Origin: an uncultured Nitrospirales bacterium
Lineage (GTDB): Bacteria; Nitrospirota; Nitrospiria; Nitrospirales; NS-4
NCBI GenBank assembly: GCA_964568195.1
Contig: CAZMPH010000005.1
Coordinates: forward strand, 1 to 36,653
Reading direction: 5' to 3'
Length of the DNA stretch: 36,653 bases
Part shown: positions 1 through 36,653 of the stretch, piece by piece
Layout: the number at the start of each line of letters is the position of its first letter
Position numbering within the stretch: position 1 is the stretch's first letter
Translations under genes and position numbers: made by a program
Notes under the pieces: model-generated
Databases searched by the model: none
The model's input: the letters and a program-made list of their open reading frames with translations, nothing else
What the model was told of the DNA's origin: nothing

Positions 1-878
1 CGCAGCACCGGTTCCAACTCGCCGTACCCTCGCAGGTACAGCTCGGCCGATTCGTACCACGCGGCGCTCAGAATCAATTGCTCCAGCCCACGGTCCCGCA
101 CGTAAACCCCCTGATAGATGACGCGCCGCACTCGCCCGCCGGAATCCCCGACGCCGTCGGAGCCGGCCGAGCCGCGCACCACCGCGAAAGGGCAATTTAT
201 CACCACGGTCGGCAAGGGCACTCCATGCCAGGTCGCCAACGTCTCGGCAATGGACTGATTCACCGTCACCACCCGGTGCGCGTAGCGGATGAGCCAATGC
301 TCGATGCCGAAGAGGATCGTGCGGAACTGCCGGGACGCCCCGGAGAACTGGCAGGAAAACAGTTCGTGTGCGTCGTAGAGCAACGGGGCTCCATGCAGAC
401 GCGAGAGAATGACGGCGGCCGGCAACGTATCGAGATCGTTCGCGTGGATCAGGCCGGCGGGATTGCGACGGGCCAACGCCACGGCCCGCCAGGTAAACCA
501 GATGATGCCGCCCAAGATCCACAATTCCCACGGCCTGATCCAGAAGGGCCGGCTCGCGGGATCGCCGGCATCGCCGGTTCTCCCGAACATCGATTTGAAG
601 AGACGCAGGCCCGGCGGACGCGGCACCCGATGGACCTCGAGGCCCTCGGGGGGACCCTGCGCGGTCGCCTCGTTCGGCGCCCGACAGATGAGCCTGACGC
701 TGAGCCCCGCGCGGCCAGCCGCCTTGATGGACCGTTTCACTCTCGGATCGTTCAGTCCCTCATTCGTGACCAGCATGAGGACGGTCCGGCCTGAAGGGTC
801 GCGCTCCGCGGATGCGCGTACCCGTTCCGCTTCGCCGCCGACGCGACAGACCGACTGCGCACAGATGGGAGCGCTCAT
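1..878 (-). CDS. Glycosyltransferase family 4 (GT-B), N-terminal part only; the gene runs off the left edge of the window
   Basis: Absent from the ORF track because no stop codon lies in the window. My translation of the minus strand from ATG 878..876 reads MSAPICAQSV...GRTVLMLVTNEGLNDPRVKRSIKAAGRAGLSVRLICRAP...GLIHANDLDTLPAAVILSRLHGAPLLYDAHELF...HRVVTVNQSIAETLATWHGVPLPTVVINCP and stays open to position 1. It has the same motif order as the GT4 at 5077..6573 (VMNDLLNDPRVQREA, GNDLPTL, LYDSHEFW, VVTVNDLIADEL, TVVMNCP). The start overlaps the upstream stop as ATGA (875..878). Confidence 0.75.
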   Translation of the reverse strand, partial: MSAPICAQSVCRVGGEAERVRASAERDPSGRTVLMLVTNEGLNDPRVKRSIKAAGRAGLSVRLICRAPNEATAQGPPEGLEVHRVPRPPGLRLFKSMFGRTGDAGDPASRPFWIRPWELWILGGIIWFTWRAVALARRNPAGLIHANDLDTLPAAVILSRLHGAPLLYDAHELFSCQFSGASRQFRTILFGIEHWLIRYAHRVVTVNQSIAETLATWHGVPLPTVVINCPFAVVRGSAGSDGVGDSGGRVRRVIYQGVYVRDRGLEQLILSAAWYESAELYLRGYGELEPVL

Positions 879-3064
879 CGGCCTCCTCCGGAAAAAGCCT
901 CCAGGCGATCCATCATCGCACCCCAGGCGGCCTCGGCTTCGCTGTAGGTCGCCCACCCACCATGGCCATCGCCGATTTCGAACACGGCATAGAACCGGAC
1001 AGGGCCGGTGCCCTGGAACGCGACATGCAGCACCGGCGCCGGCACCTTGATCCCGTAGTCCTCCGCGTACCATCCGTCGATCGGATCCGTGGCCCCCACC
1101 GCCACATGGCCGGCGACCGGAACGGCACGCCCGGTCTCCGCCTCGGCGCAAAGGAACCTGGCCCTCGCACGGACCCAACGCCCCTGGATGTCCCAGACCT
1201 GCGGATGATCGGTCGGCCGAAAGACGACGGCCGGCATCCCGTGAAAGAGCGCCTCGAACGTGTGCAGCCCCGTCCCCTCCAGATCGTCCCGGATGATCAG
1301 CCGCCGTTCGTGTCGAAGGAGCAGAAGGCTTCTCCGGTGAAGCACAGGATTGGGCAGGCGGCGGTAGCCGTCATGCGCCCCCGTGACGAAGTCCGCGGCT
1401 TCCGAAAACCGCCACCGGACGTCTCTGGGACGGGCCCGCTGGCGAAGGGCCCAGGAGGTCGTCAGGACGCTCTGATCCTGGCCGTCTATCAGGATGACGT
1501 TGTGCCCGCGGGCGCTCCGGAAGTAATCGTGCCAGGGCTTCGAGCCGGTGTAGGTATAGGAGCCTATGTCCGTCAAAAGCGTCTCGCCGCCCGCGGCGAG
1601 ACCGACCGTCAACAGATCGCTGTGGCCGTGGGTGCCGACCGACACCTCGTCAGGCCAATCGCCCATCCCGACATGTCCGCAATCGAAGAAGGCCCACAGC
1701 GCGTCGGGCCGCCACGCCTCGCGCAGGACGAAGTACCCGCCCTGAGGAAACGCAACCGACCGGGCCGGCTCGCCGGCGGGCAACTCCTTCCAGCGTTCAT
1801 ATCCTGCCGGCCCCAACCACCAGAGCGCGTCTTCGCTGTTCCCGTCCATGCCGAACTTGAGGGTCCCGTCACCGAACAGCGCCGAGCCGAGATTCAGGAG
1901 GCCGCGATGATCGTTGATCGAACGATGGGCGAACTGCCACACCCGCGCCCCGTCAGCGTCGCTGATCGGCTGGACGCGCCCGTTGGGCTGGGTCATGTGC
2001 AGGAGAAACGTCAGCATGCGCCGCAGCGTCCCACGGGTTGAGGCGCCGTAGGGAGATTCCTGCGCGCCGGCAAGGAGCCACGGCAGGAGACAGAACTCGA
2101 CGACGTAGCGGTGGTAGTTGATGGACTGCTCGTACTGGACCCCGTCCGGATAGACCTGTTTCGCCAGCTCGCCTTCGATGATCTGGATCGCCTGCGCCCG
2201 CCACGCCGCCGCCTCGCGGAACTCCGGAAACGCCAGCGCCAGGGCCGCCAGCCCCGCCGCATTGCCAAAGAGGTGATTCGATGCGCGTTCCGCAAACTCG
2301 AAGTGGATCGGGATGTACCGTGCATGCTGGTAGACCGACCGGAGAATTTTCAGCAGGCGGGCCGGCGTGAGCGCGGGACTCTCCCGTACGGCTTGCAGAG
2401 CCAACGCCCACGCAATGGCGCGCTGGGCCACGATGAGGTTCTGCGTCCAGGCCAGGCCCCAGAGGAACGGGTTCCGATCGATCCAATCCTCCATCTGTGC
2501 GAGCAACGCCTCGGCGTAGCGTTCCTCGCCGGTGAGCCAGTAGGCCTTGGCCAGATCCACGAAGTGCGCGTGCTTGTTCAGCTCCCAGGGAAGTTTGACA
2601 TCACCGATATACAGGTCGTTCTCAAAGTCGTTCGCGTAGAGCCTCGCATTGAGGTCCTGGTAGTCTCCGCCGACCCATGTGCCGCCTTGGAAGTCCGACC
2701 ACCAGTTGATCGGATCGCCGAGGAAGCGCTCGCCGCTGCCGAGCACCTCCACTACGCCCCGGCAGGCCAGGTCGGCCCGGCGCAAGGTCTCCTTGTAGGA
2801 CTCGGGGAAGCGCTCGGCGACCAGCCGCGCCAGTTCCTTGCGGTCGGCCGGCCGGAAAAGGTGCGCCGGCAGGGCGCGGGACCGGAAATGGCTCAGCAGT
2901 GCGGCCGCGTCCCGCCCGGTGGCACCCGCATCCAGCAGGGCCAGCACGTCCGTATCAGCCATCGCCGTGAGCGAACGGAGTTTTTCGCGGGTTCTCTCCT
3001 GGACGCGCACCGACGGCCCCCACCGAACCATGAGCGCACGCTTCATGCGGGTCAGCAAACGCAT
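875..3064 (-). CDS. Heparinase II/III-like family protein (polysaccharide lyase / epimerase-like fold), 729 aa
   Basis: ORF-track protein. The N-terminal alpha/alpha-toroid-type region reads WELNKHAHFVDLAKAYWLTGEERYAEALLAQMEDWIDRNPFLWGLAWTQNLIVAQRAIAWALALQAV, and the C-terminal half reads GHSDLLTVGLAAGGETLLTDIGSYTYTG...ARGHNVILIDGQDQ, which is typical of Hepar_II_III domains. The ATG at 3064 lies 1 nt after the upstream stop. Confidence 0.8.
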   Translation of the reverse strand: MRLLTRMKRALMVRWGPSVRVQERTREKLRSLTAMADTDVLALLDAGATGRDAAALLSHFRSRALPAHLFRPADRKELARLVAERFPESYKETLRRADLACRGVVEVLGSGERFLGDPINWWSDFQGGTWVGGDYQDLNARLYANDFENDLYIGDVKLPWELNKHAHFVDLAKAYWLTGEERYAEALLAQMEDWIDRNPFLWGLAWTQNLIVAQRAIAWALALQAVRESPALTPARLLKILRSVYQHARYIPIHFEFAERASNHLFGNAAGLAALALAFPEFREAAAWRAQAIQIIEGELAKQVYPDGVQYEQSINYHRYVVEFCLLPWLLAGAQESPYGASTRGTLRRMLTFLLHMTQPNGRVQPISDADGARVWQFAHRSINDHRGLLNLGSALFGDGTLKFGMDGNSEDALWWLGPAGYERWKELPAGEPARSVAFPQGGYFVLREAWRPDALWAFFDCGHVGMGDWPDEVSVGTHGHSDLLTVGLAAGGETLLTDIGSYTYTGSKPWHDYFRSARGHNVILIDGQDQSVLTTSWALRQRARPRDVRWRFSEAADFVTGAHDGYRRLPNPVLHRRSLLLLRHERRLIIRDDLEGTGLHTFEALFHGMPAVVFRPTDHPQVWDIQGRWVRARARFLCAEAETGRAVPVAGHVAVGATDPIDGWYAEDYGIKVPAPVLHVAFQGTGPVRFYAVFEIGDGHGGWATYSEAEAAWGAMMDRLEAFSGGGR

Positions 3065-3065
3065 G

Positions 3066-4211
3066 TCACAGGATTCCGCAGCAGCGGGAGCAGGCCGGAT
3101 ACGTCCCGTGGGTGATGAGATTCTTGCGGAACTCCTGGTAGCTCGGACCGTTCCAGATGTCCTTGAAGCTCTGCTGGTTGATGTTGCCGAAGCTGGTATG
3201 GAAACAGCGCGTCATCACCACGCAGTCCCCGTTGGCGATGATCTCCGCCGCTCGCCAGGGCACGTAGCAGCGGTCTCCATGGACGAAGACTTCCGGATGG
3301 AAGTAGAAGTCTTCCAATCCCTTCCGGTCGAGGTCCGGACCGAACATGGCGCGCCCGGAATAGCGCGTCTTCACGCGATTGATCTGGTCCCAGAACACGT
3401 TCACGTCCACCTTCGTCGGGTCCGCGTTTGAAACGCTGCTCACCGTCGTGGGATAGAGGTGGCCGAAGCGGGCGTTGTGGACTTCCGCCATCCCTGCCGT
3501 CACGTAGTTCATGTGGGAAAAGGTGATCTGGTCGACCGGCAACGCGTGCACGGCGTCCATGAAGCGCTCCAGGCAATGGAAGTTATAGTTGGAGAACGCG
3601 TAATTGATGCCCATCTTGGGAAACTCGCGCCCGAGCCGGCGCTTCCACTCGTCCACGGCAAGAATGCCGGCGACGGACTTCTGGAAGGAGTCCTTGACCC
3701 CGCGGATGTCGTTGTGGATCTCCGGCGGGCCGTCGATCGAGACCCAGAGATGCTGGACTCCGACCCGCACGAGACTCTCCGCATGCTTCTCCAGCTGAAG
3801 CCCCGCCGTCGTCACCAGCATGGGCAGCCCGTTGCTGACAACGTAGTCGCACAAGGAAATGATGTCCTTGTAGAGCAACGGCTCGGTGGAGGTTGCCGCG
3901 ATCATCGGCTTGAAGTCCTTGACTTCATCCACCAGCGCTTTCAACCGCTCCAGCGAGAGCCGGTCGCGCGGCTGCTCCTTCGACAGGCTCATGATCTTGT
4001 AGAACTGGGTGTCGTACTGTTCCATGCCCACATCGCACATCTTGCAGGCGAACCCGCAGCGCGTGTTCACGGCCAGATAAATCGTGGCCGGAAAGGGCGC
4101 AACGGTCCGCCGGAAGACTTGGGTCTCCTTGTACCGCTGGACCGCCCCGCTCAATTTTTGCTGAACGCGCCCCGTCAGCCCCCGCATCTTCCTTGTCAGC
4201 AATGCCATCAT
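3066..4211 (-). CDS. Radical SAM enzyme with a C-terminal SPASM/twitch-like cysteine cluster, 381 aa
   Basis: CX3CX2C motif in AVNTRCGFACKMCDVG. C-terminal cysteines in GDRCYVPW...NGDCVVMTRCFHTSFGNI...YPACSRCCGIL. A purine-rich SD (GGAAGGAAAGAG) lies just upstream of the ATG pair at 4211/4208. Confidence 0.8.
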   Translation of the reverse strand: MMALLTRKMRGLTGRVQQKLSGAVQRYKETQVFRRTVAPFPATIYLAVNTRCGFACKMCDVGMEQYDTQFYKIMSLSKEQPRDRLSLERLKALVDEVKDFKPMIAATSTEPLLYKDIISLCDYVVSNGLPMLVTTAGLQLEKHAESLVRVGVQHLWVSIDGPPEIHNDIRGVKDSFQKSVAGILAVDEWKRRLGREFPKMGINYAFSNYNFHCLERFMDAVHALPVDQITFSHMNYVTAGMAEVHNARFGHLYPTTVSSVSNADPTKVDVNVFWDQINRVKTRYSGRAMFGPDLDRKGLEDFYFHPEVFVHGDRCYVPWRAAEIIANGDCVVMTRCFHTSFGNINQQSFKDIWNGPSYQEFRKNLITHGTYPACSRCCGIL

Positions 4212-4235
4212 GGCTCTTTCCTTCCAGTCATCCCG

Positions 4236-5072
4236 CTACTTGGTTGCGGTAATGTACAGATCCACGCCCGCGACCCGCGCGAGATTATTGAGGAGTTTCT
4301 CCCGCGGCACCACCACCCGGCCTCCGGGCAGCACCAGCGGATCGCAGTTCTGGCTTTCGATGCGGACCGCCCGGAAGTCCCGGAACAGCCGGCGCACCTG
4401 GGCTCGCGAGACGTAATCCGTGTGCGGCGCCGCGTCGCCTTTCGCGTTCTTGTCGTAAAAGGCCCGCACCCACCGCGAACGGTCCGACGCGCCATCGTGT
4501 GACCGGAAGCGCTCCCGGATCAGGTTGCGCAGGCGCAGCAGCGGCAAGTGCACCAGCCGGCGGAAGGAATGGTGATGGTACAGCATGATGATGGCCTTCC
4601 CGCCTTCCTTGAGGACCCGGTGGACTTCCGTGATCCCACGCCCGAGGTCGCCGGTGTGATGGAGGCACCCGATCGAATACACGAAATCAAAGGAACGGTC
4701 CTTGTACGGGATCTCCAAAGCCGACCCGACCTGAACCCGGTCGCCGCCCTCCAGCCCCAGAAGCGACAAGCGAAAGCGCATCATAGCGACGGGATTCACG
4801 GCGATGTCCAGCCCGTGGTAGCAACACCCTTGCAACGCGAGCACCTGACCGAGCGTACCGTAGCCCAAGCCGATCTCCAGTGCCCGTTTGCCTTGCAAGT
4901 CTTGGGCGAAGACGTATTTCCCGAGATAGGGATAGAAGCGCAGGTACGCCTCGTCGAAGCGGCGCAGATTCTCCGGCGACGGCTCCGTGATGCCGAGCGA
5001 GCGGGCCAACCCCGTGCCGCACAATTCATTCCAGAACGCGGCGTTCTTTCTGTTCAGGGTGACGGTCGGCAT
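4236..5072 (-). CDS. Class I SAM-dependent methyltransferase (Methyltransf_11-like)
   Basis: Motif I in ALEIGLGYGTLGQVLALQG, then LDIAVNP, SFDFVYSIGCLHHTGD and LKEGGKAIIMLY. The ORF track starts at 5129. I use the internal ATG at 5072 (MPTVTLNRKNAAFWNELCG) because it lies 4 nt after the upstream GT4 stop (5077), whereas the longer form would overlap that gene by 53 nt. Confidence 0.8.
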   Translation of the reverse strand: MPTVTLNRKNAAFWNELCGTGLARSLGITEPSPENLRRFDEAYLRFYPYLGKYVFAQDLQGKRALEIGLGYGTLGQVLALQGCCYHGLDIAVNPVAMMRFRLSLLGLEGGDRVQVGSALEIPYKDRSFDFVYSIGCLHHTGDLGRGITEVHRVLKEGGKAIIMLYHHHSFRRLVHLPLLRLRNLIRERFRSHDGASDRSRWVRAFYDKNAKGDAAPHTDYVSRAQVRRLFRDFRAVRIESQNCDPLVLPGGRVVVPREKLLNNLARVAGVDLYITATK

Positions 5073-5076
5073 GGGG

Positions 5077-6573
5077 TTACCCGCTCCCGCGGCTGGTGTT
5101 CGCCGCCGCCAAGGTCTTGTAGAGCTCAATCAGCTTGCCCCCTTCATGGTCCCAGTGGTACCGCTCGCGTCCCGCGCGGGTCGCACTCGCGCGGCAGGCA
5201 CGGAGCCGATCCGGGTTGCCGACCAGCGCGTTCAATTGCTCAGCGATCTGTCTGGGATCGGAGGGATCGAAGACGACCCCCAAGTCGTGATCCCGCACTA
5301 GCTTCTCCAAAAACGGCAGGTTGCTCACGGCGATCGCCAGGCCGGCGAGTATGTATTCGAACAACTTGTTGGGAGAGGCGTAGTAATAGCCGGGAGAATA
5401 GGCCGTGTAGGGCACGACTCCCACGTCCGCCTCCGAGGCAGCGCTCACGAGGTCGGCCATCGGAACCGGTCCCACCATGAACACGCGCCCCGGCACCCCG
5501 AGGCCGGCCACGCGGTCGCGCAGGTCGTTCTCGTTGGACCCGTACCCACGCAGGACGATGACACCCCGCGAGAGATACCGGCCGCTCTCGATCAATTCCT
5601 CCAGTCCCCGGCCCGGCTCGTAGCGTCCTTGATACAGGATGATCGGCGTCTCCGGGGACAGGCCCAGTGTGGCGCGGATCGAATGGGCCGGGTCCACCGG
5701 CCGCGGCACGACCGGTTCCGGGCAGTTCATCACCACCGTCGGTTGGGGAACCTGATAGTGCCGGCGCAACTCGTCTGCAATGAGATCGTTGACCGTCACG
5801 ACGGCGTCCATGCGGCGGATGTAGCGGGCCTCCACCCAGCGCGACACGCCGTCGAAAAACGCCGTGTTTTCGGGATTCATGCCGACCCAGAACTCGTGCG
5901 AATCGTAGAGCGCCTTCCCGCCGTGGAGGCGCGCCGCCCAGGTCGTCAAGGGGAGTGTGGGGAGGTCGTTCCCGTGAAACACCGCGGCCCGCTCGGACCG
6001 CGACGCCCACAGCATGGCCACCGTGATCCAGAACGTGTCGCGGATGAACCCGACCTCGCCGATATAGCGGCGCAGCCGCGCCCAACGGTCTGCACCATCT
6101 GTGGACCCTTCCGGCGAAGCGCCGGCCTGCGGCGCGCTCGCACACCGACTCAGGACGGGTCGCAACACCCGGAGCGGCAGGAGCAGGACCCCCACCCCTC
6201 GCATGAGCGCCCACTTGATCCGGCGGAAGATGCTCGGCTTCGTGGGATCCTGGCCCGGCGCTTTCGGCCCGGGGGGAAAGCCCACGGCCAGCTTGAACCC
6301 CTCCGTCAGCACCAGTGCCGCCAGCGATCCGAGCCACAGCAGCCTGAGCACCAGAAACCGGAGGATGGACCGGTGATACCGGACCCGCACGACCTCATAG
6401 CCGTCCACCGCCTCCCGCTTGATCCGACACCGGTCGCTCTGCATGGCGACCACCGTCACCCGAAGCCCTGCCTTCACCGCCAGCCGGGCCTCCCGCTGGA
6501 CACGCGGATCGTTGAGAAGGTCGTTCATCACGAACATCACGACGCGCGTGGGACAGCTACCGGCTTGCGTCAT
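5077..6573 (-). CDS. Glycosyltransferase family 4 with a hydrophobic insertion in the N-terminal Rossmann domain
   Basis: The C-terminal half has GT4 hallmarks: ILYQGRYEPGRGLEELIES, VGPVPMADL, VGVVPY and SPNKLFEYILAGLAIAVSNL (E-x7-E region). The track ORF starts at 6888. The internal ATG at 6573 (MTQAGSCPTRVVMFVMNDLLNDPRVQ) forms an ATGA overlap with the Wzt stop (6570..6573), and the 5' extension would lie entirely inside the Wzt coding region. Confidence 0.8.
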   Translation of the reverse strand: MTQAGSCPTRVVMFVMNDLLNDPRVQREARLAVKAGLRVTVVAMQSDRCRIKREAVDGYEVVRVRYHRSILRFLVLRLLWLGSLAALVLTEGFKLAVGFPPGPKAPGQDPTKPSIFRRIKWALMRGVGVLLLPLRVLRPVLSRCASAPQAGASPEGSTDGADRWARLRRYIGEVGFIRDTFWITVAMLWASRSERAAVFHGNDLPTLPLTTWAARLHGGKALYDSHEFWVGMNPENTAFFDGVSRWVEARYIRRMDAVVTVNDLIADELRRHYQVPQPTVVMNCPEPVVPRPVDPAHSIRATLGLSPETPIILYQGRYEPGRGLEELIESGRYLSRGVIVLRGYGSNENDLRDRVAGLGVPGRVFMVGPVPMADLVSAASEADVGVVPYTAYSPGYYYASPNKLFEYILAGLAIAVSNLPFLEKLVRDHDLGVVFDPSDPRQIAEQLNALVGNPDRLRACRASATRAGRERYHWDHEGGKLIELYKTLAAANTSRGSG

Positions 6574-7874
6574 CGCTTCTGCTCCGCAGCGGCCCCGGGC
6601 GTCTTTTCCTCTAAACCAGCGAAGGCCCGCCAGCGCACAGGATGCCGGATGACTCCCAACTCCAGCGCCACGCCGGCCAGTCTGCGGACCAGGAAGGTCT
6701 GCGGCTTGTGCCAGATCGCCGCGTGCTGGACGCTGTGGGTGTCGGCTAAGTCCAGCAAGGGATAAACCCCCACCGACACCGTATACTCCCCGGGACCGAA
6801 CATCAGCTGGTCGAACGCGACTTCGATGGTCCCCTGGCCTTCGGCCAGCTCCAGGCGCGCCCCGTCCATGGATGAAATCGCATTGCACACCGCCACGCCA
6901 TCGGTCCGGTACACCGTCACCGAGACGACGGCCTGCGGCAACGCCACCCGCGAGTGATAGCGGACGCGAACGATCATGAGCTCGCCGACCGAAAATACGC
7001 GGGAGAGTTCGCCCGTCGCCTTCACAAACTCGACGCCGTCCACGCCAACGGCCTCGCTTCGCCTGAGCGCTCGGGCCGGCGCCAAGTCCGCTCCCGACAC
7101 CGACACGCCGACCTCGGCAGCCCGATCCCGCTCTTCATAGATTGACTGGTTATACACCGTGATCACTTCCAGTGGCGACCCATCCGCAACAATGACTCCC
7201 TGGTCGATCCACAAACAGCGTGAGCAGAGCCTCAGGACCGTGGCATGGTCATGCGAGACCAGCACGGTGGTCCGTCCTTCCTCCTGAAACCGGCGAAAAC
7301 GCTGGAGGCACTTGCCGAAGAAATAGGCGTCGCCCACACCCAGTACCTCGTCGATCACTTGGATGTCGGCCGGCACGCTGGTGGCCACGGAGAACGCCAG
7401 ACGCATGTGCATCCCGACCGAGTAGGTCCGGACCGGCTGGTGCAGGAACGATCCCAGTTCCGCGAAGTCCACAATCTGGTCGTACAGCGCCTCGACCGCC
7501 GTGCGATCGAGTCCCAGGTACAGCCCGCTGGCGTAGATGTTCTCGTGCCCCGTCAGATCCGGATGGAATCCCGTGCCCAGTTCCAGCAGCGCAGAAGTCC
7601 GGCCGTTCAACGTCACCTCGCCGCGTGTAGGCGCGCTGACCCCCGAGAGCACTTTGAGCAGCGTGCTCTTCCCCGCGCCATTGCGGCCAATGATGCCCAC
7701 GGTGCTCCCTCGGGCGATGTCGAATGACACATCCTGCAGCGCCCAAAACTCTTCGAAGTACCGATCGGCCTTGCCGAGCCGAAGCCCTAGAAAGTCCAGC
7801 AGCCGGAAGGGTCGACTCCGGTACAGCTTGTACATCTTGGAGATGTCCCGGACTGAAATCGCCGTATTACCCAT
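6570..7874 (-). CDS. wzt: Polysaccharide/O-antigen ABC exporter ATP-binding protein (Wzt/TagH-like) with a C-terminal extension of about 170 aa
   Basis: Walker A in GRNGAGKSTLLKVLSG, signature in YSVGMHMRLAFS, Walker B in IQVIDEVLGVGD, and H-loop in VLVSHD. The NBD is followed by a beta-rich tail (GVEFVKATGE...MIVRVRYHS...VSVTVYRTDGVAVCN...EYTVSVGVYP) that resembles the Wzt C-terminal glycan-binding domain. The track start at 7886 is a GTG (GTGA overlap with wzm). I prefer ATG 7874, which is preceded by AAGGA at a 5-nt spacing; the start is uncertain by 12 nt. Confidence 0.85.
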   Translation of the reverse strand: MGNTAISVRDISKMYKLYRSRPFRLLDFLGLRLGKADRYFEEFWALQDVSFDIARGSTVGIIGRNGAGKSTLLKVLSGVSAPTRGEVTLNGRTSALLELGTGFHPDLTGHENIYASGLYLGLDRTAVEALYDQIVDFAELGSFLHQPVRTYSVGMHMRLAFSVATSVPADIQVIDEVLGVGDAYFFGKCLQRFRRFQEEGRTTVLVSHDHATVLRLCSRCLWIDQGVIVADGSPLEVITVYNQSIYEERDRAAEVGVSVSGADLAPARALRRSEAVGVDGVEFVKATGELSRVFSVGELMIVRVRYHSRVALPQAVVSVTVYRTDGVAVCNAISSMDGARLELAEGQGTIEVAFDQLMFGPGEYTVSVGVYPLLDLADTHSVQHAAIWHKPQTFLVRRLAGVALELGVIRHPVRWRAFAGLEEKTPGAAAEQKR

Positions 7875-7882
7875 GCTGTCCT

Positions 7883-8671
7883 TCACACAAAATCCGGCAG
7901 CTCGCGACGGAGGCGCATGAAGTGCCGGTAACCGGTCAACAACGTCACGAATGCCAGCCCGGCAAACGTGACCAGTCCCGCAACACTCGGCAACCGGTTG
8001 AACATCAACGCTCCGCGATACCCTTCAATCAGATAGGACAGGGGATTCAGCTTGACCACCAGCTCAAGCCCCCCAGGAACCATCTCCTGCGTGTACGCGA
8101 TGGGGGAGAGAAACATCAGCAGGACGATCAGAAGCCCGATCACCTGGGAGGTATCGCGGTAGACGATATTGACGCACGACAGGAACCAGACGACCCCGAT
8201 CGTGAAGAGCGCTTGGAGAATCACGAGCAACGGAAGGAGTAACAGAGTGAGGCCCAAGGCTCCTCGGAAACCGAGCACGAGCAGCAACACCACGATCCCG
8301 CACACTTGTACCAACAGCCCCGCACAGACTGCCGTGACCGGGATCAGCTCCATCGGGAATACCGTGCTCTTCATGAGATTGCGCTGAGCAAGCACCGATC
8401 CGGTGCCTCGCATCACGCCTTCTGAGAATCCAAGCCACGGCAGGAGACCGCAGGCCATCAGCAGGGCGTAGTCCAAGCTCGACAGGGCGAGGTCCGGTCG
8501 CACGCCCAGAATCTTCCCGAATAAAAGCAAATACGCGCCCAGGACCAACAGCGGCGACAACAGCGTCCACAGTAAACCGAGCCGCGAGCCCGCGTATCGG
8601 ACCTGGAAATCCAGCACTGTGAGTCTCCAGACCAAGTGCCGGTGCCGGAAGAGCATGCGCAAGCAGTTCAT
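7883..8671 (-). CDS. wzm: ABC-2 type polysaccharide exporter permease (Wzm/TagG-like)
   Basis: Six predicted hydrophobic spans and a typical N-terminus (LFRHRHLVWRLTVLDFQVRYAGSRLGLLWTLLSPLL). It lies immediately upstream of the ATPase. The track start at 8689 is a TTG. ATG 8671 (MNCLRMLF) forms an ATGA overlap with the wecB stop (8668..8671). Confidence 0.8.
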   Translation of the reverse strand: MNCLRMLFRHRHLVWRLTVLDFQVRYAGSRLGLLWTLLSPLLVLGAYLLLFGKILGVRPDLALSSLDYALLMACGLLPWLGFSEGVMRGTGSVLAQRNLMKSTVFPMELIPVTAVCAGLLVQVCGIVVLLLVLGFRGALGLTLLLLPLLVILQALFTIGVVWFLSCVNIVYRDTSQVIGLLIVLLMFLSPIAYTQEMVPGGLELVVKLNPLSYLIEGYRGALMFNRLPSVAGLVTFAGLAFVTLLTGYRHFMRLRRELPDFV

Positions 8672-9777
8672 GACCGCTTCTCCCGGCAATAGTCGGCGAC
8701 GATTCCGAGGATCGCTTCCGCGGCATGGCCGTCGCCGTAAGGCTGTCCCCGTTCGTGGGGAACCTCTTCGAGCGCCAAGCGAGCCGCCGCCTCAACGGCG
8801 TCGTGGGCCGTCCCGGCCACTCGGTTCCACCCCGCCTCCACCGTTTCCACCCACTCGGTCTCGTTCCGCAGGGTGACGCAGGGAACCCCCAGCAGGAACG
8901 CTTCCTTCTGGACTCCTCCAGAGTCGGTCAAGATCAGCCGGGCGTGCCGCTCGAGCATCAGCATCTCATGGTAGGAGACAGGCGCAATCAGGCGGACCGG
9001 CCCGGAGACGTGACCAGCCCCTGTCGCGTCCAGCACCGCCCGCGTGCGCGGATGCAGCGGCACCACGATGGGCAGGCCGAGTCGCCCGAGGGCCGACAGG
9101 ATGCCCGTGACGGTCTCGGGGCGATCGGTCGACTCGGCGCGATGAATCGTGGCCAAGGCATACTCGCCTGATTGCAGCCCCAACTTGGCCAGGATGCCGG
9201 TCCTCTCCTCGGCCTTACGGAGATTGAACACCAGCGAGTCATACATGACATCGCCGACGAGATGGACCCCGGCAGTAATCCCTTCGCAACTCAGGTTCTT
9301 CACAGCGCGCGTGGTCGGACACAGCAACAGCATCGAGAGATGATCGGCGACCACGCGGTTGATCTCTTCAGGCATGGCCCGGTTGAAGCTCCGGAGCCCG
9401 GCTTCGACATGCGCGACCGGCAAACCGAGCTTGCTCGCCGCCAACGCCCCCGCCAGCGTCGAGTTCGTGTCGCCGTACACCATCACAAGGGCCGGCCGCT
9501 CGTCCTGCATCACACGTTCCAGTCCCTCCAGCATCCGACCGGTCTGCTGCCCGTGCAGACCGGACCCGACGCCCAGATGATGTGACGGCTCCGGAATAGC
9601 CAATTCCCGGAAAAAGACGGCGGACATGTTGTCGTCATAATGCTGGCCCGTGTGAACCAGGACGTCTTCGATCCGACGGCCACCGGAGACCCGTTCATTG
9701 TACGCCGCGATCGCGCGCGAGACGACGGCGGCCTTGATGAACTGCGGGCGAGCGCCCACGACCGTGAGGAGCTTCAT
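8668..9777 (-). CDS. wecB: UDP-N-acetylglucosamine 2-epimerase, non-hydrolysing (WecB/WbpI family)
   Basis: MKLLTVVGARPQFIKAAVV, HTGQHYD, VYGDTNSTLAGALAA, HVEAGLRSFNRAMPEEINR and LTDSGGVQKEA. The internal ATG at 9777 forms an ATGA overlap with the upstream stop. The track's 42-aa 5' extension overlaps the acetyltransferase gene. Confidence 0.9.
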   Translation of the reverse strand: MKLLTVVGARPQFIKAAVVSRAIAAYNERVSGGRRIEDVLVHTGQHYDDNMSAVFFRELAIPEPSHHLGVGSGLHGQQTGRMLEGLERVMQDERPALVMVYGDTNSTLAGALAASKLGLPVAHVEAGLRSFNRAMPEEINRVVADHLSMLLLCPTTRAVKNLSCEGITAGVHLVGDVMYDSLVFNLRKAEERTGILAKLGLQSGEYALATIHRAESTDRPETVTGILSALGRLGLPIVVPLHPRTRAVLDATGAGHVSGPVRLIAPVSYHEMLMLERHARLILTDSGGVQKEAFLLGVPCVTLRNETEWVETVEAGWNRVAGTAHDAVEAAARLALEEVPHERGQPYGDGHAAEAILGIVADYCREKRS

Positions 9778-10373
9778 GCGCGTTCCTCCTCGACCAGCCC
9801 GGCGCGAGAGCGCCGGTATCCGGCCCCACAGACCTGGCAGGACACGCGCGTTCGCCCGCTCTTGACCGGGAGTTTCAATTTGATGCCGCACCGGCACATC
9901 CACCCCTGCTGCCGGCCGGGGTTACCGGTGACCAGCGCAAAATCCGGAACATCCCGGGTCACGACGGCGCCCGCCCCGACAAAAGCGAAGCGCCCGATGG
10001 TGAGCCCGCAGAGAATCGTGGCGTTGGCTCCAAGGGTGGCACCCTGCCGGACCAGCGTCGGACGATATTCGTGCTTGCGCGAGATGCGGCTGCGGGGATT
10101 GATCACATTCGTGAAGACGACCGACGGCCCGCAAAACACGGAGTCCTCCAGCGTCACGCCGTCGTACACCGAGACGTTGTTCTGGATCTTGACGCCGGCG
10201 CCCACCACGGCGCCAGGAGCGATATAGACGTTCTGGCCGATGGAGCAGCGCGGCCCCACCGTCGCGCCCTTCGCAATATGCGAGAAATGCCAGAGCTTCG
10301 TCCCCTCACCGATCGCGCCGGGGTCATCAACACAGACCGTCTCGTGCGCCCAAAAGCCTCGGTCGCCGTCCAT
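9774..10373 (-). CDS. Left-handed beta-helix (hexapeptide repeat) sugar N-acetyltransferase, WbpD/WlbB-like, with a C-terminal CxC...CxxC tail
   Basis: Hexapeptide repeats in IGEGTKLWHFSHIAKGATVGPRCSIGQNVYIAPGAVVGAGVKIQNNVSVYDGVTLEDSVFCGPSVVFTNV and ATLGANATILCGLTIGRFAFVGAGAVVTRDVP. Tail reads GWMCRCGIKLKLPVKSGRTRVSCQVCGAGY. The internal ATG at 10373 (MDGDRGFWAHETV) lies 2 nt after the upstream stop at 10376. Confidence 0.8.
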   Translation of the reverse strand: MDGDRGFWAHETVCVDDPGAIGEGTKLWHFSHIAKGATVGPRCSIGQNVYIAPGAVVGAGVKIQNNVSVYDGVTLEDSVFCGPSVVFTNVINPRSRISRKHEYRPTLVRQGATLGANATILCGLTIGRFAFVGAGAVVTRDVPDFALVTGNPGRQQGWMCRCGIKLKLPVKSGRTRVSCQVCGAGYRRSRAGLVEEERA

Positions 10374-10375
10374 GG

Positions 10376-11407
10376 TCAGCCTTTCACCGTCACCGGCACG
10401 CCGTCCAAGTCCAACGACTGCTGGGCGGCCGTCAGGACCCGGATCACCTGGAGGCCGTGGGCTCCGTCGCTGAGCGGGACGGACTTCCCGCGGATGCAGT
10501 CCAGAAAATGCCGGCACTCAGCCCGGAGCGGCTCGCCCGTGCCGGTGTGCGGGATCAGGATATCCCCGAATCGCACGCGCAGGTAGTCGTCGGAGGAGAC
10601 GGCCTCCGGACGGACGTCCACGCCCTTGTCGTAAATTCTGATCTTGTCCGTTGGTTCCATGTCGTCGAACACAACCATCTTCCGGCTCCCCACCACGGTC
10701 GTCCGCCGGACCTTATGGGGATCGAGCCAACTCAAGTGGATGTGGGCCATTTTCTTTCCCGGAAAATGGAGGGTCACGAAAACCACGTCCACGACACCCT
10801 TCTGAAGATACGCCGCGCCCTTGGCCGTGACCACCGCCGGCTCCGCGGCGAACAGATGGATCGCCACGGCGACGTCGTGCGGCCCGAAGCTCCACAAGGC
10901 ATTCTCGTCCTTGCGAACGCGCCCGAGATTCAGCCGCTGGCTATAGAGGTAGAAGAGCTCGCCGATGTCCCCCGACGAGATCAAGTGCTTCATCTTGATG
11001 ACCGCCGGGTGGTACAGCAGCAGGTGACCCACCATGAGGCGTCGCCCGGTCCGCTGCGCCACTCGGACCAACTCCTCGGACTCGGCCGCCCGCAGCGTCA
11101 TGGGCTTCTCCACCAGCACGTGCTTGCCCGCTTCCAGCGCCTGACGCGCCTGCTCGAAACGTTCCGACGCGAACGACGCGATGGACACGGCCTCCACGGA
11201 GGCGTCCCTCAGGATTTCCTCATAGCGCGTCGTCGTCGTCACGCCAGGGTATTGTGCCCGGACGGCCTCCAACCGCGCGTCATCGAGATCGCAGACCGCA
11301 ACCAGCCGCGCGCCCTTCATCTGGGCGAAGGTCCGCACGTGGTTCCTGCCCCATTCCCCCGCGCCCACCACCGCCACCCGGACGGCTTCCGGTTCTTGCG
11401 TCGTCAT
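10376..11407 (-). CDS. Gfo/Idh/MocA family NAD(P)-dependent sugar oxidoreductase (WbpB-like)
   Basis: N-terminal Rossmann motif VAVVGAGEWGRNHVRTFAQMKGARLVAVCD, then HVLVEKPM and a C-terminal alpha/beta dimerisation domain. Its position directly upstream of the acetyltransferase and epimerase fits a nucleotide-sugar modification set. Confidence 0.8.
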   Translation of the reverse strand: MTTQEPEAVRVAVVGAGEWGRNHVRTFAQMKGARLVAVCDLDDARLEAVRAQYPGVTTTTRYEEILRDASVEAVSIASFASERFEQARQALEAGKHVLVEKPMTLRAAESEELVRVAQRTGRRLMVGHLLLYHPAVIKMKHLISSGDIGELFYLYSQRLNLGRVRKDENALWSFGPHDVAVAIHLFAAEPAVVTAKGAAYLQKGVVDVVFVTLHFPGKKMAHIHLSWLDPHKVRRTTVVGSRKMVVFDDMEPTDKIRIYDKGVDVRPEAVSSDDYLRVRFGDILIPHTGTGEPLRAECRHFLDCIRGKSVPLSDGAHGLQVIRVLTAAQQSLDLDGVPVTVKG

Positions 11408-11417
11408 GTCCGCCCCC

Positions 11418-12185
11418 TCATTTGAAGTCCCGTCGTTGGAAGATCACGCAGGCCAGGGTCAGAATCACCGCGCTATAGGTTACTCCATAGGCCACCGCGG
11501 ACACGAGATACAGGGGTTCGATCGGCAGCCCATACACCGCCGGGCCCTTGACGTTGAAAAACTCGAGGTTGGGCAACGTATAGTAAAGCCCGTCCAGGAG
11601 GAGCTTGATCAACTCGCTCTGCAACTTGGCGGCCAGCACGTGAAGGTCATCGGCCAGATGTCCGATGGCGTAGATCGCCAACGTGAACGTCGCGCTCAAG
11701 GTCGGCGTGGTGAACGTGGAAAACATCACCGCCACGGCGGTGATCACCAGGAGTTCCACGAAGATCAGACCGATGGCCTTCAGCAAGGCCGGTTCCAGCC
11801 CTACCTGGCCGATGAACAGCGTGAGGAAGAATCCCGCCACCATGATGGAGACGTTCACGAGAAGGGTCAGCGTGAGGCCGGCGTACTTGCCCAGAAGAAA
11901 TTGGTAGCGGGGAATCGGCTTCGCGATGATCGAATAGATGGTGCGTTTTTCGATTTCCTTGCTGACCAGGCCGATCCCGACAAAAATCGCAATGAGGACG
12001 CCGAACAAATTGATGCTCGCCAGGCCGAGGTCCTGAATGATCTTGGCCCGTTCGCCCATGGTGAGCGTGCCCAGCAAAATCGAACTCACGATCAAGAGCA
12101 GTCCGAAGAACACCAGGTTGTAGAGAATCTTGTCCCTCAACGTTTCGCGGAACGTGTTCAGCGCGATCACGCCGATCCGGTTCAT
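11418..12185 (-). CDS. ABC-2 family transporter permease (NosY/COG1277-like), substrate unknown
   Basis: Six hydrophobic spans, with TFRETLRDKILYNLVFFGLLLI and KEIEKRTIYSIIAKPIPRYQFLLGKY motifs. ATGA overlap with the ATPase stop (12182..12185). Confidence 0.75.
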   Translation of the reverse strand: MNRIGVIALNTFRETLRDKILYNLVFFGLLLIVSSILLGTLTMGERAKIIQDLGLASINLFGVLIAIFVGIGLVSKEIEKRTIYSIIAKPIPRYQFLLGKYAGLTLTLLVNVSIMVAGFFLTLFIGQVGLEPALLKAIGLIFVELLVITAVAVMFSTFTTPTLSATFTLAIYAIGHLADDLHVLAAKLQSELIKLLLDGLYYTLPNLEFFNVKGPAVYGLPIEPLYLVSAVAYGVTYSAVILTLACVIFQRRDFK

Positions 12186-13114
12186 GCCCGTCCGCCCCCG
12201 ACTTCTTTCAGGAAGAGATCTTCCAGGGAACGCTTGTGCGGGACGAGCGAGACCAGCCGCCCCCCGTGCCGGCGGACCACCTCCAGGAGAGAATTCACTT
12301 TGGCCTCGCCGTCCAGCTTGATCAGCACCTGCGCGCCCCGTCTCACCACCGCTCCGCCCAGTCGCTCCGCCTCCTGGACGCCGGCCTCCGCAAGTCCCTC
12401 CGCGATGACCTCGACCGACGTCACGGCGGACGCGTCCACCAACTCCTGGACTTTCCCCACGGCCTGGAGACGCCCTTTGACCAGAATACCCACGCGATCG
12501 CAGATCATCTCCACGTCGGGCAGGATGTGCGTGCTGAAGAAAATCGTTTTCCCTGTGTCTCGGAGATGAAGAATGATGTCCCGAACATCGCGTCGCCCGA
12601 TGGGGTCCAGTCCCGACATCGGCTCGTCCAGGATGACCAGTTGCGGATCGTTGATCAGGGCCTGGGCCAGGCCGATCCGCTGCAGCATCCCCTTGGAGTA
12701 TTTCCGCAAAGGCAGGCCGCGGGCTTCGGTAAGCTTGACCATCTCCAGCATCTGTGCGATTTTCTCAGCCAGTTGGCGTCCCCCAAGGCCGAAGAGCTGG
12801 CCGTAGAACCGGAGAAACTCCTCGCCGGTCAGGTACTCGTAGAAGTACGGCGCCTCGGGAAGAAAACCGATCCGGTTTTTGACCTCCACATCGCCGATCT
12901 CCCGGTCCAGCAGCCACGCTGTGCCGCTCGTCGGATAAATCAGCCCCAGCAGGATCTTGATGGTCGTCGTCTTACCCGCCCCGTTCGGACCGAGAAACCC
13001 GAAGATCTCGCCTTGCTCCACATCCAGGTCCAGCCCATCCACGGCCTTGCTGCGCTGCCGCCGGAGTCCCAGACGAAATTCCTTGGTGAGCCCGCTGATC
13101 CGAATGGGCGTCAT
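12182..13114 (-). CDS. ABC transporter ATP-binding protein (COG1131-like)
   Basis: Walker A in GFLGPNGAGKTTTIKILLGL, signature in YSKGMLQRIGLAQAL, Walker B in LVILDEPMSGLD, and H-loop in IFFSTHIL. ATGA overlap at 13111..13114. Confidence 0.9.
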   Translation of the reverse strand: MTPIRISGLTKEFRLGLRRQRSKAVDGLDLDVEQGEIFGFLGPNGAGKTTTIKILLGLIYPTSGTAWLLDREIGDVEVKNRIGFLPEAPYFYEYLTGEEFLRFYGQLFGLGGRQLAEKIAQMLEMVKLTEARGLPLRKYSKGMLQRIGLAQALINDPQLVILDEPMSGLDPIGRRDVRDIILHLRDTGKTIFFSTHILPDVEMICDRVGILVKGRLQAVGKVQELVDASAVTSVEVIAEGLAEAGVQEAERLGGAVVRRGAQVLIKLDGEAKVNSLLEVVRRHGGRLVSLVPHKRSLEDLFLKEVGGGRA

Positions 13115-13989
13115 TGCGGCCTCCGCTTGCCGTACACTTTCAAACGATCCTTCATCTCGCTACTCCGCACGGACTGGGTCTGCGGATCATACAGGTACTG
13201 CCCACCGAACGGCTCGCGTGGCAATTCCCGCAGGAGACCGGCCTCCATCAGATCCTCCAACCGATCGGGCGCTCGCTTGTAACGCTCTCGGTACCGGCTG
13301 ACGGCCTCCTCGAGCAACTGGAGATCCCGTTCGACCACCACTTCCTTCAGACGCTGCTCCAAGACGCGTTTCACGTTCTCATCCGCGGTCTGGGCATACA
13401 TCTGGGCGAGAAAATCTATGGCGACTTGCGGTTCTCTGGCCGAGACATAGAGCCTGGTGGCAAATGGCGCGAGGTACTGGGGCGCCCCCGGAAGGCGGGA
13501 TGCCCTGGCGATATAGTCAGCCGCCTTGGCGTCATCGCGCAACTCGAAGTAGTAGTTGAACCCCAGCAAGAAGGGAAGCGCCCAGTAGTCGGGATTGTGC
13601 TGGATCCCTTTCTCCAATACCCGGTTGCTCTCCTCAACCAGAACCACCAGTGTCACCAGGGCAACGCCTCCGACCTCATAGACGCGCGTAAACTTGGGAT
13701 CCAATGTAGTGATGACATCCAACGCTCGGTAGATCCACTGACCGGCCTCTTCCATCACCTTGCGCTCGCCCATCGCCTGGATGGCCTGGATCCACAGGAA
13801 GTCCGCCACGACCTGCTCGTACCCCAACACCGCCACCCGGAGGTACTCGCCTTGCGGTAGGTACATGAACCGCTGCAGCTTGGGCGTGGCGGCCCGCTGC
13901 TGATCAAGCCGGGTCTGAATGAAGTACAGTCCCAGGATGAGGACCAACCCGGTCATCACCAGGACCTTCAGCCGCGCGGTCTCGCTCAT
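13111..13989 (-). CDS. Membrane-anchored helical (TPR-like) protein of unknown function
   Basis: A single N-terminal hydrophobic span (LKVLVMTGLVLILGLYFI) is followed by an alpha-helical repeat-like body. The internal ATG at 13989 (MSETARLKV) forms an ATGA overlap with the stop of the upstream Wzy_C-TPR gene. The C-terminal segment RAPDRLEDLMEAGLLRELPREPFGGQYLYDPQT resembles the YP..L..L...P.DPWG..Y.Y motif of T2SS major pseudopilins by eye only. Confidence 0.6.
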   Translation of the reverse strand: MSETARLKVLVMTGLVLILGLYFIQTRLDQQRAATPKLQRFMYLPQGEYLRVAVLGYEQVVADFLWIQAIQAMGERKVMEEAGQWIYRALDVITTLDPKFTRVYEVGGVALVTLVVLVEESNRVLEKGIQHNPDYWALPFLLGFNYYFELRDDAKAADYIARASRLPGAPQYLAPFATRLYVSAREPQVAIDFLAQMYAQTADENVKRVLEQRLKEVVVERDLQLLEEAVSRYRERYKRAPDRLEDLMEAGLLRELPREPFGGQYLYDPQTQSVRSSEMKDRLKVYGKRRPQ

Positions 13990-15953
13990 GGGACGGGCAC
14001 CATGGCCAGCGACTTCCGGAGGTGATCCGGATTCACTTCCAGATACTGGCGGTCCACGTTTGTCAAGTTCCACCCTCGGTAGCGTTCTTGAATCCTGAGA
14101 ATCTCCGCATACTCCCGCGCCGCGACTTCCTTCCGACCGAGTTCCAACGAGAGCTCGGCCAGCTGGGCACGGGCCGGCAGGAAATTCGGCTCGTAGCTCG
14201 TCGCGCGGCTGAACAAGGCTTGCGCCTCACCCAAGCGACCCTCGGCGCGGCGAAGCTTTCCCAGTTCAAGGTAGTTGAACGGCGAATAGGGATCCAACCG
14301 GATCGCTTGCTCATAGAAGGCCGCGGCCTTTTGCAGGAGCGCCTTGCGGTGCTCGCCGGAACCGGCGCGCTCGGCAAGCACAACATGGAGCGTGCCCAAG
14401 CGATGGGCAAACCGCCCATCCAGGGGATTCAGGTCCAACCCGATCATCAGCTCGTCCACCGCCTTGAGCACCCATTGCACCTCGCCGGATTGATGATACA
14501 ACCGAACCTCCGCCAGCGCCACCGCGTCACGGTAAGCGGCAAGGCCCGGCTCGATGACCGTGGCGCGGTGAAACCACTCCAAGGCAGCGCCCTCCCGGCC
14601 GAGCGTCGCTTCGTTTCCGCCCCTCTCAAAGGCATACCAGGCCGCCGGCGGCTGTATGATGAGCAGCGTCAGCGCAAGGGTCAAAACGCCGACCAGCGCC
14701 ACGCGCGCCGGAGCATAGGGAAACGGCAACACCCAAACAGGGGCATATTCCGGTTCCCTGAGCCGTTTCAACACCAGGATCAAGCCGGCAAATAGAAGCA
14801 TAAGCAAAACCAGTGCCGGTTCATGAAATACGGAGTCCACAGCCGCATGGACAAAAAAACCGAGAATCCCGCCCGACAAACCGACAACGAGCCCTCTTTC
14901 CCACGGCTCCAGGTTGCCTTTCAAGACCCCTCGGACTTCCCTGGCGAACAGCGTCGCCGCAGCCAGAAAAAGCCCCAGCCCCACGATTCCCAGTTCCGTC
15001 GCCATTTGAAGGTATTCGTTATGGGCGGATTCCGCCCGTTTCCCGTAGCGACTGATGGCGCCTTCGACGGGAAAGCGGTACTGGAATGACGTGTACTTGT
15101 AGAGACCCAGCCCTACTCCCCACGGATGATCGGCGATCCGCTGCAAGGAATTCTTCCAGATGTCCAGTCTGGTAAACGCATAGGGGTCCTTCGCTTCTAT
15201 CGTCAGGACACGCTGTTGCAAAGGCGTCGGAACCAGGGCCCCTGCCAGCAGGCACAACGCCAGGACACCCAGAAAAATCCTTCTGAACCGAGACAGGCCG
15301 ATAAAGGTCACAGCCGCCACGAACGCCAGCAACGCTCCCCTCGATTGGCCGAGGAGAAAGGCCAACCCGACGGCTCCCGCCGTGAACCAGAGAAAAAAGG
15401 ATTCCCGCTTGGAGTGATCGTTCTGCCGACGGTAACACAACAGGCCAAACACAACCGCGAACACAGCCACTTCATAGGCCGCAAAGAAATTGGCGTTGAA
15501 GAAGGTCCCGGTGGGTCTTTCCGGCACGGTCAAGACGTATTGATACACGCCGACCGCGGCTTCGAGCAATCCCACGATCAGGACAACCGCCACCAGCCTC
15601 CGTATCTGCTCGGCCGACTCTACAAGGTGCAGGACCACGAACAGCATGACCGCATACGTCAGGATGCTCAGCAACCCTTGCAGGCTCACGGCGGCGTAGG
15701 GAGAACGAAGCACGGAAAGAACGGCCCACCCCACAAACGCTCCGATCGCTAAGAAGAGGGGGCTGCGCCGCAGGGACAGCCCTCCTGACTTCATCGAGAA
15801 GAATACCCATGCCGTCACGGCGGCGAGAAGGATGAGGCGGATAACAAGGACCGGGAAGTAGGTGGTTCCGCCGTCAATCAGTGGCGCGAAGAGAGTGAGG
15901 CCACCCAAGACGACGAGTGGGCTATGGGCAAGAAAGGTTTTTCGGGCTGGCAT
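13986..15953 (-). CDS. O-antigen ligase / Wzy_C family polytopic membrane protein fused to a C-terminal TPR domain, 655 aa
   Basis: About 10-12 hydrophobic spans, with the Wzy_C-type loop GKRAESAHNEYLQMATELGIVGLGLF (conserved His). From about residue 430 onward there are TPR repeats (ALEWFHRATVIEPGLAAYRDAVALAEV..., AAFYEQAIRLDPYSPFNYLELGKLRRAEGRLGEAQALFSRATSYEPNFLPARAQLAELSLELGRKEVAAREY). Confidence 0.8.
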   Translation of the reverse strand: MPARKTFLAHSPLVVLGGLTLFAPLIDGGTTYFPVLVIRLILLAAVTAWVFFSMKSGGLSLRRSPLFLAIGAFVGWAVLSVLRSPYAAVSLQGLLSILTYAVMLFVVLHLVESAEQIRRLVAVVLIVGLLEAAVGVYQYVLTVPERPTGTFFNANFFAAYEVAVFAVVFGLLCYRRQNDHSKRESFFLWFTAGAVGLAFLLGQSRGALLAFVAAVTFIGLSRFRRIFLGVLALCLLAGALVPTPLQQRVLTIEAKDPYAFTRLDIWKNSLQRIADHPWGVGLGLYKYTSFQYRFPVEGAISRYGKRAESAHNEYLQMATELGIVGLGLFLAAATLFAREVRGVLKGNLEPWERGLVVGLSGGILGFFVHAAVDSVFHEPALVLLMLLFAGLILVLKRLREPEYAPVWVLPFPYAPARVALVGVLTLALTLLIIQPPAAWYAFERGGNEATLGREGAALEWFHRATVIEPGLAAYRDAVALAEVRLYHQSGEVQWVLKAVDELMIGLDLNPLDGRFAHRLGTLHVVLAERAGSGEHRKALLQKAAAFYEQAIRLDPYSPFNYLELGKLRRAEGRLGEAQALFSRATSYEPNFLPARAQLAELSLELGRKEVAAREYAEILRIQERYRGWNLTNVDRQYLEVNPDHLRKSLAMVPVP

Positions 15954-16002
15954 GGGGGCACGTCACGACTGCCATCAGCCCCTTGTGGTTTGCACAAAGC
16001 AG

Positions 16003-16031
16003 GGGCGAGGGGTCGTCACGACCCCTCGCCC
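16003..16031 (-). terminator. GC-rich hairpin, probable intrinsic terminator of pilin gene 1
   Basis: A perfect 13-bp inverted repeat, GGGCGAGGGGTCG-tca-CGACCCCTCGCCC, lies 22 nt downstream of the pilin stop (16054). On the minus strand it is followed by CTGCTTTGTGC, which is only a short U-run. Confidence 0.6.
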
Positions 16032-16053
16032 GCCCTGACCCAACCAGCTAGGA

Positions 16054-16551
16054 TTATTTTGCGACGTCGTTATTGGTGTTGGTCAGGTTTCTGACATCGT
16101 TGATGACAAACTCATCGCACGTGGCATCGCCGTCAATATTCGCCTGCGCGCCGGCCGTAAATCCGACTCCATTCGCCACGGAACCAGCCGGTACAACCCC
16201 GCCTGCAAAGGTGCCTCTATTAGTGAGGCATGCGCTTCCACCGGCGGACGGGGTAATCAAGAAACCCACGGCGTTCTGTCCGCCGTAGTAGAGGTCATAC
16301 CTGGAAGTTCCGGCGGGCTTGTAGCCGAGCGTGTCGGCGGTCGGCACGCTGAAGGTGTTGTTCTCGGCAAAATACGAGGTGGCGGTCGTGAAGATACCGC
16401 CGAGGTTCACCTTGGCTTCCGATTGCCGCGCTTTTGCTTGATAGGTTAGAAAGTTCGGGATGGCGATGGCCGCCAGAATCCCGATGATCGCCACCACGAT
16501 CATCAACTCGATCAAGGTGAAGCCCTGATCCCCTTTCATCCGTTTAAACAT
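16054..16551 (-). CDS. pilA: Type IV pilin (prepilin with an N-terminal cleavage/methylation motif), 165 aa
   Basis: MFKRMKGDQG|FTLIELMIVVAIIGILAAIAIPNF is a canonical class III signal (G-F, Glu+5). There are two Cys residues near the C-terminus (SACL...ATCDEF). A strong SD (AAGGAGG) lies 8 nt upstream of ATG 16551; the track start at 16554 is a GTG one codon upstream. Confidence 0.9.
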   Translation of the reverse strand: MFKRMKGDQGFTLIELMIVVAIIGILAAIAIPNFLTYQAKARQSEAKVNLGGIFTTATSYFAENNTFSVPTADTLGYKPAGTSRYDLYYGGQNAVGFLITPSAGGSACLTNRGTFAGGVVPAGSVANGVGFTAGAQANIDGDATCDEFVINDVRNLTNTNNDVAK

Positions 16552-16677
16552 CACTCAGTCCTCCTTGTCCCTAAAAGGTTTGCCCCTCGCGACCGTCCCC
16601 GCAACCGGCGGCGATCGCACCCCAATATCATCCTTAACTGTCCCCGCATCGGCAGGCACCGCTTAGATTTAAAGTAA

Positions 16678-16693
16678 AGCAATACCAATGCCA
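16678..16693 (-). promoter_or_regulatory. Sigma-54 (-24/-12) promoter of pilin gene 1
   Basis: The minus strand reads TGGCATTGGTATTGCT, against the consensus TGGCAC-N5-TTGCW, with correct GG-N10-GC spacing. It lies about 125 nt upstream of the ATG. Type IVa pilin genes are classically RpoN/PilR dependent. Confidence 0.55.
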
Positions 16694-16773
16694 TCCCCAT
16701 TCGCCTCGAACAGGCATAAATCAAAGCAGTTAGCACAACCTTTCAACCTACAACCGGATCTCCCGGTCAATTT

Positions 16774-16800
16774 TTGTCTCGCATTAACCGCCAAATTGTC
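16774..16800 (-). promoter_or_regulatory. Paired TTGTC-N17-TTGTC element, candidate enhancer-binding-protein (PilR-like) upstream activating sequence (UAS) for pilin gene 1
   Basis: The plus strand reads TTGTCtcgcattaaccgccaaaTTGTC, with 22 nt start-to-start (two helical turns), 81 and 103 nt upstream of the -24 element. The same arrangement occurs upstream of pilin gene 2. It contains the TGTC core reported for Pseudomonas PilR sites. Confidence 0.4.
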
Positions 16801-16809
16801 ACCACGCAT

Positions 16810-17322
16810 CTATTTGGCAACGTCGTCCATCGTGTTTGACAGAGTTCTAATATCGTTGATGATCCAGTCATCGCAGGTGGAATCGGAGTCGACATTTCCT
16901 CTGGCGGCAGCCGTGAATGTACTTGGCGTCGCAGCCACAGGAGGTGGTCCCGGTGGAGCGACAGTTACATTGCAAGGAGCCGTCGCAGTGCTCCCACCGG
17001 GCAAGGCGGTAGGGGTGCCACCAATATCGTACCAATACGAATACTTCGGCGACCCGCTTATCACAAACTCAATAGGGGCGGTGCTTGAAAATTGGAGGCT
17101 TACCGGACTTTGCGCTTGCGAGGCAACCATTAATTTTGAAAACATGTCCCCAAGAACAAGCCTGGCCTCTGCCTGCCGGGCCTTGGCCTGATACCGCATG
17201 AAGTTCGGAATCGCGATCGCCGCCAGGATCCCGATGATCGCGACGACGATCATCAGTTCGATTAAGGTGAAGCCTGCCGACCCTTTCAACGAAAGGCCCG
17301 GCACGCGCGACGCTCTCCCCAT
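16810..17322 (-). CDS. Type IV pilin paralog, 170 aa, with a divergent central region rich in Ala/Pro/Ser/Thr
   Basis: ...SLKGSAG|FTLIELMIVVAIIGILAAIAIPNF. The C-terminal tail STCDDWIINDIRTLSNTMDDVAK matches ATCDEFVINDVRNLTNTNNDVAK of pilin 1. The track start at 17394 overlaps the sigma-54 promoter, so I use ATG 17322. A GTG at 17304 preceded by GGGAGAG is an alternative that gives an 11-aa leader. Confidence 0.85.
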   Translation of the reverse strand: MGRASRVPGLSLKGSAGFTLIELMIVVAIIGILAAIAIPNFMRYQAKARQAEARLVLGDMFSKLMVASQAQSPVSLQFSSTAPIEFVISGSPKYSYWYDIGGTPTALPGGSTATAPCNVTVAPPGPPPVAATPSTFTAAARGNVDSDSTCDDWIINDIRTLSNTMDDVAK

Positions 17323-17387
17323 GGACTCTAATTCACGTTCATCCAGCACTCGGCAGCTTAACCCCCTCGGCAGTACATACTCCGTTA

Positions 17388-17403
17388 AGCACACCGTCTG
17401 CCA
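17388..17403 (-). promoter_or_regulatory. Sigma-54 (-24/-12) promoter of pilin gene 2
   Basis: The minus strand reads TGGCAGACGGTGTGCT. GG and GC are at the canonical spacing, and the -12 element is GTGC instead of TTGC. It lies about 66 nt upstream of ATG 17322. Confidence 0.5.
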
Positions 17404-17485
17404 TTACACAATGCGCATGAAACGTCAGGAAAATCAAGGTCTCATGAACTCTACGTCCCTCTTGCCGAAAACTGAGAGGCGTTTC

Positions 17486-17512
17486 TTGTCGCACCACGAA
17501 CAAAAAATTGTC
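17486..17512 (-). promoter_or_regulatory. Paired TTGTC-N17-TTGTC element, candidate UAS for pilin gene 2
   Basis: The plus strand reads TTGTCgcaccacgaacaaaaaaTTGTC, 83 and 105 nt upstream of the -24 element. This is the same geometry, within 2 nt, as at pilin gene 1. Confidence 0.4.
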
Positions 17513-17536
17513 CGGATTCCGAACACAGCCTTCCAC

Positions 17537-19525
17537 TCAGCGATGTGGAATTTCGAAGACATAGACACCGTTACTCGTGAACAACAGCTTCAGCGCCCCT
17601 GGCAAAGCCTTCAACCGGCGCGCGTTCATCTCGGCGTCAACGCCTGAAAACGCCAGCACCCCATACCCCTCATGCAGACGCCTGAATTCGCGGACGTTGA
17701 GCACCACGTGCGTGAATCCCTCTGCAACCAGCCTGTCTGCCAGTGCCTTCGGGGACGAAGACTCCTGCACCCAACGATGCAGCGGATGGCGGTCATACGC
17801 CGTAGGCGCCATCGCCTCGCGCGCGAAATAATACGGTCTGGATTCCCCGATAAAAAGAATGCGCGCATCAGGAGGAATGGTCTCCCGCACGAAACGGGCA
17901 GCGCTGAAATGATCCAGTTGCTTGGCCAAATACCGATCGGCGGTCTCCCGCCCAAGCGCGACGTCGTATGAAGAAAAGACCGCCGCATGCTGGTTAATGA
18001 ACCGCGCCGAACCTCCGATCCCGACAGGCAGGAACAGCAACAGCGCCACCACTGGGGCGGTTTGTCCGAGGCGCAACACCACCCCGACCAGCACAGCCAA
18101 CCCTATTGCCATCGCGGGCGCGAAGAACCTGGCGGTCGGAGAAACGGCTATCCAGCCTGCTCCCGCCACCAGCGCAAAGAGTGTCGCAGCGCCGCTCAAG
18201 CGGCACTCCTTTGCGCCGCCGCCGAACACCCGCGTGATCGCCGGCAAGATCACCAGCAGACACGTGGCCGCGACCGCCAGCACCCCCGCATCCGAAGCGG
18301 AACCGAAGCGTTCGGGATGTTGCACGAGATCCACCGGCAGGCGCAACAACCCCTCCCACCCCAACCCGCCCGTTCCATACGGCAGGGCCCCTTGCACTTT
18401 GGCTTGACTCTCCTCGCTCCAGGGAACACCACCGAGCAGACCGTACGCCAACGGATAGATGGGGTTGCCCGTGTGGACATAGGCCCACGCCCACCACGGC
18501 GCGATGGTCGCCACAACAATCACCAGCGATCGCCTGACGTCCCGCAACGGCCACCCGGCTGCGAGAGCGGCGACAAGCGCCGCTGCCGCCCAATACAACC
18601 CGGACAACTTGACTGAGGCCGCCAGTCCTAATACCAGCCCAAAGGACAACCAGGGTCTTCGCTCGGCTTGAGGAGCAACCAGGAGCACGGCAGCGATCAC
18701 GACCGCAAACGTCAAACCGGTTTCGGCAAACGGCACCGTCGCGAGAAACCAGAACATCGGCGACGTCGCCAGAGCCACAACGACGAGTGCCGCGGCCCAC
18801 GGCGCAGATCTGGGCCACGCGATCGCGTCGGCCACGCCCCAGACGCCAAGCACGCACATCACCCAGACAGCGAAAGCGGTCGCTCTGGCGCCGAGATCCC
18901 CTCCTAACGCCATGCCCCAGGCCAACAACAGATCCGAGGCATGCGGCATCAGTGTGAAAACAACCCACGGCTCGGCCCTGAGCCCACCGGTCACGAGTAC
19001 GCGCTGCGGTATGACCAGGTGATATTCCAGCTCATCAAAGAACGTGGGGGGAATCGTGGCCCACAACCAGGCCACCAGTAGCGCGCCGCCCATCATCAGG
19101 CCGCCGACTGTTTCCTGAAGGATTCCGCATGAGGGACGGAAGCGGAAGGCGGCGCGAAGGGCCAGGAGCAGTCCGTAAACAAGGAGCGGGAGCGCGGCGA
19201 TCCCGCTGACCCAGAAGACACCACACATCGCGCTCGACACGGCCAGCAGAGACAGACAGGCGAGCCCCACGCCGACTTGAACGGCCAAGCCGATCACGTG
19301 GGAATGTTCGGCTTCCCCGAAGAGTCCACCGCAGGCCCGGTCAACCAACGCGCCGGCCGCATAGGCCATGATCAGAAAAGAGGCTGGAATCGCCAATAGC
19401 CAGAGACGTGCCGCGTCCACCAACGCGGTCCCGAAGAGCACCACGGCAGATGAGATCAGCAGCGAGAGGCAGGGGGCCGGCCAGGCAGCACGCAAGTCAG
19501 CCCCTGCCGGAGGTGGATTAGGCAC
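17537..19525 (-). CDS. Polytopic membrane protein, putative GT-C-fold glycosyltransferase (ArnT/PMT-like), 662 aa
   Basis: More than 10 hydrophobic spans and a soluble C-terminal domain of about 150 aa. An acidic loop motif follows an early TM segment (IPPTFFDELEYHLVIP), reminiscent of the DE..Y / DxD first-loop motif of GT-C enzymes. GTG start with no clear SD, so the start is uncertain. Family assignment is by eye only. Confidence 0.55.
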   Translation of the reverse strand: MPNPPPAGADLRAAWPAPCLSLLISSAVVLFGTALVDAARLWLLAIPASFLIMAYAAGALVDRACGGLFGEAEHSHVIGLAVQVGVGLACLSLLAVSSAMCGVFWVSGIAALPLLVYGLLLALRAAFRFRPSCGILQETVGGLMMGGALLVAWLWATIPPTFFDELEYHLVIPQRVLVTGGLRAEPWVVFTLMPHASDLLLAWGMALGGDLGARATAFAVWVMCVLGVWGVADAIAWPRSAPWAAALVVVALATSPMFWFLATVPFAETGLTFAVVIAAVLLVAPQAERRPWLSFGLVLGLAASVKLSGLYWAAAALVAALAAGWPLRDVRRSLVIVVATIAPWWAWAYVHTGNPIYPLAYGLLGGVPWSEESQAKVQGALPYGTGGLGWEGLLRLPVDLVQHPERFGSASDAGVLAVAATCLLVILPAITRVFGGGAKECRLSGAATLFALVAGAGWIAVSPTARFFAPAMAIGLAVLVGVVLRLGQTAPVVALLLFLPVGIGGSARFINQHAAVFSSYDVALGRETADRYLAKQLDHFSAARFVRETIPPDARILFIGESRPYYFAREAMAPTAYDRHPLHRWVQESSSPKALADRLVAEGFTHVVLNVREFRRLHEGYGVLAFSGVDAEMNARRLKALPGALKLLFTSNGVYVFEIPHR

Positions 19526-19593
19526 GAGTGGTCAGGCCGCCGGGGCGGGGCATGGAGGGCGCGCGATCAAGCGTCACACGAATGGCGCTGCGG

Positions 19594-21372
19594 CTACAAG
19601 GATTTCTTGGACTGCCTGTGCTGCGCTTTGCGGATCCGTTCATCGGCGGCCGGGTCCCAGAACCCCTTTGCCTTGAACCGATCCGTCAGCTTTCTGTTCG
19701 TCGGATCGAGCTCCAGCGAGCGAAGCCATGCTTCGCGGGCATCGGACAGGAGGTTATTGGTGAGACAGATTTCGCCGAGGTGCTCGAAGAACACGGGGTC
19801 GTCGTGCACCACGGCGACGGCTTGCTTCATCTCCTGAAGCGCTTCCTGCGACCGCCCCATCTTGAAATAGGCCCACGCCAGGCTGTCGAGGTAGTAGCCG
19901 TTCTGCGGCTTGACCGCGAGCGCCCGCTGAATCAGCACAACCGCCTCGTCCAGTCGCATGTCACGCTCCGCAAACGTATAGCCGAGATAGTTCAGGGCAT
20001 CGGCATGCTTGGGTTCCAACCGGATGGCTTCCTGCATCTCGCTGACCAGTTCGTCGAACCGCCCCAGCTTGTCATAGGCAGTGCCCAGGTTGAAGTGGAA
20101 GTCGGCGCTGTCGGGATGCCGCTGTAGCCCTTCGCGAAAGGTGGTGACCGCTTCTTCATGCCGCAACGCCTGCAGCAGGGCCAGGCCCAGCATGAGATAG
20201 GCATCCGGCAGCTTGGGATTCAGGGCGATCACCTGGCGAAAATGCGGCAGCGCCTCCTCGGTTCGCTTCAGGCGATACAGCAGATACCCGAGATGGAGGT
20301 GGGCATCGGCGAACCGCTCATCGGTCTGGATGATCGCCCCGTATTCCGCAATGGCTTTCTCGTAGTCCTTCATTTCCTCATAGAGGTAGGCCAAGTGGTC
20401 GCGCACCCGCAGTTCGTCCGGCCGCAGCGCCAGCACGAGTTTCATCTGCTCGACCGCTTTCGGGAACTCCTTCATTTCACCGTAAATCAGGCCGATGCGA
20501 AGCTGGGCCTCCACATCCCCGGGAGACTCCGCGACGGTCTCGCGCAACAAAGCAAGCGCCGGCTCATAGGCCTTCTGCGTCAACAGAATCCGGACCAGTC
20601 GGTGGCGCACTTCACGATTGCCCCGATTGATCTCCTGCAGATATTTTCGGAGCGTCGCAATGGCCTGCGCGGCATCGTCCTGGGCTTCGAGCGTCGCCGC
20701 CAACCCCAGATAGGCCGGGTCAAAGCCGGGATTGACGGCCAGGGCATCCCGATAGGCCTGCGCGGCCCGATCCCACGCCTTCTGCTCGACCAGTACGTGG
20801 CCGAGGTACAGATAGCCGGTCGGCGACGATACCGGCGACAGCGCGATGCCTTGACGGAGAATCCGCTCCGACTCCTCATACCGTTTTTGACCGGCCAGGA
20901 GCATGCCCATCGAATAATAGGCCTGCGCTTCCTGCGGCCGTAACGCCACGATCAGCTCGTAGTACCCGATCGCGCGATCGGAACGGCCCGTGGCCACAGC
21001 GACAGCGGCCAGGATGTTCAAGGCCGGGAGGCTGGCGGTGTCTTGGGCAAGCACTTCTTCGGCATGGGCCTGGGCTTTTCCATGCTCACCCCGGGTATGG
21101 TAGAGGGTCGCCAGGCGGAGGTGGAGCGCCACAGAGGCGGGATCAAGCGCAAGAGCCTTGTGGTACTCCTCCTGAGCCGTCCCGGCATCATTGGCCAGCT
21201 CGGCCTGGTACCCGCGCATGAAATGGTAGTAGGCCTGCGGGTCAGGGACTCGCTGCGATGGAGCGGCGGCGGCACCCCGTTCCGTGGCGTGAACAACAGA
21301 CGGGACGCCGACCGTCATGGCGGCCAGAAAGCAGCAAGCCCATCGGCTTAGTCGTAGAAAGGTAGTGGGCAT
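19594..21372 (-). CDS. Secreted tetratricopeptide-repeat protein, 592 aa
   Basis: Signal peptide MPTTFLRLSRWACCFLAAMTVGVPSVVHA|TE, followed by more than 12 TPR units (for example AQEEYHKALALDPASVALHLRLATLYHTRGEHGKAQAHAEEVL). I use ATG 21372, which is preceded by GGAGG at a 5-nt spacing. The track start at 21411 adds 13 residues before the signal-peptide n-region. Confidence 0.8.
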   Translation of the reverse strand: MPTTFLRLSRWACCFLAAMTVGVPSVVHATERGAAAAPSQRVPDPQAYYHFMRGYQAELANDAGTAQEEYHKALALDPASVALHLRLATLYHTRGEHGKAQAHAEEVLAQDTASLPALNILAAVAVATGRSDRAIGYYELIVALRPQEAQAYYSMGMLLAGQKRYEESERILRQGIALSPVSSPTGYLYLGHVLVEQKAWDRAAQAYRDALAVNPGFDPAYLGLAATLEAQDDAAQAIATLRKYLQEINRGNREVRHRLVRILLTQKAYEPALALLRETVAESPGDVEAQLRIGLIYGEMKEFPKAVEQMKLVLALRPDELRVRDHLAYLYEEMKDYEKAIAEYGAIIQTDERFADAHLHLGYLLYRLKRTEEALPHFRQVIALNPKLPDAYLMLGLALLQALRHEEAVTTFREGLQRHPDSADFHFNLGTAYDKLGRFDELVSEMQEAIRLEPKHADALNYLGYTFAERDMRLDEAVVLIQRALAVKPQNGYYLDSLAWAYFKMGRSQEALQEMKQAVAVVHDDPVFFEHLGEICLTNNLLSDAREAWLRSLELDPTNRKLTDRFKAKGFWDPAADERIRKAQHRQSKKSL

Positions 21373-21423
21373 GGCCGCCTCCGGAAGCATAACGCGAAGT
21401 TCGATGGACATTGCTCTCAGCGG

Positions 21424-21452
21424 ATTATAGGGGCGCCCCCGAGGAGAGTCAA
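21424..21452 (-). promoter_or_regulatory. Near-consensus sigma-70 promoter (TTGACT-17-TATAAT) for the TPR / GT-C-like genes
   Basis: On the minus strand, the -35 TTGACT is at 21452..21447, the spacer is 17 nt, and the -10 TATAAT is at 21429..21424. The -35 hexamer overlaps the dnaB stop codon (21449..21451). The predicted leader to ATG 21372 is about 45 nt. Confidence 0.55.
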
Positions 21453-22846
21453 TTCTGCTCCCGGATGTAGTTTCCGAACTTGGCGTACTCCGGCAGGAAT
21501 GTCAGGTGCACGACGCCCGTCGGTCCGTTGCGGTGTTTGGAGATGATGATATCCGCAACATGGTCGGGCGCCACGTCCTCTTCGACTTCACTCTGTTGGC
21601 CGGCGTACATGTCTTTGCGGTAGATCATCATGACCAGATCCGCGTCCTGCTCGATGGCACCCGACTCCCGGAGGTCGGCCAGCAGCGGCCTCTTGTCCTG
21701 GCGGCTCTCCACCGCCCGGCTGAGCTGCGAGAGCGCCACGACCGGGATGTTCAATTCCTTGGCGACGGATTTGAGCGATCGGGAGATGTCGGAAATCTCC
21801 TGCTGCCGATTTTCGCTGTCGCTGGTTCCGGACATTAATTGGAGATAATCCACCACCACCAGATCGAGGCCGGTCTCCGCCCGTTGCCGGCGGATCTTCG
21901 CCCTCATTTCCAGCGCCGAGATGCTCGGCGTGTCGTCGATGTAAATCTTGCTTTCGGTCAACGCGCTGGCGGCGCGGGTCAAGCTCGACCAGTCTTCCCG
22001 ATGCAGCTGGCCGGTTCTGATCCGGTGCATATCGAGAGAACCGGCCGCGCTCAACAGCCGCATGCATAATTGTTCCTTGGACATTTCCAGACTGAAGATG
22101 GCCACCTTGAACGACTTCGGTTTGTGCAGCGCGGCATTCAAGGCCATTCCCAGCGCCAGACTGGTCTTGCCGGTGCTCGGCCGCCCGGCGATGATGATGA
22201 GATCGGACGGCTGGAGACCGGCGGTCTTATCATCAAGATCTGCAAAGCCTGTCGGGATGCCGGTGATCTTCTCCTGCTGCTCGTACAGCTTGTTGATGTG
22301 CTCGACCGTGCTGTTGACGACATCCTTGATGGGACTGAATGACTTCTTCAGCCGGCTCTCCGCGATCCCGAAGATGCTCCGCTCGGCGTAATCCAGCAAC
22401 TCGTCGACGCGCTTCGTGCCCTCATACCCCCGAGTCACGATTTCCGTCGCCACCCCGATGAGCGTGCGATTGATCCCGGTTTCGTGAATGAGCTTCGCAT
22501 GATGGGTCACGCTGGACGCGGTCGCGACGGATTGCGCGAGATCGGTCAGGTAGGCGCTGCCTCCGATCCCTTCCAGAGTCCCGGCGTGCTGCAAATGATC
22601 CGTCAAGGTCACCAGATCGACGACCTGATTCTGCTCCGACAGCTCGATCATAGCCTCGAAAATTCGACGGTGCGCGGGCCGGTAGAACTCATCCGGTCCG
22701 ATGACTTCGAGCGCCTTGTAGAGCGCCTGGTTGTCCAGGAGGATGGCCCCGAGCACGGCCTGCTCCGCCTCGATGTTCTGCGGGGGCAGCTTGAGCGTTG
22801 CAGGATCGGCGCGAAGGGCACGCTCGGATCGACCACCGGGCGTCAT
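21449..22846 (-). CDS. dnaB: Replicative DNA helicase DnaB, 465 aa
   Basis: LPPQNIEAEQAVLGAILLDNQAL, Walker A in IIIAGRPSTGKTSLALGMALN, VVVDYLQLM, IPVVALSQLSRAVE, SGAIEQDADLVMMIYR and IISKHRNGPTG. The internal ATG at 22846 forms an ATGA overlap with the hisZ stop. The track's 103-aa Arg/Gly-rich extension overlaps hisZ. Confidence 0.95.
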   Translation of the reverse strand: MTPGGRSERALRADPATLKLPPQNIEAEQAVLGAILLDNQALYKALEVIGPDEFYRPAHRRIFEAMIELSEQNQVVDLVTLTDHLQHAGTLEGIGGSAYLTDLAQSVATASSVTHHAKLIHETGINRTLIGVATEIVTRGYEGTKRVDELLDYAERSIFGIAESRLKKSFSPIKDVVNSTVEHINKLYEQQEKITGIPTGFADLDDKTAGLQPSDLIIIAGRPSTGKTSLALGMALNAALHKPKSFKVAIFSLEMSKEQLCMRLLSAAGSLDMHRIRTGQLHREDWSSLTRAASALTESKIYIDDTPSISALEMRAKIRRQRAETGLDLVVVDYLQLMSGTSDSENRQQEISDISRSLKSVAKELNIPVVALSQLSRAVESRQDKRPLLADLRESGAIEQDADLVMMIYRKDMYAGQQSEVEEDVAPDHVADIIISKHRNGPTGVVHLTFLPEYAKFGNYIREQN

Positions 22847-23880
22847 CGGCGCTTCCCCTTCTTGCCGGCCGCCGCCGTCCGACCGCTCTGTACGGCGCGA
22901 AGCTGCAGGAGACGATCCAGGTCGAACGCGAATCCGGTTGACGGGACTTCGCGCCCGAACCGGCCGATCAGATGGTCGTACCGTCCCCCGCCCCCAACTT
23001 CCGCGCCCAACCCGTCGGCATAGATGTCGAAGACCAGTCCGGTGTAATACTCCATCCGTCGGATCTCTCCCATGTCCAGCAGGAGATGGTCCCCTACGCC
23101 CGCCGCCGTCATCCGCTCCCACACCTCCCGCAACCGAGCCAGCGACCGACGGCAATCCTCGCTCCGAGGCGCCAGCCGCGCCGCCGCCTCCAGCATCTCG
23201 TAGCCCCCGAACAGCTCAGGGACCGCCAGGAGCGCCTTGGCGGCGCGTCCCCGTACGCCGGCGCTCCTGAGCAAGGCCTCCATCCGCGAGACATCCTTCC
23301 GCGCCGCCGCTTCACGGAGACTTCGTTGCACGGATTCAGAGACGCCGGTCCGGCGCAGCAGGGCATTGAAGAACGCGCCTTGCCCGATTGCAATGGTAAA
23401 CGCGGTGATGCCCAGACGCCGGAGGCATTCCGCCGCGACCATGATCGGCTCGACGTCGGCCGCCGTGCCCTTGGGGCCGATCAGCTCGACGCCGATCTGG
23501 AAGATCTCGCGGTCGCGGCCGGCATGCTCCGGCTCGTAGCGAAAGACGTTCGTGCTGTAGCAGAGCCTCAGAGGCAGCGGCTGGTCCATCATGCCCATCG
23601 CCACCATCCGGGCGATCTGGGCCGTGACGTCCGGTCGCATAACGAGGATGCGTCCCGTCGCCCGGTCCACCACCTTGTAGGACTTCTCGATGAGTTCGGC
23701 GTCAAGACCCGGGGCCAGGACGTCCAGGTATTCGAACGTGGGCGGGATGATTTCGCGATAGCCGCGTTCCGCGAAGACCGCGAAGGCAGTCTCTTCCACA
23801 GCGCGCTTCTCTTCCGCCGCAACGGGCAGAAACGTCGCGACGCCTTGCGGTATAGGAGAGCGGGCAGGCTTCATCATCAC
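22843..23880 (-). CDS. hisZ: ATP phosphoribosyltransferase regulatory subunit HisZ (HisRS-like, class II aaRS fold)
   Basis: FAERGYREIIPPTFEYLDVL, SYKVVDRATGRILVMRPDVTAQIARMVA, LRLCYSTNVFRYE, REIFQIGVELIG and GGGGRYDHLIGRFG. There is no anticodon-binding domain, consistent with HisZ rather than HisS. The start could be GTG 23880, ATG 23877 or ATG 23874. Confidence 0.8.
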   Translation of the reverse strand: MMMKPARSPIPQGVATFLPVAAEEKRAVEETAFAVFAERGYREIIPPTFEYLDVLAPGLDAELIEKSYKVVDRATGRILVMRPDVTAQIARMVAMGMMDQPLPLRLCYSTNVFRYEPEHAGRDREIFQIGVELIGPKGTAADVEPIMVAAECLRRLGITAFTIAIGQGAFFNALLRRTGVSESVQRSLREAAARKDVSRMEALLRSAGVRGRAAKALLAVPELFGGYEMLEAAARLAPRSEDCRRSLARLREVWERMTAAGVGDHLLLDMGEIRRMEYYTGLVFDIYADGLGAEVGGGGRYDHLIGRFGREVPSTGFAFDLDRLLQLRAVQSGRTAAAGKKGKRR

Positions 23881-23901
23881 GGAACCAGCCGGCGGGGCCG
23901 G

Positions 23902-25482
23902 CTACAGGCGCACGAGTTTGATCGAAATGATGTTCTTGGAGGCGGTGACGGCACGGAGCACGTCCGTGGGCAGCGGCGCATCCACCCCCACGATGAGCAG
24001 AGCCTGCCCCCCTTTTTCTTCGCGCGAGCACTGCATGCGGGCGATATTGATCTGGTGCTCGCCGAGGATCTGGCCCACCTGGCCGATCACGCCGGGACGA
24101 TCGTAGTTCAGGATAAAGAGCATGTGTCCTTCCGGCACGATCTCCACGCGGAAATTATCCAACTGGACGATCCGGGGATCACGCCGGCCGTAGAGCGTCC
24201 CGGCGATCCGGCTGGTCTTCTTCTCGGCCTCCACCTGGATCGTAACCAGGCTGGTGAAGTCTCCCGCGTCGCTGCTCTTCACTTCCTTGACTTCGATCCC
24301 GCGCTCGCGGGCCACCACGGGCGCATTCACGTAGTTGATCGTTTCCTCCAGGATCGGCGTCAGAAGCCCTTTCAGCACCGCGATCGTGAGCGGCGCCACA
24401 TTGACGCCCGCGACCTCTCCTTTGTACTCGATCGTCACGCGTTCGATGCCGCCCTCGTACAGCTGGGAGTGCAGCAACCCCAGCTTCTCCGCGAGCGTGA
24501 TGTAGGGCTGCAGCCGCGGCAGCAGTTCGGCCGGCACCGACGGGATGTTGACGGCGCCTCGCGCGATCCCGCGCGTCAGATAGTCCACGATCTGCTCGGC
24601 GATCCCGACCGCTACGTTCTCCTGAGCTTCCGTGGTGGACGCGCCGATGTGCGGCGTGCAGATGAAGTTGTCCAGCGTCAGCAGCGAATGGGAGGGCTTG
24701 ACCGGCTCCTCTTCAAACACGTCGAAGGCGGCGCCCGCGACCTTCCCACTCTTCAGCGCCTCGTAGAGATCCTGCTCGTTGATGATCCCCCCGCGGGCGC
24801 AATTGATGATGCGCACGCCGTCCTTCATCGTCGCGATCGTCGCGCGGTTGATGATGTTCTGTGTTTCCGCCGTCAAGGGGGTGTGGACCGTGATGATGTC
24901 GGCGCGGCGGAACAGCTCGTGCAGGCCCATGATCTCGACGCCCATCTTGCGGGCCCGCTCTTCCGCGAGGTACGGGTCATAGGCGATCACGGTCATCGTG
25001 GCTCCCTGGGCCAGTTTCGCCAGGTGGCTTCCGATCTGGCCCATGCCGACGATGCCGAGGGTCTTGTTGTAGAGCTCCATGCCCATGAACCGCTCTTTTT
25101 CCCACTTGCCGGCCTTCATCGAGGCGGTCGCCTGCGGGATCTTGCGGGCCAGCGCGAAGATCATGGCCATGGTATGCTCGGCGGTCGTGACGGCATTGCC
25201 GCCCGGCGTGTTCATCACCACGATGCCGCGCTTGGTGGCGGCGGCGGTATCCACGTTGTCCAGGCCGGACCCTGCCCGTCCGATGATCCGGAGCCTGTCG
25301 GCGGCGGCAATCACCTCGGCCGTCACTTTCGTCGCGCTCCGGATGATCAGCCCTTCGTAGTTCTTGATCTCCCGCAGGAGCTCCTCCTGAGGCATCTTGG
25401 TCTTGACGTCCACGGTCAAGCCCGCCTTCTGGAGAATCTCGACCCCTTGCTTGGAGAGGCTGTCGCTGACCAGGATTTTCAT
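23902..25482 (-). CDS. serA: D-3-phosphoglycerate dehydrogenase, long form with a C-terminal ACT domain
   Basis: MKILVSDSLS, NTPGGNAVTTAEH, Rossmann motif LGIVGMGQIGSHLA, INCARGGII and TPHIGAST. The C-terminus has an ASB/ACT region (HMLFILNYDRPGVIGQVGQILGEHQINIARMQ). ATGA overlap with the upstream aminotransferase stop (25479..25482). Confidence 0.95.
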   Translation of the reverse strand: MKILVSDSLSKQGVEILQKAGLTVDVKTKMPQEELLREIKNYEGLIIRSATKVTAEVIAAADRLRIIGRAGSGLDNVDTAAATKRGIVVMNTPGGNAVTTAEHTMAMIFALARKIPQATASMKAGKWEKERFMGMELYNKTLGIVGMGQIGSHLAKLAQGATMTVIAYDPYLAEERARKMGVEIMGLHELFRRADIITVHTPLTAETQNIINRATIATMKDGVRIINCARGGIINEQDLYEALKSGKVAGAAFDVFEEEPVKPSHSLLTLDNFICTPHIGASTTEAQENVAVGIAEQIVDYLTRGIARGAVNIPSVPAELLPRLQPYITLAEKLGLLHSQLYEGGIERVTIEYKGEVAGVNVAPLTIAVLKGLLTPILEETINYVNAPVVARERGIEVKEVKSSDAGDFTSLVTIQVEAEKKTSRIAGTLYGRRDPRIVQLDNFRVEIVPEGHMLFILNYDRPGVIGQVGQILGEHQINIARMQCSREEKGGQALLIVGVDAPLPTDVLRAVTASKNIISIKLVRL

Positions 25483-26621
25483 TTTGCGAGCAAGAGCTCC
25501 TCGGCTTTCCCCACGCCCGACCCGAGCTTCACCGGGTGGCCGAGTCCTTTCAGCACCATCTCGGTGGCGGCAAGCGCCTGGATGACGTCAAAAGTGTCCA
25601 TGTAGCCCATGTGCGAGATCCGGAAGATCTTTCCCTTGAGGTGATCCTGCCCGCCTGCCGCCGTGATCCCGTACTGCTCGCGTAGATTCTTGTAAACCGC
25701 CTGGCCGTCCACGCCGGCCGGCGCTGAGACGACCGTGAGGGCATCGCTGGGGCTCTGCTTCGGGAAGAGCGCGAGGCCGGCCGCTTTCATGCCCTCCCGC
25801 ATCGCGTGGGCCATCCGGGCGTGGCGCGCGAAAACGTTGCCGAGGCCTTCGGCTTTCAGCATCTTCAGCACTTCTTTGAGTCCGACCATCAACGAGACAC
25901 CAGCCGTGTAGGCGGTCTGATTCTTCTGCTGGGCCTCCCGTTCCTTCTTGAAGTTGAAATAGAAGGCCGCGTTCTTGGCCTTGTCGGCCAGCCGCCAGGC
26001 CTTGTCGCTCACGCTCACGAAGGCCAGGCCCGGCGGCAGCATGAGCGCTTTCTGGGAGCCCGCCACCAGCACGTCGATCCCCCATTCATCGGTCCTCAGG
26101 TCGAACACCCCAAGGGCCGAGATGGCGTCCACCACTAGAATCGTGTTTTCACGGGACCGCACGATCTCGGCGATCGCACGGGTATCGTGGGCCACACCGG
26201 TGGACGTCTCGCTCGCCTGCACATAGACCGCCTTGATGGCGGGATCCTTCTTCAGGGCATCGGCCACCGCTTGGGGATCGACCGCCTCGCCCCATTCGAC
26301 TTTGATCTCAATTCCGTTGACCCCGAACGTCTTGCAGAGCTTTCCCCAACGCTCGCCGAACTTGCCGCCGTTGACGTACACGGCCTTATCGCCCGGCGAA
26401 AGGAAGTTGGACACCGCCCCTTCCATGGCGCCGGTCCCCGATGCGACCAGCGTCAGCACGTCATAACGGGTCTGGAAGAGCCATTTGAGGTCATCCCGAA
26501 GTTCCGCGAACATGGCGGCAAATTCGGGCGCCCGGTGGTGGACGATCGGCCTGGCCATGGCCAGCAGGACTTCGGGAGGAACTTGGGTCGGCCCTGGCGC
26601 CAACAGGTACCGTTTCAGCAT
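25479..26621 (-). CDS. Class V pyridoxal-phosphate aminotransferase (serine-glyoxylate / alanine-glyoxylate type); probably acts as phosphoserine aminotransferase with serA
   Basis: LLAPGPTQVPPEVL, SGTGAMEGAV, VDAISALG, and the PLP-lysine motif GSQKALMLPPG. It is translationally coupled to serA. SD AAGGAG lies upstream of ATG 26621. Confidence 0.85.
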   Translation of the reverse strand: MLKRYLLAPGPTQVPPEVLLAMARPIVHHRAPEFAAMFAELRDDLKWLFQTRYDVLTLVASGTGAMEGAVSNFLSPGDKAVYVNGGKFGERWGKLCKTFGVNGIEIKVEWGEAVDPQAVADALKKDPAIKAVYVQASETSTGVAHDTRAIAEIVRSRENTILVVDAISALGVFDLRTDEWGIDVLVAGSQKALMLPPGLAFVSVSDKAWRLADKAKNAAFYFNFKKEREAQQKNQTAYTAGVSLMVGLKEVLKMLKAEGLGNVFARHARMAHAMREGMKAAGLALFPKQSPSDALTVVSAPAGVDGQAVYKNLREQYGITAAGGQDHLKGKIFRISHMGYMDTFDVIQALAATEMVLKGLGHPVKLGSGVGKAEELLLAK

Positions 26622-26835
26622 GCCGCGACTCTCCTTATTGCAGGATTGCAGGGAAATTTCTCGATGGCTGAATGCTCGGCCACGCTACCATACGGTCGGA
26701 AACGTGTCAAGGTGACCAAACGGCCTAAGTGAGTGGGAAATCAGTCGTTTGGAGCGCGATGAGGGCTGTGAAGAGCCTCTCTGACTTGCTTTCAGCGGGC
26801 TCTTCGTCTACAGTGAATGATTTGCGGAGGATCCC

Positions 26836-28143
26836 ATGTTCGTGCGCATCCGGATGATCGCTCTCTGTGCGGGCGGCCTGGCCTCGGCCATCCTTGCGGC
26901 CGATGGGTGGGCTGGGCCTTCCGACCGGTACCGTTTGGACGAGACCTTCCGGCTCAGTTCATCCGCCGACGAGCCGCTCAAGGGAACGTTCTACCCGGTC
27001 CCGCTGAGTGCCACATTCGCTTTGGTCGAGGCCTCCGGCCCGCCCACGAGACTCGATTTCTCGATCCGAGCAGTGGCCCAACCGGCCGAGGCCATACCCG
27101 AAGCGTCCCTTGCTGAAGAGCTGCCTCTTGCGGCATCCGACACGTCTGTGACCCTGGATTTTGATGTCCCGATCATCAGGACCGCGAAGGTGGACAAGCA
27201 CGTGCGGTTTTTCTCGTTCCACATTCGCGACCGATTTGAAATCTGGCTGGGCCGTCTGGAGCGTCACCGGCCGATGGTGGAGCGGATCTTTACGGAATTC
27301 AACCTGCCCGTCGATCTGGTCTTCCTGTCCCTGGTGGAAAGCGGGTTCAGCACGAACGCCGTCTCCCGCTCAAAAGCAGTCGGACCGTGGCAGTTCATCA
27401 AGTCAACGGCCAAAGCCTACGACCTTCGGGTGGACAACTGGATCGACGAGCGGAGGGATCCCGTGAAGTCCACGATTGCCGCCGCCCGATACCTTCGGGA
27501 CCTGTACCAACTCTTCGGATCGTGGCCTTTGGCCATGGCAGCCTACAATGCGGGAGAGCGGAAGGTCGGACGCGCGCTCGTCCGCGCACGAGCCGACGAC
27601 TTCTGGGATCTCACCGACACCAAGCTATTAAAAAGAGAAACGAAGGAGTACGTGCCTCGGTTCCTGGCCGCCGCTCTGATCGCCAAAGACCCGAGTCGCT
27701 TCGGGTTCACCATTCCACCCCAGACTCCCGTGGAATACGAGGAAGTGGTCCTCACCCACCCACTCCACTTGCGAGCGGCGGCCAAGGCTGCGGGTGTTTC
27801 CTACGAGGAGCTGAAGGCGCTCAATCCGGAACTCCGCAAAGGCCTGACCCCGCCGGATCCCATGTACCATCTGAAGATGCCGATGGGCAGCAAGGAGACC
27901 CTGCTCAGCAACCTCGGGACCTATCAGGACTGGAAGCAGGTCCATGCCAGGCGCTATCAGGTCCGCCGCGGCGATACCTGGACCCTGCTGACCTCCCGGC
28001 ACGGAACCACTGTCACGGCGATTCTCGAAGCCAACGCCTTGGACAAATCCGACAAACCCAAGCCGGGCGAGTGGTTGCTCGTCCCCCAGGCGAGCAAACC
28101 CGCAACCGACACGCCTCACGCGTCCGTCAAAGCATCTCGCTGA
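26836..28143 (+). CDS. Membrane-bound lytic murein transglycosylase, MltD-like, with a C-terminal LysM domain
   Basis: Signal peptide MFVRIRMIALCAGGLASAILAA. SLT catalytic region in LVFLSLVESGFSTNAVSRSKAVGPWQFIKSTAKAY...AAYNAGERKV (catalytic Glu in the VES motif). LysM in YQVRRGDTWTLLTSRHGTTVTAILEANAL. GGAGG lies 5 nt upstream of the ATG. Confidence 0.85.
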   Translation: MFVRIRMIALCAGGLASAILAADGWAGPSDRYRLDETFRLSSSADEPLKGTFYPVPLSATFALVEASGPPTRLDFSIRAVAQPAEAIPEASLAEELPLAASDTSVTLDFDVPIIRTAKVDKHVRFFSFHIRDRFEIWLGRLERHRPMVERIFTEFNLPVDLVFLSLVESGFSTNAVSRSKAVGPWQFIKSTAKAYDLRVDNWIDERRDPVKSTIAAARYLRDLYQLFGSWPLAMAAYNAGERKVGRALVRARADDFWDLTDTKLLKRETKEYVPRFLAAALIAKDPSRFGFTIPPQTPVEYEEVVLTHPLHLRAAAKAAGVSYEELKALNPELRKGLTPPDPMYHLKMPMGSKETLLSNLGTYQDWKQVHARRYQVRRGDTWTLLTSRHGTTVTAILEANALDKSDKPKPGEWLLVPQASKPATDTPHASVKASR

Positions 28144-28145
28144 AA

Positions 28146-28913
28146 CTATTTGGAAGGAGCCGCGGGAGGCGCCGAAGGCACGGCCGGTGGCGGAGCGGCT
28201 TTGCGCGCGTCGAGGGTCTTGATCCGCACGGTGGCTTCCGCCGCAAAGGGCGATGAGGGATGATTTTTCACGATTTCCTGGTAGTGAGCCAGCGCACCTT
28301 CCGGACGTTTCAGGATCTCATCGATTTTGCCGAGTTCGAACAAGGCCTGATCCCTGTTGGGCGCGCCGTTGATCTGCACGACGGCGGCAAACGTCTTTTC
28401 CGCCTCTTCGACCTTCCCCTGAGCCAGTTGGGCATAGGCTAGACGCTGGTAGACCAGCGGAACCAAGGACCGGTGGGTCCCGTAGCGGGCGAGAAAATCC
28501 TGGTAGGCCTTGACGGCGCCCTCCCAGTCCTTCAGATCGCTGAGGGTATTCCCTAGGAGATAGACGGCCTGGGGTGCGACCGTGCTGCGGGGAAAATCAG
28601 CCAGAATTTTACGAAAGATTTCGACCGCCTTTTGCGACTCCTCGGGCTGCTGAGCCGGAGGCGGGCCTCCCATGAAGGATCGCTCAGACGCACTGCGCGT
28701 CGCCTTGTGCAACAAATCGGCGGCTGCGCGTTCATCCTGCTGCCGCATCCAGAGAAATCCGCCGACGGCGGCGGCGGCAATGACTGCTACGGCTATCCCG
28801 GCGAGAAGCCATCGCATACTCGCGCGCGCCTGCCGGGCGGCTTGTCCGACTGAATCGACCAGGTGGGCCGGATCGGTAGTCGTCTCCTTACGATTTTTCT
28901 TGATCTTGAACAT
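28146..28913 (-). CDS. Membrane-anchored TPR protein (YbgF/YfgM-like repeats) with a Pro/Ala-rich C-terminus
   Basis: An N-terminal basic segment, then a TM span (WLLAGIAVAVIAAAAVGGFLW). Repeats have the ...FP.S..AP.A.Y.LG signature (ADFPRSTVAPQAVYLLGN; KNHPSSPFAAEATVRI). Family assignment is by eye. Confidence 0.65.
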   Translation of the reverse strand: MFKIKKNRKETTTDPAHLVDSVGQAARQARASMRWLLAGIAVAVIAAAAVGGFLWMRQQDERAAADLLHKATRSASERSFMGGPPPAQQPEESQKAVEIFRKILADFPRSTVAPQAVYLLGNTLSDLKDWEGAVKAYQDFLARYGTHRSLVPLVYQRLAYAQLAQGKVEEAEKTFAAVVQINGAPNRDQALFELGKIDEILKRPEGALAHYQEIVKNHPSSPFAAEATVRIKTLDARKAAPPPAVPSAPPAAPSK

Positions 28914-29007
28914 TTCGTAACTTTGACGGGCTCCAACCGCGGTTCCTTATACGCAAGGCCTCCAGTAAATGTCAAACAACCGGCGGCGCCATCCCTCCAG
29001 TTTGCGC

Positions 29008-29036
29008 TTGCCTCTTCGCCAGCCTGCGCCTAGAAT
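29008..29036 (+). promoter_or_regulatory. Candidate sigma-70 promoter (TTGCCT-17-TAGAAT) for the methyltransferase / YfhO operon
   Basis: -35 TTGCCT at 29008..29013, a 17-nt spacer, and -10 TAGAAT at 29031..29036. The GTG at 29048 is only 11 nt downstream of the -10 element and no SD is visible, so the transcript could be nearly leaderless. Alternatively, translation starts at ATG 29066. Confidence 0.4.
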
Positions 29037-29047
29037 CCTTCCCCAAC

Positions 29048-29812
29048 GTGCAGACGCCGACGCCCATGACTGAATGCGAGCGCTTGACGGAAATCCTGCT
29101 GAGCCTGGATAAGATCGAGAAGTACTACCAGTGGATCGGCGAGGAAGCCCACCCGTTCCTCGGAGACCGCCTCGTGGAAATCGGCGCCGGCATCGGCACA
29201 TTCACCAACGTGCTCGTGCGCGGCCACGTATCACGCTGCCCGACCGTCCGGCTGGCCGTCTTCGAACCGGAACGCACTCTTTTCCGGTTGTTGCAGGAGC
29301 GAATGGAGCACAGGTACCCGGAGCTGCTGCGTGCAGGCCGCGTGGTCGCAACCAACGGATATTTTCACGCGCCTCCCGAACAGTTCGACACCGTCGTCAT
29401 GATCAACGTCCTGGAGCACATCGAGGATGATCAGGACGCGATCCGTGCGGCGTATCACGCGCTGGCTCCGGGAGGCGCCTGCATCGTCTTCGTGCCGGCC
29501 CTCTCCTGGCTTTACAGCGCGCTGGACCGGTCGGTCGGCCATTATCGGCGATATGAGCGGACGCAGTTGGAACAGATCATGCGGGCAGGCGGATTCGAAG
29601 TCGTCGCGGCAAAATATATGGACTGCCTGGGAGTGCTGCCTTGGTACCTGCTGAACGTCATCGGCGGTTCCACATCCATCAATCCTCGCCTGGCACGCTT
29701 CTACGACAGGTGGTTCGTTCCGGTCACGCGATGGATCGAGCAATTTGGGCCTCCACGGATCGGAAAAAACATTCTGATCGTGGCGCGCAAGAATGCTCCG
29801 AACGCGCCGTAG
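29048..29812 (+). CDS. Class I SAM-dependent methyltransferase
   Basis: Motif I in LVEIGAGIGTFTNVL, then FDTVVMINVLEHIEDD and LAPGGACIVFVPAL. GTG start at 29048, with an alternative ATG at 29066. The stop lies 3 nt before the first YfhO-family gene. Confidence 0.8.
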   Translation: MQTPTPMTECERLTEILLSLDKIEKYYQWIGEEAHPFLGDRLVEIGAGIGTFTNVLVRGHVSRCPTVRLAVFEPERTLFRLLQERMEHRYPELLRAGRVVATNGYFHAPPEQFDTVVMINVLEHIEDDQDAIRAAYHALAPGGACIVFVPALSWLYSALDRSVGHYRRYERTQLEQIMRAGGFEVVAAKYMDCLGVLPWYLLNVIGGSTSINPRLARFYDRWFVPVTRWIEQFGPPRIGKNILIVARKNAPNAP

Positions 29813-29815
29813 CGC

Positions 29816-32227
29816 ATGATGGGATTGCAGATGTCCGCCCCGACCATGCCCGCGCCTGAGACCAGCCCAACCCCTTCAAACGCATTCCTCGCGCGGGTCC
29901 GATCGTCCCGATGGCTGCCGATCGCCGTGCTCGCCGCTGTCGTCCTGGCGTTCTACCACGGGCTCTGGTGGCCGGGCCTGGCGCTCGTCAAGCGCGACGC
30001 CCTGCGCTTCTTTCTTCCGATCAAGCAGTATCTCGTCGAGCGGCTCTCGGCCGGCGAGTTGCCGGAATGGTTTCCCTATGATGCGCTGGGCCGTCCGTTC
30101 ATCGGCGCCACCCACACCGGCGTCTTTCATCCCTTCACGGCACTCTATTTCCTCCTGCCCACGCATGACGCTTATCGCGTCTCGATTCTGCTGTCCTGCC
30201 TGTTGGCGGCACTCGGCGCCTTTACTCTGGGACGTCTCCTGCGCTTTTCACGAACCGGCGCCCTGCTTGCCGGTCTTGCCTTTGCGCTGTCGGGCTACAT
30301 CGTCTCGCTCACCGAGAACATTCAATACCTGTATCCAATCTGCATGTTGCCGTTCTTTTGCGCCGCGCTCGAGAAGACCCTGACGGCGCAGCGCGCCTGG
30401 GTGGTCGCCCCCGCGCTGATCTGGGCGACGGTGTTTCTCAACGGCGACATCCAAACCGGGTACTACTACGGCTTCATTGCGCTGGCCTGGACGAGCGCGC
30501 GAGCCCCGTATTCTCTGCGCGAAGCTTGGCTCCGCCTGGCGCTCACGGGAGGCCTGGCGATTCTACTGGCAGGGATACAGCTTGGCCCGTCATGGACGGT
30601 CTTTATCGGCAGTGAGCGCACGCGCCCGGACGCCTACCTCGAACAGGCTCTGTTCTGGTCCACCCATCCCCTGCGCCTGCTCACGGTCCTGGCCGCACCA
30701 GTGGCCGAGCACGAGAGCCCGGTACTCGTGGCCCGCACGTTCTTTGGTATTCCGGCTGCAGGCTTCCTGGTGGACAGTCTTTACCTCGGCGTCCCGGTGG
30801 TGGGCTTGGCCCTGCTCGGCACCTGGATTCGCCGGGACTTGCGGGTGTTGGCCCTCCTGGGCGGCATTGCCCTCGTTCTCGCGCTTGGCCGGTACGGCGG
30901 CCTCTACGAGCTGTTCTACCACGTGGTGCCTCTCTGGTCGGCGTTCCGCTTCCCGGAGAAGTTCATGGGCGTGGTCTCGTTCGCCGCCGCCATGCTGGCA
31001 GGCGCCGGTCTCGATGCGCTGCGCGAAAGAAACAACCCACTGGTCCCCTGGCTGGCCATGGCGATGCTGTGCACGACCGCCGGATTCGTGCTGCAGACCG
31101 AGGCCGCCGCCGGATGGACGGCAGCGCACTTCGGCGCCTCGCCGGGTCTAGCACACGACGCCACCAGTTCCACCGCCCGCGCCCTTCACTACAGCGGCGC
31201 TGCGACTCTGTGCGTATGGCTTCTCGCGTATGGGATGCGCCTGCAAGCCCTGCGGGAGACGGTCGCGTTGCCCCTTCTGATCCTGCTCGTTGTGCTCGAC
31301 CTGGGCCGCGCCAACCTCGGGGCCTACCACACCGGACCCTCTGAGGCCGCCACGTTCGTGCCGCCCCTCGTCGAGGCGGTCAAGGCCCAGGAGGGAACCC
31401 TGGCGCCCGGACGGTTTCGTCTGGTCTCCACCTTCGAACATGTCCTCGTATGGCCGGAAGACCTCCTGCAACCGTTGGGCTTCCACGGCGCCGGATCGGT
31501 GGAGCGCCGTCAGGCCCTCGATCTGGAATACAACGCGACGTTCCACCTCGAAAGCGTCATGCCTTATCTGGCCGGGTACAGCACCCAACTGGCCGAGACC
31601 CTGAACCAGCGGATGGCGTTCGCAGCCGCGGCTCGTTTCAATGTGGTCTATTACGTCGGTCGGCGCTATCGCCTGAAGGGGCCGCGGCTCGCCCCCATGC
31701 TAGTGGCTCAACTCCCGCCTTACGACCTCGCGCTCTTCCGCAACCCGGTCCCCGCCAAACCACGCGCGTATCTGTCGTGGCGACCGGAACGGGCCGAAAA
31801 ACCGGTCGAACCTGCGGCCCTGTTCGCAAGGCCGGATTTCCTGAGCGGCGATGTGGATGTGATCGAAACGTCGGACCGGACGCTGCCAGGCCCCGCGACA
31901 GGGGGGCACGCGCGAATCGAGCGCTACGCCCCGGAAGAAGTCCGAGTCAGCGTGGAGACCCCGCAACCGGCTGTTCTGCTTCTGTTGGATTCCTTCGTCA
32001 AGGGATGGCTGGCGACCCTCGAGAGCGGCGTCGAACTCCCCATCATGCGGGCCAACGTACTGGTGCGCGCAGTGGTCGTGCCGGCCGGCACGCACGTCGT
32101 CACGTTCTCCTACCCTACTCCGCTGCTTGTGGCCGGGGCTGGGGCATCCTCGGCAGGCTTGCTCATTTGCGCCGGCCTCGTCATCCAGGCCAGACGGGGA
32201 ACAGGCCGGCTCGCGAGCCGCCCATGA
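29816..32227 (+). CDS. YfhO-family polytopic membrane protein (GT-C-like glycosyltransferase), paralog 1, 803 aa
   Basis: N-terminal signature KRDALRFFLPIKQYLVERLSAGELPEWFPYDALGRPFIGATHTGVFHPF. Many TM spans. The C-terminal beta-rich part, LLLLDSFVKGWLATLESGVELPIMRANVLVRAVVVPAGTHVVTFSYPTP, matches the characteristic YfhO tail pattern (..GW.A.vdG..v.i.ran..frgv.vpaG.H.V.f.Y.P). Confidence 0.8.
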   Translation: MMGLQMSAPTMPAPETSPTPSNAFLARVRSSRWLPIAVLAAVVLAFYHGLWWPGLALVKRDALRFFLPIKQYLVERLSAGELPEWFPYDALGRPFIGATHTGVFHPFTALYFLLPTHDAYRVSILLSCLLAALGAFTLGRLLRFSRTGALLAGLAFALSGYIVSLTENIQYLYPICMLPFFCAALEKTLTAQRAWVVAPALIWATVFLNGDIQTGYYYGFIALAWTSARAPYSLREAWLRLALTGGLAILLAGIQLGPSWTVFIGSERTRPDAYLEQALFWSTHPLRLLTVLAAPVAEHESPVLVARTFFGIPAAGFLVDSLYLGVPVVGLALLGTWIRRDLRVLALLGGIALVLALGRYGGLYELFYHVVPLWSAFRFPEKFMGVVSFAAAMLAGAGLDALRERNNPLVPWLAMAMLCTTAGFVLQTEAAAGWTAAHFGASPGLAHDATSSTARALHYSGAATLCVWLLAYGMRLQALRETVALPLLILLVVLDLGRANLGAYHTGPSEAATFVPPLVEAVKAQEGTLAPGRFRLVSTFEHVLVWPEDLLQPLGFHGAGSVERRQALDLEYNATFHLESVMPYLAGYSTQLAETLNQRMAFAAAARFNVVYYVGRRYRLKGPRLAPMLVAQLPPYDLALFRNPVPAKPRAYLSWRPERAEKPVEPAALFARPDFLSGDVDVIETSDRTLPGPATGGHARIERYAPEEVRVSVETPQPAVLLLLDSFVKGWLATLESGVELPIMRANVLVRAVVVPAGTHVVTFSYPTPLLVAGAGASSAGLLICAGLVIQARRGTGRLASRP
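31010..31111 (+). repeat. 102-nt tract nearly identical to 35769..35870 (copy A, inside YfhO paralog 1)
   Basis: Hand alignment at a constant offset of 4759 nt gives 101/102 identical bases, with the single mismatch at 31075 (g versus a at 35834). It encodes LDALRERNNPLVPWLAMAMLCTTAGFVLQTEAAA in both paralogs. Confidence 0.85.
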
Positions 32228-34605
32228 TCCCCTCGTCACCGCCGGAGAGATCTACCTCCGCTTCGGCGTCCGCCCGGCCCCCCGCGCCAACCGGTCCGGC
32301 GGTCGCGATCCTCTGTGGCATCATCCTGGCCTTCTATCATGATCTCTGGTTGCCTGGCCTGGTGCTCATCCAACGCGACGCGTTCCGGTTTCACCTCCCC
32401 CTCAAGCACTATCTCGTGGAACGGCTTTCGGCCGGCGAATTCCCCCAATGGTTTCCCTACGACGCACTGGGCCGTCCGTTCATCGGCGTGACGGCCACGG
32501 GGGTCTTTCATCCGTTCACCCTGCTGTATTTCCTTTTTCCCGCGCATGACGCCTACCGCGCCGCGACACTCCTCTCCTGCCTGCTGGCGGGCCTCGGCGC
32601 TTTCGCACTGGGTCGCCGGCTTCGCTATTCGCACGCCGGCGCGCTCGTCGCCGGCCTCGCGTTCGCGCTGTCCGGCTATGTCGTCTCGCTTACCAACAAC
32701 ATCGTGTATCTGTACTCACTCTGCGCGCTGCCGCTTTTTTGCGCCGCCCTCGAGAAGGCTCTCACGGCGCCACGCGTCTGGGCAATCGCCCCTGCCGCCG
32801 TCTGGGCGACGGTGTTTCTCAACGGCGACATCCAGACGGGATACTACTACGGCTTCATCGCGCTGGTCTGGATCGGGGCGCGCGCGCCTGGCTCCCTCCG
32901 AGACGCAGGACTGAAGCTGGCGCTGGCCGCCGCGCTGGCGGCCCTGCTCGCCGGGATTCAACTGGGACCCGCCGCAGCCGTCTTCCTGGGAAGCGATCGC
33001 GCGCAATCCGAAACGCTCCACGAAGAAGCGCTGCACTGGTCCACCCACCCGCTTCGGCTGGTGGGGTTGGCGGCCTCGCCGATCGTCACGACCACCGACT
33101 CGGTGGAACTGGGAAATTTTTTCTTCGGCAGCCCGGACTACGGCCTGTGGGCGGAGAGCCTCTACATGGGCGTCCCGGTCCTGGGGTTGGCGTTGCTCGG
33201 CGCCCGGCACCGTCCCGACTTGCGTGTGCTGGCGCTGCTCGCGCTCCTCGCGCTGTTCCTCGCGCTCGGCCGGTTCGGCTGGCTCTACGAGGTGTTCTAC
33301 AAGGTGGTGCCCCTGTGGTCGGCCTTCCGGTTCCCCGAGAAATTCATAGGCATTGTGCTGTTCGCAGTCGCGATGCTCGCGGGAGCGGGGCTCGACGCCC
33401 TGCGGCAGGGGAAAGGCGGCCCGCTGCCCTGGCTGGCGATCGCAGGCCTCTGTGCGGGCGCCGGCGCAGGGCTTCGCATGGACGGCGCGAGCCTGTGGAC
33501 AGCCGCACGCTTCGGGGCGCCGCTGGACATGGCCCGCGACGTGACGGGAACAGCCGGACTCGCCCTGTTCTCCAGCGCTGCTGTCGCGCTCGCCATGGGA
33601 CTGATTCTCGCCGGCGTCCGCCGAGGGCACCTCCGCGAGACGCTGGCACTTGGCGCCGTCGTGGCGCTCATCGTCGTGGACCTCGCCCGCGCCAACCTGG
33701 CAGTCTGTCACACCGGCCCGGCCGAGGCCGCGACGTTCATGCCTTCGCTCGCGGATGCCATCCGGGCGCGCGAGGGGACGCTCTCTCCAGGCCGCTTCCG
33801 CCTGCTCTCGTTGCGTCACGCCGATTACGTGGCGCCCGCATCGGTCCGCCAGGCGTTCGGCCACGACGCGGAGATTGTGGAACGCCGCCAGGCCCTCGAT
33901 GTGGCGCACAACGCCCAGTTCCACCTCGAATCATTTTTCGATTATCTGCCAGGCCGGAACGCGCGGCTCAAGGCCATGATGCCGTACATGGTCCGGATAG
34001 ACAGGGCGGCACGGTTCAACGTGGCCTACTACATCGCCCGCCGGGCCCAATTCCGGAACGCTTCTTTCGCCGGCGCGGTGGTGGCAGAACTCCCCGACTA
34101 TGACCTTGCGCTCGCCCGTAACCCCCTTCCCGTTAAGCCACGCGCTTATCTGTCCCGGCAGCCGGAACACGCCGCCTTTCCGTTCGACCCCGTTGCCCTG
34201 CTCAAACGACCGGATTTTCTGAACGGAGAGGTGGATGTGATTGAGGCGCCCAACGCCACCCTGCCGGGGCCTGCCGGGACGGGACAGGCGGCCATCGAGC
34301 GGTACGAGCCGGAACTGGTCCGGGTGTCCGTGGAAACTCCGCAACCCGCTGTCCTGATCCTGCTCGACGCGTTCGACAAGGGCTGGACCGCCAGGCTCGA
34401 AACGGGCGAGGACGTCCCCATCATGAGGGCGAACGCACTGGTACGGGCAGTGGTGGTGCCGGCCGGCGCGCATGTCGTCACGTTTTCCTACCAGACGCCC
34501 CTGCTGAAAGCCGGTGCGTGGGCGTCTTTGACCGGCGTTCTCCTGTGCATCGGCTTGATTGTGCGCGCGCGCCGGCGGCCCCGCCGCACAGAGAGTGGCG
34601 CCTGA
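32224..34605 (+). CDS. YfhO-family polytopic membrane protein, paralog 2, 793 aa
   Basis: Same motifs as paralog 1: QRDAFRFHLPLKHYLVERLSAGEFPQWFPYDALGRPFIGV; WATVFLNGDIQTGYYYGF; ILLDAFDKGWTARLETGEDVPIMRANALVRAVVVPAGAHVVTFSYQTP. The track ORF (31450..34605) carries a 258-aa out-of-context extension that overlaps paralog 1. ATG 32224 forms an ATGA overlap with the paralog 1 stop. Confidence 0.8.
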   Translation: MIPSSPPERSTSASASARPPAPTGPAVAILCGIILAFYHDLWLPGLVLIQRDAFRFHLPLKHYLVERLSAGEFPQWFPYDALGRPFIGVTATGVFHPFTLLYFLFPAHDAYRAATLLSCLLAGLGAFALGRRLRYSHAGALVAGLAFALSGYVVSLTNNIVYLYSLCALPLFCAALEKALTAPRVWAIAPAAVWATVFLNGDIQTGYYYGFIALVWIGARAPGSLRDAGLKLALAAALAALLAGIQLGPAAAVFLGSDRAQSETLHEEALHWSTHPLRLVGLAASPIVTTTDSVELGNFFFGSPDYGLWAESLYMGVPVLGLALLGARHRPDLRVLALLALLALFLALGRFGWLYEVFYKVVPLWSAFRFPEKFIGIVLFAVAMLAGAGLDALRQGKGGPLPWLAIAGLCAGAGAGLRMDGASLWTAARFGAPLDMARDVTGTAGLALFSSAAVALAMGLILAGVRRGHLRETLALGAVVALIVVDLARANLAVCHTGPAEAATFMPSLADAIRAREGTLSPGRFRLLSLRHADYVAPASVRQAFGHDAEIVERRQALDVAHNAQFHLESFFDYLPGRNARLKAMMPYMVRIDRAARFNVAYYIARRAQFRNASFAGAVVAELPDYDLALARNPLPVKPRAYLSRQPEHAAFPFDPVALLKRPDFLNGEVDVIEAPNATLPGPAGTGQAAIERYEPELVRVSVETPQPAVLILLDAFDKGWTARLETGEDVPIMRANALVRAVVVPAGAHVVTFSYQTPLLKAGAWASLTGVLLCIGLIVRARRRPRRTESGA

Positions 34606-36653
34606 TGCCCCCACCCTCCACAGCAACGCCCGCCACCACACCGGGGCTCCTTGCCCGGATCACGTCGCCGACAGGGCTCGCGGCGGCGGCCCTGTGCGGC
34701 ATCGTCCTGGCGTTCTACCACGGCCTCTGGCTGCCCGGCCTCGTGCTCATCAAGCGCGATGCCTTCCGCCTCTTTCTTCCCATCAAGCAACACCTTATCC
34801 AGCGGCTTTCCACAGGCGAACTGCCGCAATGGTTCCCTTATGACGCGCTGGGCCGCCCCTTCATCGGAGCAACACATACTGGCGTGTTCCACCCTTTCAA
34901 TGTGCTCTATTTCATCCTCCCTGCACCGGATGCGTATCGTGCTTCGATCCTGATCTCGTGCTTGCTGGCTGCCATGGGTGCCTTTGTCCTCAGCCGTAAG
35001 CTCCTTCTTTCACCACCTGGTGCCCTGCTCGCGGGTGTTGTATTTGCGCTTTCAGGCTATATCGTGTCTTTTACCGAGAACATTCACTTCCTGTACTCGA
35101 TCAGTGCGCTGCCTTTTTTTTGCGTTGCTCTTGAAAAGGCCCTCACGGAACGATACGCATGGACGGTCGCTCCTGCGGCCATCTGGGCCACGGTATTTCT
35201 CAACGGCGACGTGCAGACGGGCTACTACTACGGCTTCGTTGCGCTGGTTTGGGCACTGGCACGCACAACGAATTCCTACCAACAAACAATTGTCCGGCTG
35301 GCCCTCTCAGGAACACTAGCGGTTCTGCTCGCTGGCGTTCAGCTCGGGCCGGCATGGGGGGTCTTCCATGGCAGCGAACGCATCCATCCGGACGAATTTC
35401 TTGAGCAAGCCATGTCCTGGTCCACCCACCCGCTTCGGTTGGTCACGGTGCTGGCCTGGCCGGTGGCCACGCACGTCAGCCCGGTTCTCGTCGCCCGGAC
35501 TTTCGGGATTCCCACCACAGGATTCCTAGCGGAGAGCCTCTACCTCGGAATCCCTGTGATGGGATTGGCCCTGCTCGGAACGTGGCATCGCCGCGATCTG
35601 CGAATACTGGCCTGGCTCGGTGGCGTTGCCCTGCTGCTGGCACTTGGACGATACGGTGGCCTCTACGAAATCTTCTACCACGTGGTGCCCCTCTGGTCCG
35701 CGTTCCGATATCCGGAGAAGCTGATGAGCATCGTTTTCTTCGCCGCCGCAATGCTGGCAGGCGCTGGACTCGATGCGCTGCGCGAAAGAAACAACCCACT
35801 GGTCCCCTGGCTGGCCATGGCGATGCTGTGCACAACCGCCGGATTCGTGCTGCAGACCGAGGCCGCCGCCGCATGGACGACTGCACACTTCGGGGCAGCG
35901 CCGGGTTTGGCTCATGAGATCACAAGTTCGGTTGCCATCGCCTTTCTGTACAGCGCGGCGGCCACGCTTGGCACGTGGCTGATCGCGGCCGGCGTCCAGA
36001 AACAAGTAATGCGGGAAGCGGTTGCGATCCCCTTGTTGGTGCTGCTCGTCGCGCTCGATCTGGCACGCGCCAATCTAGGGGCTTACCACACCGGGCCCTC
36101 CGAGGCCGCAACCTTCATTCCGCCTCTCGCCGAGGCGATCAAGGCCCAGGAAGGGCCGTTGACTCCGGGACGTTTCCGCCTAGTCGCTACACACGAGGAA
36201 ATGGTCGGCTGGCCTGAAGATCTCGCTCGCACCGTTGGCTACTACGGCGCCCTGTCCATCGAACGGCGTCAGGCGCTCGACGTCCTACACAACGCAGCTT
36301 ATCAGCTAGAGAGCATCATGCCTCAGTTGGCCGGATACAGCCCACAGTTTGCTGAAACTTTGCGCCACGGGATGAGTTTGGGGGCCGCTGCACGTTTCAA
36401 CGTGACCTATTATATCAGCCGGCGTTACCATTTAAGGGGCCCCACTCTCTCTCGTATGATCGTGGCCGAGCTACCGCCCTATGACTTGGTGCTATTCCGC
36501 AACCCCGTCCTTCCCAAGCCACGCGTCTACCTGTCAAAGAAACCCGAGCGGTCTGTAAAGCCGGTCGATCCGGCAGTCCTGTTCGCGAGACCCGACTTCC
36601 TGAACGGAGAAGTGGACGTGATCGAAACGTCAGCCCTGACGTTGCCCGGTCCC
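34605..36653 (+). CDS. YfhO-family polytopic membrane protein, paralog 3, 5' part (683 codons); runs off the right edge
   Basis: Absent from the ORF track (no stop in the window). My translation from ATG 34605 reads MPPPSTATPATTPGLLARITSP...IKRDAFRLFLPIKQHLIQRLSTGELPQWFPYDALGRPFIGATHTGVFHPF...WATVFLNGDVQTGYYYGF...RPDFLNGEVDVIETSALTLPGP and stays open to 36653. It is collinear with paralogs 1 and 2. The start overlaps the paralog 2 stop as TGATG. Confidence 0.8.
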   Translation, partial: MPPPSTATPATTPGLLARITSPTGLAAAALCGIVLAFYHGLWLPGLVLIKRDAFRLFLPIKQHLIQRLSTGELPQWFPYDALGRPFIGATHTGVFHPFNVLYFILPAPDAYRASILISCLLAAMGAFVLSRKLLLSPPGALLAGVVFALSGYIVSFTENIHFLYSISALPFFCVALEKALTERYAWTVAPAAIWATVFLNGDVQTGYYYGFVALVWALARTTNSYQQTIVRLALSGTLAVLLAGVQLGPAWGVFHGSERIHPDEFLEQAMSWSTHPLRLVTVLAWPVATHVSPVLVARTFGIPTTGFLAESLYLGIPVMGLALLGTWHRRDLRILAWLGGVALLLALGRYGGLYEIFYHVVPLWSAFRYPEKLMSIVFFAAAMLAGAGLDALRERNNPLVPWLAMAMLCTTAGFVLQTEAAAAWTTAHFGAAPGLAHEITSSVAIAFLYSAAATLGTWLIAAGVQKQVMREAVAIPLLVLLVALDLARANLGAYHTGPSEAATFIPPLAEAIKAQEGPLTPGRFRLVATHEEMVGWPEDLARTVGYYGALSIERRQALDVLHNAAYQLESIMPQLAGYSPQFAETLRHGMSLGAAARFNVTYYISRRYHLRGPTLSRMIVAELPPYDLVLFRNPVLPKPRVYLSKKPERSVKPVDPAVLFARPDFLNGEVDVIETSALTLPGP
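35769..35870 (+). repeat. 102-nt tract nearly identical to 31010..31111 (copy B, inside YfhO paralog 3)
   Basis: See copy A. In the 60 nt immediately downstream I counted only 40/60 identities, so the tract stands out sharply from the paralog background. Confidence 0.85.

Follow-up and report, generated by a model that had tools for sequence, protein, structure and literature searches.

Among the systems closest to the locus described here, heparinase III (PL12; Pedobacter heparinus HepC, 4MMH, and Bacteroides BT4657, 4FNV/5JMD) is a two-domain enzyme whose neutraliser and base/acid residues are Asn240, Tyr294 and His424 (PMC12088678). Human dermatan sulfate epimerase 1 (6HZN), a eukaryotic Golgi enzyme, is an epimerase on a lyase fold that is biosynthetic and acts on hexuronic acid C5. 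In the EPS-I operon of Ralstonia solanacearum, which uses a Wzx/Wzy-type pathway, wecB and wecC are followed by a gene listed only as 'heparinase-family protein' (RS_RS21995 / HI793_23130) and then by a GT4 gene with a 4-nt overlap. The EPS-I polymer contains L-GalNAcA, an L-configured aminohexuronic acid (PMC11200240). BlsE (cytosylglucuronate decarboxylase, whose substrate is a nucleoside of glucuronic acid) and BtrN (2-deoxy-scyllo-inosamine dehydrogenase) are carbohydrate-acting twitch radical SAM enzymes from antibiotic pathways, with small-molecule substrates. Lastly, WbdD-type chain terminators, as in E. coli O9a, are read by the carbohydrate-binding domain of Wzt.

The locus compared with these systems lies at one end of a 36,653-nucleotide stretch of DNA from an uncultured Nitrospirales bacterium (the window), where the following genes are found:

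1..878, minus strand: GT4a glycosyltransferase (Glyco_trans_4_4 9.7e-15)
875..3064, minus strand: heparinase II/III-like protein (PL12-fold), 729 aa (Hepar_II_III_N 4.5e-39, Hepar_II_III_C 4.4e-39)
3066..4211, minus strand: twitch-type radical SAM protein, 381 aa (Radical_SAM 1.2e-12, SPASM 2.2e-12)
4236..5072, minus strand: class I SAM-dependent methyltransferase, 278 aa (Methyltransf_11 6.8e-17), with its start taken as the ATG at 5072, although the mechanical ORF extends to a TTG at 5129
5077..6570, minus strand: GT4b glycosyltransferase (Glycos_transf_1 8.8e-15; start uncertain, at or below 6570)
6570..7886, minus strand: Wzt ABC-transporter ATPase with a C-terminal Wzt_C carbohydrate-binding domain (ABC_tran 1.7e-19, Wzt_C 8.9e-13)
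7883..8689, minus strand: Wzm ABC-2 permease (ABC2_membrane 4.6e-16)
8668..9903, minus strand: WecB/WbpI-type UDP-N-acetylhexosamine 2-epimerase (Epimerase_2 7.3e-104)
9774..10517, minus strand: hexapeptide-repeat N-acetyltransferase, WbpD-like (Hexapep 6.4e-22)
10376..11407, minus strand: GFO/IDH/MocA oxidoreductase, WbpB-like sugar 3-dehydrogenase (GFO_IDH_MocA 4.8e-29)

The original prediction held that the heparinase-like, radical SAM and methyltransferase genes form one tailoring module between two paralogous GT4 genes in an ABC-exported surface-glycan operon. Its account of the layout is confirmed by the window ORFs: the minus strand carries the GT4b, methyltransferase, radical SAM, heparinase-like and GT4a genes in that order, with (i) a 4-nt gap (5073-5076) between the GT4b stop at 5077 and the methyltransferase, (ii) 24 nt between the methyltransferase and radical SAM genes, (iii) 1 nt between the radical SAM and heparinase-like genes ('ctgTGAcATG') and (iv) an ATGA overlap at 875-878 that joins the heparinase-like stop to the GT4a start ('cgATGAgc'). 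The flanking genes do carry Pfam GT4 domains and are paralogues (36% identity over 176 aa, E 7e-25), and a surface-glycan operon with ABC export is supported by Wzm and Wzt, the latter with Wzt_C, directly upstream. The window holds the N-terminal 292 codons of GT4a; the full gene (449 aa) is supplied by contig L095, which is 100% identical to the window over 1-400. As for the sugar enzymes, the WecB-type epimerase passes TIGR00236 (305 bits vs a cut-off of 210), while the WbpD-like acetyltransferase matches a NeuD/PglB/VioB family model (1.2e-24) and the WbpB-like oxidoreductase an archaeal UDP-GlcNAc 3-dehydrogenase model (3.5e-51), both below the cut-offs of these models.

Judging from gene content, the conserved unit is not the trio but the heparinase-like and radical SAM genes together with a GT4 gene and a gene for an AsnB-like amidotransferase, which in our case sits just past the left edge of the window (as seen on L095). 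The heparinase-like and radical SAM genes lie side by side in nine of 80 genome loci (Nitrospirales, Omnitrophota, Planctomycetia and one unclassified bacterium) and in three more metagenome contigs, and homologues of both occur on one 44-kb Patescibacteria contig. GT4 and AsnB-like genes come next in L001, L081-L084, L094 and the window extension L095. The phyla with the cassette are Nitrospirota, Omnitrophota and Planctomycetota. The heparinase-like domain is frequently joined to a GT4, as heparinase-like::GT4 or as GT4::heparinase-like, in independent lineages, the counterpart of GT4a being fused to the heparinase-like ORF in L001 and L045. The pairing is not obligatory, since the radical SAM gene is absent from some loci with heparinase-like and AsnB genes (L085, L092). 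Nor is the cassette bound to ABC export, since it is present in Wzx/Wzy-type as well as ABC-type clusters. The heparinase-like and radical SAM proteins are part of this widespread cassette, whose role is most likely to reshape acidic sugars in cell-surface polysaccharide.

Recurrence of the trio across genomes, another element of the prediction, stands for the pair, which spans several phyla, and falls for the methyltransferase, which is missing in close relatives (L002 and L003), that is, in loci where the radical SAM protein shares 83% identity with that of the window. The methyltransferase is independent of the other two genes: its family is far larger (2769 matches), and orthologues 62-67% identical to it lie in Wzm/Wzt clusters without heparinase-like and radical SAM genes. 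It is therefore best described as a putative accessory decoration enzyme, an independent add-on outside the conserved cassette. In the Planctomycetia locus L081 a methyltransferase gene is directly upstream of the heparinase-like gene; it was rejected as an orthologue, with only 27% identity over the SAM-binding core.

The heparinase-like protein matches the heparinase III structure 4mmh at 4.3e-24, and its N263, Y317 and H479 align with Asn240, Tyr294 and His424 of that enzyme. Y317 and H479 are invariant, and N263 at least 90% conserved, in 27 homologues. In Foldseek searches with its AF2 model (pLDDT 90), heparinase III provided the top matches and dermatan sulfate epimerase 1 appeared at rank 15. 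No signal peptide, transmembrane or hydrophobic segment was found in the sequence, and the protein is predicted to be cytoplasmic. The suggestion that it could epimerise a uronic acid, or carry out an elimination on one, is reasonable, because not only the catalytic Tyr/His but also the Asn are retained; lyases and epimerases of the heparinase fold share these residues and cannot be told apart by sequence.

In the radical SAM protein C52/C56/C59 make up the CX3CX2C motif, and the C-terminal iron-sulfur domain contains four invariant cysteines (C315, C336, C374 and C377), which form one predicted auxiliary [4Fe-4S] site. With four rather than seven cysteines this is a 'twitch', or half-SPASM, domain of the BtrN/BlsE kind, and not the full SPASM domain that had been assigned. 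Foldseek matches of the AF2 model (pLDDT 91.9) include SkfB, BlsE, DesII and BtrN, and a search of the PDB with the family profile placed BlsE (4.9e-19) and BtrN (1.7e-13) at the top. No NCBIfam model reached its cut-off for this protein, which falls in no characterised non-glycan subfamily, its nearest solved relatives by profile being carbohydrate-acting. C-methylation, one of the activities originally proposed, is unlikely because a domain search found no cobalamin (B12)-binding domain.

A further clue comes from partner swapping. Exactly one of three mutually exclusive partners accompanies the radical SAM gene, within ~5.5 kb (25 of 30 within ~350 bp), in 30 of the 38 loci of the window protein's clade: the heparinase-like protein in nine loci, a C5-epimerase-type protein in seven and family unk559 in 14. 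In the sister clade such partners occur in none of 42 loci (Fisher p = 5.5e-15, a value that overstates the evidence since the 80 loci lack phylogenetic independence). Of the C5-epimerase-type partners, six match PF06662 (D-glucuronyl C5-epimerase) at 1e-29 to 5e-34, and the remaining one, from Methanoregula, matches more weakly. Where unk559 is the partner, genes for a DegT-like aminotransferase and an acyltransferase adjoin the radical SAM gene.

The reading that comparative genomics leads us to prefer, with a probability of about 0.5, makes the heparinase-like protein a C5-epimerase of hexuronates in the cytoplasm, with the radical enzyme as its partner on the same residue during polysaccharide assembly. 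The EPS-I operon serves as a precedent from a known glycan. All four cassette members (heparinase-like, twitch radical SAM, GT4a and AsnB-like) would act in the cytoplasm on a single hexuronic acid, probably of the 2,3-diacetamido-mannuronic type and a product of the neighbouring WbpB/WbpD/WecB-like enzymes. In this scheme (i) the heparinase-like Asn/Tyr/His would remove and return the C5 proton, acting as a non-lytic epimerase (D to L series) on a lipid-linked glycan in physical partnership with GT4a, (ii) the radical SAM enzyme would abstract a hydrogen atom from the same residue and drive a change beyond acid/base or NAD chemistry, for instance an oxidation or a further epimerisation, and (iii) the AsnB-like enzyme would turn the carboxylate into an amide. 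The case for a second epimerisation is weakened, since no spare cysteine that could donate hydrogen is invariant in the radical SAM family, unlike in NeoN and HygY, which are cysteine-dependent radical SAM sugar epimerases. The methyltransferase would be a separate, serotype-like decoration enzyme travelling with Wzm/Wzt(CBM) exporters, and may add a methyl mark recognised by Wzt. Neither a UDP-sugar 6-dehydrogenase nor a DegT-type aminotransferase is encoded in the window, and the 21-kb relative L001 likewise lacks the former and a WbpE-type aminotransferase, so the only grounds for inferring a uronic acid are the AsnB-like gene and the related loci that do encode UDPG_MGDP_dh.

It is also conceivable, if unlikely, that the heparinase-like and radical SAM proteins act on a nucleotide sugar rather than on a glycan, for example turning UDP-ManNAc3NAcA into a rare epimerised, oxidised or decarboxylated donor handed to the fused or adjacent GT4. 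The nearest characterised radical SAM relatives (BlsE, BtrN and DesII) do act on small-molecule sugars and not on polymers, a GT4 fusion could channel a donor, and the unk559-type loci, with their DegT-like and acyltransferase genes, recall BtrN oxidation followed by transamination. However, to our knowledge every characterised epimerase with a lyase-type fold (DS-epi1, Glce, AlgG) works on polymers, lyases with the predicted heparinase III-like fold cleave polymers, and nucleotide sugars are normally epimerised by SDR or cupin enzymes, with no need for a radical SAM enzyme.

Slightly more doubtful is a cytoplasmic beta-eliminating lyase that would control chain length by cleaving the lipid-linked glycan as it grows. 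The 4,5-unsaturated uronic acid left at the non-reducing end would not be extendable and, perhaps methylated, could be the cap recognised by the carbohydrate-binding domain of Wzt. In favour of this, the heparinase-like protein does have the full set of lyase catalytic residues and the predicted heparinase III fold, the methyltransferase adjoins in the window, and the window Wzt carries Wzt_C, a domain that recognises a terminal modification in known systems (E. coli O9a Wzt/WbdD). Yet the same cassette occurs in Wzx/Wzy-type clusters, where terminal capping is not used, bona fide homologues of D-glucuronyl C5-epimerase, which are not lyases, stand in for the heparinase-like protein next to the radical SAM gene in other lineages, it would be wasteful to fuse a GT4 that builds chains to an enzyme that cuts them, and the methyltransferase is dispensable in close relatives. 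That the three genes are a module after all, the radical SAM protein and methyltransferase (C-)methylating a sugar trimmed by the heparinase-like protein, we consider improbable: their tight packing (1 and 24 nt apart) and the methyltransferase gene of L081 speak for it, but the latter is not an orthologue, the window methyltransferase is absent from L002/L003 and has orthologues apart from the other two genes, and the radical SAM protein lacks a B12-binding domain.

How, then, does the locus compare with the described systems? The window methyltransferase resembles WbdD-type terminators in that its family co-occurs with Wzm and with Wzt carrying Wzt_C, and differs in being a single domain of 278 aa with no kinase or coiled-coil region; a terminal cap is putative here. 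BlsE and BtrN are the best PDB profile matches of the radical SAM protein and rank among its best by fold; its four invariant C-terminal cysteines align with those of the BtrN twitch domain, but identity is ~15% and the curated BlsE model scores 29.7 bits against a cut-off of 400. Heparinase III shares its two-domain architecture, catalytic Asn/Tyr/His and predicted fold (TM 0.67/0.73 to 4fnv) with the heparinase-like protein, which is only ~20% identical to it, scores 115 bits where the NCBIfam HepC cut-off is 700, has no signal peptide and has its gene in a biosynthetic operon and not a catabolic locus, where it overlaps, or is fused to, that of a glycosyltransferase. Dermatan sulfate epimerase 1 matches the model at E 1.5e-17; with 15% identity, a structural rank below heparinase III and a Golgi rather than a predicted bacterial cytoplasmic setting, it is a lead and not evidence of membership. 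PF06662 (Glce-like) proteins occupy, in six loci, the same position beside the same radical SAM clade, mutually exclusive with the heparinase-like protein; there is no sequence-level homology between the two (hhalign probability 2.8%), and gene context suggests functional replacement. In the EPS-I operon of R. solanacearum radical SAM and AsnB genes are lacking and a Zn-dehydrogenase gene adjoins instead, but the heparinase-family protein is 27% identical to that of the window over 451 aa and keeps the NH/YH/H motifs.

The methyltransferase, radical SAM and heparinase II/III-like genes flagged earlier lie between two glycosyltransferase genes (GT4b and GT4a) in a minus-strand operon, which is laid out as follows.

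Genes of the operon in the listed order of transcription, then its extension past the left edge of the window (in the public contig L095) and a Wzy_C gene of the window
10376-11407, minus strand, GFO-family dehydrogenase (first in transcription order)
9774-10517, minus strand, hexapeptide acetyltransferase
8668-9903, minus strand, WecB-type 2-epimerase
7883-8689, minus strand, Wzm
6570-7886, minus strand, Wzt with Wzt_C domain
ending at 5077, minus strand, GT4b
4236-5072, minus strand, class I methyltransferase
3066-4211, minus strand, radical SAM protein
875-3064, minus strand, heparinase II/III-like protein
878 to window edge, minus strand, GT4a
L095 3724-6775, past window position 1, completion of GT4a and AsnB-like gene
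13986-15953, Wzy_C (O-antigen ligase-like) protein, 655 aa, with C-terminal TPR repeats

The spacings originally claimed for these genes (gaps of 4, 24 and 1 nt, then an ATGA overlap) are all exact, and the flanking GT4 genes are, as had also been claimed, paralogous (36% identity between GT4a and GT4b, E 7e-25). The operon qualifies as an ABC-transporter-dependent O-polysaccharide locus, in that a Wzm permease and a Wzt ATPase (with the optional Wzt_C domain) adjoin glycosyltransferases. The nearest public loci are found in Nitrospirales metagenome-assembled genomes, the radical SAM proteins of which are 83-87% identical to that of the window. L095, which is 100% identical to window 1-400 and continues beyond the edge, yields a complete GT4a of 449 aa followed, with a 26-nt overlap, by an AsnB-like glutamine amidotransferase gene (GATase_7 2.8e-51, Asn_synthase 1e-64), which accompanies the heparinase-like gene across loci more consistently than any other partner does. 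Gene order is the same in the syntenic locus L001, where it is followed by another GT4, a DUF218 protein and a WecA-type PF00953 transferase. Neither a UDP-sugar 6-dehydrogenase nor a WbpE-type aminotransferase was found in the window or in L001, and there are no tRNA genes within the window.

Elsewhere in the window, a second ABC-2 permease/ATPase pair lies upstream of the operon (11418-13114), and a 320-aa ORF without a Pfam match occupies 13111-14073. Between 15954 and 19525, G+C is about 0.56 (about 0.63 elsewhere), with no long ORF at 15.9-17.5 kb and then a 662-aa ORF that has no Pfam match and lies in a region with strong AT skew (0.36). At 29048-34605, two tandem genes for YfhO-like membrane proteins, which may be glycan or lipid-linked sugar transferases, come after a methyltransferase gene; the mechanical ORF 31450-34605 runs into the first YfhO gene and so probably has an internal true start.

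The heparinase-like protein has a Hepar_II_III_N plus Hepar_II_III_C architecture (Pfam, about 4e-39 each), matches heparinase III structures at 4e-24 and is predicted to fold as an (alpha/alpha) toroid plus beta-sandwich (AF2 pLDDT 90), for which the top five Foldseek matches are all heparinase III (the best being 4fnv, TM 0.67/0.73). Another match of the model is human dermatan sulfate epimerase 1 (DS-epi1; E 1.5e-17), an epimerase on a heparinase III-type lyase fold. Residues N263, Y317 and H479 align with heparinase III Asn240, Tyr294 and His424 (4MMH numbering), which act respectively as neutraliser (Asn240) and base/acid (Tyr294/His424) (table in PMC12088678). Conservation of the catalytic Tyr/His, on which the original prediction had asked to be judged, is borne out by 27 homologues (down to 25% identity), in which Y317 and H479 never vary and conservation of N263 is at least 90%. 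The protein stays far below the NCBIfam HepC equivalog level (114.9 bits vs a cut-off of 700, and 77.3 vs 600). Unlike heparinase III of family PL12, a secreted or periplasmic enzyme of a catabolic locus, it is encoded in a biosynthetic operon. Neither a signal peptide nor a hydrophobic segment is present (its N-terminus is basic and its maximum 19-residue Kyte-Doolittle score is 1.15), so the protein should work in the cytoplasm, the site at which ABC-dependent glycans are built. A similar basic N-terminal helix is seen in the heparinase-like protein (MRLLTRMKRAL, window 3034-3064) and in the radical SAM protein (MMALLTRKMRGL, 4176-4211), and is kept in the Nitrospirales orthologues of both; it could be a docking or membrane-association motif that they have in common.

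Relatives of the radical SAM protein occur at 406 places in a species-representative genome collection, and 80 of these 406 loci were compared. Their neighbour-joining tree consists of two clades, (i) clade I, which contains the window protein (38 loci with at least 35% identity to it, all but two with at least 36%) and (ii) its sister clade II (42 loci, 32-38% identity), found mostly in Bacteroidota and Ignavibacteria, many loci of which also carry B12-radical SAM and methyltransferase genes as separate neighbours. In clade I, 30 of the 38 loci have a single one of three mutually exclusive partners no more than about 5.5 kb from the radical SAM gene (no more than about 350 bp in 25 of these 30), that is, a heparinase-like protein in nine, a C5-epimerase-type protein in seven and a protein of the unannotated family unk559 in 14. 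None of the 42 clade II loci has any of the three (Fisher p = 5.5e-15, a value that ignores kinship between loci that are not independent), and partner type follows the neighbour-joining tree of the radical SAM proteins. Six of the seven C5-epimerase-type partners match Pfam PF06662, the D-glucuronyl C5-epimerase family (1e-29 to 5e-34), and the seventh, from Methanoregula, is a GH88/C5-epimerase-like (alpha/alpha)6 protein with a weaker match. An AsnB-like gene lies no more than 8 kb away in most clade I loci. This biosynthetic context, together with replacement by PF06662 proteins beside the same radical SAM clade, is the setting to be expected of a C5-epimerase.

Searching from the heparinase side agrees with this and retrieves the order heparinase-like::GT4 fusion, radical SAM, AsnB in three loci (L083, L084 and L094), and heparinase-like, radical SAM, GT4 and AsnB genes adjoining Wzx or Wzy genes in two others (L081 and L082); the more distant L085 and L092 have heparinase-like and AsnB genes without a radical SAM gene. 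L001, L045 and several metagenome proteins have a heparinase-like ORF that continues into GT4 (1072-1168 aa). When 1.84 billion cluster representatives were searched with a profile, 11,891 heparinase-like relatives came up at E <= 1e-30; the biosynthetic type can number at most that many, because classical lyases are counted too. The best 150 of these 11,891 include both GT4::heparinase-like and heparinase-like::GT4 fusions. Such independent fusions in either orientation argue that the two activities share one substrate.

As for unk559, its members (about 550 aa, in 14 loci within L016-L036, e.g. L020 8196-9875) are encoded beside the radical SAM gene, usually in the company of a FemAB-like acyltransferase, a DegT-like gene, DUF7033 and AsnB. 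The family has no Pfam match and a profile search against the PDB was also empty; hhalign, used to ask whether it is a divergent heparinase-like protein, gives it only a 21% probability against the heparinase-like family, although its invariant N-H and Y align with the catalytic Asn-His and Tyr. Clade II genes (L038-L080, e.g. L065, L070 and L073) are often found in arrays of B12-binding radical SAM and MTS-type methyltransferase genes that also carry GT2/GT4 genes, an uncharacterised context differing from that of clade I.

By sequence, the heparinase-like protein fits either a lyase or an epimerase. Its best reading, judging from comparative genomics and the predicted structure, is that of a putative biosynthetic hexuronate C5-epimerase working like DS-epi1 rather than a degradative lyase, because it occupies the genomic niche of glucuronyl C5-epimerases, keeps the residues for proton abstraction, appears to be cytoplasmic and is repeatedly fused to GT4.

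The idea that the trio forms one unit holds only in part, since the heparinase-like/radical SAM pair recurs with GT4 and AsnB genes, but the methyltransferase is separable. The latter is absent from L002 and L003, where GT4 lies directly 5' of the radical SAM gene, and L001, the closest full-length relative, has two methyltransferase genes, the orthologue of the window's and an unrelated second (6797-7666, between Wzt and GT4b) that is not in the window. This presence or absence in L001-L003 and the window looks like serotype-like variation in decoration among close Nitrospirales relatives. The methyltransferase family is much larger (2769 matches), and Wzm/Wzt_C clusters of an Anaerolineales genome and of an unclassified metagenome contig contain orthologues with 62-67% identity, together with WecB, GFO, hexapeptide or AsnB genes and without heparinase-like or radical SAM genes; the proteins without Pfam match beside these orthologues are unrelated to both the heparinase-like and unk559 families. 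Nor is the methyltransferase that adjoins the heparinase-like gene of L081 an orthologue of the window protein. L092 encodes a 911-aa AsnB-like amidotransferase::class I methyltransferase fusion (2415-5150), whose methyltransferase resembles the window's in no more than the generic SAM-binding core (33% over 116 aa) and is ruled out as an orthologue. WbdD-like chain terminators join a methyltransferase, with or without a kinase, to a coiled-coil ruler, an architecture that the window protein (278 aa, single Methyltransf_11 domain) does not have.

What kind of radical SAM enzyme accompanies the heparinase-like protein is indicated by its cysteines. The CX3CX2C motif is invariant (C52/C56/C59), and only four C-terminal cysteines are invariant across 35 homologues (C315/C336/C374/C377, with C330 and C378 varying), which does not amount to the seven-cysteine, two-auxiliary-cluster motif of the SPASM (TIGR04085-type) enzyme originally proposed. 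Since these four align with cysteines of the BtrN twitch domain, which we take to be its four auxiliary-cluster ligands, the protein is classed by sequence as a twitch enzyme (BtrN/BlsE-like) with one predicted auxiliary cluster. The top PDB matches of the family profile are BlsE, a cytosylglucuronate decarboxylase (4.9e-19), and BtrN (1.7e-13), and an AlphaFold model (pLDDT 91.9) matches SkfB, BlsE (TM 0.64/0.73), SuiB, DesII, MoaA and BtrN; none of the NCBIfam models came near its cut-off. C-methylation, which had also been suggested, is unlikely because the protein has no N-terminal B12-binding domain (no PF02310 match), and B12-radical SAM genes, always separate from it, are confined to the neighbourhoods of the distant clade II. 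Weak matches to TIGR04317 and NirJ hinted at a RiPP or cofactor maturase, which we rejected because every score is far below cut-off and because all 80 loci have glycan-type or other biosynthetic-enzyme neighbours, without cofactor operons. By analogy, epimerisation, oxidation (as by BtrN) or decarboxylation (as by BlsE) are all possible outcomes. NeoN is a radical SAM epimerase that uses a cysteine donor, and the finding of no spare invariant cysteine among the 35 homologues is a mild argument against an epimerase of that type.

In the Wbp pathway of P. aeruginosa, WbpB/WbpD/WecB-like genes make a 2,3-diacetamido sugar, and by analogy the adjacent genes of the same types point to such a sugar as the probable substrate residue. 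Once 4-linked, a 2,3-diacetamido residue would have no free hydroxyl, which might be the chemical reason for a radical enzyme, and the presence of an AsnB-like partner implies conversion of a carboxylate to its amide. From gene content, either a nucleotide sugar or a lipid-linked glycan may be acted upon. A more daring scheme, which we consider rather unlikely, places both enzymes at the level of the glycan: the PL12-fold protein would invert C5 of a lipid-linked diacetamido-uronic acid through a carbanion, and the twitch radical SAM enzyme would then invert or oxidise a neighbouring carbon without a free hydroxyl, out of reach of NAD chemistry, to give L-configured aminohexuronic acids or their amides. 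Were this true, action of a radical SAM enzyme on a nascent surface polysaccharide of a bacterium would be shown for the first time, and the 'heparinase-like' genes of biosynthetic loci, which number in the thousands, would gain a role.

The C5-epimerase reading of the heparinase-like protein finds an echo in the EPS-I operon of Ralstonia solanacearum, which surfaced in a tblastn search of plasmids and contains wecB, wecC, GT4, acyltransferase, Zn-dehydrogenase and heparinase-family genes, then GT4 (4-nt overlap). The heparinase-family protein is 27% identical to that of the window over 451 aa, and the NH/YH/H motifs are kept. The O-antigen plasmid of Shigella sonnei was sought in the same way, and no Shigella was among the ten genera (of 13) or the 30 matches listed (121 further records lay beyond the listing). 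EPS-I contains alpha-L-GalNAcA, according to PMC11200240 (citing Orgambide 1991), and a 2026 preprint, which notes mild fitness effects, calls the heparinase gene of the operon no more than a 'heparinase-family protein'. Many O-antigens, capsules and biofilm polymers of bacteria contain L-configured aminohexuronic acids such as L-GalNAcA and L-GulNAcA (PMC11200240, PMC3901696). In the literature that we found, the C5 inversion leading to these acids is postulated without an assigned gene, as in Vibrio VPS, where L-GulNAcA is proposed to arise from D-ManNAcA by an enzyme not assigned (PMC3901696). Literature searches combining heparinase with radical SAM, with asparagine synthase, or with O-antigen and epimerase returned nothing, and PMC8698959, which names heparinase only as a glycoprotein, was set aside. 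Since they swap with glucuronyl C5-epimerases beside one radical SAM clade, the heparinase-like genes of biosynthetic operons are a testable candidate for this missing C5-inversion step.

Sugar radical chemistry has so far come mainly from antibiotic sugar pathways, and if the radical SAM partner acts on glycans, such chemistry would enter the assembly of surface polysaccharides. The unit of interest is a widespread cassette made of a heparinase-like (or C5-epimerase) gene, a twitch radical SAM gene, GT4 and an AsnB-like gene. The kinds of enzyme behind it are known, namely glycan-modifying epimerases and sugar-acting radical SAM enzymes, of which this cassette is a variant not characterised before.

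Follow-up and report, generated by a model that had tools for sequence, protein, structure and literature searches.

The stretch of DNA analysed here (36,653 nucleotides, hereafter the window) carries a locus in which membrane glycosyltransferase genes bracket two type IV pilin genes, and we estimate a probability of roughly 0.45 that this locus is a pilin-centred periplasmic glycosylation module mixing features of the pilin-modifying enzymes TfpO and TfpW. Read 5' to 3' on the minus strand, it comprises a gene for a 662-residue protein of GT-C fold, pilin 2, pilin 1 and a gene for a 655-residue protein that joins a Wzy_C domain to TPR repeats. A sequence-only reading had proposed this bracketed arrangement, which was borne out, all four open reading frames being present on the minus strand at the coordinates below. 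The module is favoured by the linkage to pilin genes, the catalytic residues of the Wzy_C protein, the side of the membrane on which its TPR domain lies, the overlaps between downstream genes, the GT-C fold, the repeated insertion of GT-C genes and the existence of YfhO-Wzy_C fusions. The pairing of pilin and transferase is thus a promising candidate, though not a proven one, for a new type of system that coats pili with sugar.

19594..21411, minus strand: 605-residue TPR protein (TPR matches in Pfam and NCBIfam; type_IV_pilW and Tgl models below their cut-offs)
17537..19525, minus strand: 662-residue polytopic protein of GT-C fold (AF2 and Foldseek), with acidic motif D164-E165
17509..17525, minus strand: terminator-like hairpin with T-run, 3' of the GT-C gene (from sequence)
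17388..17403, minus strand: sigma54-type -24/-12 promoter-like element upstream of pilin 2 (pattern match)
16810..17322, minus strand: pilin 2, type IVa prepilin (N_methyl), 170 residues, two Cys, Pro/Ala/Ser/Thr-rich C-terminal loop, C-terminus DDVAK
16678..16693, minus strand: sigma54-type -24/-12 promoter-like element upstream of pilin 1 (pattern match)
16054..16551, minus strand: pilin 1 (start 16551/4), type IVa prepilin (N_methyl, Pilin_PilA), two Cys, C-terminus NNDVAK
16003..16031, minus strand: 13-bp GC-rich hairpin directly 3' of pilin 1, a terminator or attenuator before the Wzy_C-TPR operon
13986..15953, minus strand: Wzy_C-TPR protein, 655 residues, 13 TM helices (Pfam, AF2 model, topology)
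13111..13989, minus strand: 292-residue N-terminally anchored TPR-like protein in the PilG position, true start 13989
12182..13114, minus strand: ABC transporter ATPase, DrrA/GldA-like, with 4-nt overlaps at both ends
11418..12185, minus strand: ABC-2 permease (ABC2_membrane_2, Pfam)
875..11407, minus strand: glycan biosynthesis and export genes

Membership of the 655-residue protein in the Wzy_C superfamily follows from its Pfam match (residues 194-330, E=1.7e-20, 73.8 bits against a cut-off of 31.7), which recurs in 16 of 16 orthologs scanned, and from equivalents of the E. coli WaaL residues R215, R288 and H338. In the window protein this catalytic set is R205, R262 and H311, the latter two carried on a periplasmic catalytic loop. 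All three align with the catalytic residues of WaaL from Cupriavidus metallidurans (7TPG; domain profile match E=2e-7), the sole solved relative that the sequence search turned up. Among family sequences from several phyla, the equivalent residues (R210, R267 and H317 in P0339 numbering) are invariant. Matches to the PglL_A (PF15864) and Wzy_C_2 models were absent at E<=0.01 for the 655-residue protein and at E<=10 for 16 family members. The TPR repeats, matched by Pfam at about residues 520-625, belong to a periplasmic domain of about 200 residues (about 454-650), and since the AF2 model and hydropathy both yield 13 TM helices, this domain and the catalytic loop are predicted to share the periplasmic side. 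WaaL is built differently. It has 12 TM helices and about 410-420 residues; 7TPG (413 residues) has its membrane domain aligned up to residue 385 and lacks the large periplasmic C-terminal domain that the window protein has in common with TfpO, PglL and TfpW. We know of no linkage between WaaL and pilin genes.

A pilin gene paired with a Wzy_C-TPR gene occurs in Nitrospirota, in a Thermodesulfobacteriota-related cluster and in an unassigned clade, whereas in candidate division TA06 the Wzy_C gene lies beside pilus genes only. In the window, pilin 1 and the Wzy_C-TPR gene share their orientation and are 100 nt apart. Of 70 Nitrospirales genome loci whose upstream sequence reaches 700 nt or more, 69 have a pilin directly upstream of Wzy_C-TPR, and the same order holds in most metagenome loci having upstream sequence. 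The adjacency is kept across about 150 loci and is therefore far beyond chance. Outside Nitrospirota, Wzy_C-TPR genes stand behind pilA in pilBTCSR-pilA clusters. Locus L091, in a cluster also containing a Thermodesulfobacteriota protein, reads pilB-T-C-S, two pilins, Wzy_C and a PilG-like gene; the Wzy_C gene is placed after pilins in L092 and L093, and pilins lie directly upstream in L089 and its nearest clade (9/9 loci). In TA06 the Wzy_C gene comes after pilB-T-C-S-R, where no pilin was called, and sugar and Wzx genes are next. One further family member, in L090, has no pilin nearby.

Does the Wzy_C-TPR gene instead belong with the glycan genes? The sequence-only reading had placed it at the head of a glycan operon. 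Glycan genes do lie downstream, but the passage is not direct, because a PilGHI-like ABC module that had been missed lies in between, joined by 4-nt overlaps. The ATG of the 292-residue protein overlaps the Wzy_C-TPR stop codon (4 nt), and 20 or more orthologous loci preserve this junction. Homologs of the 292-residue protein, whose C-terminus carries a GspG-like motif (LEDL..G.L..LP.EPFGG.Y), come after the Wzy_C gene in L089, L091, L092, L094 and L096. Judged from the gene junctions, Wzy_C-TPR, the PilG-like protein, the ABC ATPase and the ABC-2 permease form a translationally coupled unit. Beyond it lie WbpB/D/I-like genes for a GFO/IDH/MocA oxidoreductase, a hexapeptide acetyltransferase and a UDP-GlcNAc 2-epimerase, then genes for Wzm, a Wzt that bears a Wzt_C domain, a GT4 glycosyltransferase, a methyltransferase, a radical SAM/SPASM protein and a heparinase II/III-like protein.

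A Wzm/Wzt O-polysaccharide cluster adjoins the Wzy_C-TPR region in most Nitrospirales loci, with the Wzt_C-bearing Wzt, GT4 and methyltransferase genes. Such a position is the likely one for a WaaL gene, which counts against a pilin module. Conceivably, then, the Wzy_C-TPR protein is a WaaL-type LPS O-antigen ligase of the adjacent ABC-dependent pathway, joining the polymer exported by Wzm/Wzt to lipid A-core, with the GT-C enzymes as Gtr-like modifiers of the polymer in the periplasm and the pilins as inherited synteny that shares no chemistry with it. An ABC-dependent pathway runs without a Wzy polymerase yet still requires a ligase. Because O-antigen, too, is modified by GT-C enzymes (the Gtr type), finding GT-C together with Wzy_C is also in keeping with a role in LPS. 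The identity of the sole sequence-related structure as WaaL and the absence of the PglL-specific motif from the 16 members point the same way, and simple sequence comparison cannot separate WaaL from O-oligosaccharyltransferases (PMC3643930). We consider such a ligase distinctly unlikely, however: the linkage to pilins and pilBTCSR is also found in other phyla with a different set of glycan genes alongside (Wzx type, WecA-like, AsnB), the 13th TM helix and the periplasmic TPR domain are not WaaL features, and GT-C insertions are found on the pilin side.

The ABC module suggests another comparison. The M. xanthus genes pilG, pilH and pilI stand behind pilA; they code for an ABC transporter and are needed for piliation (PMC3724824 citing Wu 1998; PMC6060248). 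In G. sulfurreducens, pilA (GSU1496) is followed, a few genes on, by xapD (GSU1501), on which about half of the exopolysaccharide depends; one preprint reports no detectable PilA in the mutant. At both loci an accessory protein, an ABC ATPase and an ABC-2 permease follow the major pilin, with polysaccharide genes thereafter, the same order as in the window. The likeness to PilGHI is one of gene order and protein classes, accompanied by a Myxococcus-type PilA N-terminus on pilin 1 (profile match, E=3.6e-30). The Wzy_C-TPR/PilG-like/ABC-2 unit might thus be a pilus-biogenesis or pilus-associated polysaccharide module, analogous to Myxococcus pilGHI and perhaps to the xap exporter of Geobacter, whose lipid- or polymer-linked glycan would be needed for pilus assembly or matrix anchoring rather than being placed on the pilin. 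The coupling of the unit and its retention across phyla directly after pilA argue for this, as do the piliation phenotype in Myxococcus and the exopolysaccharide and PilA phenotypes in Geobacter. We nonetheless judge it unlikely. A search from the L091 family member yielded no Geobacter protein, the Wzm/Wzt pathway of the window needs no Wzy-type polymerase, and the repeated insertion of GT-C genes beside pilins would be left unexplained. In the literature examined, the Myxococcus and Geobacter loci are not described as having a Wzy_C-TPR gene, and the phenotypes reported there concern piliation and exopolysaccharide rather than glycosylation of the pilin.

The GT-C nature of the 662-residue protein had been set as a test by the sequence-only reading, and the fold was found. 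The protein has no Pfam match, while relatives carry DUF8201/PF26626. Its AF2 model (pLDDT 80.7, pTM 0.83) returned GT-C proteins as all of the top 16 Foldseek PDB matches, with probabilities of 0.96-1.00 and modest TM-scores of 0.2-0.5; they include ArnT (E=2e-5), DPY19, STT3, AftA/B/D, ALG9/12, PimE and PMT. Across 21 homologs, D164 never varies and E165 is retained in at least 90%; both lie in a loop after helix 136-157 that is predicted to be periplasmic, as fits the acidic motif that GT-C cores carry in their first periplasmic loop. TfpW, the arabinosyltransferase of P. aeruginosa group IV pilin, offers a comparison: it is polytopic, encoded immediately 3' of pilA, has a periplasmic C-terminal TPR domain like the window Wzy_C-TPR protein, and its GT-C fold was modelled on ArnT (bioRxiv 10.1101/2020.04.19.049825). 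TfpW, however, unites GT-C and TPR in one protein. In the window this combination is absent, the TPR domain being on the Wzy_C protein and the GT-C protein being encoded separately, upstream of the pilins, with an alpha/beta C-terminal domain devoid of TPR repeats.

Is the position of the GT-C gene meaningful? Pilins without an extra gene make up 81 of 88 loci, and every extra gene inside the pilin locus encodes a GT-C of the DUF8201 or YfhO type, on the pilin side and not the glycan side. The DUF8201 type lies upstream of the pilins in the window, L005 and L085 only and between pilins and Wzy_C in L125, whereas 10 or more loci have the YfhO type upstream of the pilin. These placements point to at least three separate insertions into the pilin locus, and the Wzy_C family studied also includes YfhO-Wzy_C fusion proteins. 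The position of the 662-residue protein's gene beside the pilins might also be a neutral rearrangement in one sublineage, the substrate of the enzyme being LPS, peptidoglycan-associated glycans or another envelope polymer. We regard this as quite possible, if short of probable. The placement is restricted to a minority of lineages, homologs in L081-L084 and L087 lie elsewhere in the region beside small GT2 and YfhO genes, the homolog in L086 has an unrelated context, and the GT-C gene has its own terminator-like hairpin. Against neutrality, L125 represents a second independent placement and the YfhO type was independently inserted at the same spot, where no other kind of gene is found. The hairpin that splits the GT-C gene from the pilins and the location of most relatives elsewhere beside GT2 also count against the pilin-centred module; a homolog of the small GT2, the candidate partner for making a polyprenyl-phosphate sugar donor, was not found in the window, L005 or L085.

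Which pilin residues could accept a glycan? An Ala/Pro/Ser/Thr-rich stretch had been proposed between the two cysteines of pilin 2 and as lacking in pilin 1. The stretch exists, but it spans the first Cys instead of lying wholly between both, and it is not special to pilin 2, since similar small-residue-rich loops occur in most orthologous pilins: per 30 residues of loop, small residues number 23 in pilin 2, 16 in pilin 1 and 12-25, mostly 16-25, in full-length orthologous pilins. Known sequons of pilin O-oligosaccharyltransferases lie within or beside disulfide loops rich in Ser, Ala and Thr (PMC9829042). TfpO/PilO (P. aeruginosa group I, Acinetobacter) and TfpM (Moraxellaceae) are such transferases and share with the window a polytopic Wzy_C enzyme with a conserved essential His, encoded immediately 3' of the pilin in the same orientation (PMC9829042; PMC3643930). 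They are shorter, at 420-470 residues, and lack TPR (PMC9829042), whereas the window protein reaches 655 residues and adds both a 13th TM helix and the TPR domain; the translational coupling to an ABC-2 exporter module is likewise unlike TfpO/TfpM. Moreover, they target a C-terminal pilin Ser/Thr. Both window pilins end in DVAK and have no such residue, so glycosylation in this style is impossible for them; among proximal pilins, 44 of 71 have Ser/Thr directly after the conserved DV. PglL/PglO and PglS recognise internal sequons in low-complexity or disulfide-loop regions, and pglL homologs lie beside pilin genes in 21 of 31 cases (PMC3643930; PMC9829042). General O-oligosaccharyltransferases of the PglL type pass an Und-PP-linked glycan to internal Ser/Thr of more than one periplasmic protein. 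The window protein departs from these enzymes in lacking a PglL_A/Wzy_C_2 signature, in having a TPR C-terminal domain and in its taxa. The earlier suggestion that it is a protein O-oligosaccharyltransferase is therefore partly supported: pilin linkage, the Arg/Arg/His set and the large periplasmic C-terminal domain agree with it, whereas the missing signature and the missing C-terminal Ser/Thr speak against it, and likewise against the module.

How might a pilin-centred glycosylation module operate? We envision a leaky hairpin after pilin 1, followed by the coupled Wzy_C-TPR/PilG-like/ABC unit. At the periplasmic face, the Wzy_C-TPR protein would take an undecaprenyl-diphosphate-linked glycan via the Arg/Arg/His site common to WaaL, PglL and TfpO and transfer it to a Ser/Thr of the pilin while the latter is anchored in the membrane. 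The likeliest acceptor would lie in the disulfide loop rich in small residues, so that the site would be akin to the internal sequons of PglS and PglL and not to the C-terminal residue used by TfpO. Docking of the pilin, or of some partner, might fall to the TPR repeats, a role already suggested for those of TfpW. The 662-residue protein would use a polyprenyl-phosphate monosaccharide and add a further sugar to pilin or glycan, and the ABC module might supply the lipid-linked donor or aid pilin maturation in the manner of Myxococcus PilGHI. A bolder and, in our judgement, improbable extension is that Wzy_C-TPR joins the PilG-like protein and the ABC-2 exporter in a single complex of the inner membrane. 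Type IVa pili of Nitrospirota, Thermodesulfobacteriota, candidate division TA06 and lineages related to them would then share a widespread but so far overlooked step of maturation, in which the complex loads pilins with lipid-linked glycan on their entry into assembly, while a GT-C (DUF8201 or YfhO, sometimes fused to Wzy_C) adds sugars. If true, the complex would define a fifth class of pilin O-oligosaccharyltransferase, give the long-unexplained PilGHI-type ABC transporter of Myxococcus a biochemical role and do likewise for the defects in pili and exopolysaccharide seen when Geobacter xapD is mutated.

The terminator-like hairpins after the GT-C gene and after pilin 1 imply that GT-C, the two pilins and Wzy_C-TPR are not one simple operon, and those orthologous loci that were inspected also have a hairpin 3' of the proximal pilin. 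The two major-pilin genes are each preceded by a putative sigma54-type promoter element: TGGCA-N7-TGCT occurs twice in the window, each time upstream of a pilin gene (chance mean 0.31; two or more matches in 4 of 100 shuffles). The element at 17388-17403 supports the ATG at 17322 as the right start of pilin 2. Farther upstream, the 605-residue TPR gene is kept between dnaB and the pilin genes in those Nitrospirales loci that span the region, and its product may be a PilW/Tgl-like pilus accessory.

The two pilin genes of the window are embedded in a minus-strand array, and our re-derivation of its ORFs and domains agreed with the coordinates and domain calls of the sequence-only reading. The features are as follows.

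Gene layout and transcription signals
21449-23155, minus strand: DnaB
19594-21411, minus strand: 605-aa TPR protein
17537-19525, minus strand: 662-aa polytopic protein
17388-17403, minus strand: sigma54-type element (TGGCA-N7-TGCT match)
16810-17322, minus strand: pilin 2
16678-16693, minus strand: sigma54-type element (TGGCA-N7-TGCT match)
16054-16551, minus strand: pilin 1
16003-16031, minus strand: 13-bp GC-rich hairpin directly 3' of pilin 1
13986-15953, minus strand: 655-aa Wzy_C-TPR protein
13111-13989, minus strand: anchored 292-aa protein
12182-13114, minus strand: ABC ATPase
11418-12185, minus strand: ABC-2 permease
875-11407, minus strand: glycan genes

From an overall perspective, this locus is best read as a candidate pilin-centred periplasmic glycosylation module, a reading to which we give a probability of about 0.45. 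We envision that the Wzy_C-TPR protein would represent a new O-oligosaccharyltransferase architecture, joining a TfpO-like catalytic domain to a periplasmic TPR domain of the kind found in TfpW (bioRxiv 10.1101/2020.04.19.049825) and to coupling with an ABC-2 module, and that GT-C enzymes would serve as optional second transferases. Alternatively, it might be a WaaL-type ligase, which we consider improbable. Two points favour this role and hold our estimate for the glycosylation module down: WaaL ligases and O-oligosaccharyltransferases are inseparable by sequence (PMC3643930), and the neighbouring Wzm/Wzt cluster would require a ligase.

A profile of the membrane domain of the Wzy_C-TPR protein matches the WaaL structure 7TPG (E=2e-7), with R205, R262 and H311 aligned to conserved ligase residues, and the equivalent positions are invariant in a multi-phylum alignment. 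Neither the PglL_A nor the Wzy_C_2 signature was detected in 16 family members, even at E<=10. Searches with the whole protein were governed by its repeats: the full-length sequence retrieved only TPR matches from the PDB, and Foldseek with the full AF2 model, whose catalytic loops are of low confidence, was dominated by TPR proteins and left WaaL unranked against other membrane enzymes. AF2 and hydropathy together indicate 13 TM helices whose cytoplasmic loops are rich in Lys and Arg, which puts the catalytic loop (241-312) as well as the TPR domain (~454-650) on the periplasmic side. A Wzy-type polymerase role was rejected, because the adjacent pathway is Wzm/Wzt-dependent; pathways of this kind need no polymerase.

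What glycan might the neighbouring genes build? The set at 875-11407 encodes a GFO/IDH/MocA oxidoreductase, a hexapeptide acetyltransferase, a UDP-GlcNAc 2-epimerase, Wzm, Wzt with a Wzt_C domain, a GT4 enzyme, a methyltransferase, a radical SAM/SPASM protein and a heparinase II/III-like protein. The WbpB/WbpD/WbpI-like oxidoreductase, acetyltransferase and 2-epimerase genes point to a di-N-acetylated sugar, and the Wzm/Wzt (Wzt_C), methyltransferase, radical SAM/SPASM and heparinase II/III-like neighbours suggest an O-polysaccharide with a capped end, for which an ABC transporter would be the exporter.

The association with pilins is conserved in Nitrospirales, the order to which all of the best 80 loci kept from our genome scan belong. 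Across these loci DnaB, TPR, one to three pilin, Wzy_C-TPR, PilG-like, ABC and ABC-2 genes follow in near-invariant order, with Wzm/Wzt usually coming after them, and in 69 of the 70 loci with enough upstream sequence the end of a pilin ORF precedes the Wzy_C match by 99-566 nt. The 605-aa TPR protein, likewise kept between dnaB and the pilins in Nitrospirales, may be an accessory of the pilus or of a secretin; models of TPR lipoproteins (PilW, Tgl, PrsT) match it with scores under the respective cut-offs. In an exhaustive profile search the Wzy_C-TPR family comprised 201 clusters (50% identity; E<1e-30) from Thermodesulfobacteriota, candidate division TA06 and others, most members having 620-700 aa and the same Wzy_C plus TPR architecture. 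Variants, with P0334, P0340 and P0356 as examples, include tandem Wzy_C-Wzy_C-TPR proteins and YfhO-Wzy_C fusions of 1150-1470 aa with the YfhO part first. In the context of a YfhO-Wzy_C fusion no pilin was within reach; one fusion gene (locus L174) lies directly after uppS-dxr.

Beyond Nitrospirota, the homologous loci have the following gene contents.

Locus contexts outside Nitrospirota
L088 (TA06): pilB-T-C-S-R, Wzy_C-TPR, sugar genes including Wzx; no pilin gene called
L089: pilin, Wzy_C, PilG-like, ABC, ABC-2, AsnB, GT4, WecA-like
L091: pilB-T-C-S, two pilins, Wzy_C, PilG-like
L092: two pilins, Wzy_C, PilG-like, ABC, ABC-2, GT, WecA-like
L093: pilB-T-C-S-R, pilin, two Wzy_C genes, AsnB, methyltransferase, GT4, Wzm/Wzt

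For L089, identity amounts to 33% for the PilG-like protein (E=1e-34), 49% for the ABC and 53% for the ABC-2 protein, and in the metagenome clade nearest L089 pilins lie 40-211 nt upstream in all nine loci with upstream sequence. No pilin was seen in the locus of a further family member, L090. At 6268-9887 of L093, consecutive Wzy_C genes of 578 and 628 aa stand directly after pilA, and a 541-aa protein without a Pfam match replaces the PilG-like/ABC unit.

How might the Wzy_C-TPR protein be tied to the ABC-2 module? The ATG of the 292-aa gene at 13989 overlaps the stop codon of the Wzy_C-TPR gene, an overlap kept in at least 20 orthologous loci, and 4-nt overlaps recur at the two junctions that follow. 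An N-terminal anchor and TPR-like repeats characterise the 292-aa protein, which lacks a prepilin leader and ends in a GspG-like motif. This motif, LEDL..G.L..LP.EPFGG.Y, is conserved in an alignment of orthologs (A4) and is similar to the C-terminal portion of the GspG pseudopilin domain, with weak T2SSG matches in 5 of 20 orthologs. In Myxococcus, pilA is likewise followed by pilGHI, genes for an accessory protein, an ABC ATPase and an ABC-2 permease that are required for piliation (PMC6060248, and the passage of PMC3724824 that cites Wu 1998). In Geobacter, xapD (GSU1501), a few genes past pilA (GSU1496), influences exopolysaccharide, and one preprint reports an effect on PilA levels too. 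Starting from the L091 family member, a homolog search returned 18 proteins, none from Geobacter, so both parallels rest on gene order and literature; we found no paper linking an O-antigen-ligase-like gene to pilA in Geobacter, and the cryo-EM paper on the M. xanthus pilus reports no glycan. The locus might instead be a pilus-biogenesis or pilus-associated polysaccharide module whose pilin stays unmodified, which we regard as unlikely.

If pilins are the acceptors of the proposed glycosylation module, where would they be modified? Both window pilins carry the N-terminal methylation motif and a Myxococcus-type PilA N-terminus (E=3.6e-30 for pilin 1, E=1.2e-21 for pilin 2), and orthologous pilins have two Cys and a C-terminal 'NDV-x' tail in common. 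The residue after 'DV' is Ser or Thr in 44 of 71 Wzy_C-proximal pilins; the window pilins end DVAK, and a TfpO-style C-terminal acceptor was rejected for the window, both proteins ending Ala-Lys. The sequence-only reading had likened a Pro/Ala/Ser/Thr-rich stretch between the two Cys of pilin 2 to the acceptor regions of PglL-type enzymes. The stretch is indeed present but straddles the first Cys, and with 23 small residues in 30 it ranks among the richer examples of a widespread feature (16-25 of 30 in most cases). Known PglS and TfpM sequons lie within or beside disulfide loops of similar composition (PMC9829042). Among the papers listed by our literature searches, none concerned pilin glycosylation in Nitrospira.

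The 662-aa protein had been called GT-C-like, and structure prediction bore this out. It has no Pfam match, only a weak NCBIfam match and no sequence match in the PDB; its Nitrospirota homologs carry PF26626 (DUF8201). An AF2 model built with 21 homologs (pLDDT 80.7, pTM 0.83) gave GT-C proteins as its best 16 Foldseek matches in the PDB (ArnT, DPY19, STT3, AftA/B/D, ALG9/12, PimE, PMT). Across the 21 homologs D164 never varies and E165 is kept in at least 90%, and these matches together with the acidic pair, in a loop predicted to be periplasmic, argue for a GT-C enzyme. In other lineages the DUF8201-type gene adjoins a small GT2 gene and, in one case, YfhO genes. A GT2 next to a GT-C is a customary arrangement, in which a polyprenyl-phosphate-sugar synthase accompanies its GT-C enzyme; no GT2 partner was found in the window.

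GT-C genes have been recruited to the pilin/Wzy_C neighbourhood repeatedly and, judging from locus comparison, non-randomly, as insertions in the pilin locus and YfhO-Wzy_C fusions imply. A DUF8201-type gene stands beside the pilins in the window, L005 and L085 only, and at a different insertion point, between pilins and Wzy_C-TPR, in L125. A YfhO-family GT-C gene of ~800 aa occupies the slot of the window gene in L042, L044, L049, L067 and L072, and YfhO-family genes also lie upstream of the pilin in L039, L051-L053 and L118. Among 88 loci spanning the TPR gene and Wzy_C, seven hold an extra gene, always GT-C; in the other 81 the span of 916-2432 nt leaves room for pilins alone.

Where did the 662-aa gene come from? 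Locus L081 (9218-14030) has the order TPR_21 protein, DUF8201 GT-C, GT2, SLT/LysM; in the window nothing separates the TPR_21 gene (28146-28913) from SLT/LysM (26836-28143), which indicates that the GT-C/GT2 pair has been excised there, the GT-C gene reappearing beside the pilins and the GT2 being absent from the window. About 10 kb from the pilins lie two tandem YfhO-family (GT-C) membrane protein genes (29816-34605, plus strand), beside a methyltransferase gene (29048-29812); in L087 the DUF8201 GT-C and its GT2 partner adjoin a similar YfhO pair. These arrangements suggest that the 662-aa gene moved out of the region around 29816-34605, which would be a variable island for envelope glycosylation.

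Pilin-adjacent Wzy_C O-oligosaccharyltransferases and the GT-C enzyme TfpW are already known. In the literature searched, we found no description of the Wzy_C-TPR architecture, of translational coupling between such a gene and a PilGHI-like ABC module, of its spread across lineages beyond Nitrospirota or of recurrent GT-C insertions at a pilin locus. To our knowledge, nearly all that is known of pilin glycosylation comes from a few pathogens such as Pseudomonas, Neisseria, Acinetobacter and Moraxella, and the PilGHI-type ABC transporter of Myxococcus, recognised since 1998 as required for piliation, has no known substrate. If the module reading is true, a distinct architecture (Wzy_C with periplasmic TPR, ABC-2 exporter coupling and often GT-C) would glycosylate the pilins of environmentally dominant nitrite oxidisers and of bacteria related to metal and sulfate reducers. 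This would bear on Nitrospira pilus behaviour in biofilms and flocs, give the PilGHI-type transporter a testable function and could supply glyco-engineers with a new class of O-oligosaccharyltransferase that brings its own domain for docking substrates. The GT-C-only insertion pattern at the pilin locus makes a clean, falsifiable prediction.

Hairpins and separate promoter-like elements indicate that the GT-C, pilin 2, pilin 1 and Wzy_C-TPR genes form several transcription units, not one operon. The sigma54-type -24/-12 element TGGCA-N7-TGCT has two matches in the 36.6-kb window, one upstream of each pilin gene (chance mean 0.31; at least two matches in 4 of 100 shuffles), which suggests PilR/sigma54 control; neither pilS nor pilR is present within the window. 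A terminator-like hairpin lies 3' of the 662-aa gene. The GC-rich hairpin after the last pilin gene is also seen in the Nitrospirales loci inspected (among L001-L080) and differs in sequence among lineages, so that structure and not sequence is conserved; it is likely a terminator or attenuator setting the ratio of pilin to downstream-operon transcript. Long antisense ORFs are numerous in the window (plus-strand examples: 11406-12569 and 12236-13282) and are not genes, being expected in DNA of ~62% G+C.

Follow-up and report, generated by a model that had tools for sequence, protein, structure and literature searches.

A variable tandem array of YfhO-family membrane glycosyltransferases in a soil Nitrospirales bacterium suggests a system for adding sugars to the cell surface, possibly to pili

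The window analyzed here, a 36,653-nt stretch of DNA from a soil Nitrospirales bacterium, ends in a group of four genes with intact open frames in one orientation: a methyltransferase gene (MT) and three genes for YfhO-family paralogs that we call P1, P2, and P3 (Table 1). The MT stop codon (TAG, 29810–29812) is separated from the P1 start codon (ATG, 29816) by 3 nt, P1 and P2 overlap in an ATGA (32224–32227), and P2 and P3 in a TGATG (34603–34607), which agrees with the coordinates and junctions given in an earlier note on this DNA and bears out the operon-like arrangement that it had described. The window edge truncates P3 after residue 683, leaving its C terminus and any additional copies outside; look-ups of P1 and P2 by exact sequence matched no record that would extend the contig. 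The single promoter proposed for the operon does exist as a promoter-like site, within the 134-nt gap between MT and a divergent TPR gene, but this is one match against 1.1 expected in shuffled sequence (28100–36653). It carries little weight as evidence, and our promoter scan of the same interval and our terminator scan returned nothing informative.

Table 1. Features of the window that bear on the array and on its possible acceptors
Feature	Position	Strand	Remark
Wzy_C protein (O-antigen ligase/O-oligosaccharyltransferase family), C-terminal TPR	13986–15953	-	Pfam Wzy_C, 73.8 bits
Two type IVa pilin genes, candidate acceptors	16054–16554, 16810–17394	-	Pfam N_methyl/Pilin_PilA, motif scan
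Predicted fourth GT-C-fold membrane protein, 662 aa, DUF8201-like	17537–19525	-	Directly upstream of the pilin genes
Large TPR protein	19594–21411	-	Next to YfhO in Nitrospira loci with a single copy
Promoter-like site, TTGCCT-17-TAGAAT	29008–29036	+	Assigned from position only
MT, class I SAM-dependent methyltransferase, 254 aa	29048–29812	+	Leads the operon
P1, YfhO-family GT-C paralog, 803 aa	29816–32227	+	PF09586, 34.9 bits
P1 side of the near-identical P1/P3 patch	31000–31115	+	Nucleotide identity; P3 side at about 35760–35875
P2, YfhO-family GT-C paralog, 793 aa	32224–34605	+	PF09586, 69.8 bits
P3, YfhO-family GT-C paralog, first 683 aa	34605–>36653	+	PF09586, 31.3 bits

The three paralogs belong to the YfhO family, as had been supposed, since all score above the PF09586 gathering score of 28.5. 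Their matches fall chiefly in the N-terminal half of the model, whereas a relative that is 31% identical (L014) also matches its C-terminal end, and the Firmicute-based NCBIfam model for PgfM1 gives the copies 17–28 bits against a cut-off of 1400. They are part of a collinear YfhO subfamily of diderm bacteria comprising 721 clusters (50% identity, E ≤ 1e-30). The AF2 model of P2 (pLDDT 80.5, pTM 0.83) points to a GT-C fold: every significant Foldseek match in the PDB is a GT-C protein, with AftD, EmbB, STT3/PglB, AftA, ALG12, and Pmt4 at the top, at modest TM-scores of 0.3–0.43, while PDB sequence searches with P2 as a single sequence or as a 108-sequence profile returned nothing usable. The model consists of a TM core (24–494), a periplasmic domain (~495–757), and a C-terminal TM helix (759–784), and each paralog is predicted to cross the membrane with about 13 TM helices and to carry, between these and a last TM anchor, a C-terminal domain in the periplasm. 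This domain is β-rich in the model and has no TPR; the tail beyond the last TM helix is positively charged, which is consistent with a periplasmic location of the domain. Conservation was assessed in 108 relatives with 26–61% identity, in which R51-D52 (P2 numbering) is near-invariant, and D52 was also checked in 66 close relatives, in which it is invariant. Both residues are kept in P1, P2, and P3, where the first extracytoplasmic loop has, as the acidic residue typical of GT-C enzymes, one Asp (RDA) in place of a literal DXD. D202 is another near-invariant Asp of the subfamily. The near-invariant residues are retained across the three paralogs with one exception among the 35 in P1, which has a Leu for W309 (P2 numbering). 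D52, in the first periplasmic loop of P2, D202, and a basic FRxPEK loop are named here as likely candidates for the catalytic residues, going by the family.

When aligned (P3 up to residue 683), the three products of ~800 aa are collinear, with a mean column identity of 75%, and their paralogy is well beyond chance. Identity to P1 is 61% for P2 and 72% for P3, and both the alignment and a tree of copies confirm that P1 and P3 form the closest pair, with P2 more distant from each of them. Four of the five motifs listed as common to all three copies are exactly invariant; the first was slightly off, P3 having RDAFRL instead of RDA.RF. Purifying selection acts on all three copies, with dN/dS of 0.17–0.28 at dS of 1.1–1.6 (dN/dS 0.28 for P1 versus P2 and 0.17 for P1 versus P3). 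In one short patch, P1 and P3 have 97–100% nucleotide identity versus ~70% elsewhere, which is likely to be a gene-conversion tract. The paralogs diverge mainly in one periplasmic loop and in the first half of the periplasmic domain, a pattern that suggests differing acceptor sites or donors. The proposed three specificities for three copies are plausible.

The array is not confined to this genome. It is common, at the same site, in one soil and groundwater Nitrospirales clade, with a copy number ranging from 2 to at least 6, so that among the relatives surveyed the triple array is not unique but the local state of a variable one. A tree built from the copies has a star-like shape and few one-to-one orthologs, and the paralogs would stem from old tandem duplication followed by birth-and-death turnover. 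An apparent break in the first copy of L004, which we considered as a pseudogene, is a 100-N scaffold gap. The first copy of L012 is frameshifted, and this, together with the short gene-conversion patch between P1 and P3, would fit redundant or decaying duplicates with no separate functions. We regard that as very improbable because none of the copies in the window is disrupted or has lost the conserved residues, the dN/dS values are 0.17–0.28 with saturated dS, and the arrays persist across many genomes. The accessory genes vary between arrays as well: they encode the same MT, an FkbM-type MT (inside the arrays of L018 and L071), a polyprenyl-phosphate-type GT2, or a GT9 of the heptosyltransferase family (inside those of L086 and L097).

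The MT that leads the operon matches the Pfam class I SAM models Methyltransf_23 (55 bits), Methyltransf_12, and Methyltransf_11. Assigning it to UbiG, CpaM, or another named enzyme was rejected, the best named matches being far under threshold. Homologues with 59–89% identity head the arrays in L002, L004, L006, L012, L017, L062, L063, L071, L075, L081, L085, L090, L093, and L097, and L008 has a 48% identical homologue overlapping, and translationally coupled to, a GT2 gene that adjoins YfhO. Moreover, the metagenomic protein P0450 is a YfhO that ends in an MT domain sharing 30% identity with the MT in the window. A functional tie between MT and the YfhO genes is thus supported by conserved adjacency, by the GT2-MT pair of L008, and by the P0450 fusion. 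The enzyme, predicted to be cytoplasmic, may methylate the transferred sugar. On the donor side, the window indeed has no GT2 or GtrA in a Pfam scan of ORFs of at least 150 aa, a size limit at which a GtrA-sized gene could be missed, and neither the window nor the examined array flanks yielded a GtrA- or Wzx-type flippase, although one could be encoded elsewhere. In relatives, the GT2 gene of L008 adjoins both YfhO and MT and that of L085 lies between YfhO copies; their best NCBIfam matches are AglJ, PpgS, and ArnC, all under the cut-offs. The L090 array is followed, after 3.7 kb, by a gene for an MT–GT2 fusion; the array MT is only distantly related to the MT portion of this fusion and to the other MT in the window. 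Since GT2 genes of the polyprenyl-phosphate sugar synthase type lie beside or inside the arrays of relatives, the classical logic of GT2 plus GT-C probably applies. The lipid-linked donor would come from a GT2 resembling AglJ, ArnC, or PpgS whose gene lies in another part of the genome, and each paralog, going by its family, would take a monosaccharide from the polyprenyl-phosphate carrier at the periplasmic face.

In the three-component Gtr system (GtrA-GtrB-Gtr*), a lipid-phosphate sugar is synthesized by a GT2 and translocated by a flippase, after which a polytopic enzyme passes the sugar on in the periplasm, with serotype diversity arising through variable transferases. Gtr-type O-antigen glucosylation follows the same GT2/flippase/transferase logic as proposed for the array, but its transferases are of another family and are phage-borne, whereas the array is chromosomal, at a fixed site, and in a window without GtrA or GtrB. 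To our knowledge, YfhO enzymes have been studied in Firmicutes only, where their targets are teichoic acids and Ser/Thr-rich proteins. The streptococcal YfhO-family proteins PgtC2 and PgfM1 O-glycosylate Ser/Thr-rich protein regions (10.1101/2024.05.05.592596), and Bacteroidota YfhO has been predicted to be a general protein O-oligosaccharyltransferase (2026 preprint, 10.64898/2026.07.27.740950). The array copies share with Firmicute YfhO, PgtC2, and PgfM1-M2 the PF09586 domain, the GT-C fold, a conserved Asp in the first outer loop, and a large extracytoplasmic C-terminal domain ending in a TM helix; the polyprenyl-phosphate-type GT2 partner of the Firmicute systems has a counterpart in relatives of the array, and two YfhO paralogs (pgfM1 and pgfM2) share one operon in S. 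mutans too. Unlike in Firmicutes, the host is a diderm without teichoic acids, an MT heads the operon, GT2 and GtrA are not adjacent to the array in the window, the 2 to at least 6 tandem copies are new, and there is a link between the subfamily and type IV pilin loci, unreported for YfhO. The array is nonetheless a variant on the known YfhO theme and not a new type of system.

A further parallel is with the mycobacterial arabinofuranosyltransferases EmbC-EmbA-EmbB and AftD, a set suggested by the structural matches, which combines tandem paralogous GT-C genes (10.1101/2020.04.19.049825) with periplasmic C-terminal domains. Since AftD and EmbB are the best structural matches and the array genes are translationally coupled, the copies might form an assembly line of polymerizing or branching enzymes that would use polyprenyl-phosphate monosaccharides directly to build a glycan in the periplasm or outside the cell, each making one linkage, perhaps as hetero-oligomers. 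We consider this rather improbable: the number of emb genes is constant, while copy number among close relatives runs from 1 to at least 6 with no stable orthologous set, which is unlike a fixed pathway, and Nitrospira manages with single copies. In addition, the window has no donor genes of the decaprenyl-phosphate-arabinose type (DprE1, DprE2, or UbiA), and PDB searches with single sequence and profile found no sequence homology, so that, as far as the model goes, the resemblance is one of fold only.

The most informative finding regarding the acceptor comes from the gene neighborhood. The window contains a type IVa pilin locus in which the second pilin (16810–17394) has a Ser/Thr/Pro-rich stretch and the Wzy_C protein, a weak NCBIfam match to a putative O-glycosylation ligase, is directly downstream of the pilins, a position that it occupies in every Nitrospirota pilin locus examined. 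The tie of these pilins to the array is by synteny in relatives. In each of the nine single-copy Nitrospirota loci for which downstream sequence is available (L007, L009, L010, L064, L067, L079, L080, L088, and L091), YfhO is part of the block DnaB-TPR/YfhO-pilA-WzyC_TPR-ABC, L070 has four copies adjoining two pilins, and in Myxococcaceae the end of YfhO is 137 nt upstream of pilA, with PilR/PilS close by. In a metagenome scan, run with a narrow 11-sequence alignment because a broad one was too diverse, a pilin gene on the YfhO strand follows within 3 kb in 19 of 33 single-copy loci; after de-replication, with four single-copy genome loci added, the figures are 15/28 clusters at 90% identity and 7/16 at 50%. 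About half of the single-copy clusters have no pilin linkage, including those of cultured Melittangium and Corallococcus; pilA is not adjacent to the homologues of Melittangium boletus and Corallococcus sp. M7. Against a pilin acceptor also count the ~10 kb, with housekeeping genes, that separate the array from the pilins in the window, and the fact that the best structural matches of P2, AftD and EmbB, are polysaccharide-building arabinosyltransferases and not protein glycosyltransferases. In the Nitrospirales clade with MT-headed arrays, no array is immediately followed by a pilin, and our literature searches found no paper tying YfhO to pilins or to Nitrospira pili.

The decoration of an envelope glycan, as originally proposed, missed this context, in which the subfamily is a pilin-locus gene in Nitrospira and part of Myxococcota. 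With the pilin locus of the window ~10 kb from the array, the likelihood that the acceptor is a protein, namely pilin, is therefore no lower. Side-chain addition to LPS O-antigen or core, or to exopolysaccharide, with a donor or acceptor specificity for each copy and much as in Gtr or teichoic acid systems, still is a possibility of some substance, if on balance an unlikely one. Characterized YfhO proteins act on glycopolymers (PMC5836110, PMC8035078), FkbM-type MTs are typical of glycan clusters, and the β-rich periplasmic domain is reminiscent of the carbohydrate-binding modules in AftD/Emb. A Wzm/Wzt ABC-transporter glycan cluster with sugar-modifying genes flanks the pilin locus in the window, and this, like the GT9 genes of L086 and L097, fits an LPS or polysaccharide acceptor equally well. 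However, the array is not adjacent to that cluster, which could itself supply pilin glycosylation via the Wzy_C protein, and the consistent partner in single-copy relatives is pilA and no glycan gene. General O-glycosylation of many Ser/Thr-rich periplasmic or surface proteins has its precedents in streptococcal PgtC2/PgfM1 and, by prediction, in Bacteroidota YfhO, and a location away from pilA, as in the clade, would fit a broader target range; the pilin linkage of single-copy relatives suggests a specific partner instead, and we find this alternative quite improbable. Our preferred reading, held tentatively and with somewhat less than even confidence, is that the operon encodes at least three putatively active periplasmic GT-C enzymes, diversified by duplication, that use lipid-phosphate sugars and whose acceptor is a pilin or another pilus-locus product. 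Judging from the conserved neighborhood, the most likely acceptor would be type IV pilin, or else something that the adjacent pilus/glycan locus produces, and the role of the array would then be to decorate pili and to vary their surface.

These findings are significant for several reasons. First, they suggest that sugars are added to the cell surface, perhaps to pili, and thereby offer a concrete, testable acceptor hypothesis for an uncharacterized family, although the array carriers are uncultured and the cultured myxobacterial homologues found are not pilin-linked. Second, a YfhO subfamily of diderm bacteria is repeatedly found next to type IV pilin genes, in two phyla, and, in one Nitrospirales clade, has expanded to variable tandem arrays with changing accessory enzymes, an example of rapid gene-family turnover in a surface-modification locus. 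There is a precedent for pilin glycosylation by a GT-C in TfpW, a pilA-linked enzyme that is the arabinosyltransferase of Pseudomonas aeruginosa group IV pilins, where glycosylation protects against pilus-specific phages (10.1101/2020.04.19.049825). TfpW resembles the pilin-linked YfhO genes in being a GT-C beside the major pilin gene, and its polyprenyl-phosphate sugar donor is of the kind predicted for YfhO. It differs in that it belongs to another GT-C family, is modeled on ArnT with a C-terminal TPR domain, is single-copy, and is downstream of pilA, whereas YfhO in pilin-linked relatives is upstream. The YfhO copies do not have the ArnT-like core with C-terminal TPR, their best folds being AftD/EmbB, and they are directly beside the major pilin gene only in single-copy relatives and L070, the distance being ~10 kb in the window.

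Closer to TfpW in predicted fold is the 662-aa protein encoded directly upstream of the pilins, the GT-C nature of which is apparent only from its predicted structure (AF2 pLDDT 85, pTM 0.87; top Foldseek matches ArnT, DPY19, AglB/STT3, AftB, and PglB). It has no Pfam match, a PDB search with its profile returned nothing usable, and the idea that it is a diverged YfhO was dismissed because BLASTP and hhalign against the YfhO profile found no similarity. An invariant D164 and a near-invariant E165 form a DE pair after an early TM helix. Homologues lie beside the array in L005/L018, L006, L012, and L063 and in the same pilin slot in L101, so that the slot held by YfhO in single-copy loci is occupied by a different GT-C in the window and in L101. 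One may speculate, although we doubt it, that the YfhO subfamily is an unrecognized lineage of type IV pilin glycosyltransferases in diderms, in which arrays and MTs would generate combinatorial, strain-specific pilus glycoforms in soil Nitrospirales as surface variation against pilus-specific phages or predators, the DUF8201-like GT-C having taken the pilA-adjacent role. Whatever their part in the pilus locus, DUF8201-like proteins gain from the model a putative assignment to the GT-C fold.

The methyltransferase-headed array is an expanded, variable module of YfhO-type GT-C enzymes in a diderm, and its enzymatic class is well supported. Its three YfhO-type paralogs (P1, P2 and P3, the last cut by the window end) each score above the Pfam YfhO threshold, and the gene heading them (MT) encodes a class I SAM methyltransferase according to Pfam. 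Among NCBIfam families only PgfM1 matches the paralogs, weakly, and PDB sequence searches detected no solved structure for them. An AlphaFold2 model of P2 with 66 homologues as input (pLDDT 80.5, pTM 0.83) has a helical membrane core (residues 24-494), a beta-rich mixed domain (residues ~495-757) and a final TM helix followed by an Arg-rich tail. Its Foldseek matches in the PDB at a probability of at least 0.9 are GT-C enzymes—AftD (E 8e-7), EmbB, STT3/PglB, AftA, ALG12, Pmt4, DPY19 and AftB—plus two GPI-transamidase chains (7w72_U and 9ub7_B, probability 0.91). Family threshold and fold matches thus bear out the earlier note, which had assigned the array to YfhO-type membrane glycosyltransferases. 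An exhaustive HMMER search, counted in representative clusters, returned 30,842 at E <= 1e-3, 10,920 at E <= 1e-10 and 721 at E <= 1e-30. Across 108 aligned full-length relatives (26-61% identity), five positions never vary and a further 30 reach at least 90% conservation; they include (in P2 numbering) R51, D52, W76, H96, D202, D715, G720, W721, R741, H750 and the FRxPEK loop (F368, R369, P371 and K373). Retention of the conserved residues in P1, P2 and P3, apart from W309, replaced by Leu in P1 and P3, makes all three look catalytically competent.

Features of the window in and around the array and the pilin locus
Feature	Position	Strand	Remark
Open frame, ~299 aa	1 to ~880	-	Runs off the left end; by eye, resembles the N-terminal part of a GT4-type glycosyltransferase
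Wzm/Wzt glycan cluster	875-11407	-	
Unknown 320-aa protein, ABC ATPase, ABC-2 membrane protein	11418-14073	-	After the pilin and Wzy_C genes
Wzy_C+TPR protein	13986-15953	-	Directly downstream of pilins
Two pilin genes	16054-16554; 16810-17394	-	
662-aa membrane protein	17537-19525	-	Directly upstream of pilins
TPR protein	19594-21411	-	
DnaB, mechanical ORF	21449-23155	-	568 aa; overlaps next gene by ~300 nt
Promoter-like site	29008-29036		
MT	29048-29812	+	GTG start; TAG stop 3 bases ahead of P1 ATG
P1	29816-32227	+	Overlaps P2 in ATGA
P1/P3 near-identical patch, ~115 nt	~31000-31115; ~35760-35875	+	
P2	32224-34605	+	Overlaps P3 in TGATG
P3	34605 to window end	+	Start overlaps P2 stop in TGATG

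The operon-like array is built as the earlier note described it, in the positions of all four genes and in their couplings (the 3-nt gap between MT and P1, and the overlaps at P1/P2 and P2/P3). A P2 start at 31450, taken from a mechanical ORF list, was rejected because alignment to the paralogs sets the start at 32224. Of five motifs quoted as invariant in the three copies, four are exactly so, but the first is wrong at one position. The single candidate promoter is the sole promoter-like site, and shuffled sequence yields as many. P1 shares 61% identity with P2 and 72% with P3, and a codon-level comparison among the paralogs gives dN/dS of 0.17-0.28 with dS > 1; therefore, the duplicates are old and every copy is under purifying selection. 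The patch shared by P1 and P3 has 97-100% nucleotide identity as against ~70% elsewhere, and is probably a gene-conversion tract.

The triple array is one state of a module that is widespread in an uncultured soil and groundwater clade, as its varying copy number and accessory genes make plain. The nearest loci come throughout from Nitrospirales or Nitrospirae MAGs, and the closest share one chromosomal site with the window, in the order DnaB, HisZ-like gene, SerA, aminotransferase, SLT/LysM, TPR protein, MT with YfhO copies, and class I/II aminotransferase. A survey of relatives found the array at the same site, but the triple state is not unique: MT is accompanied by two YfhO copies in L090, four in L062, L063 and L075, and five in L017 and L004, and the arrays of L002 and L089, which are cut by contig ends, have at least six YfhO copies. 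Accessory genes sit between YfhO copies in several relatives: an FkbM-type methyltransferase in L018 and L071, a GT2 in L085 and a GT9 family gene in L086 and L097. Within the Nitrospirales clade, 34 copies placed in a neighbour-joining tree radiate in a star-like pattern, and few of them pair up as one-to-one orthologues between genomes, which indicates birth-and-death turnover of copies. In locus L012 (5180-7554), the first YfhO copy of the array is split over two frames, reflecting a frameshifted pseudogene or else a fault in the assembly. DnaB is 465 aa in relatives, so the true start of the window's DnaB is probably further downstream than the mechanical one.

This YfhO subfamily is also tied to type IV pilin loci, a connection not reported before; a literature search found no paper linking YfhO to pilins. 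In eight single-copy Nitrospira/Nitrospirae loci (L007, L009, L010, L064, L067, L079, L088 and L091), YfhO lies within a conserved block. In it, DnaB is followed by YfhO and a large TPR protein, whose order varies; then come type IVa pilin genes (one to three), Wzy_C+TPR, an unknown protein, and finally an ABC ATPase and its membrane partner. Myxococcaceae loci (L014, L020 and others) have the end of YfhO 137 nt upstream of pilA, with homologues of the same ABC genes next and PilR/PilS nearby. More distant relatives supplied 33 single-copy metagenome loci whose downstream sequence extends for 1 kb or more; in 19 of these a type IVa pilin gene lies no further than 3 kb downstream on the YfhO strand, at 500 nt or less in 16 of them. 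Chance would give ~1%, a value that we estimated from the small number of pilin genes in a genome rather than computed. After de-replication, with four single-copy genome loci added, pilin linkage is seen in 15 of 28 clusters when clustering at 90% identity and in 7 of 16 when clustering at 50%, and in one more cluster PilR/PilS adjoin YfhO. Locus L070, with four YfhO copies around the TPR gene and two pilins directly downstream, represents an expansion in place that arose independently. Not every member shows the pilin link: roughly half of the clusters are located elsewhere in the genome, and in the cultured strains Melittangium boletus and Corallococcus sp. M7 the homologue lies away from pilA. 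The loci with YfhO directly upstream of pilA derive from MAGs and metagenomes.

The window has this pilin block too, on the minus strand. Its Wzy_C protein, a gene found in every Nitrospirota pilin locus examined, is placed relative to pilin as TfpO/PilO is in P. aeruginosa, which makes it a candidate pilin O-oligosaccharyltransferase. The trio that follows, which also follows pilA in Myxococcaceae L014, is reminiscent of PilG/H/I of Myxococcus xanthus. Beyond it, the glycan cluster encodes a heparinase II/III-like protein, a radical SAM/SPASM enzyme, a methyltransferase, GT4, Wzt (with Wzt_C), Wzm, a UDP-GlcNAc 2-epimerase, a hexapeptide acetyltransferase and a GFO/IDH/MocA oxidoreductase, the last three of which resemble the Wbp pathway for 2,3-diacetamido sugars.

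The slot between TPR protein and pilins holds no YfhO in the window, but the 662-aa membrane protein. It has no Pfam match, although its relatives bear a faint DUF8201 label, and it was rejected as a YfhO for want of any similarity. Its AlphaFold model (pLDDT 85, pTM 0.87) finds its best match in ArnT (E 6e-7), followed by DPY19, AglB/STT3, AftB and PglB, and after an early TM helix D164 is invariant and E165 near-invariant; from these matches and residues, we predict it to be a fourth GT-C, unrelated to YfhO. A homologue occupies the same slot in L101, and others lie between the SLT and TPR genes, adjoining the array, in L005/L018, L006, L012 and L063. Within a conserved 25-kb neighbourhood centred on pilins, two unrelated GT-C families therefore swap places. 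It is mainly because of this exchange that we rank a pilus-related acceptor first for the YfhO array. Since that ranking comes from synteny, the array may instead decorate LPS/EPS or polymerise a glycan in an Emb-like manner. The earlier note's reading of an undescribed periplasmic glycan-decoration system is supported in part, and its underlying observation is confirmed.

To our knowledge, YfhO has been studied only in Firmicutes. There, YfhO with CsbB and GtcA places GlcNAc on teichoic acids (PMC5836110, PMC8035078), and Ser/Thr-rich regions of proteins receive O-linked sugars from PgtC2 and PgfM1 (10.1101/2024.05.05.592596); a 2026 preprint predicts Bacteroidota YfhO to be a general O-oligosaccharyltransferase (10.64898/2026.07.27.740950). 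For a pilus-related acceptor, TfpW of P. aeruginosa, a pilA-linked GT-C that arabinosylates pilin and requires a GtrA-like protein (10.1101/2020.04.19.049825), is an analogue of the array rather than a relative.

As the earlier note had remarked, GT2 and GtrA partners are missing from the window: a Pfam scan of ORFs of at least 150 aa, which a GtrA-sized gene could escape, found neither. Relatives do have a GT2. Nitrospira locus L008 encodes a GT2 of 247 aa whose gene shares 4 nt with that of an MT (48% identity to the window MT), and this pair is divergent from the YfhO gene; the GT2 within the L085 array is 41% identical to the L008 GT2. The best NCBIfam matches of these two GT2s, every score below the curated cut-off, are AglJ, PpgS, ArnC, dolichyl-phosphate hexose transferase and PgfS, all of which load sugar onto polyprenyl phosphate. 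In addition, the 1021-aa metagenomic protein P0450 is a YfhO that carries at its C-terminus a class I methyltransferase domain sharing 30% identity with the window MT; this domain follows the last TM helix and therefore would be cytoplasmic. The fusion and the two GT2s, one of them coupled to an MT, support a real functional tie between MT and YfhO and, through relatives only, a classical GT2 plus GT-C donor logic. Another metagenomic protein, P0136 (1616 aa), aligns with the query over three separate segments and could be two fused YfhO units. L008 also carries a Mutator-family transposase gene (6201-7406, minus strand) ~0.9 kb downstream of its single YfhO gene. In L090, 3.7 kb downstream of the two-copy array and past biotin-synthesis-like genes, one 475-aa protein (13981-15408) joins a Methyltransf_23 domain to an AglJ-like GT2 domain.
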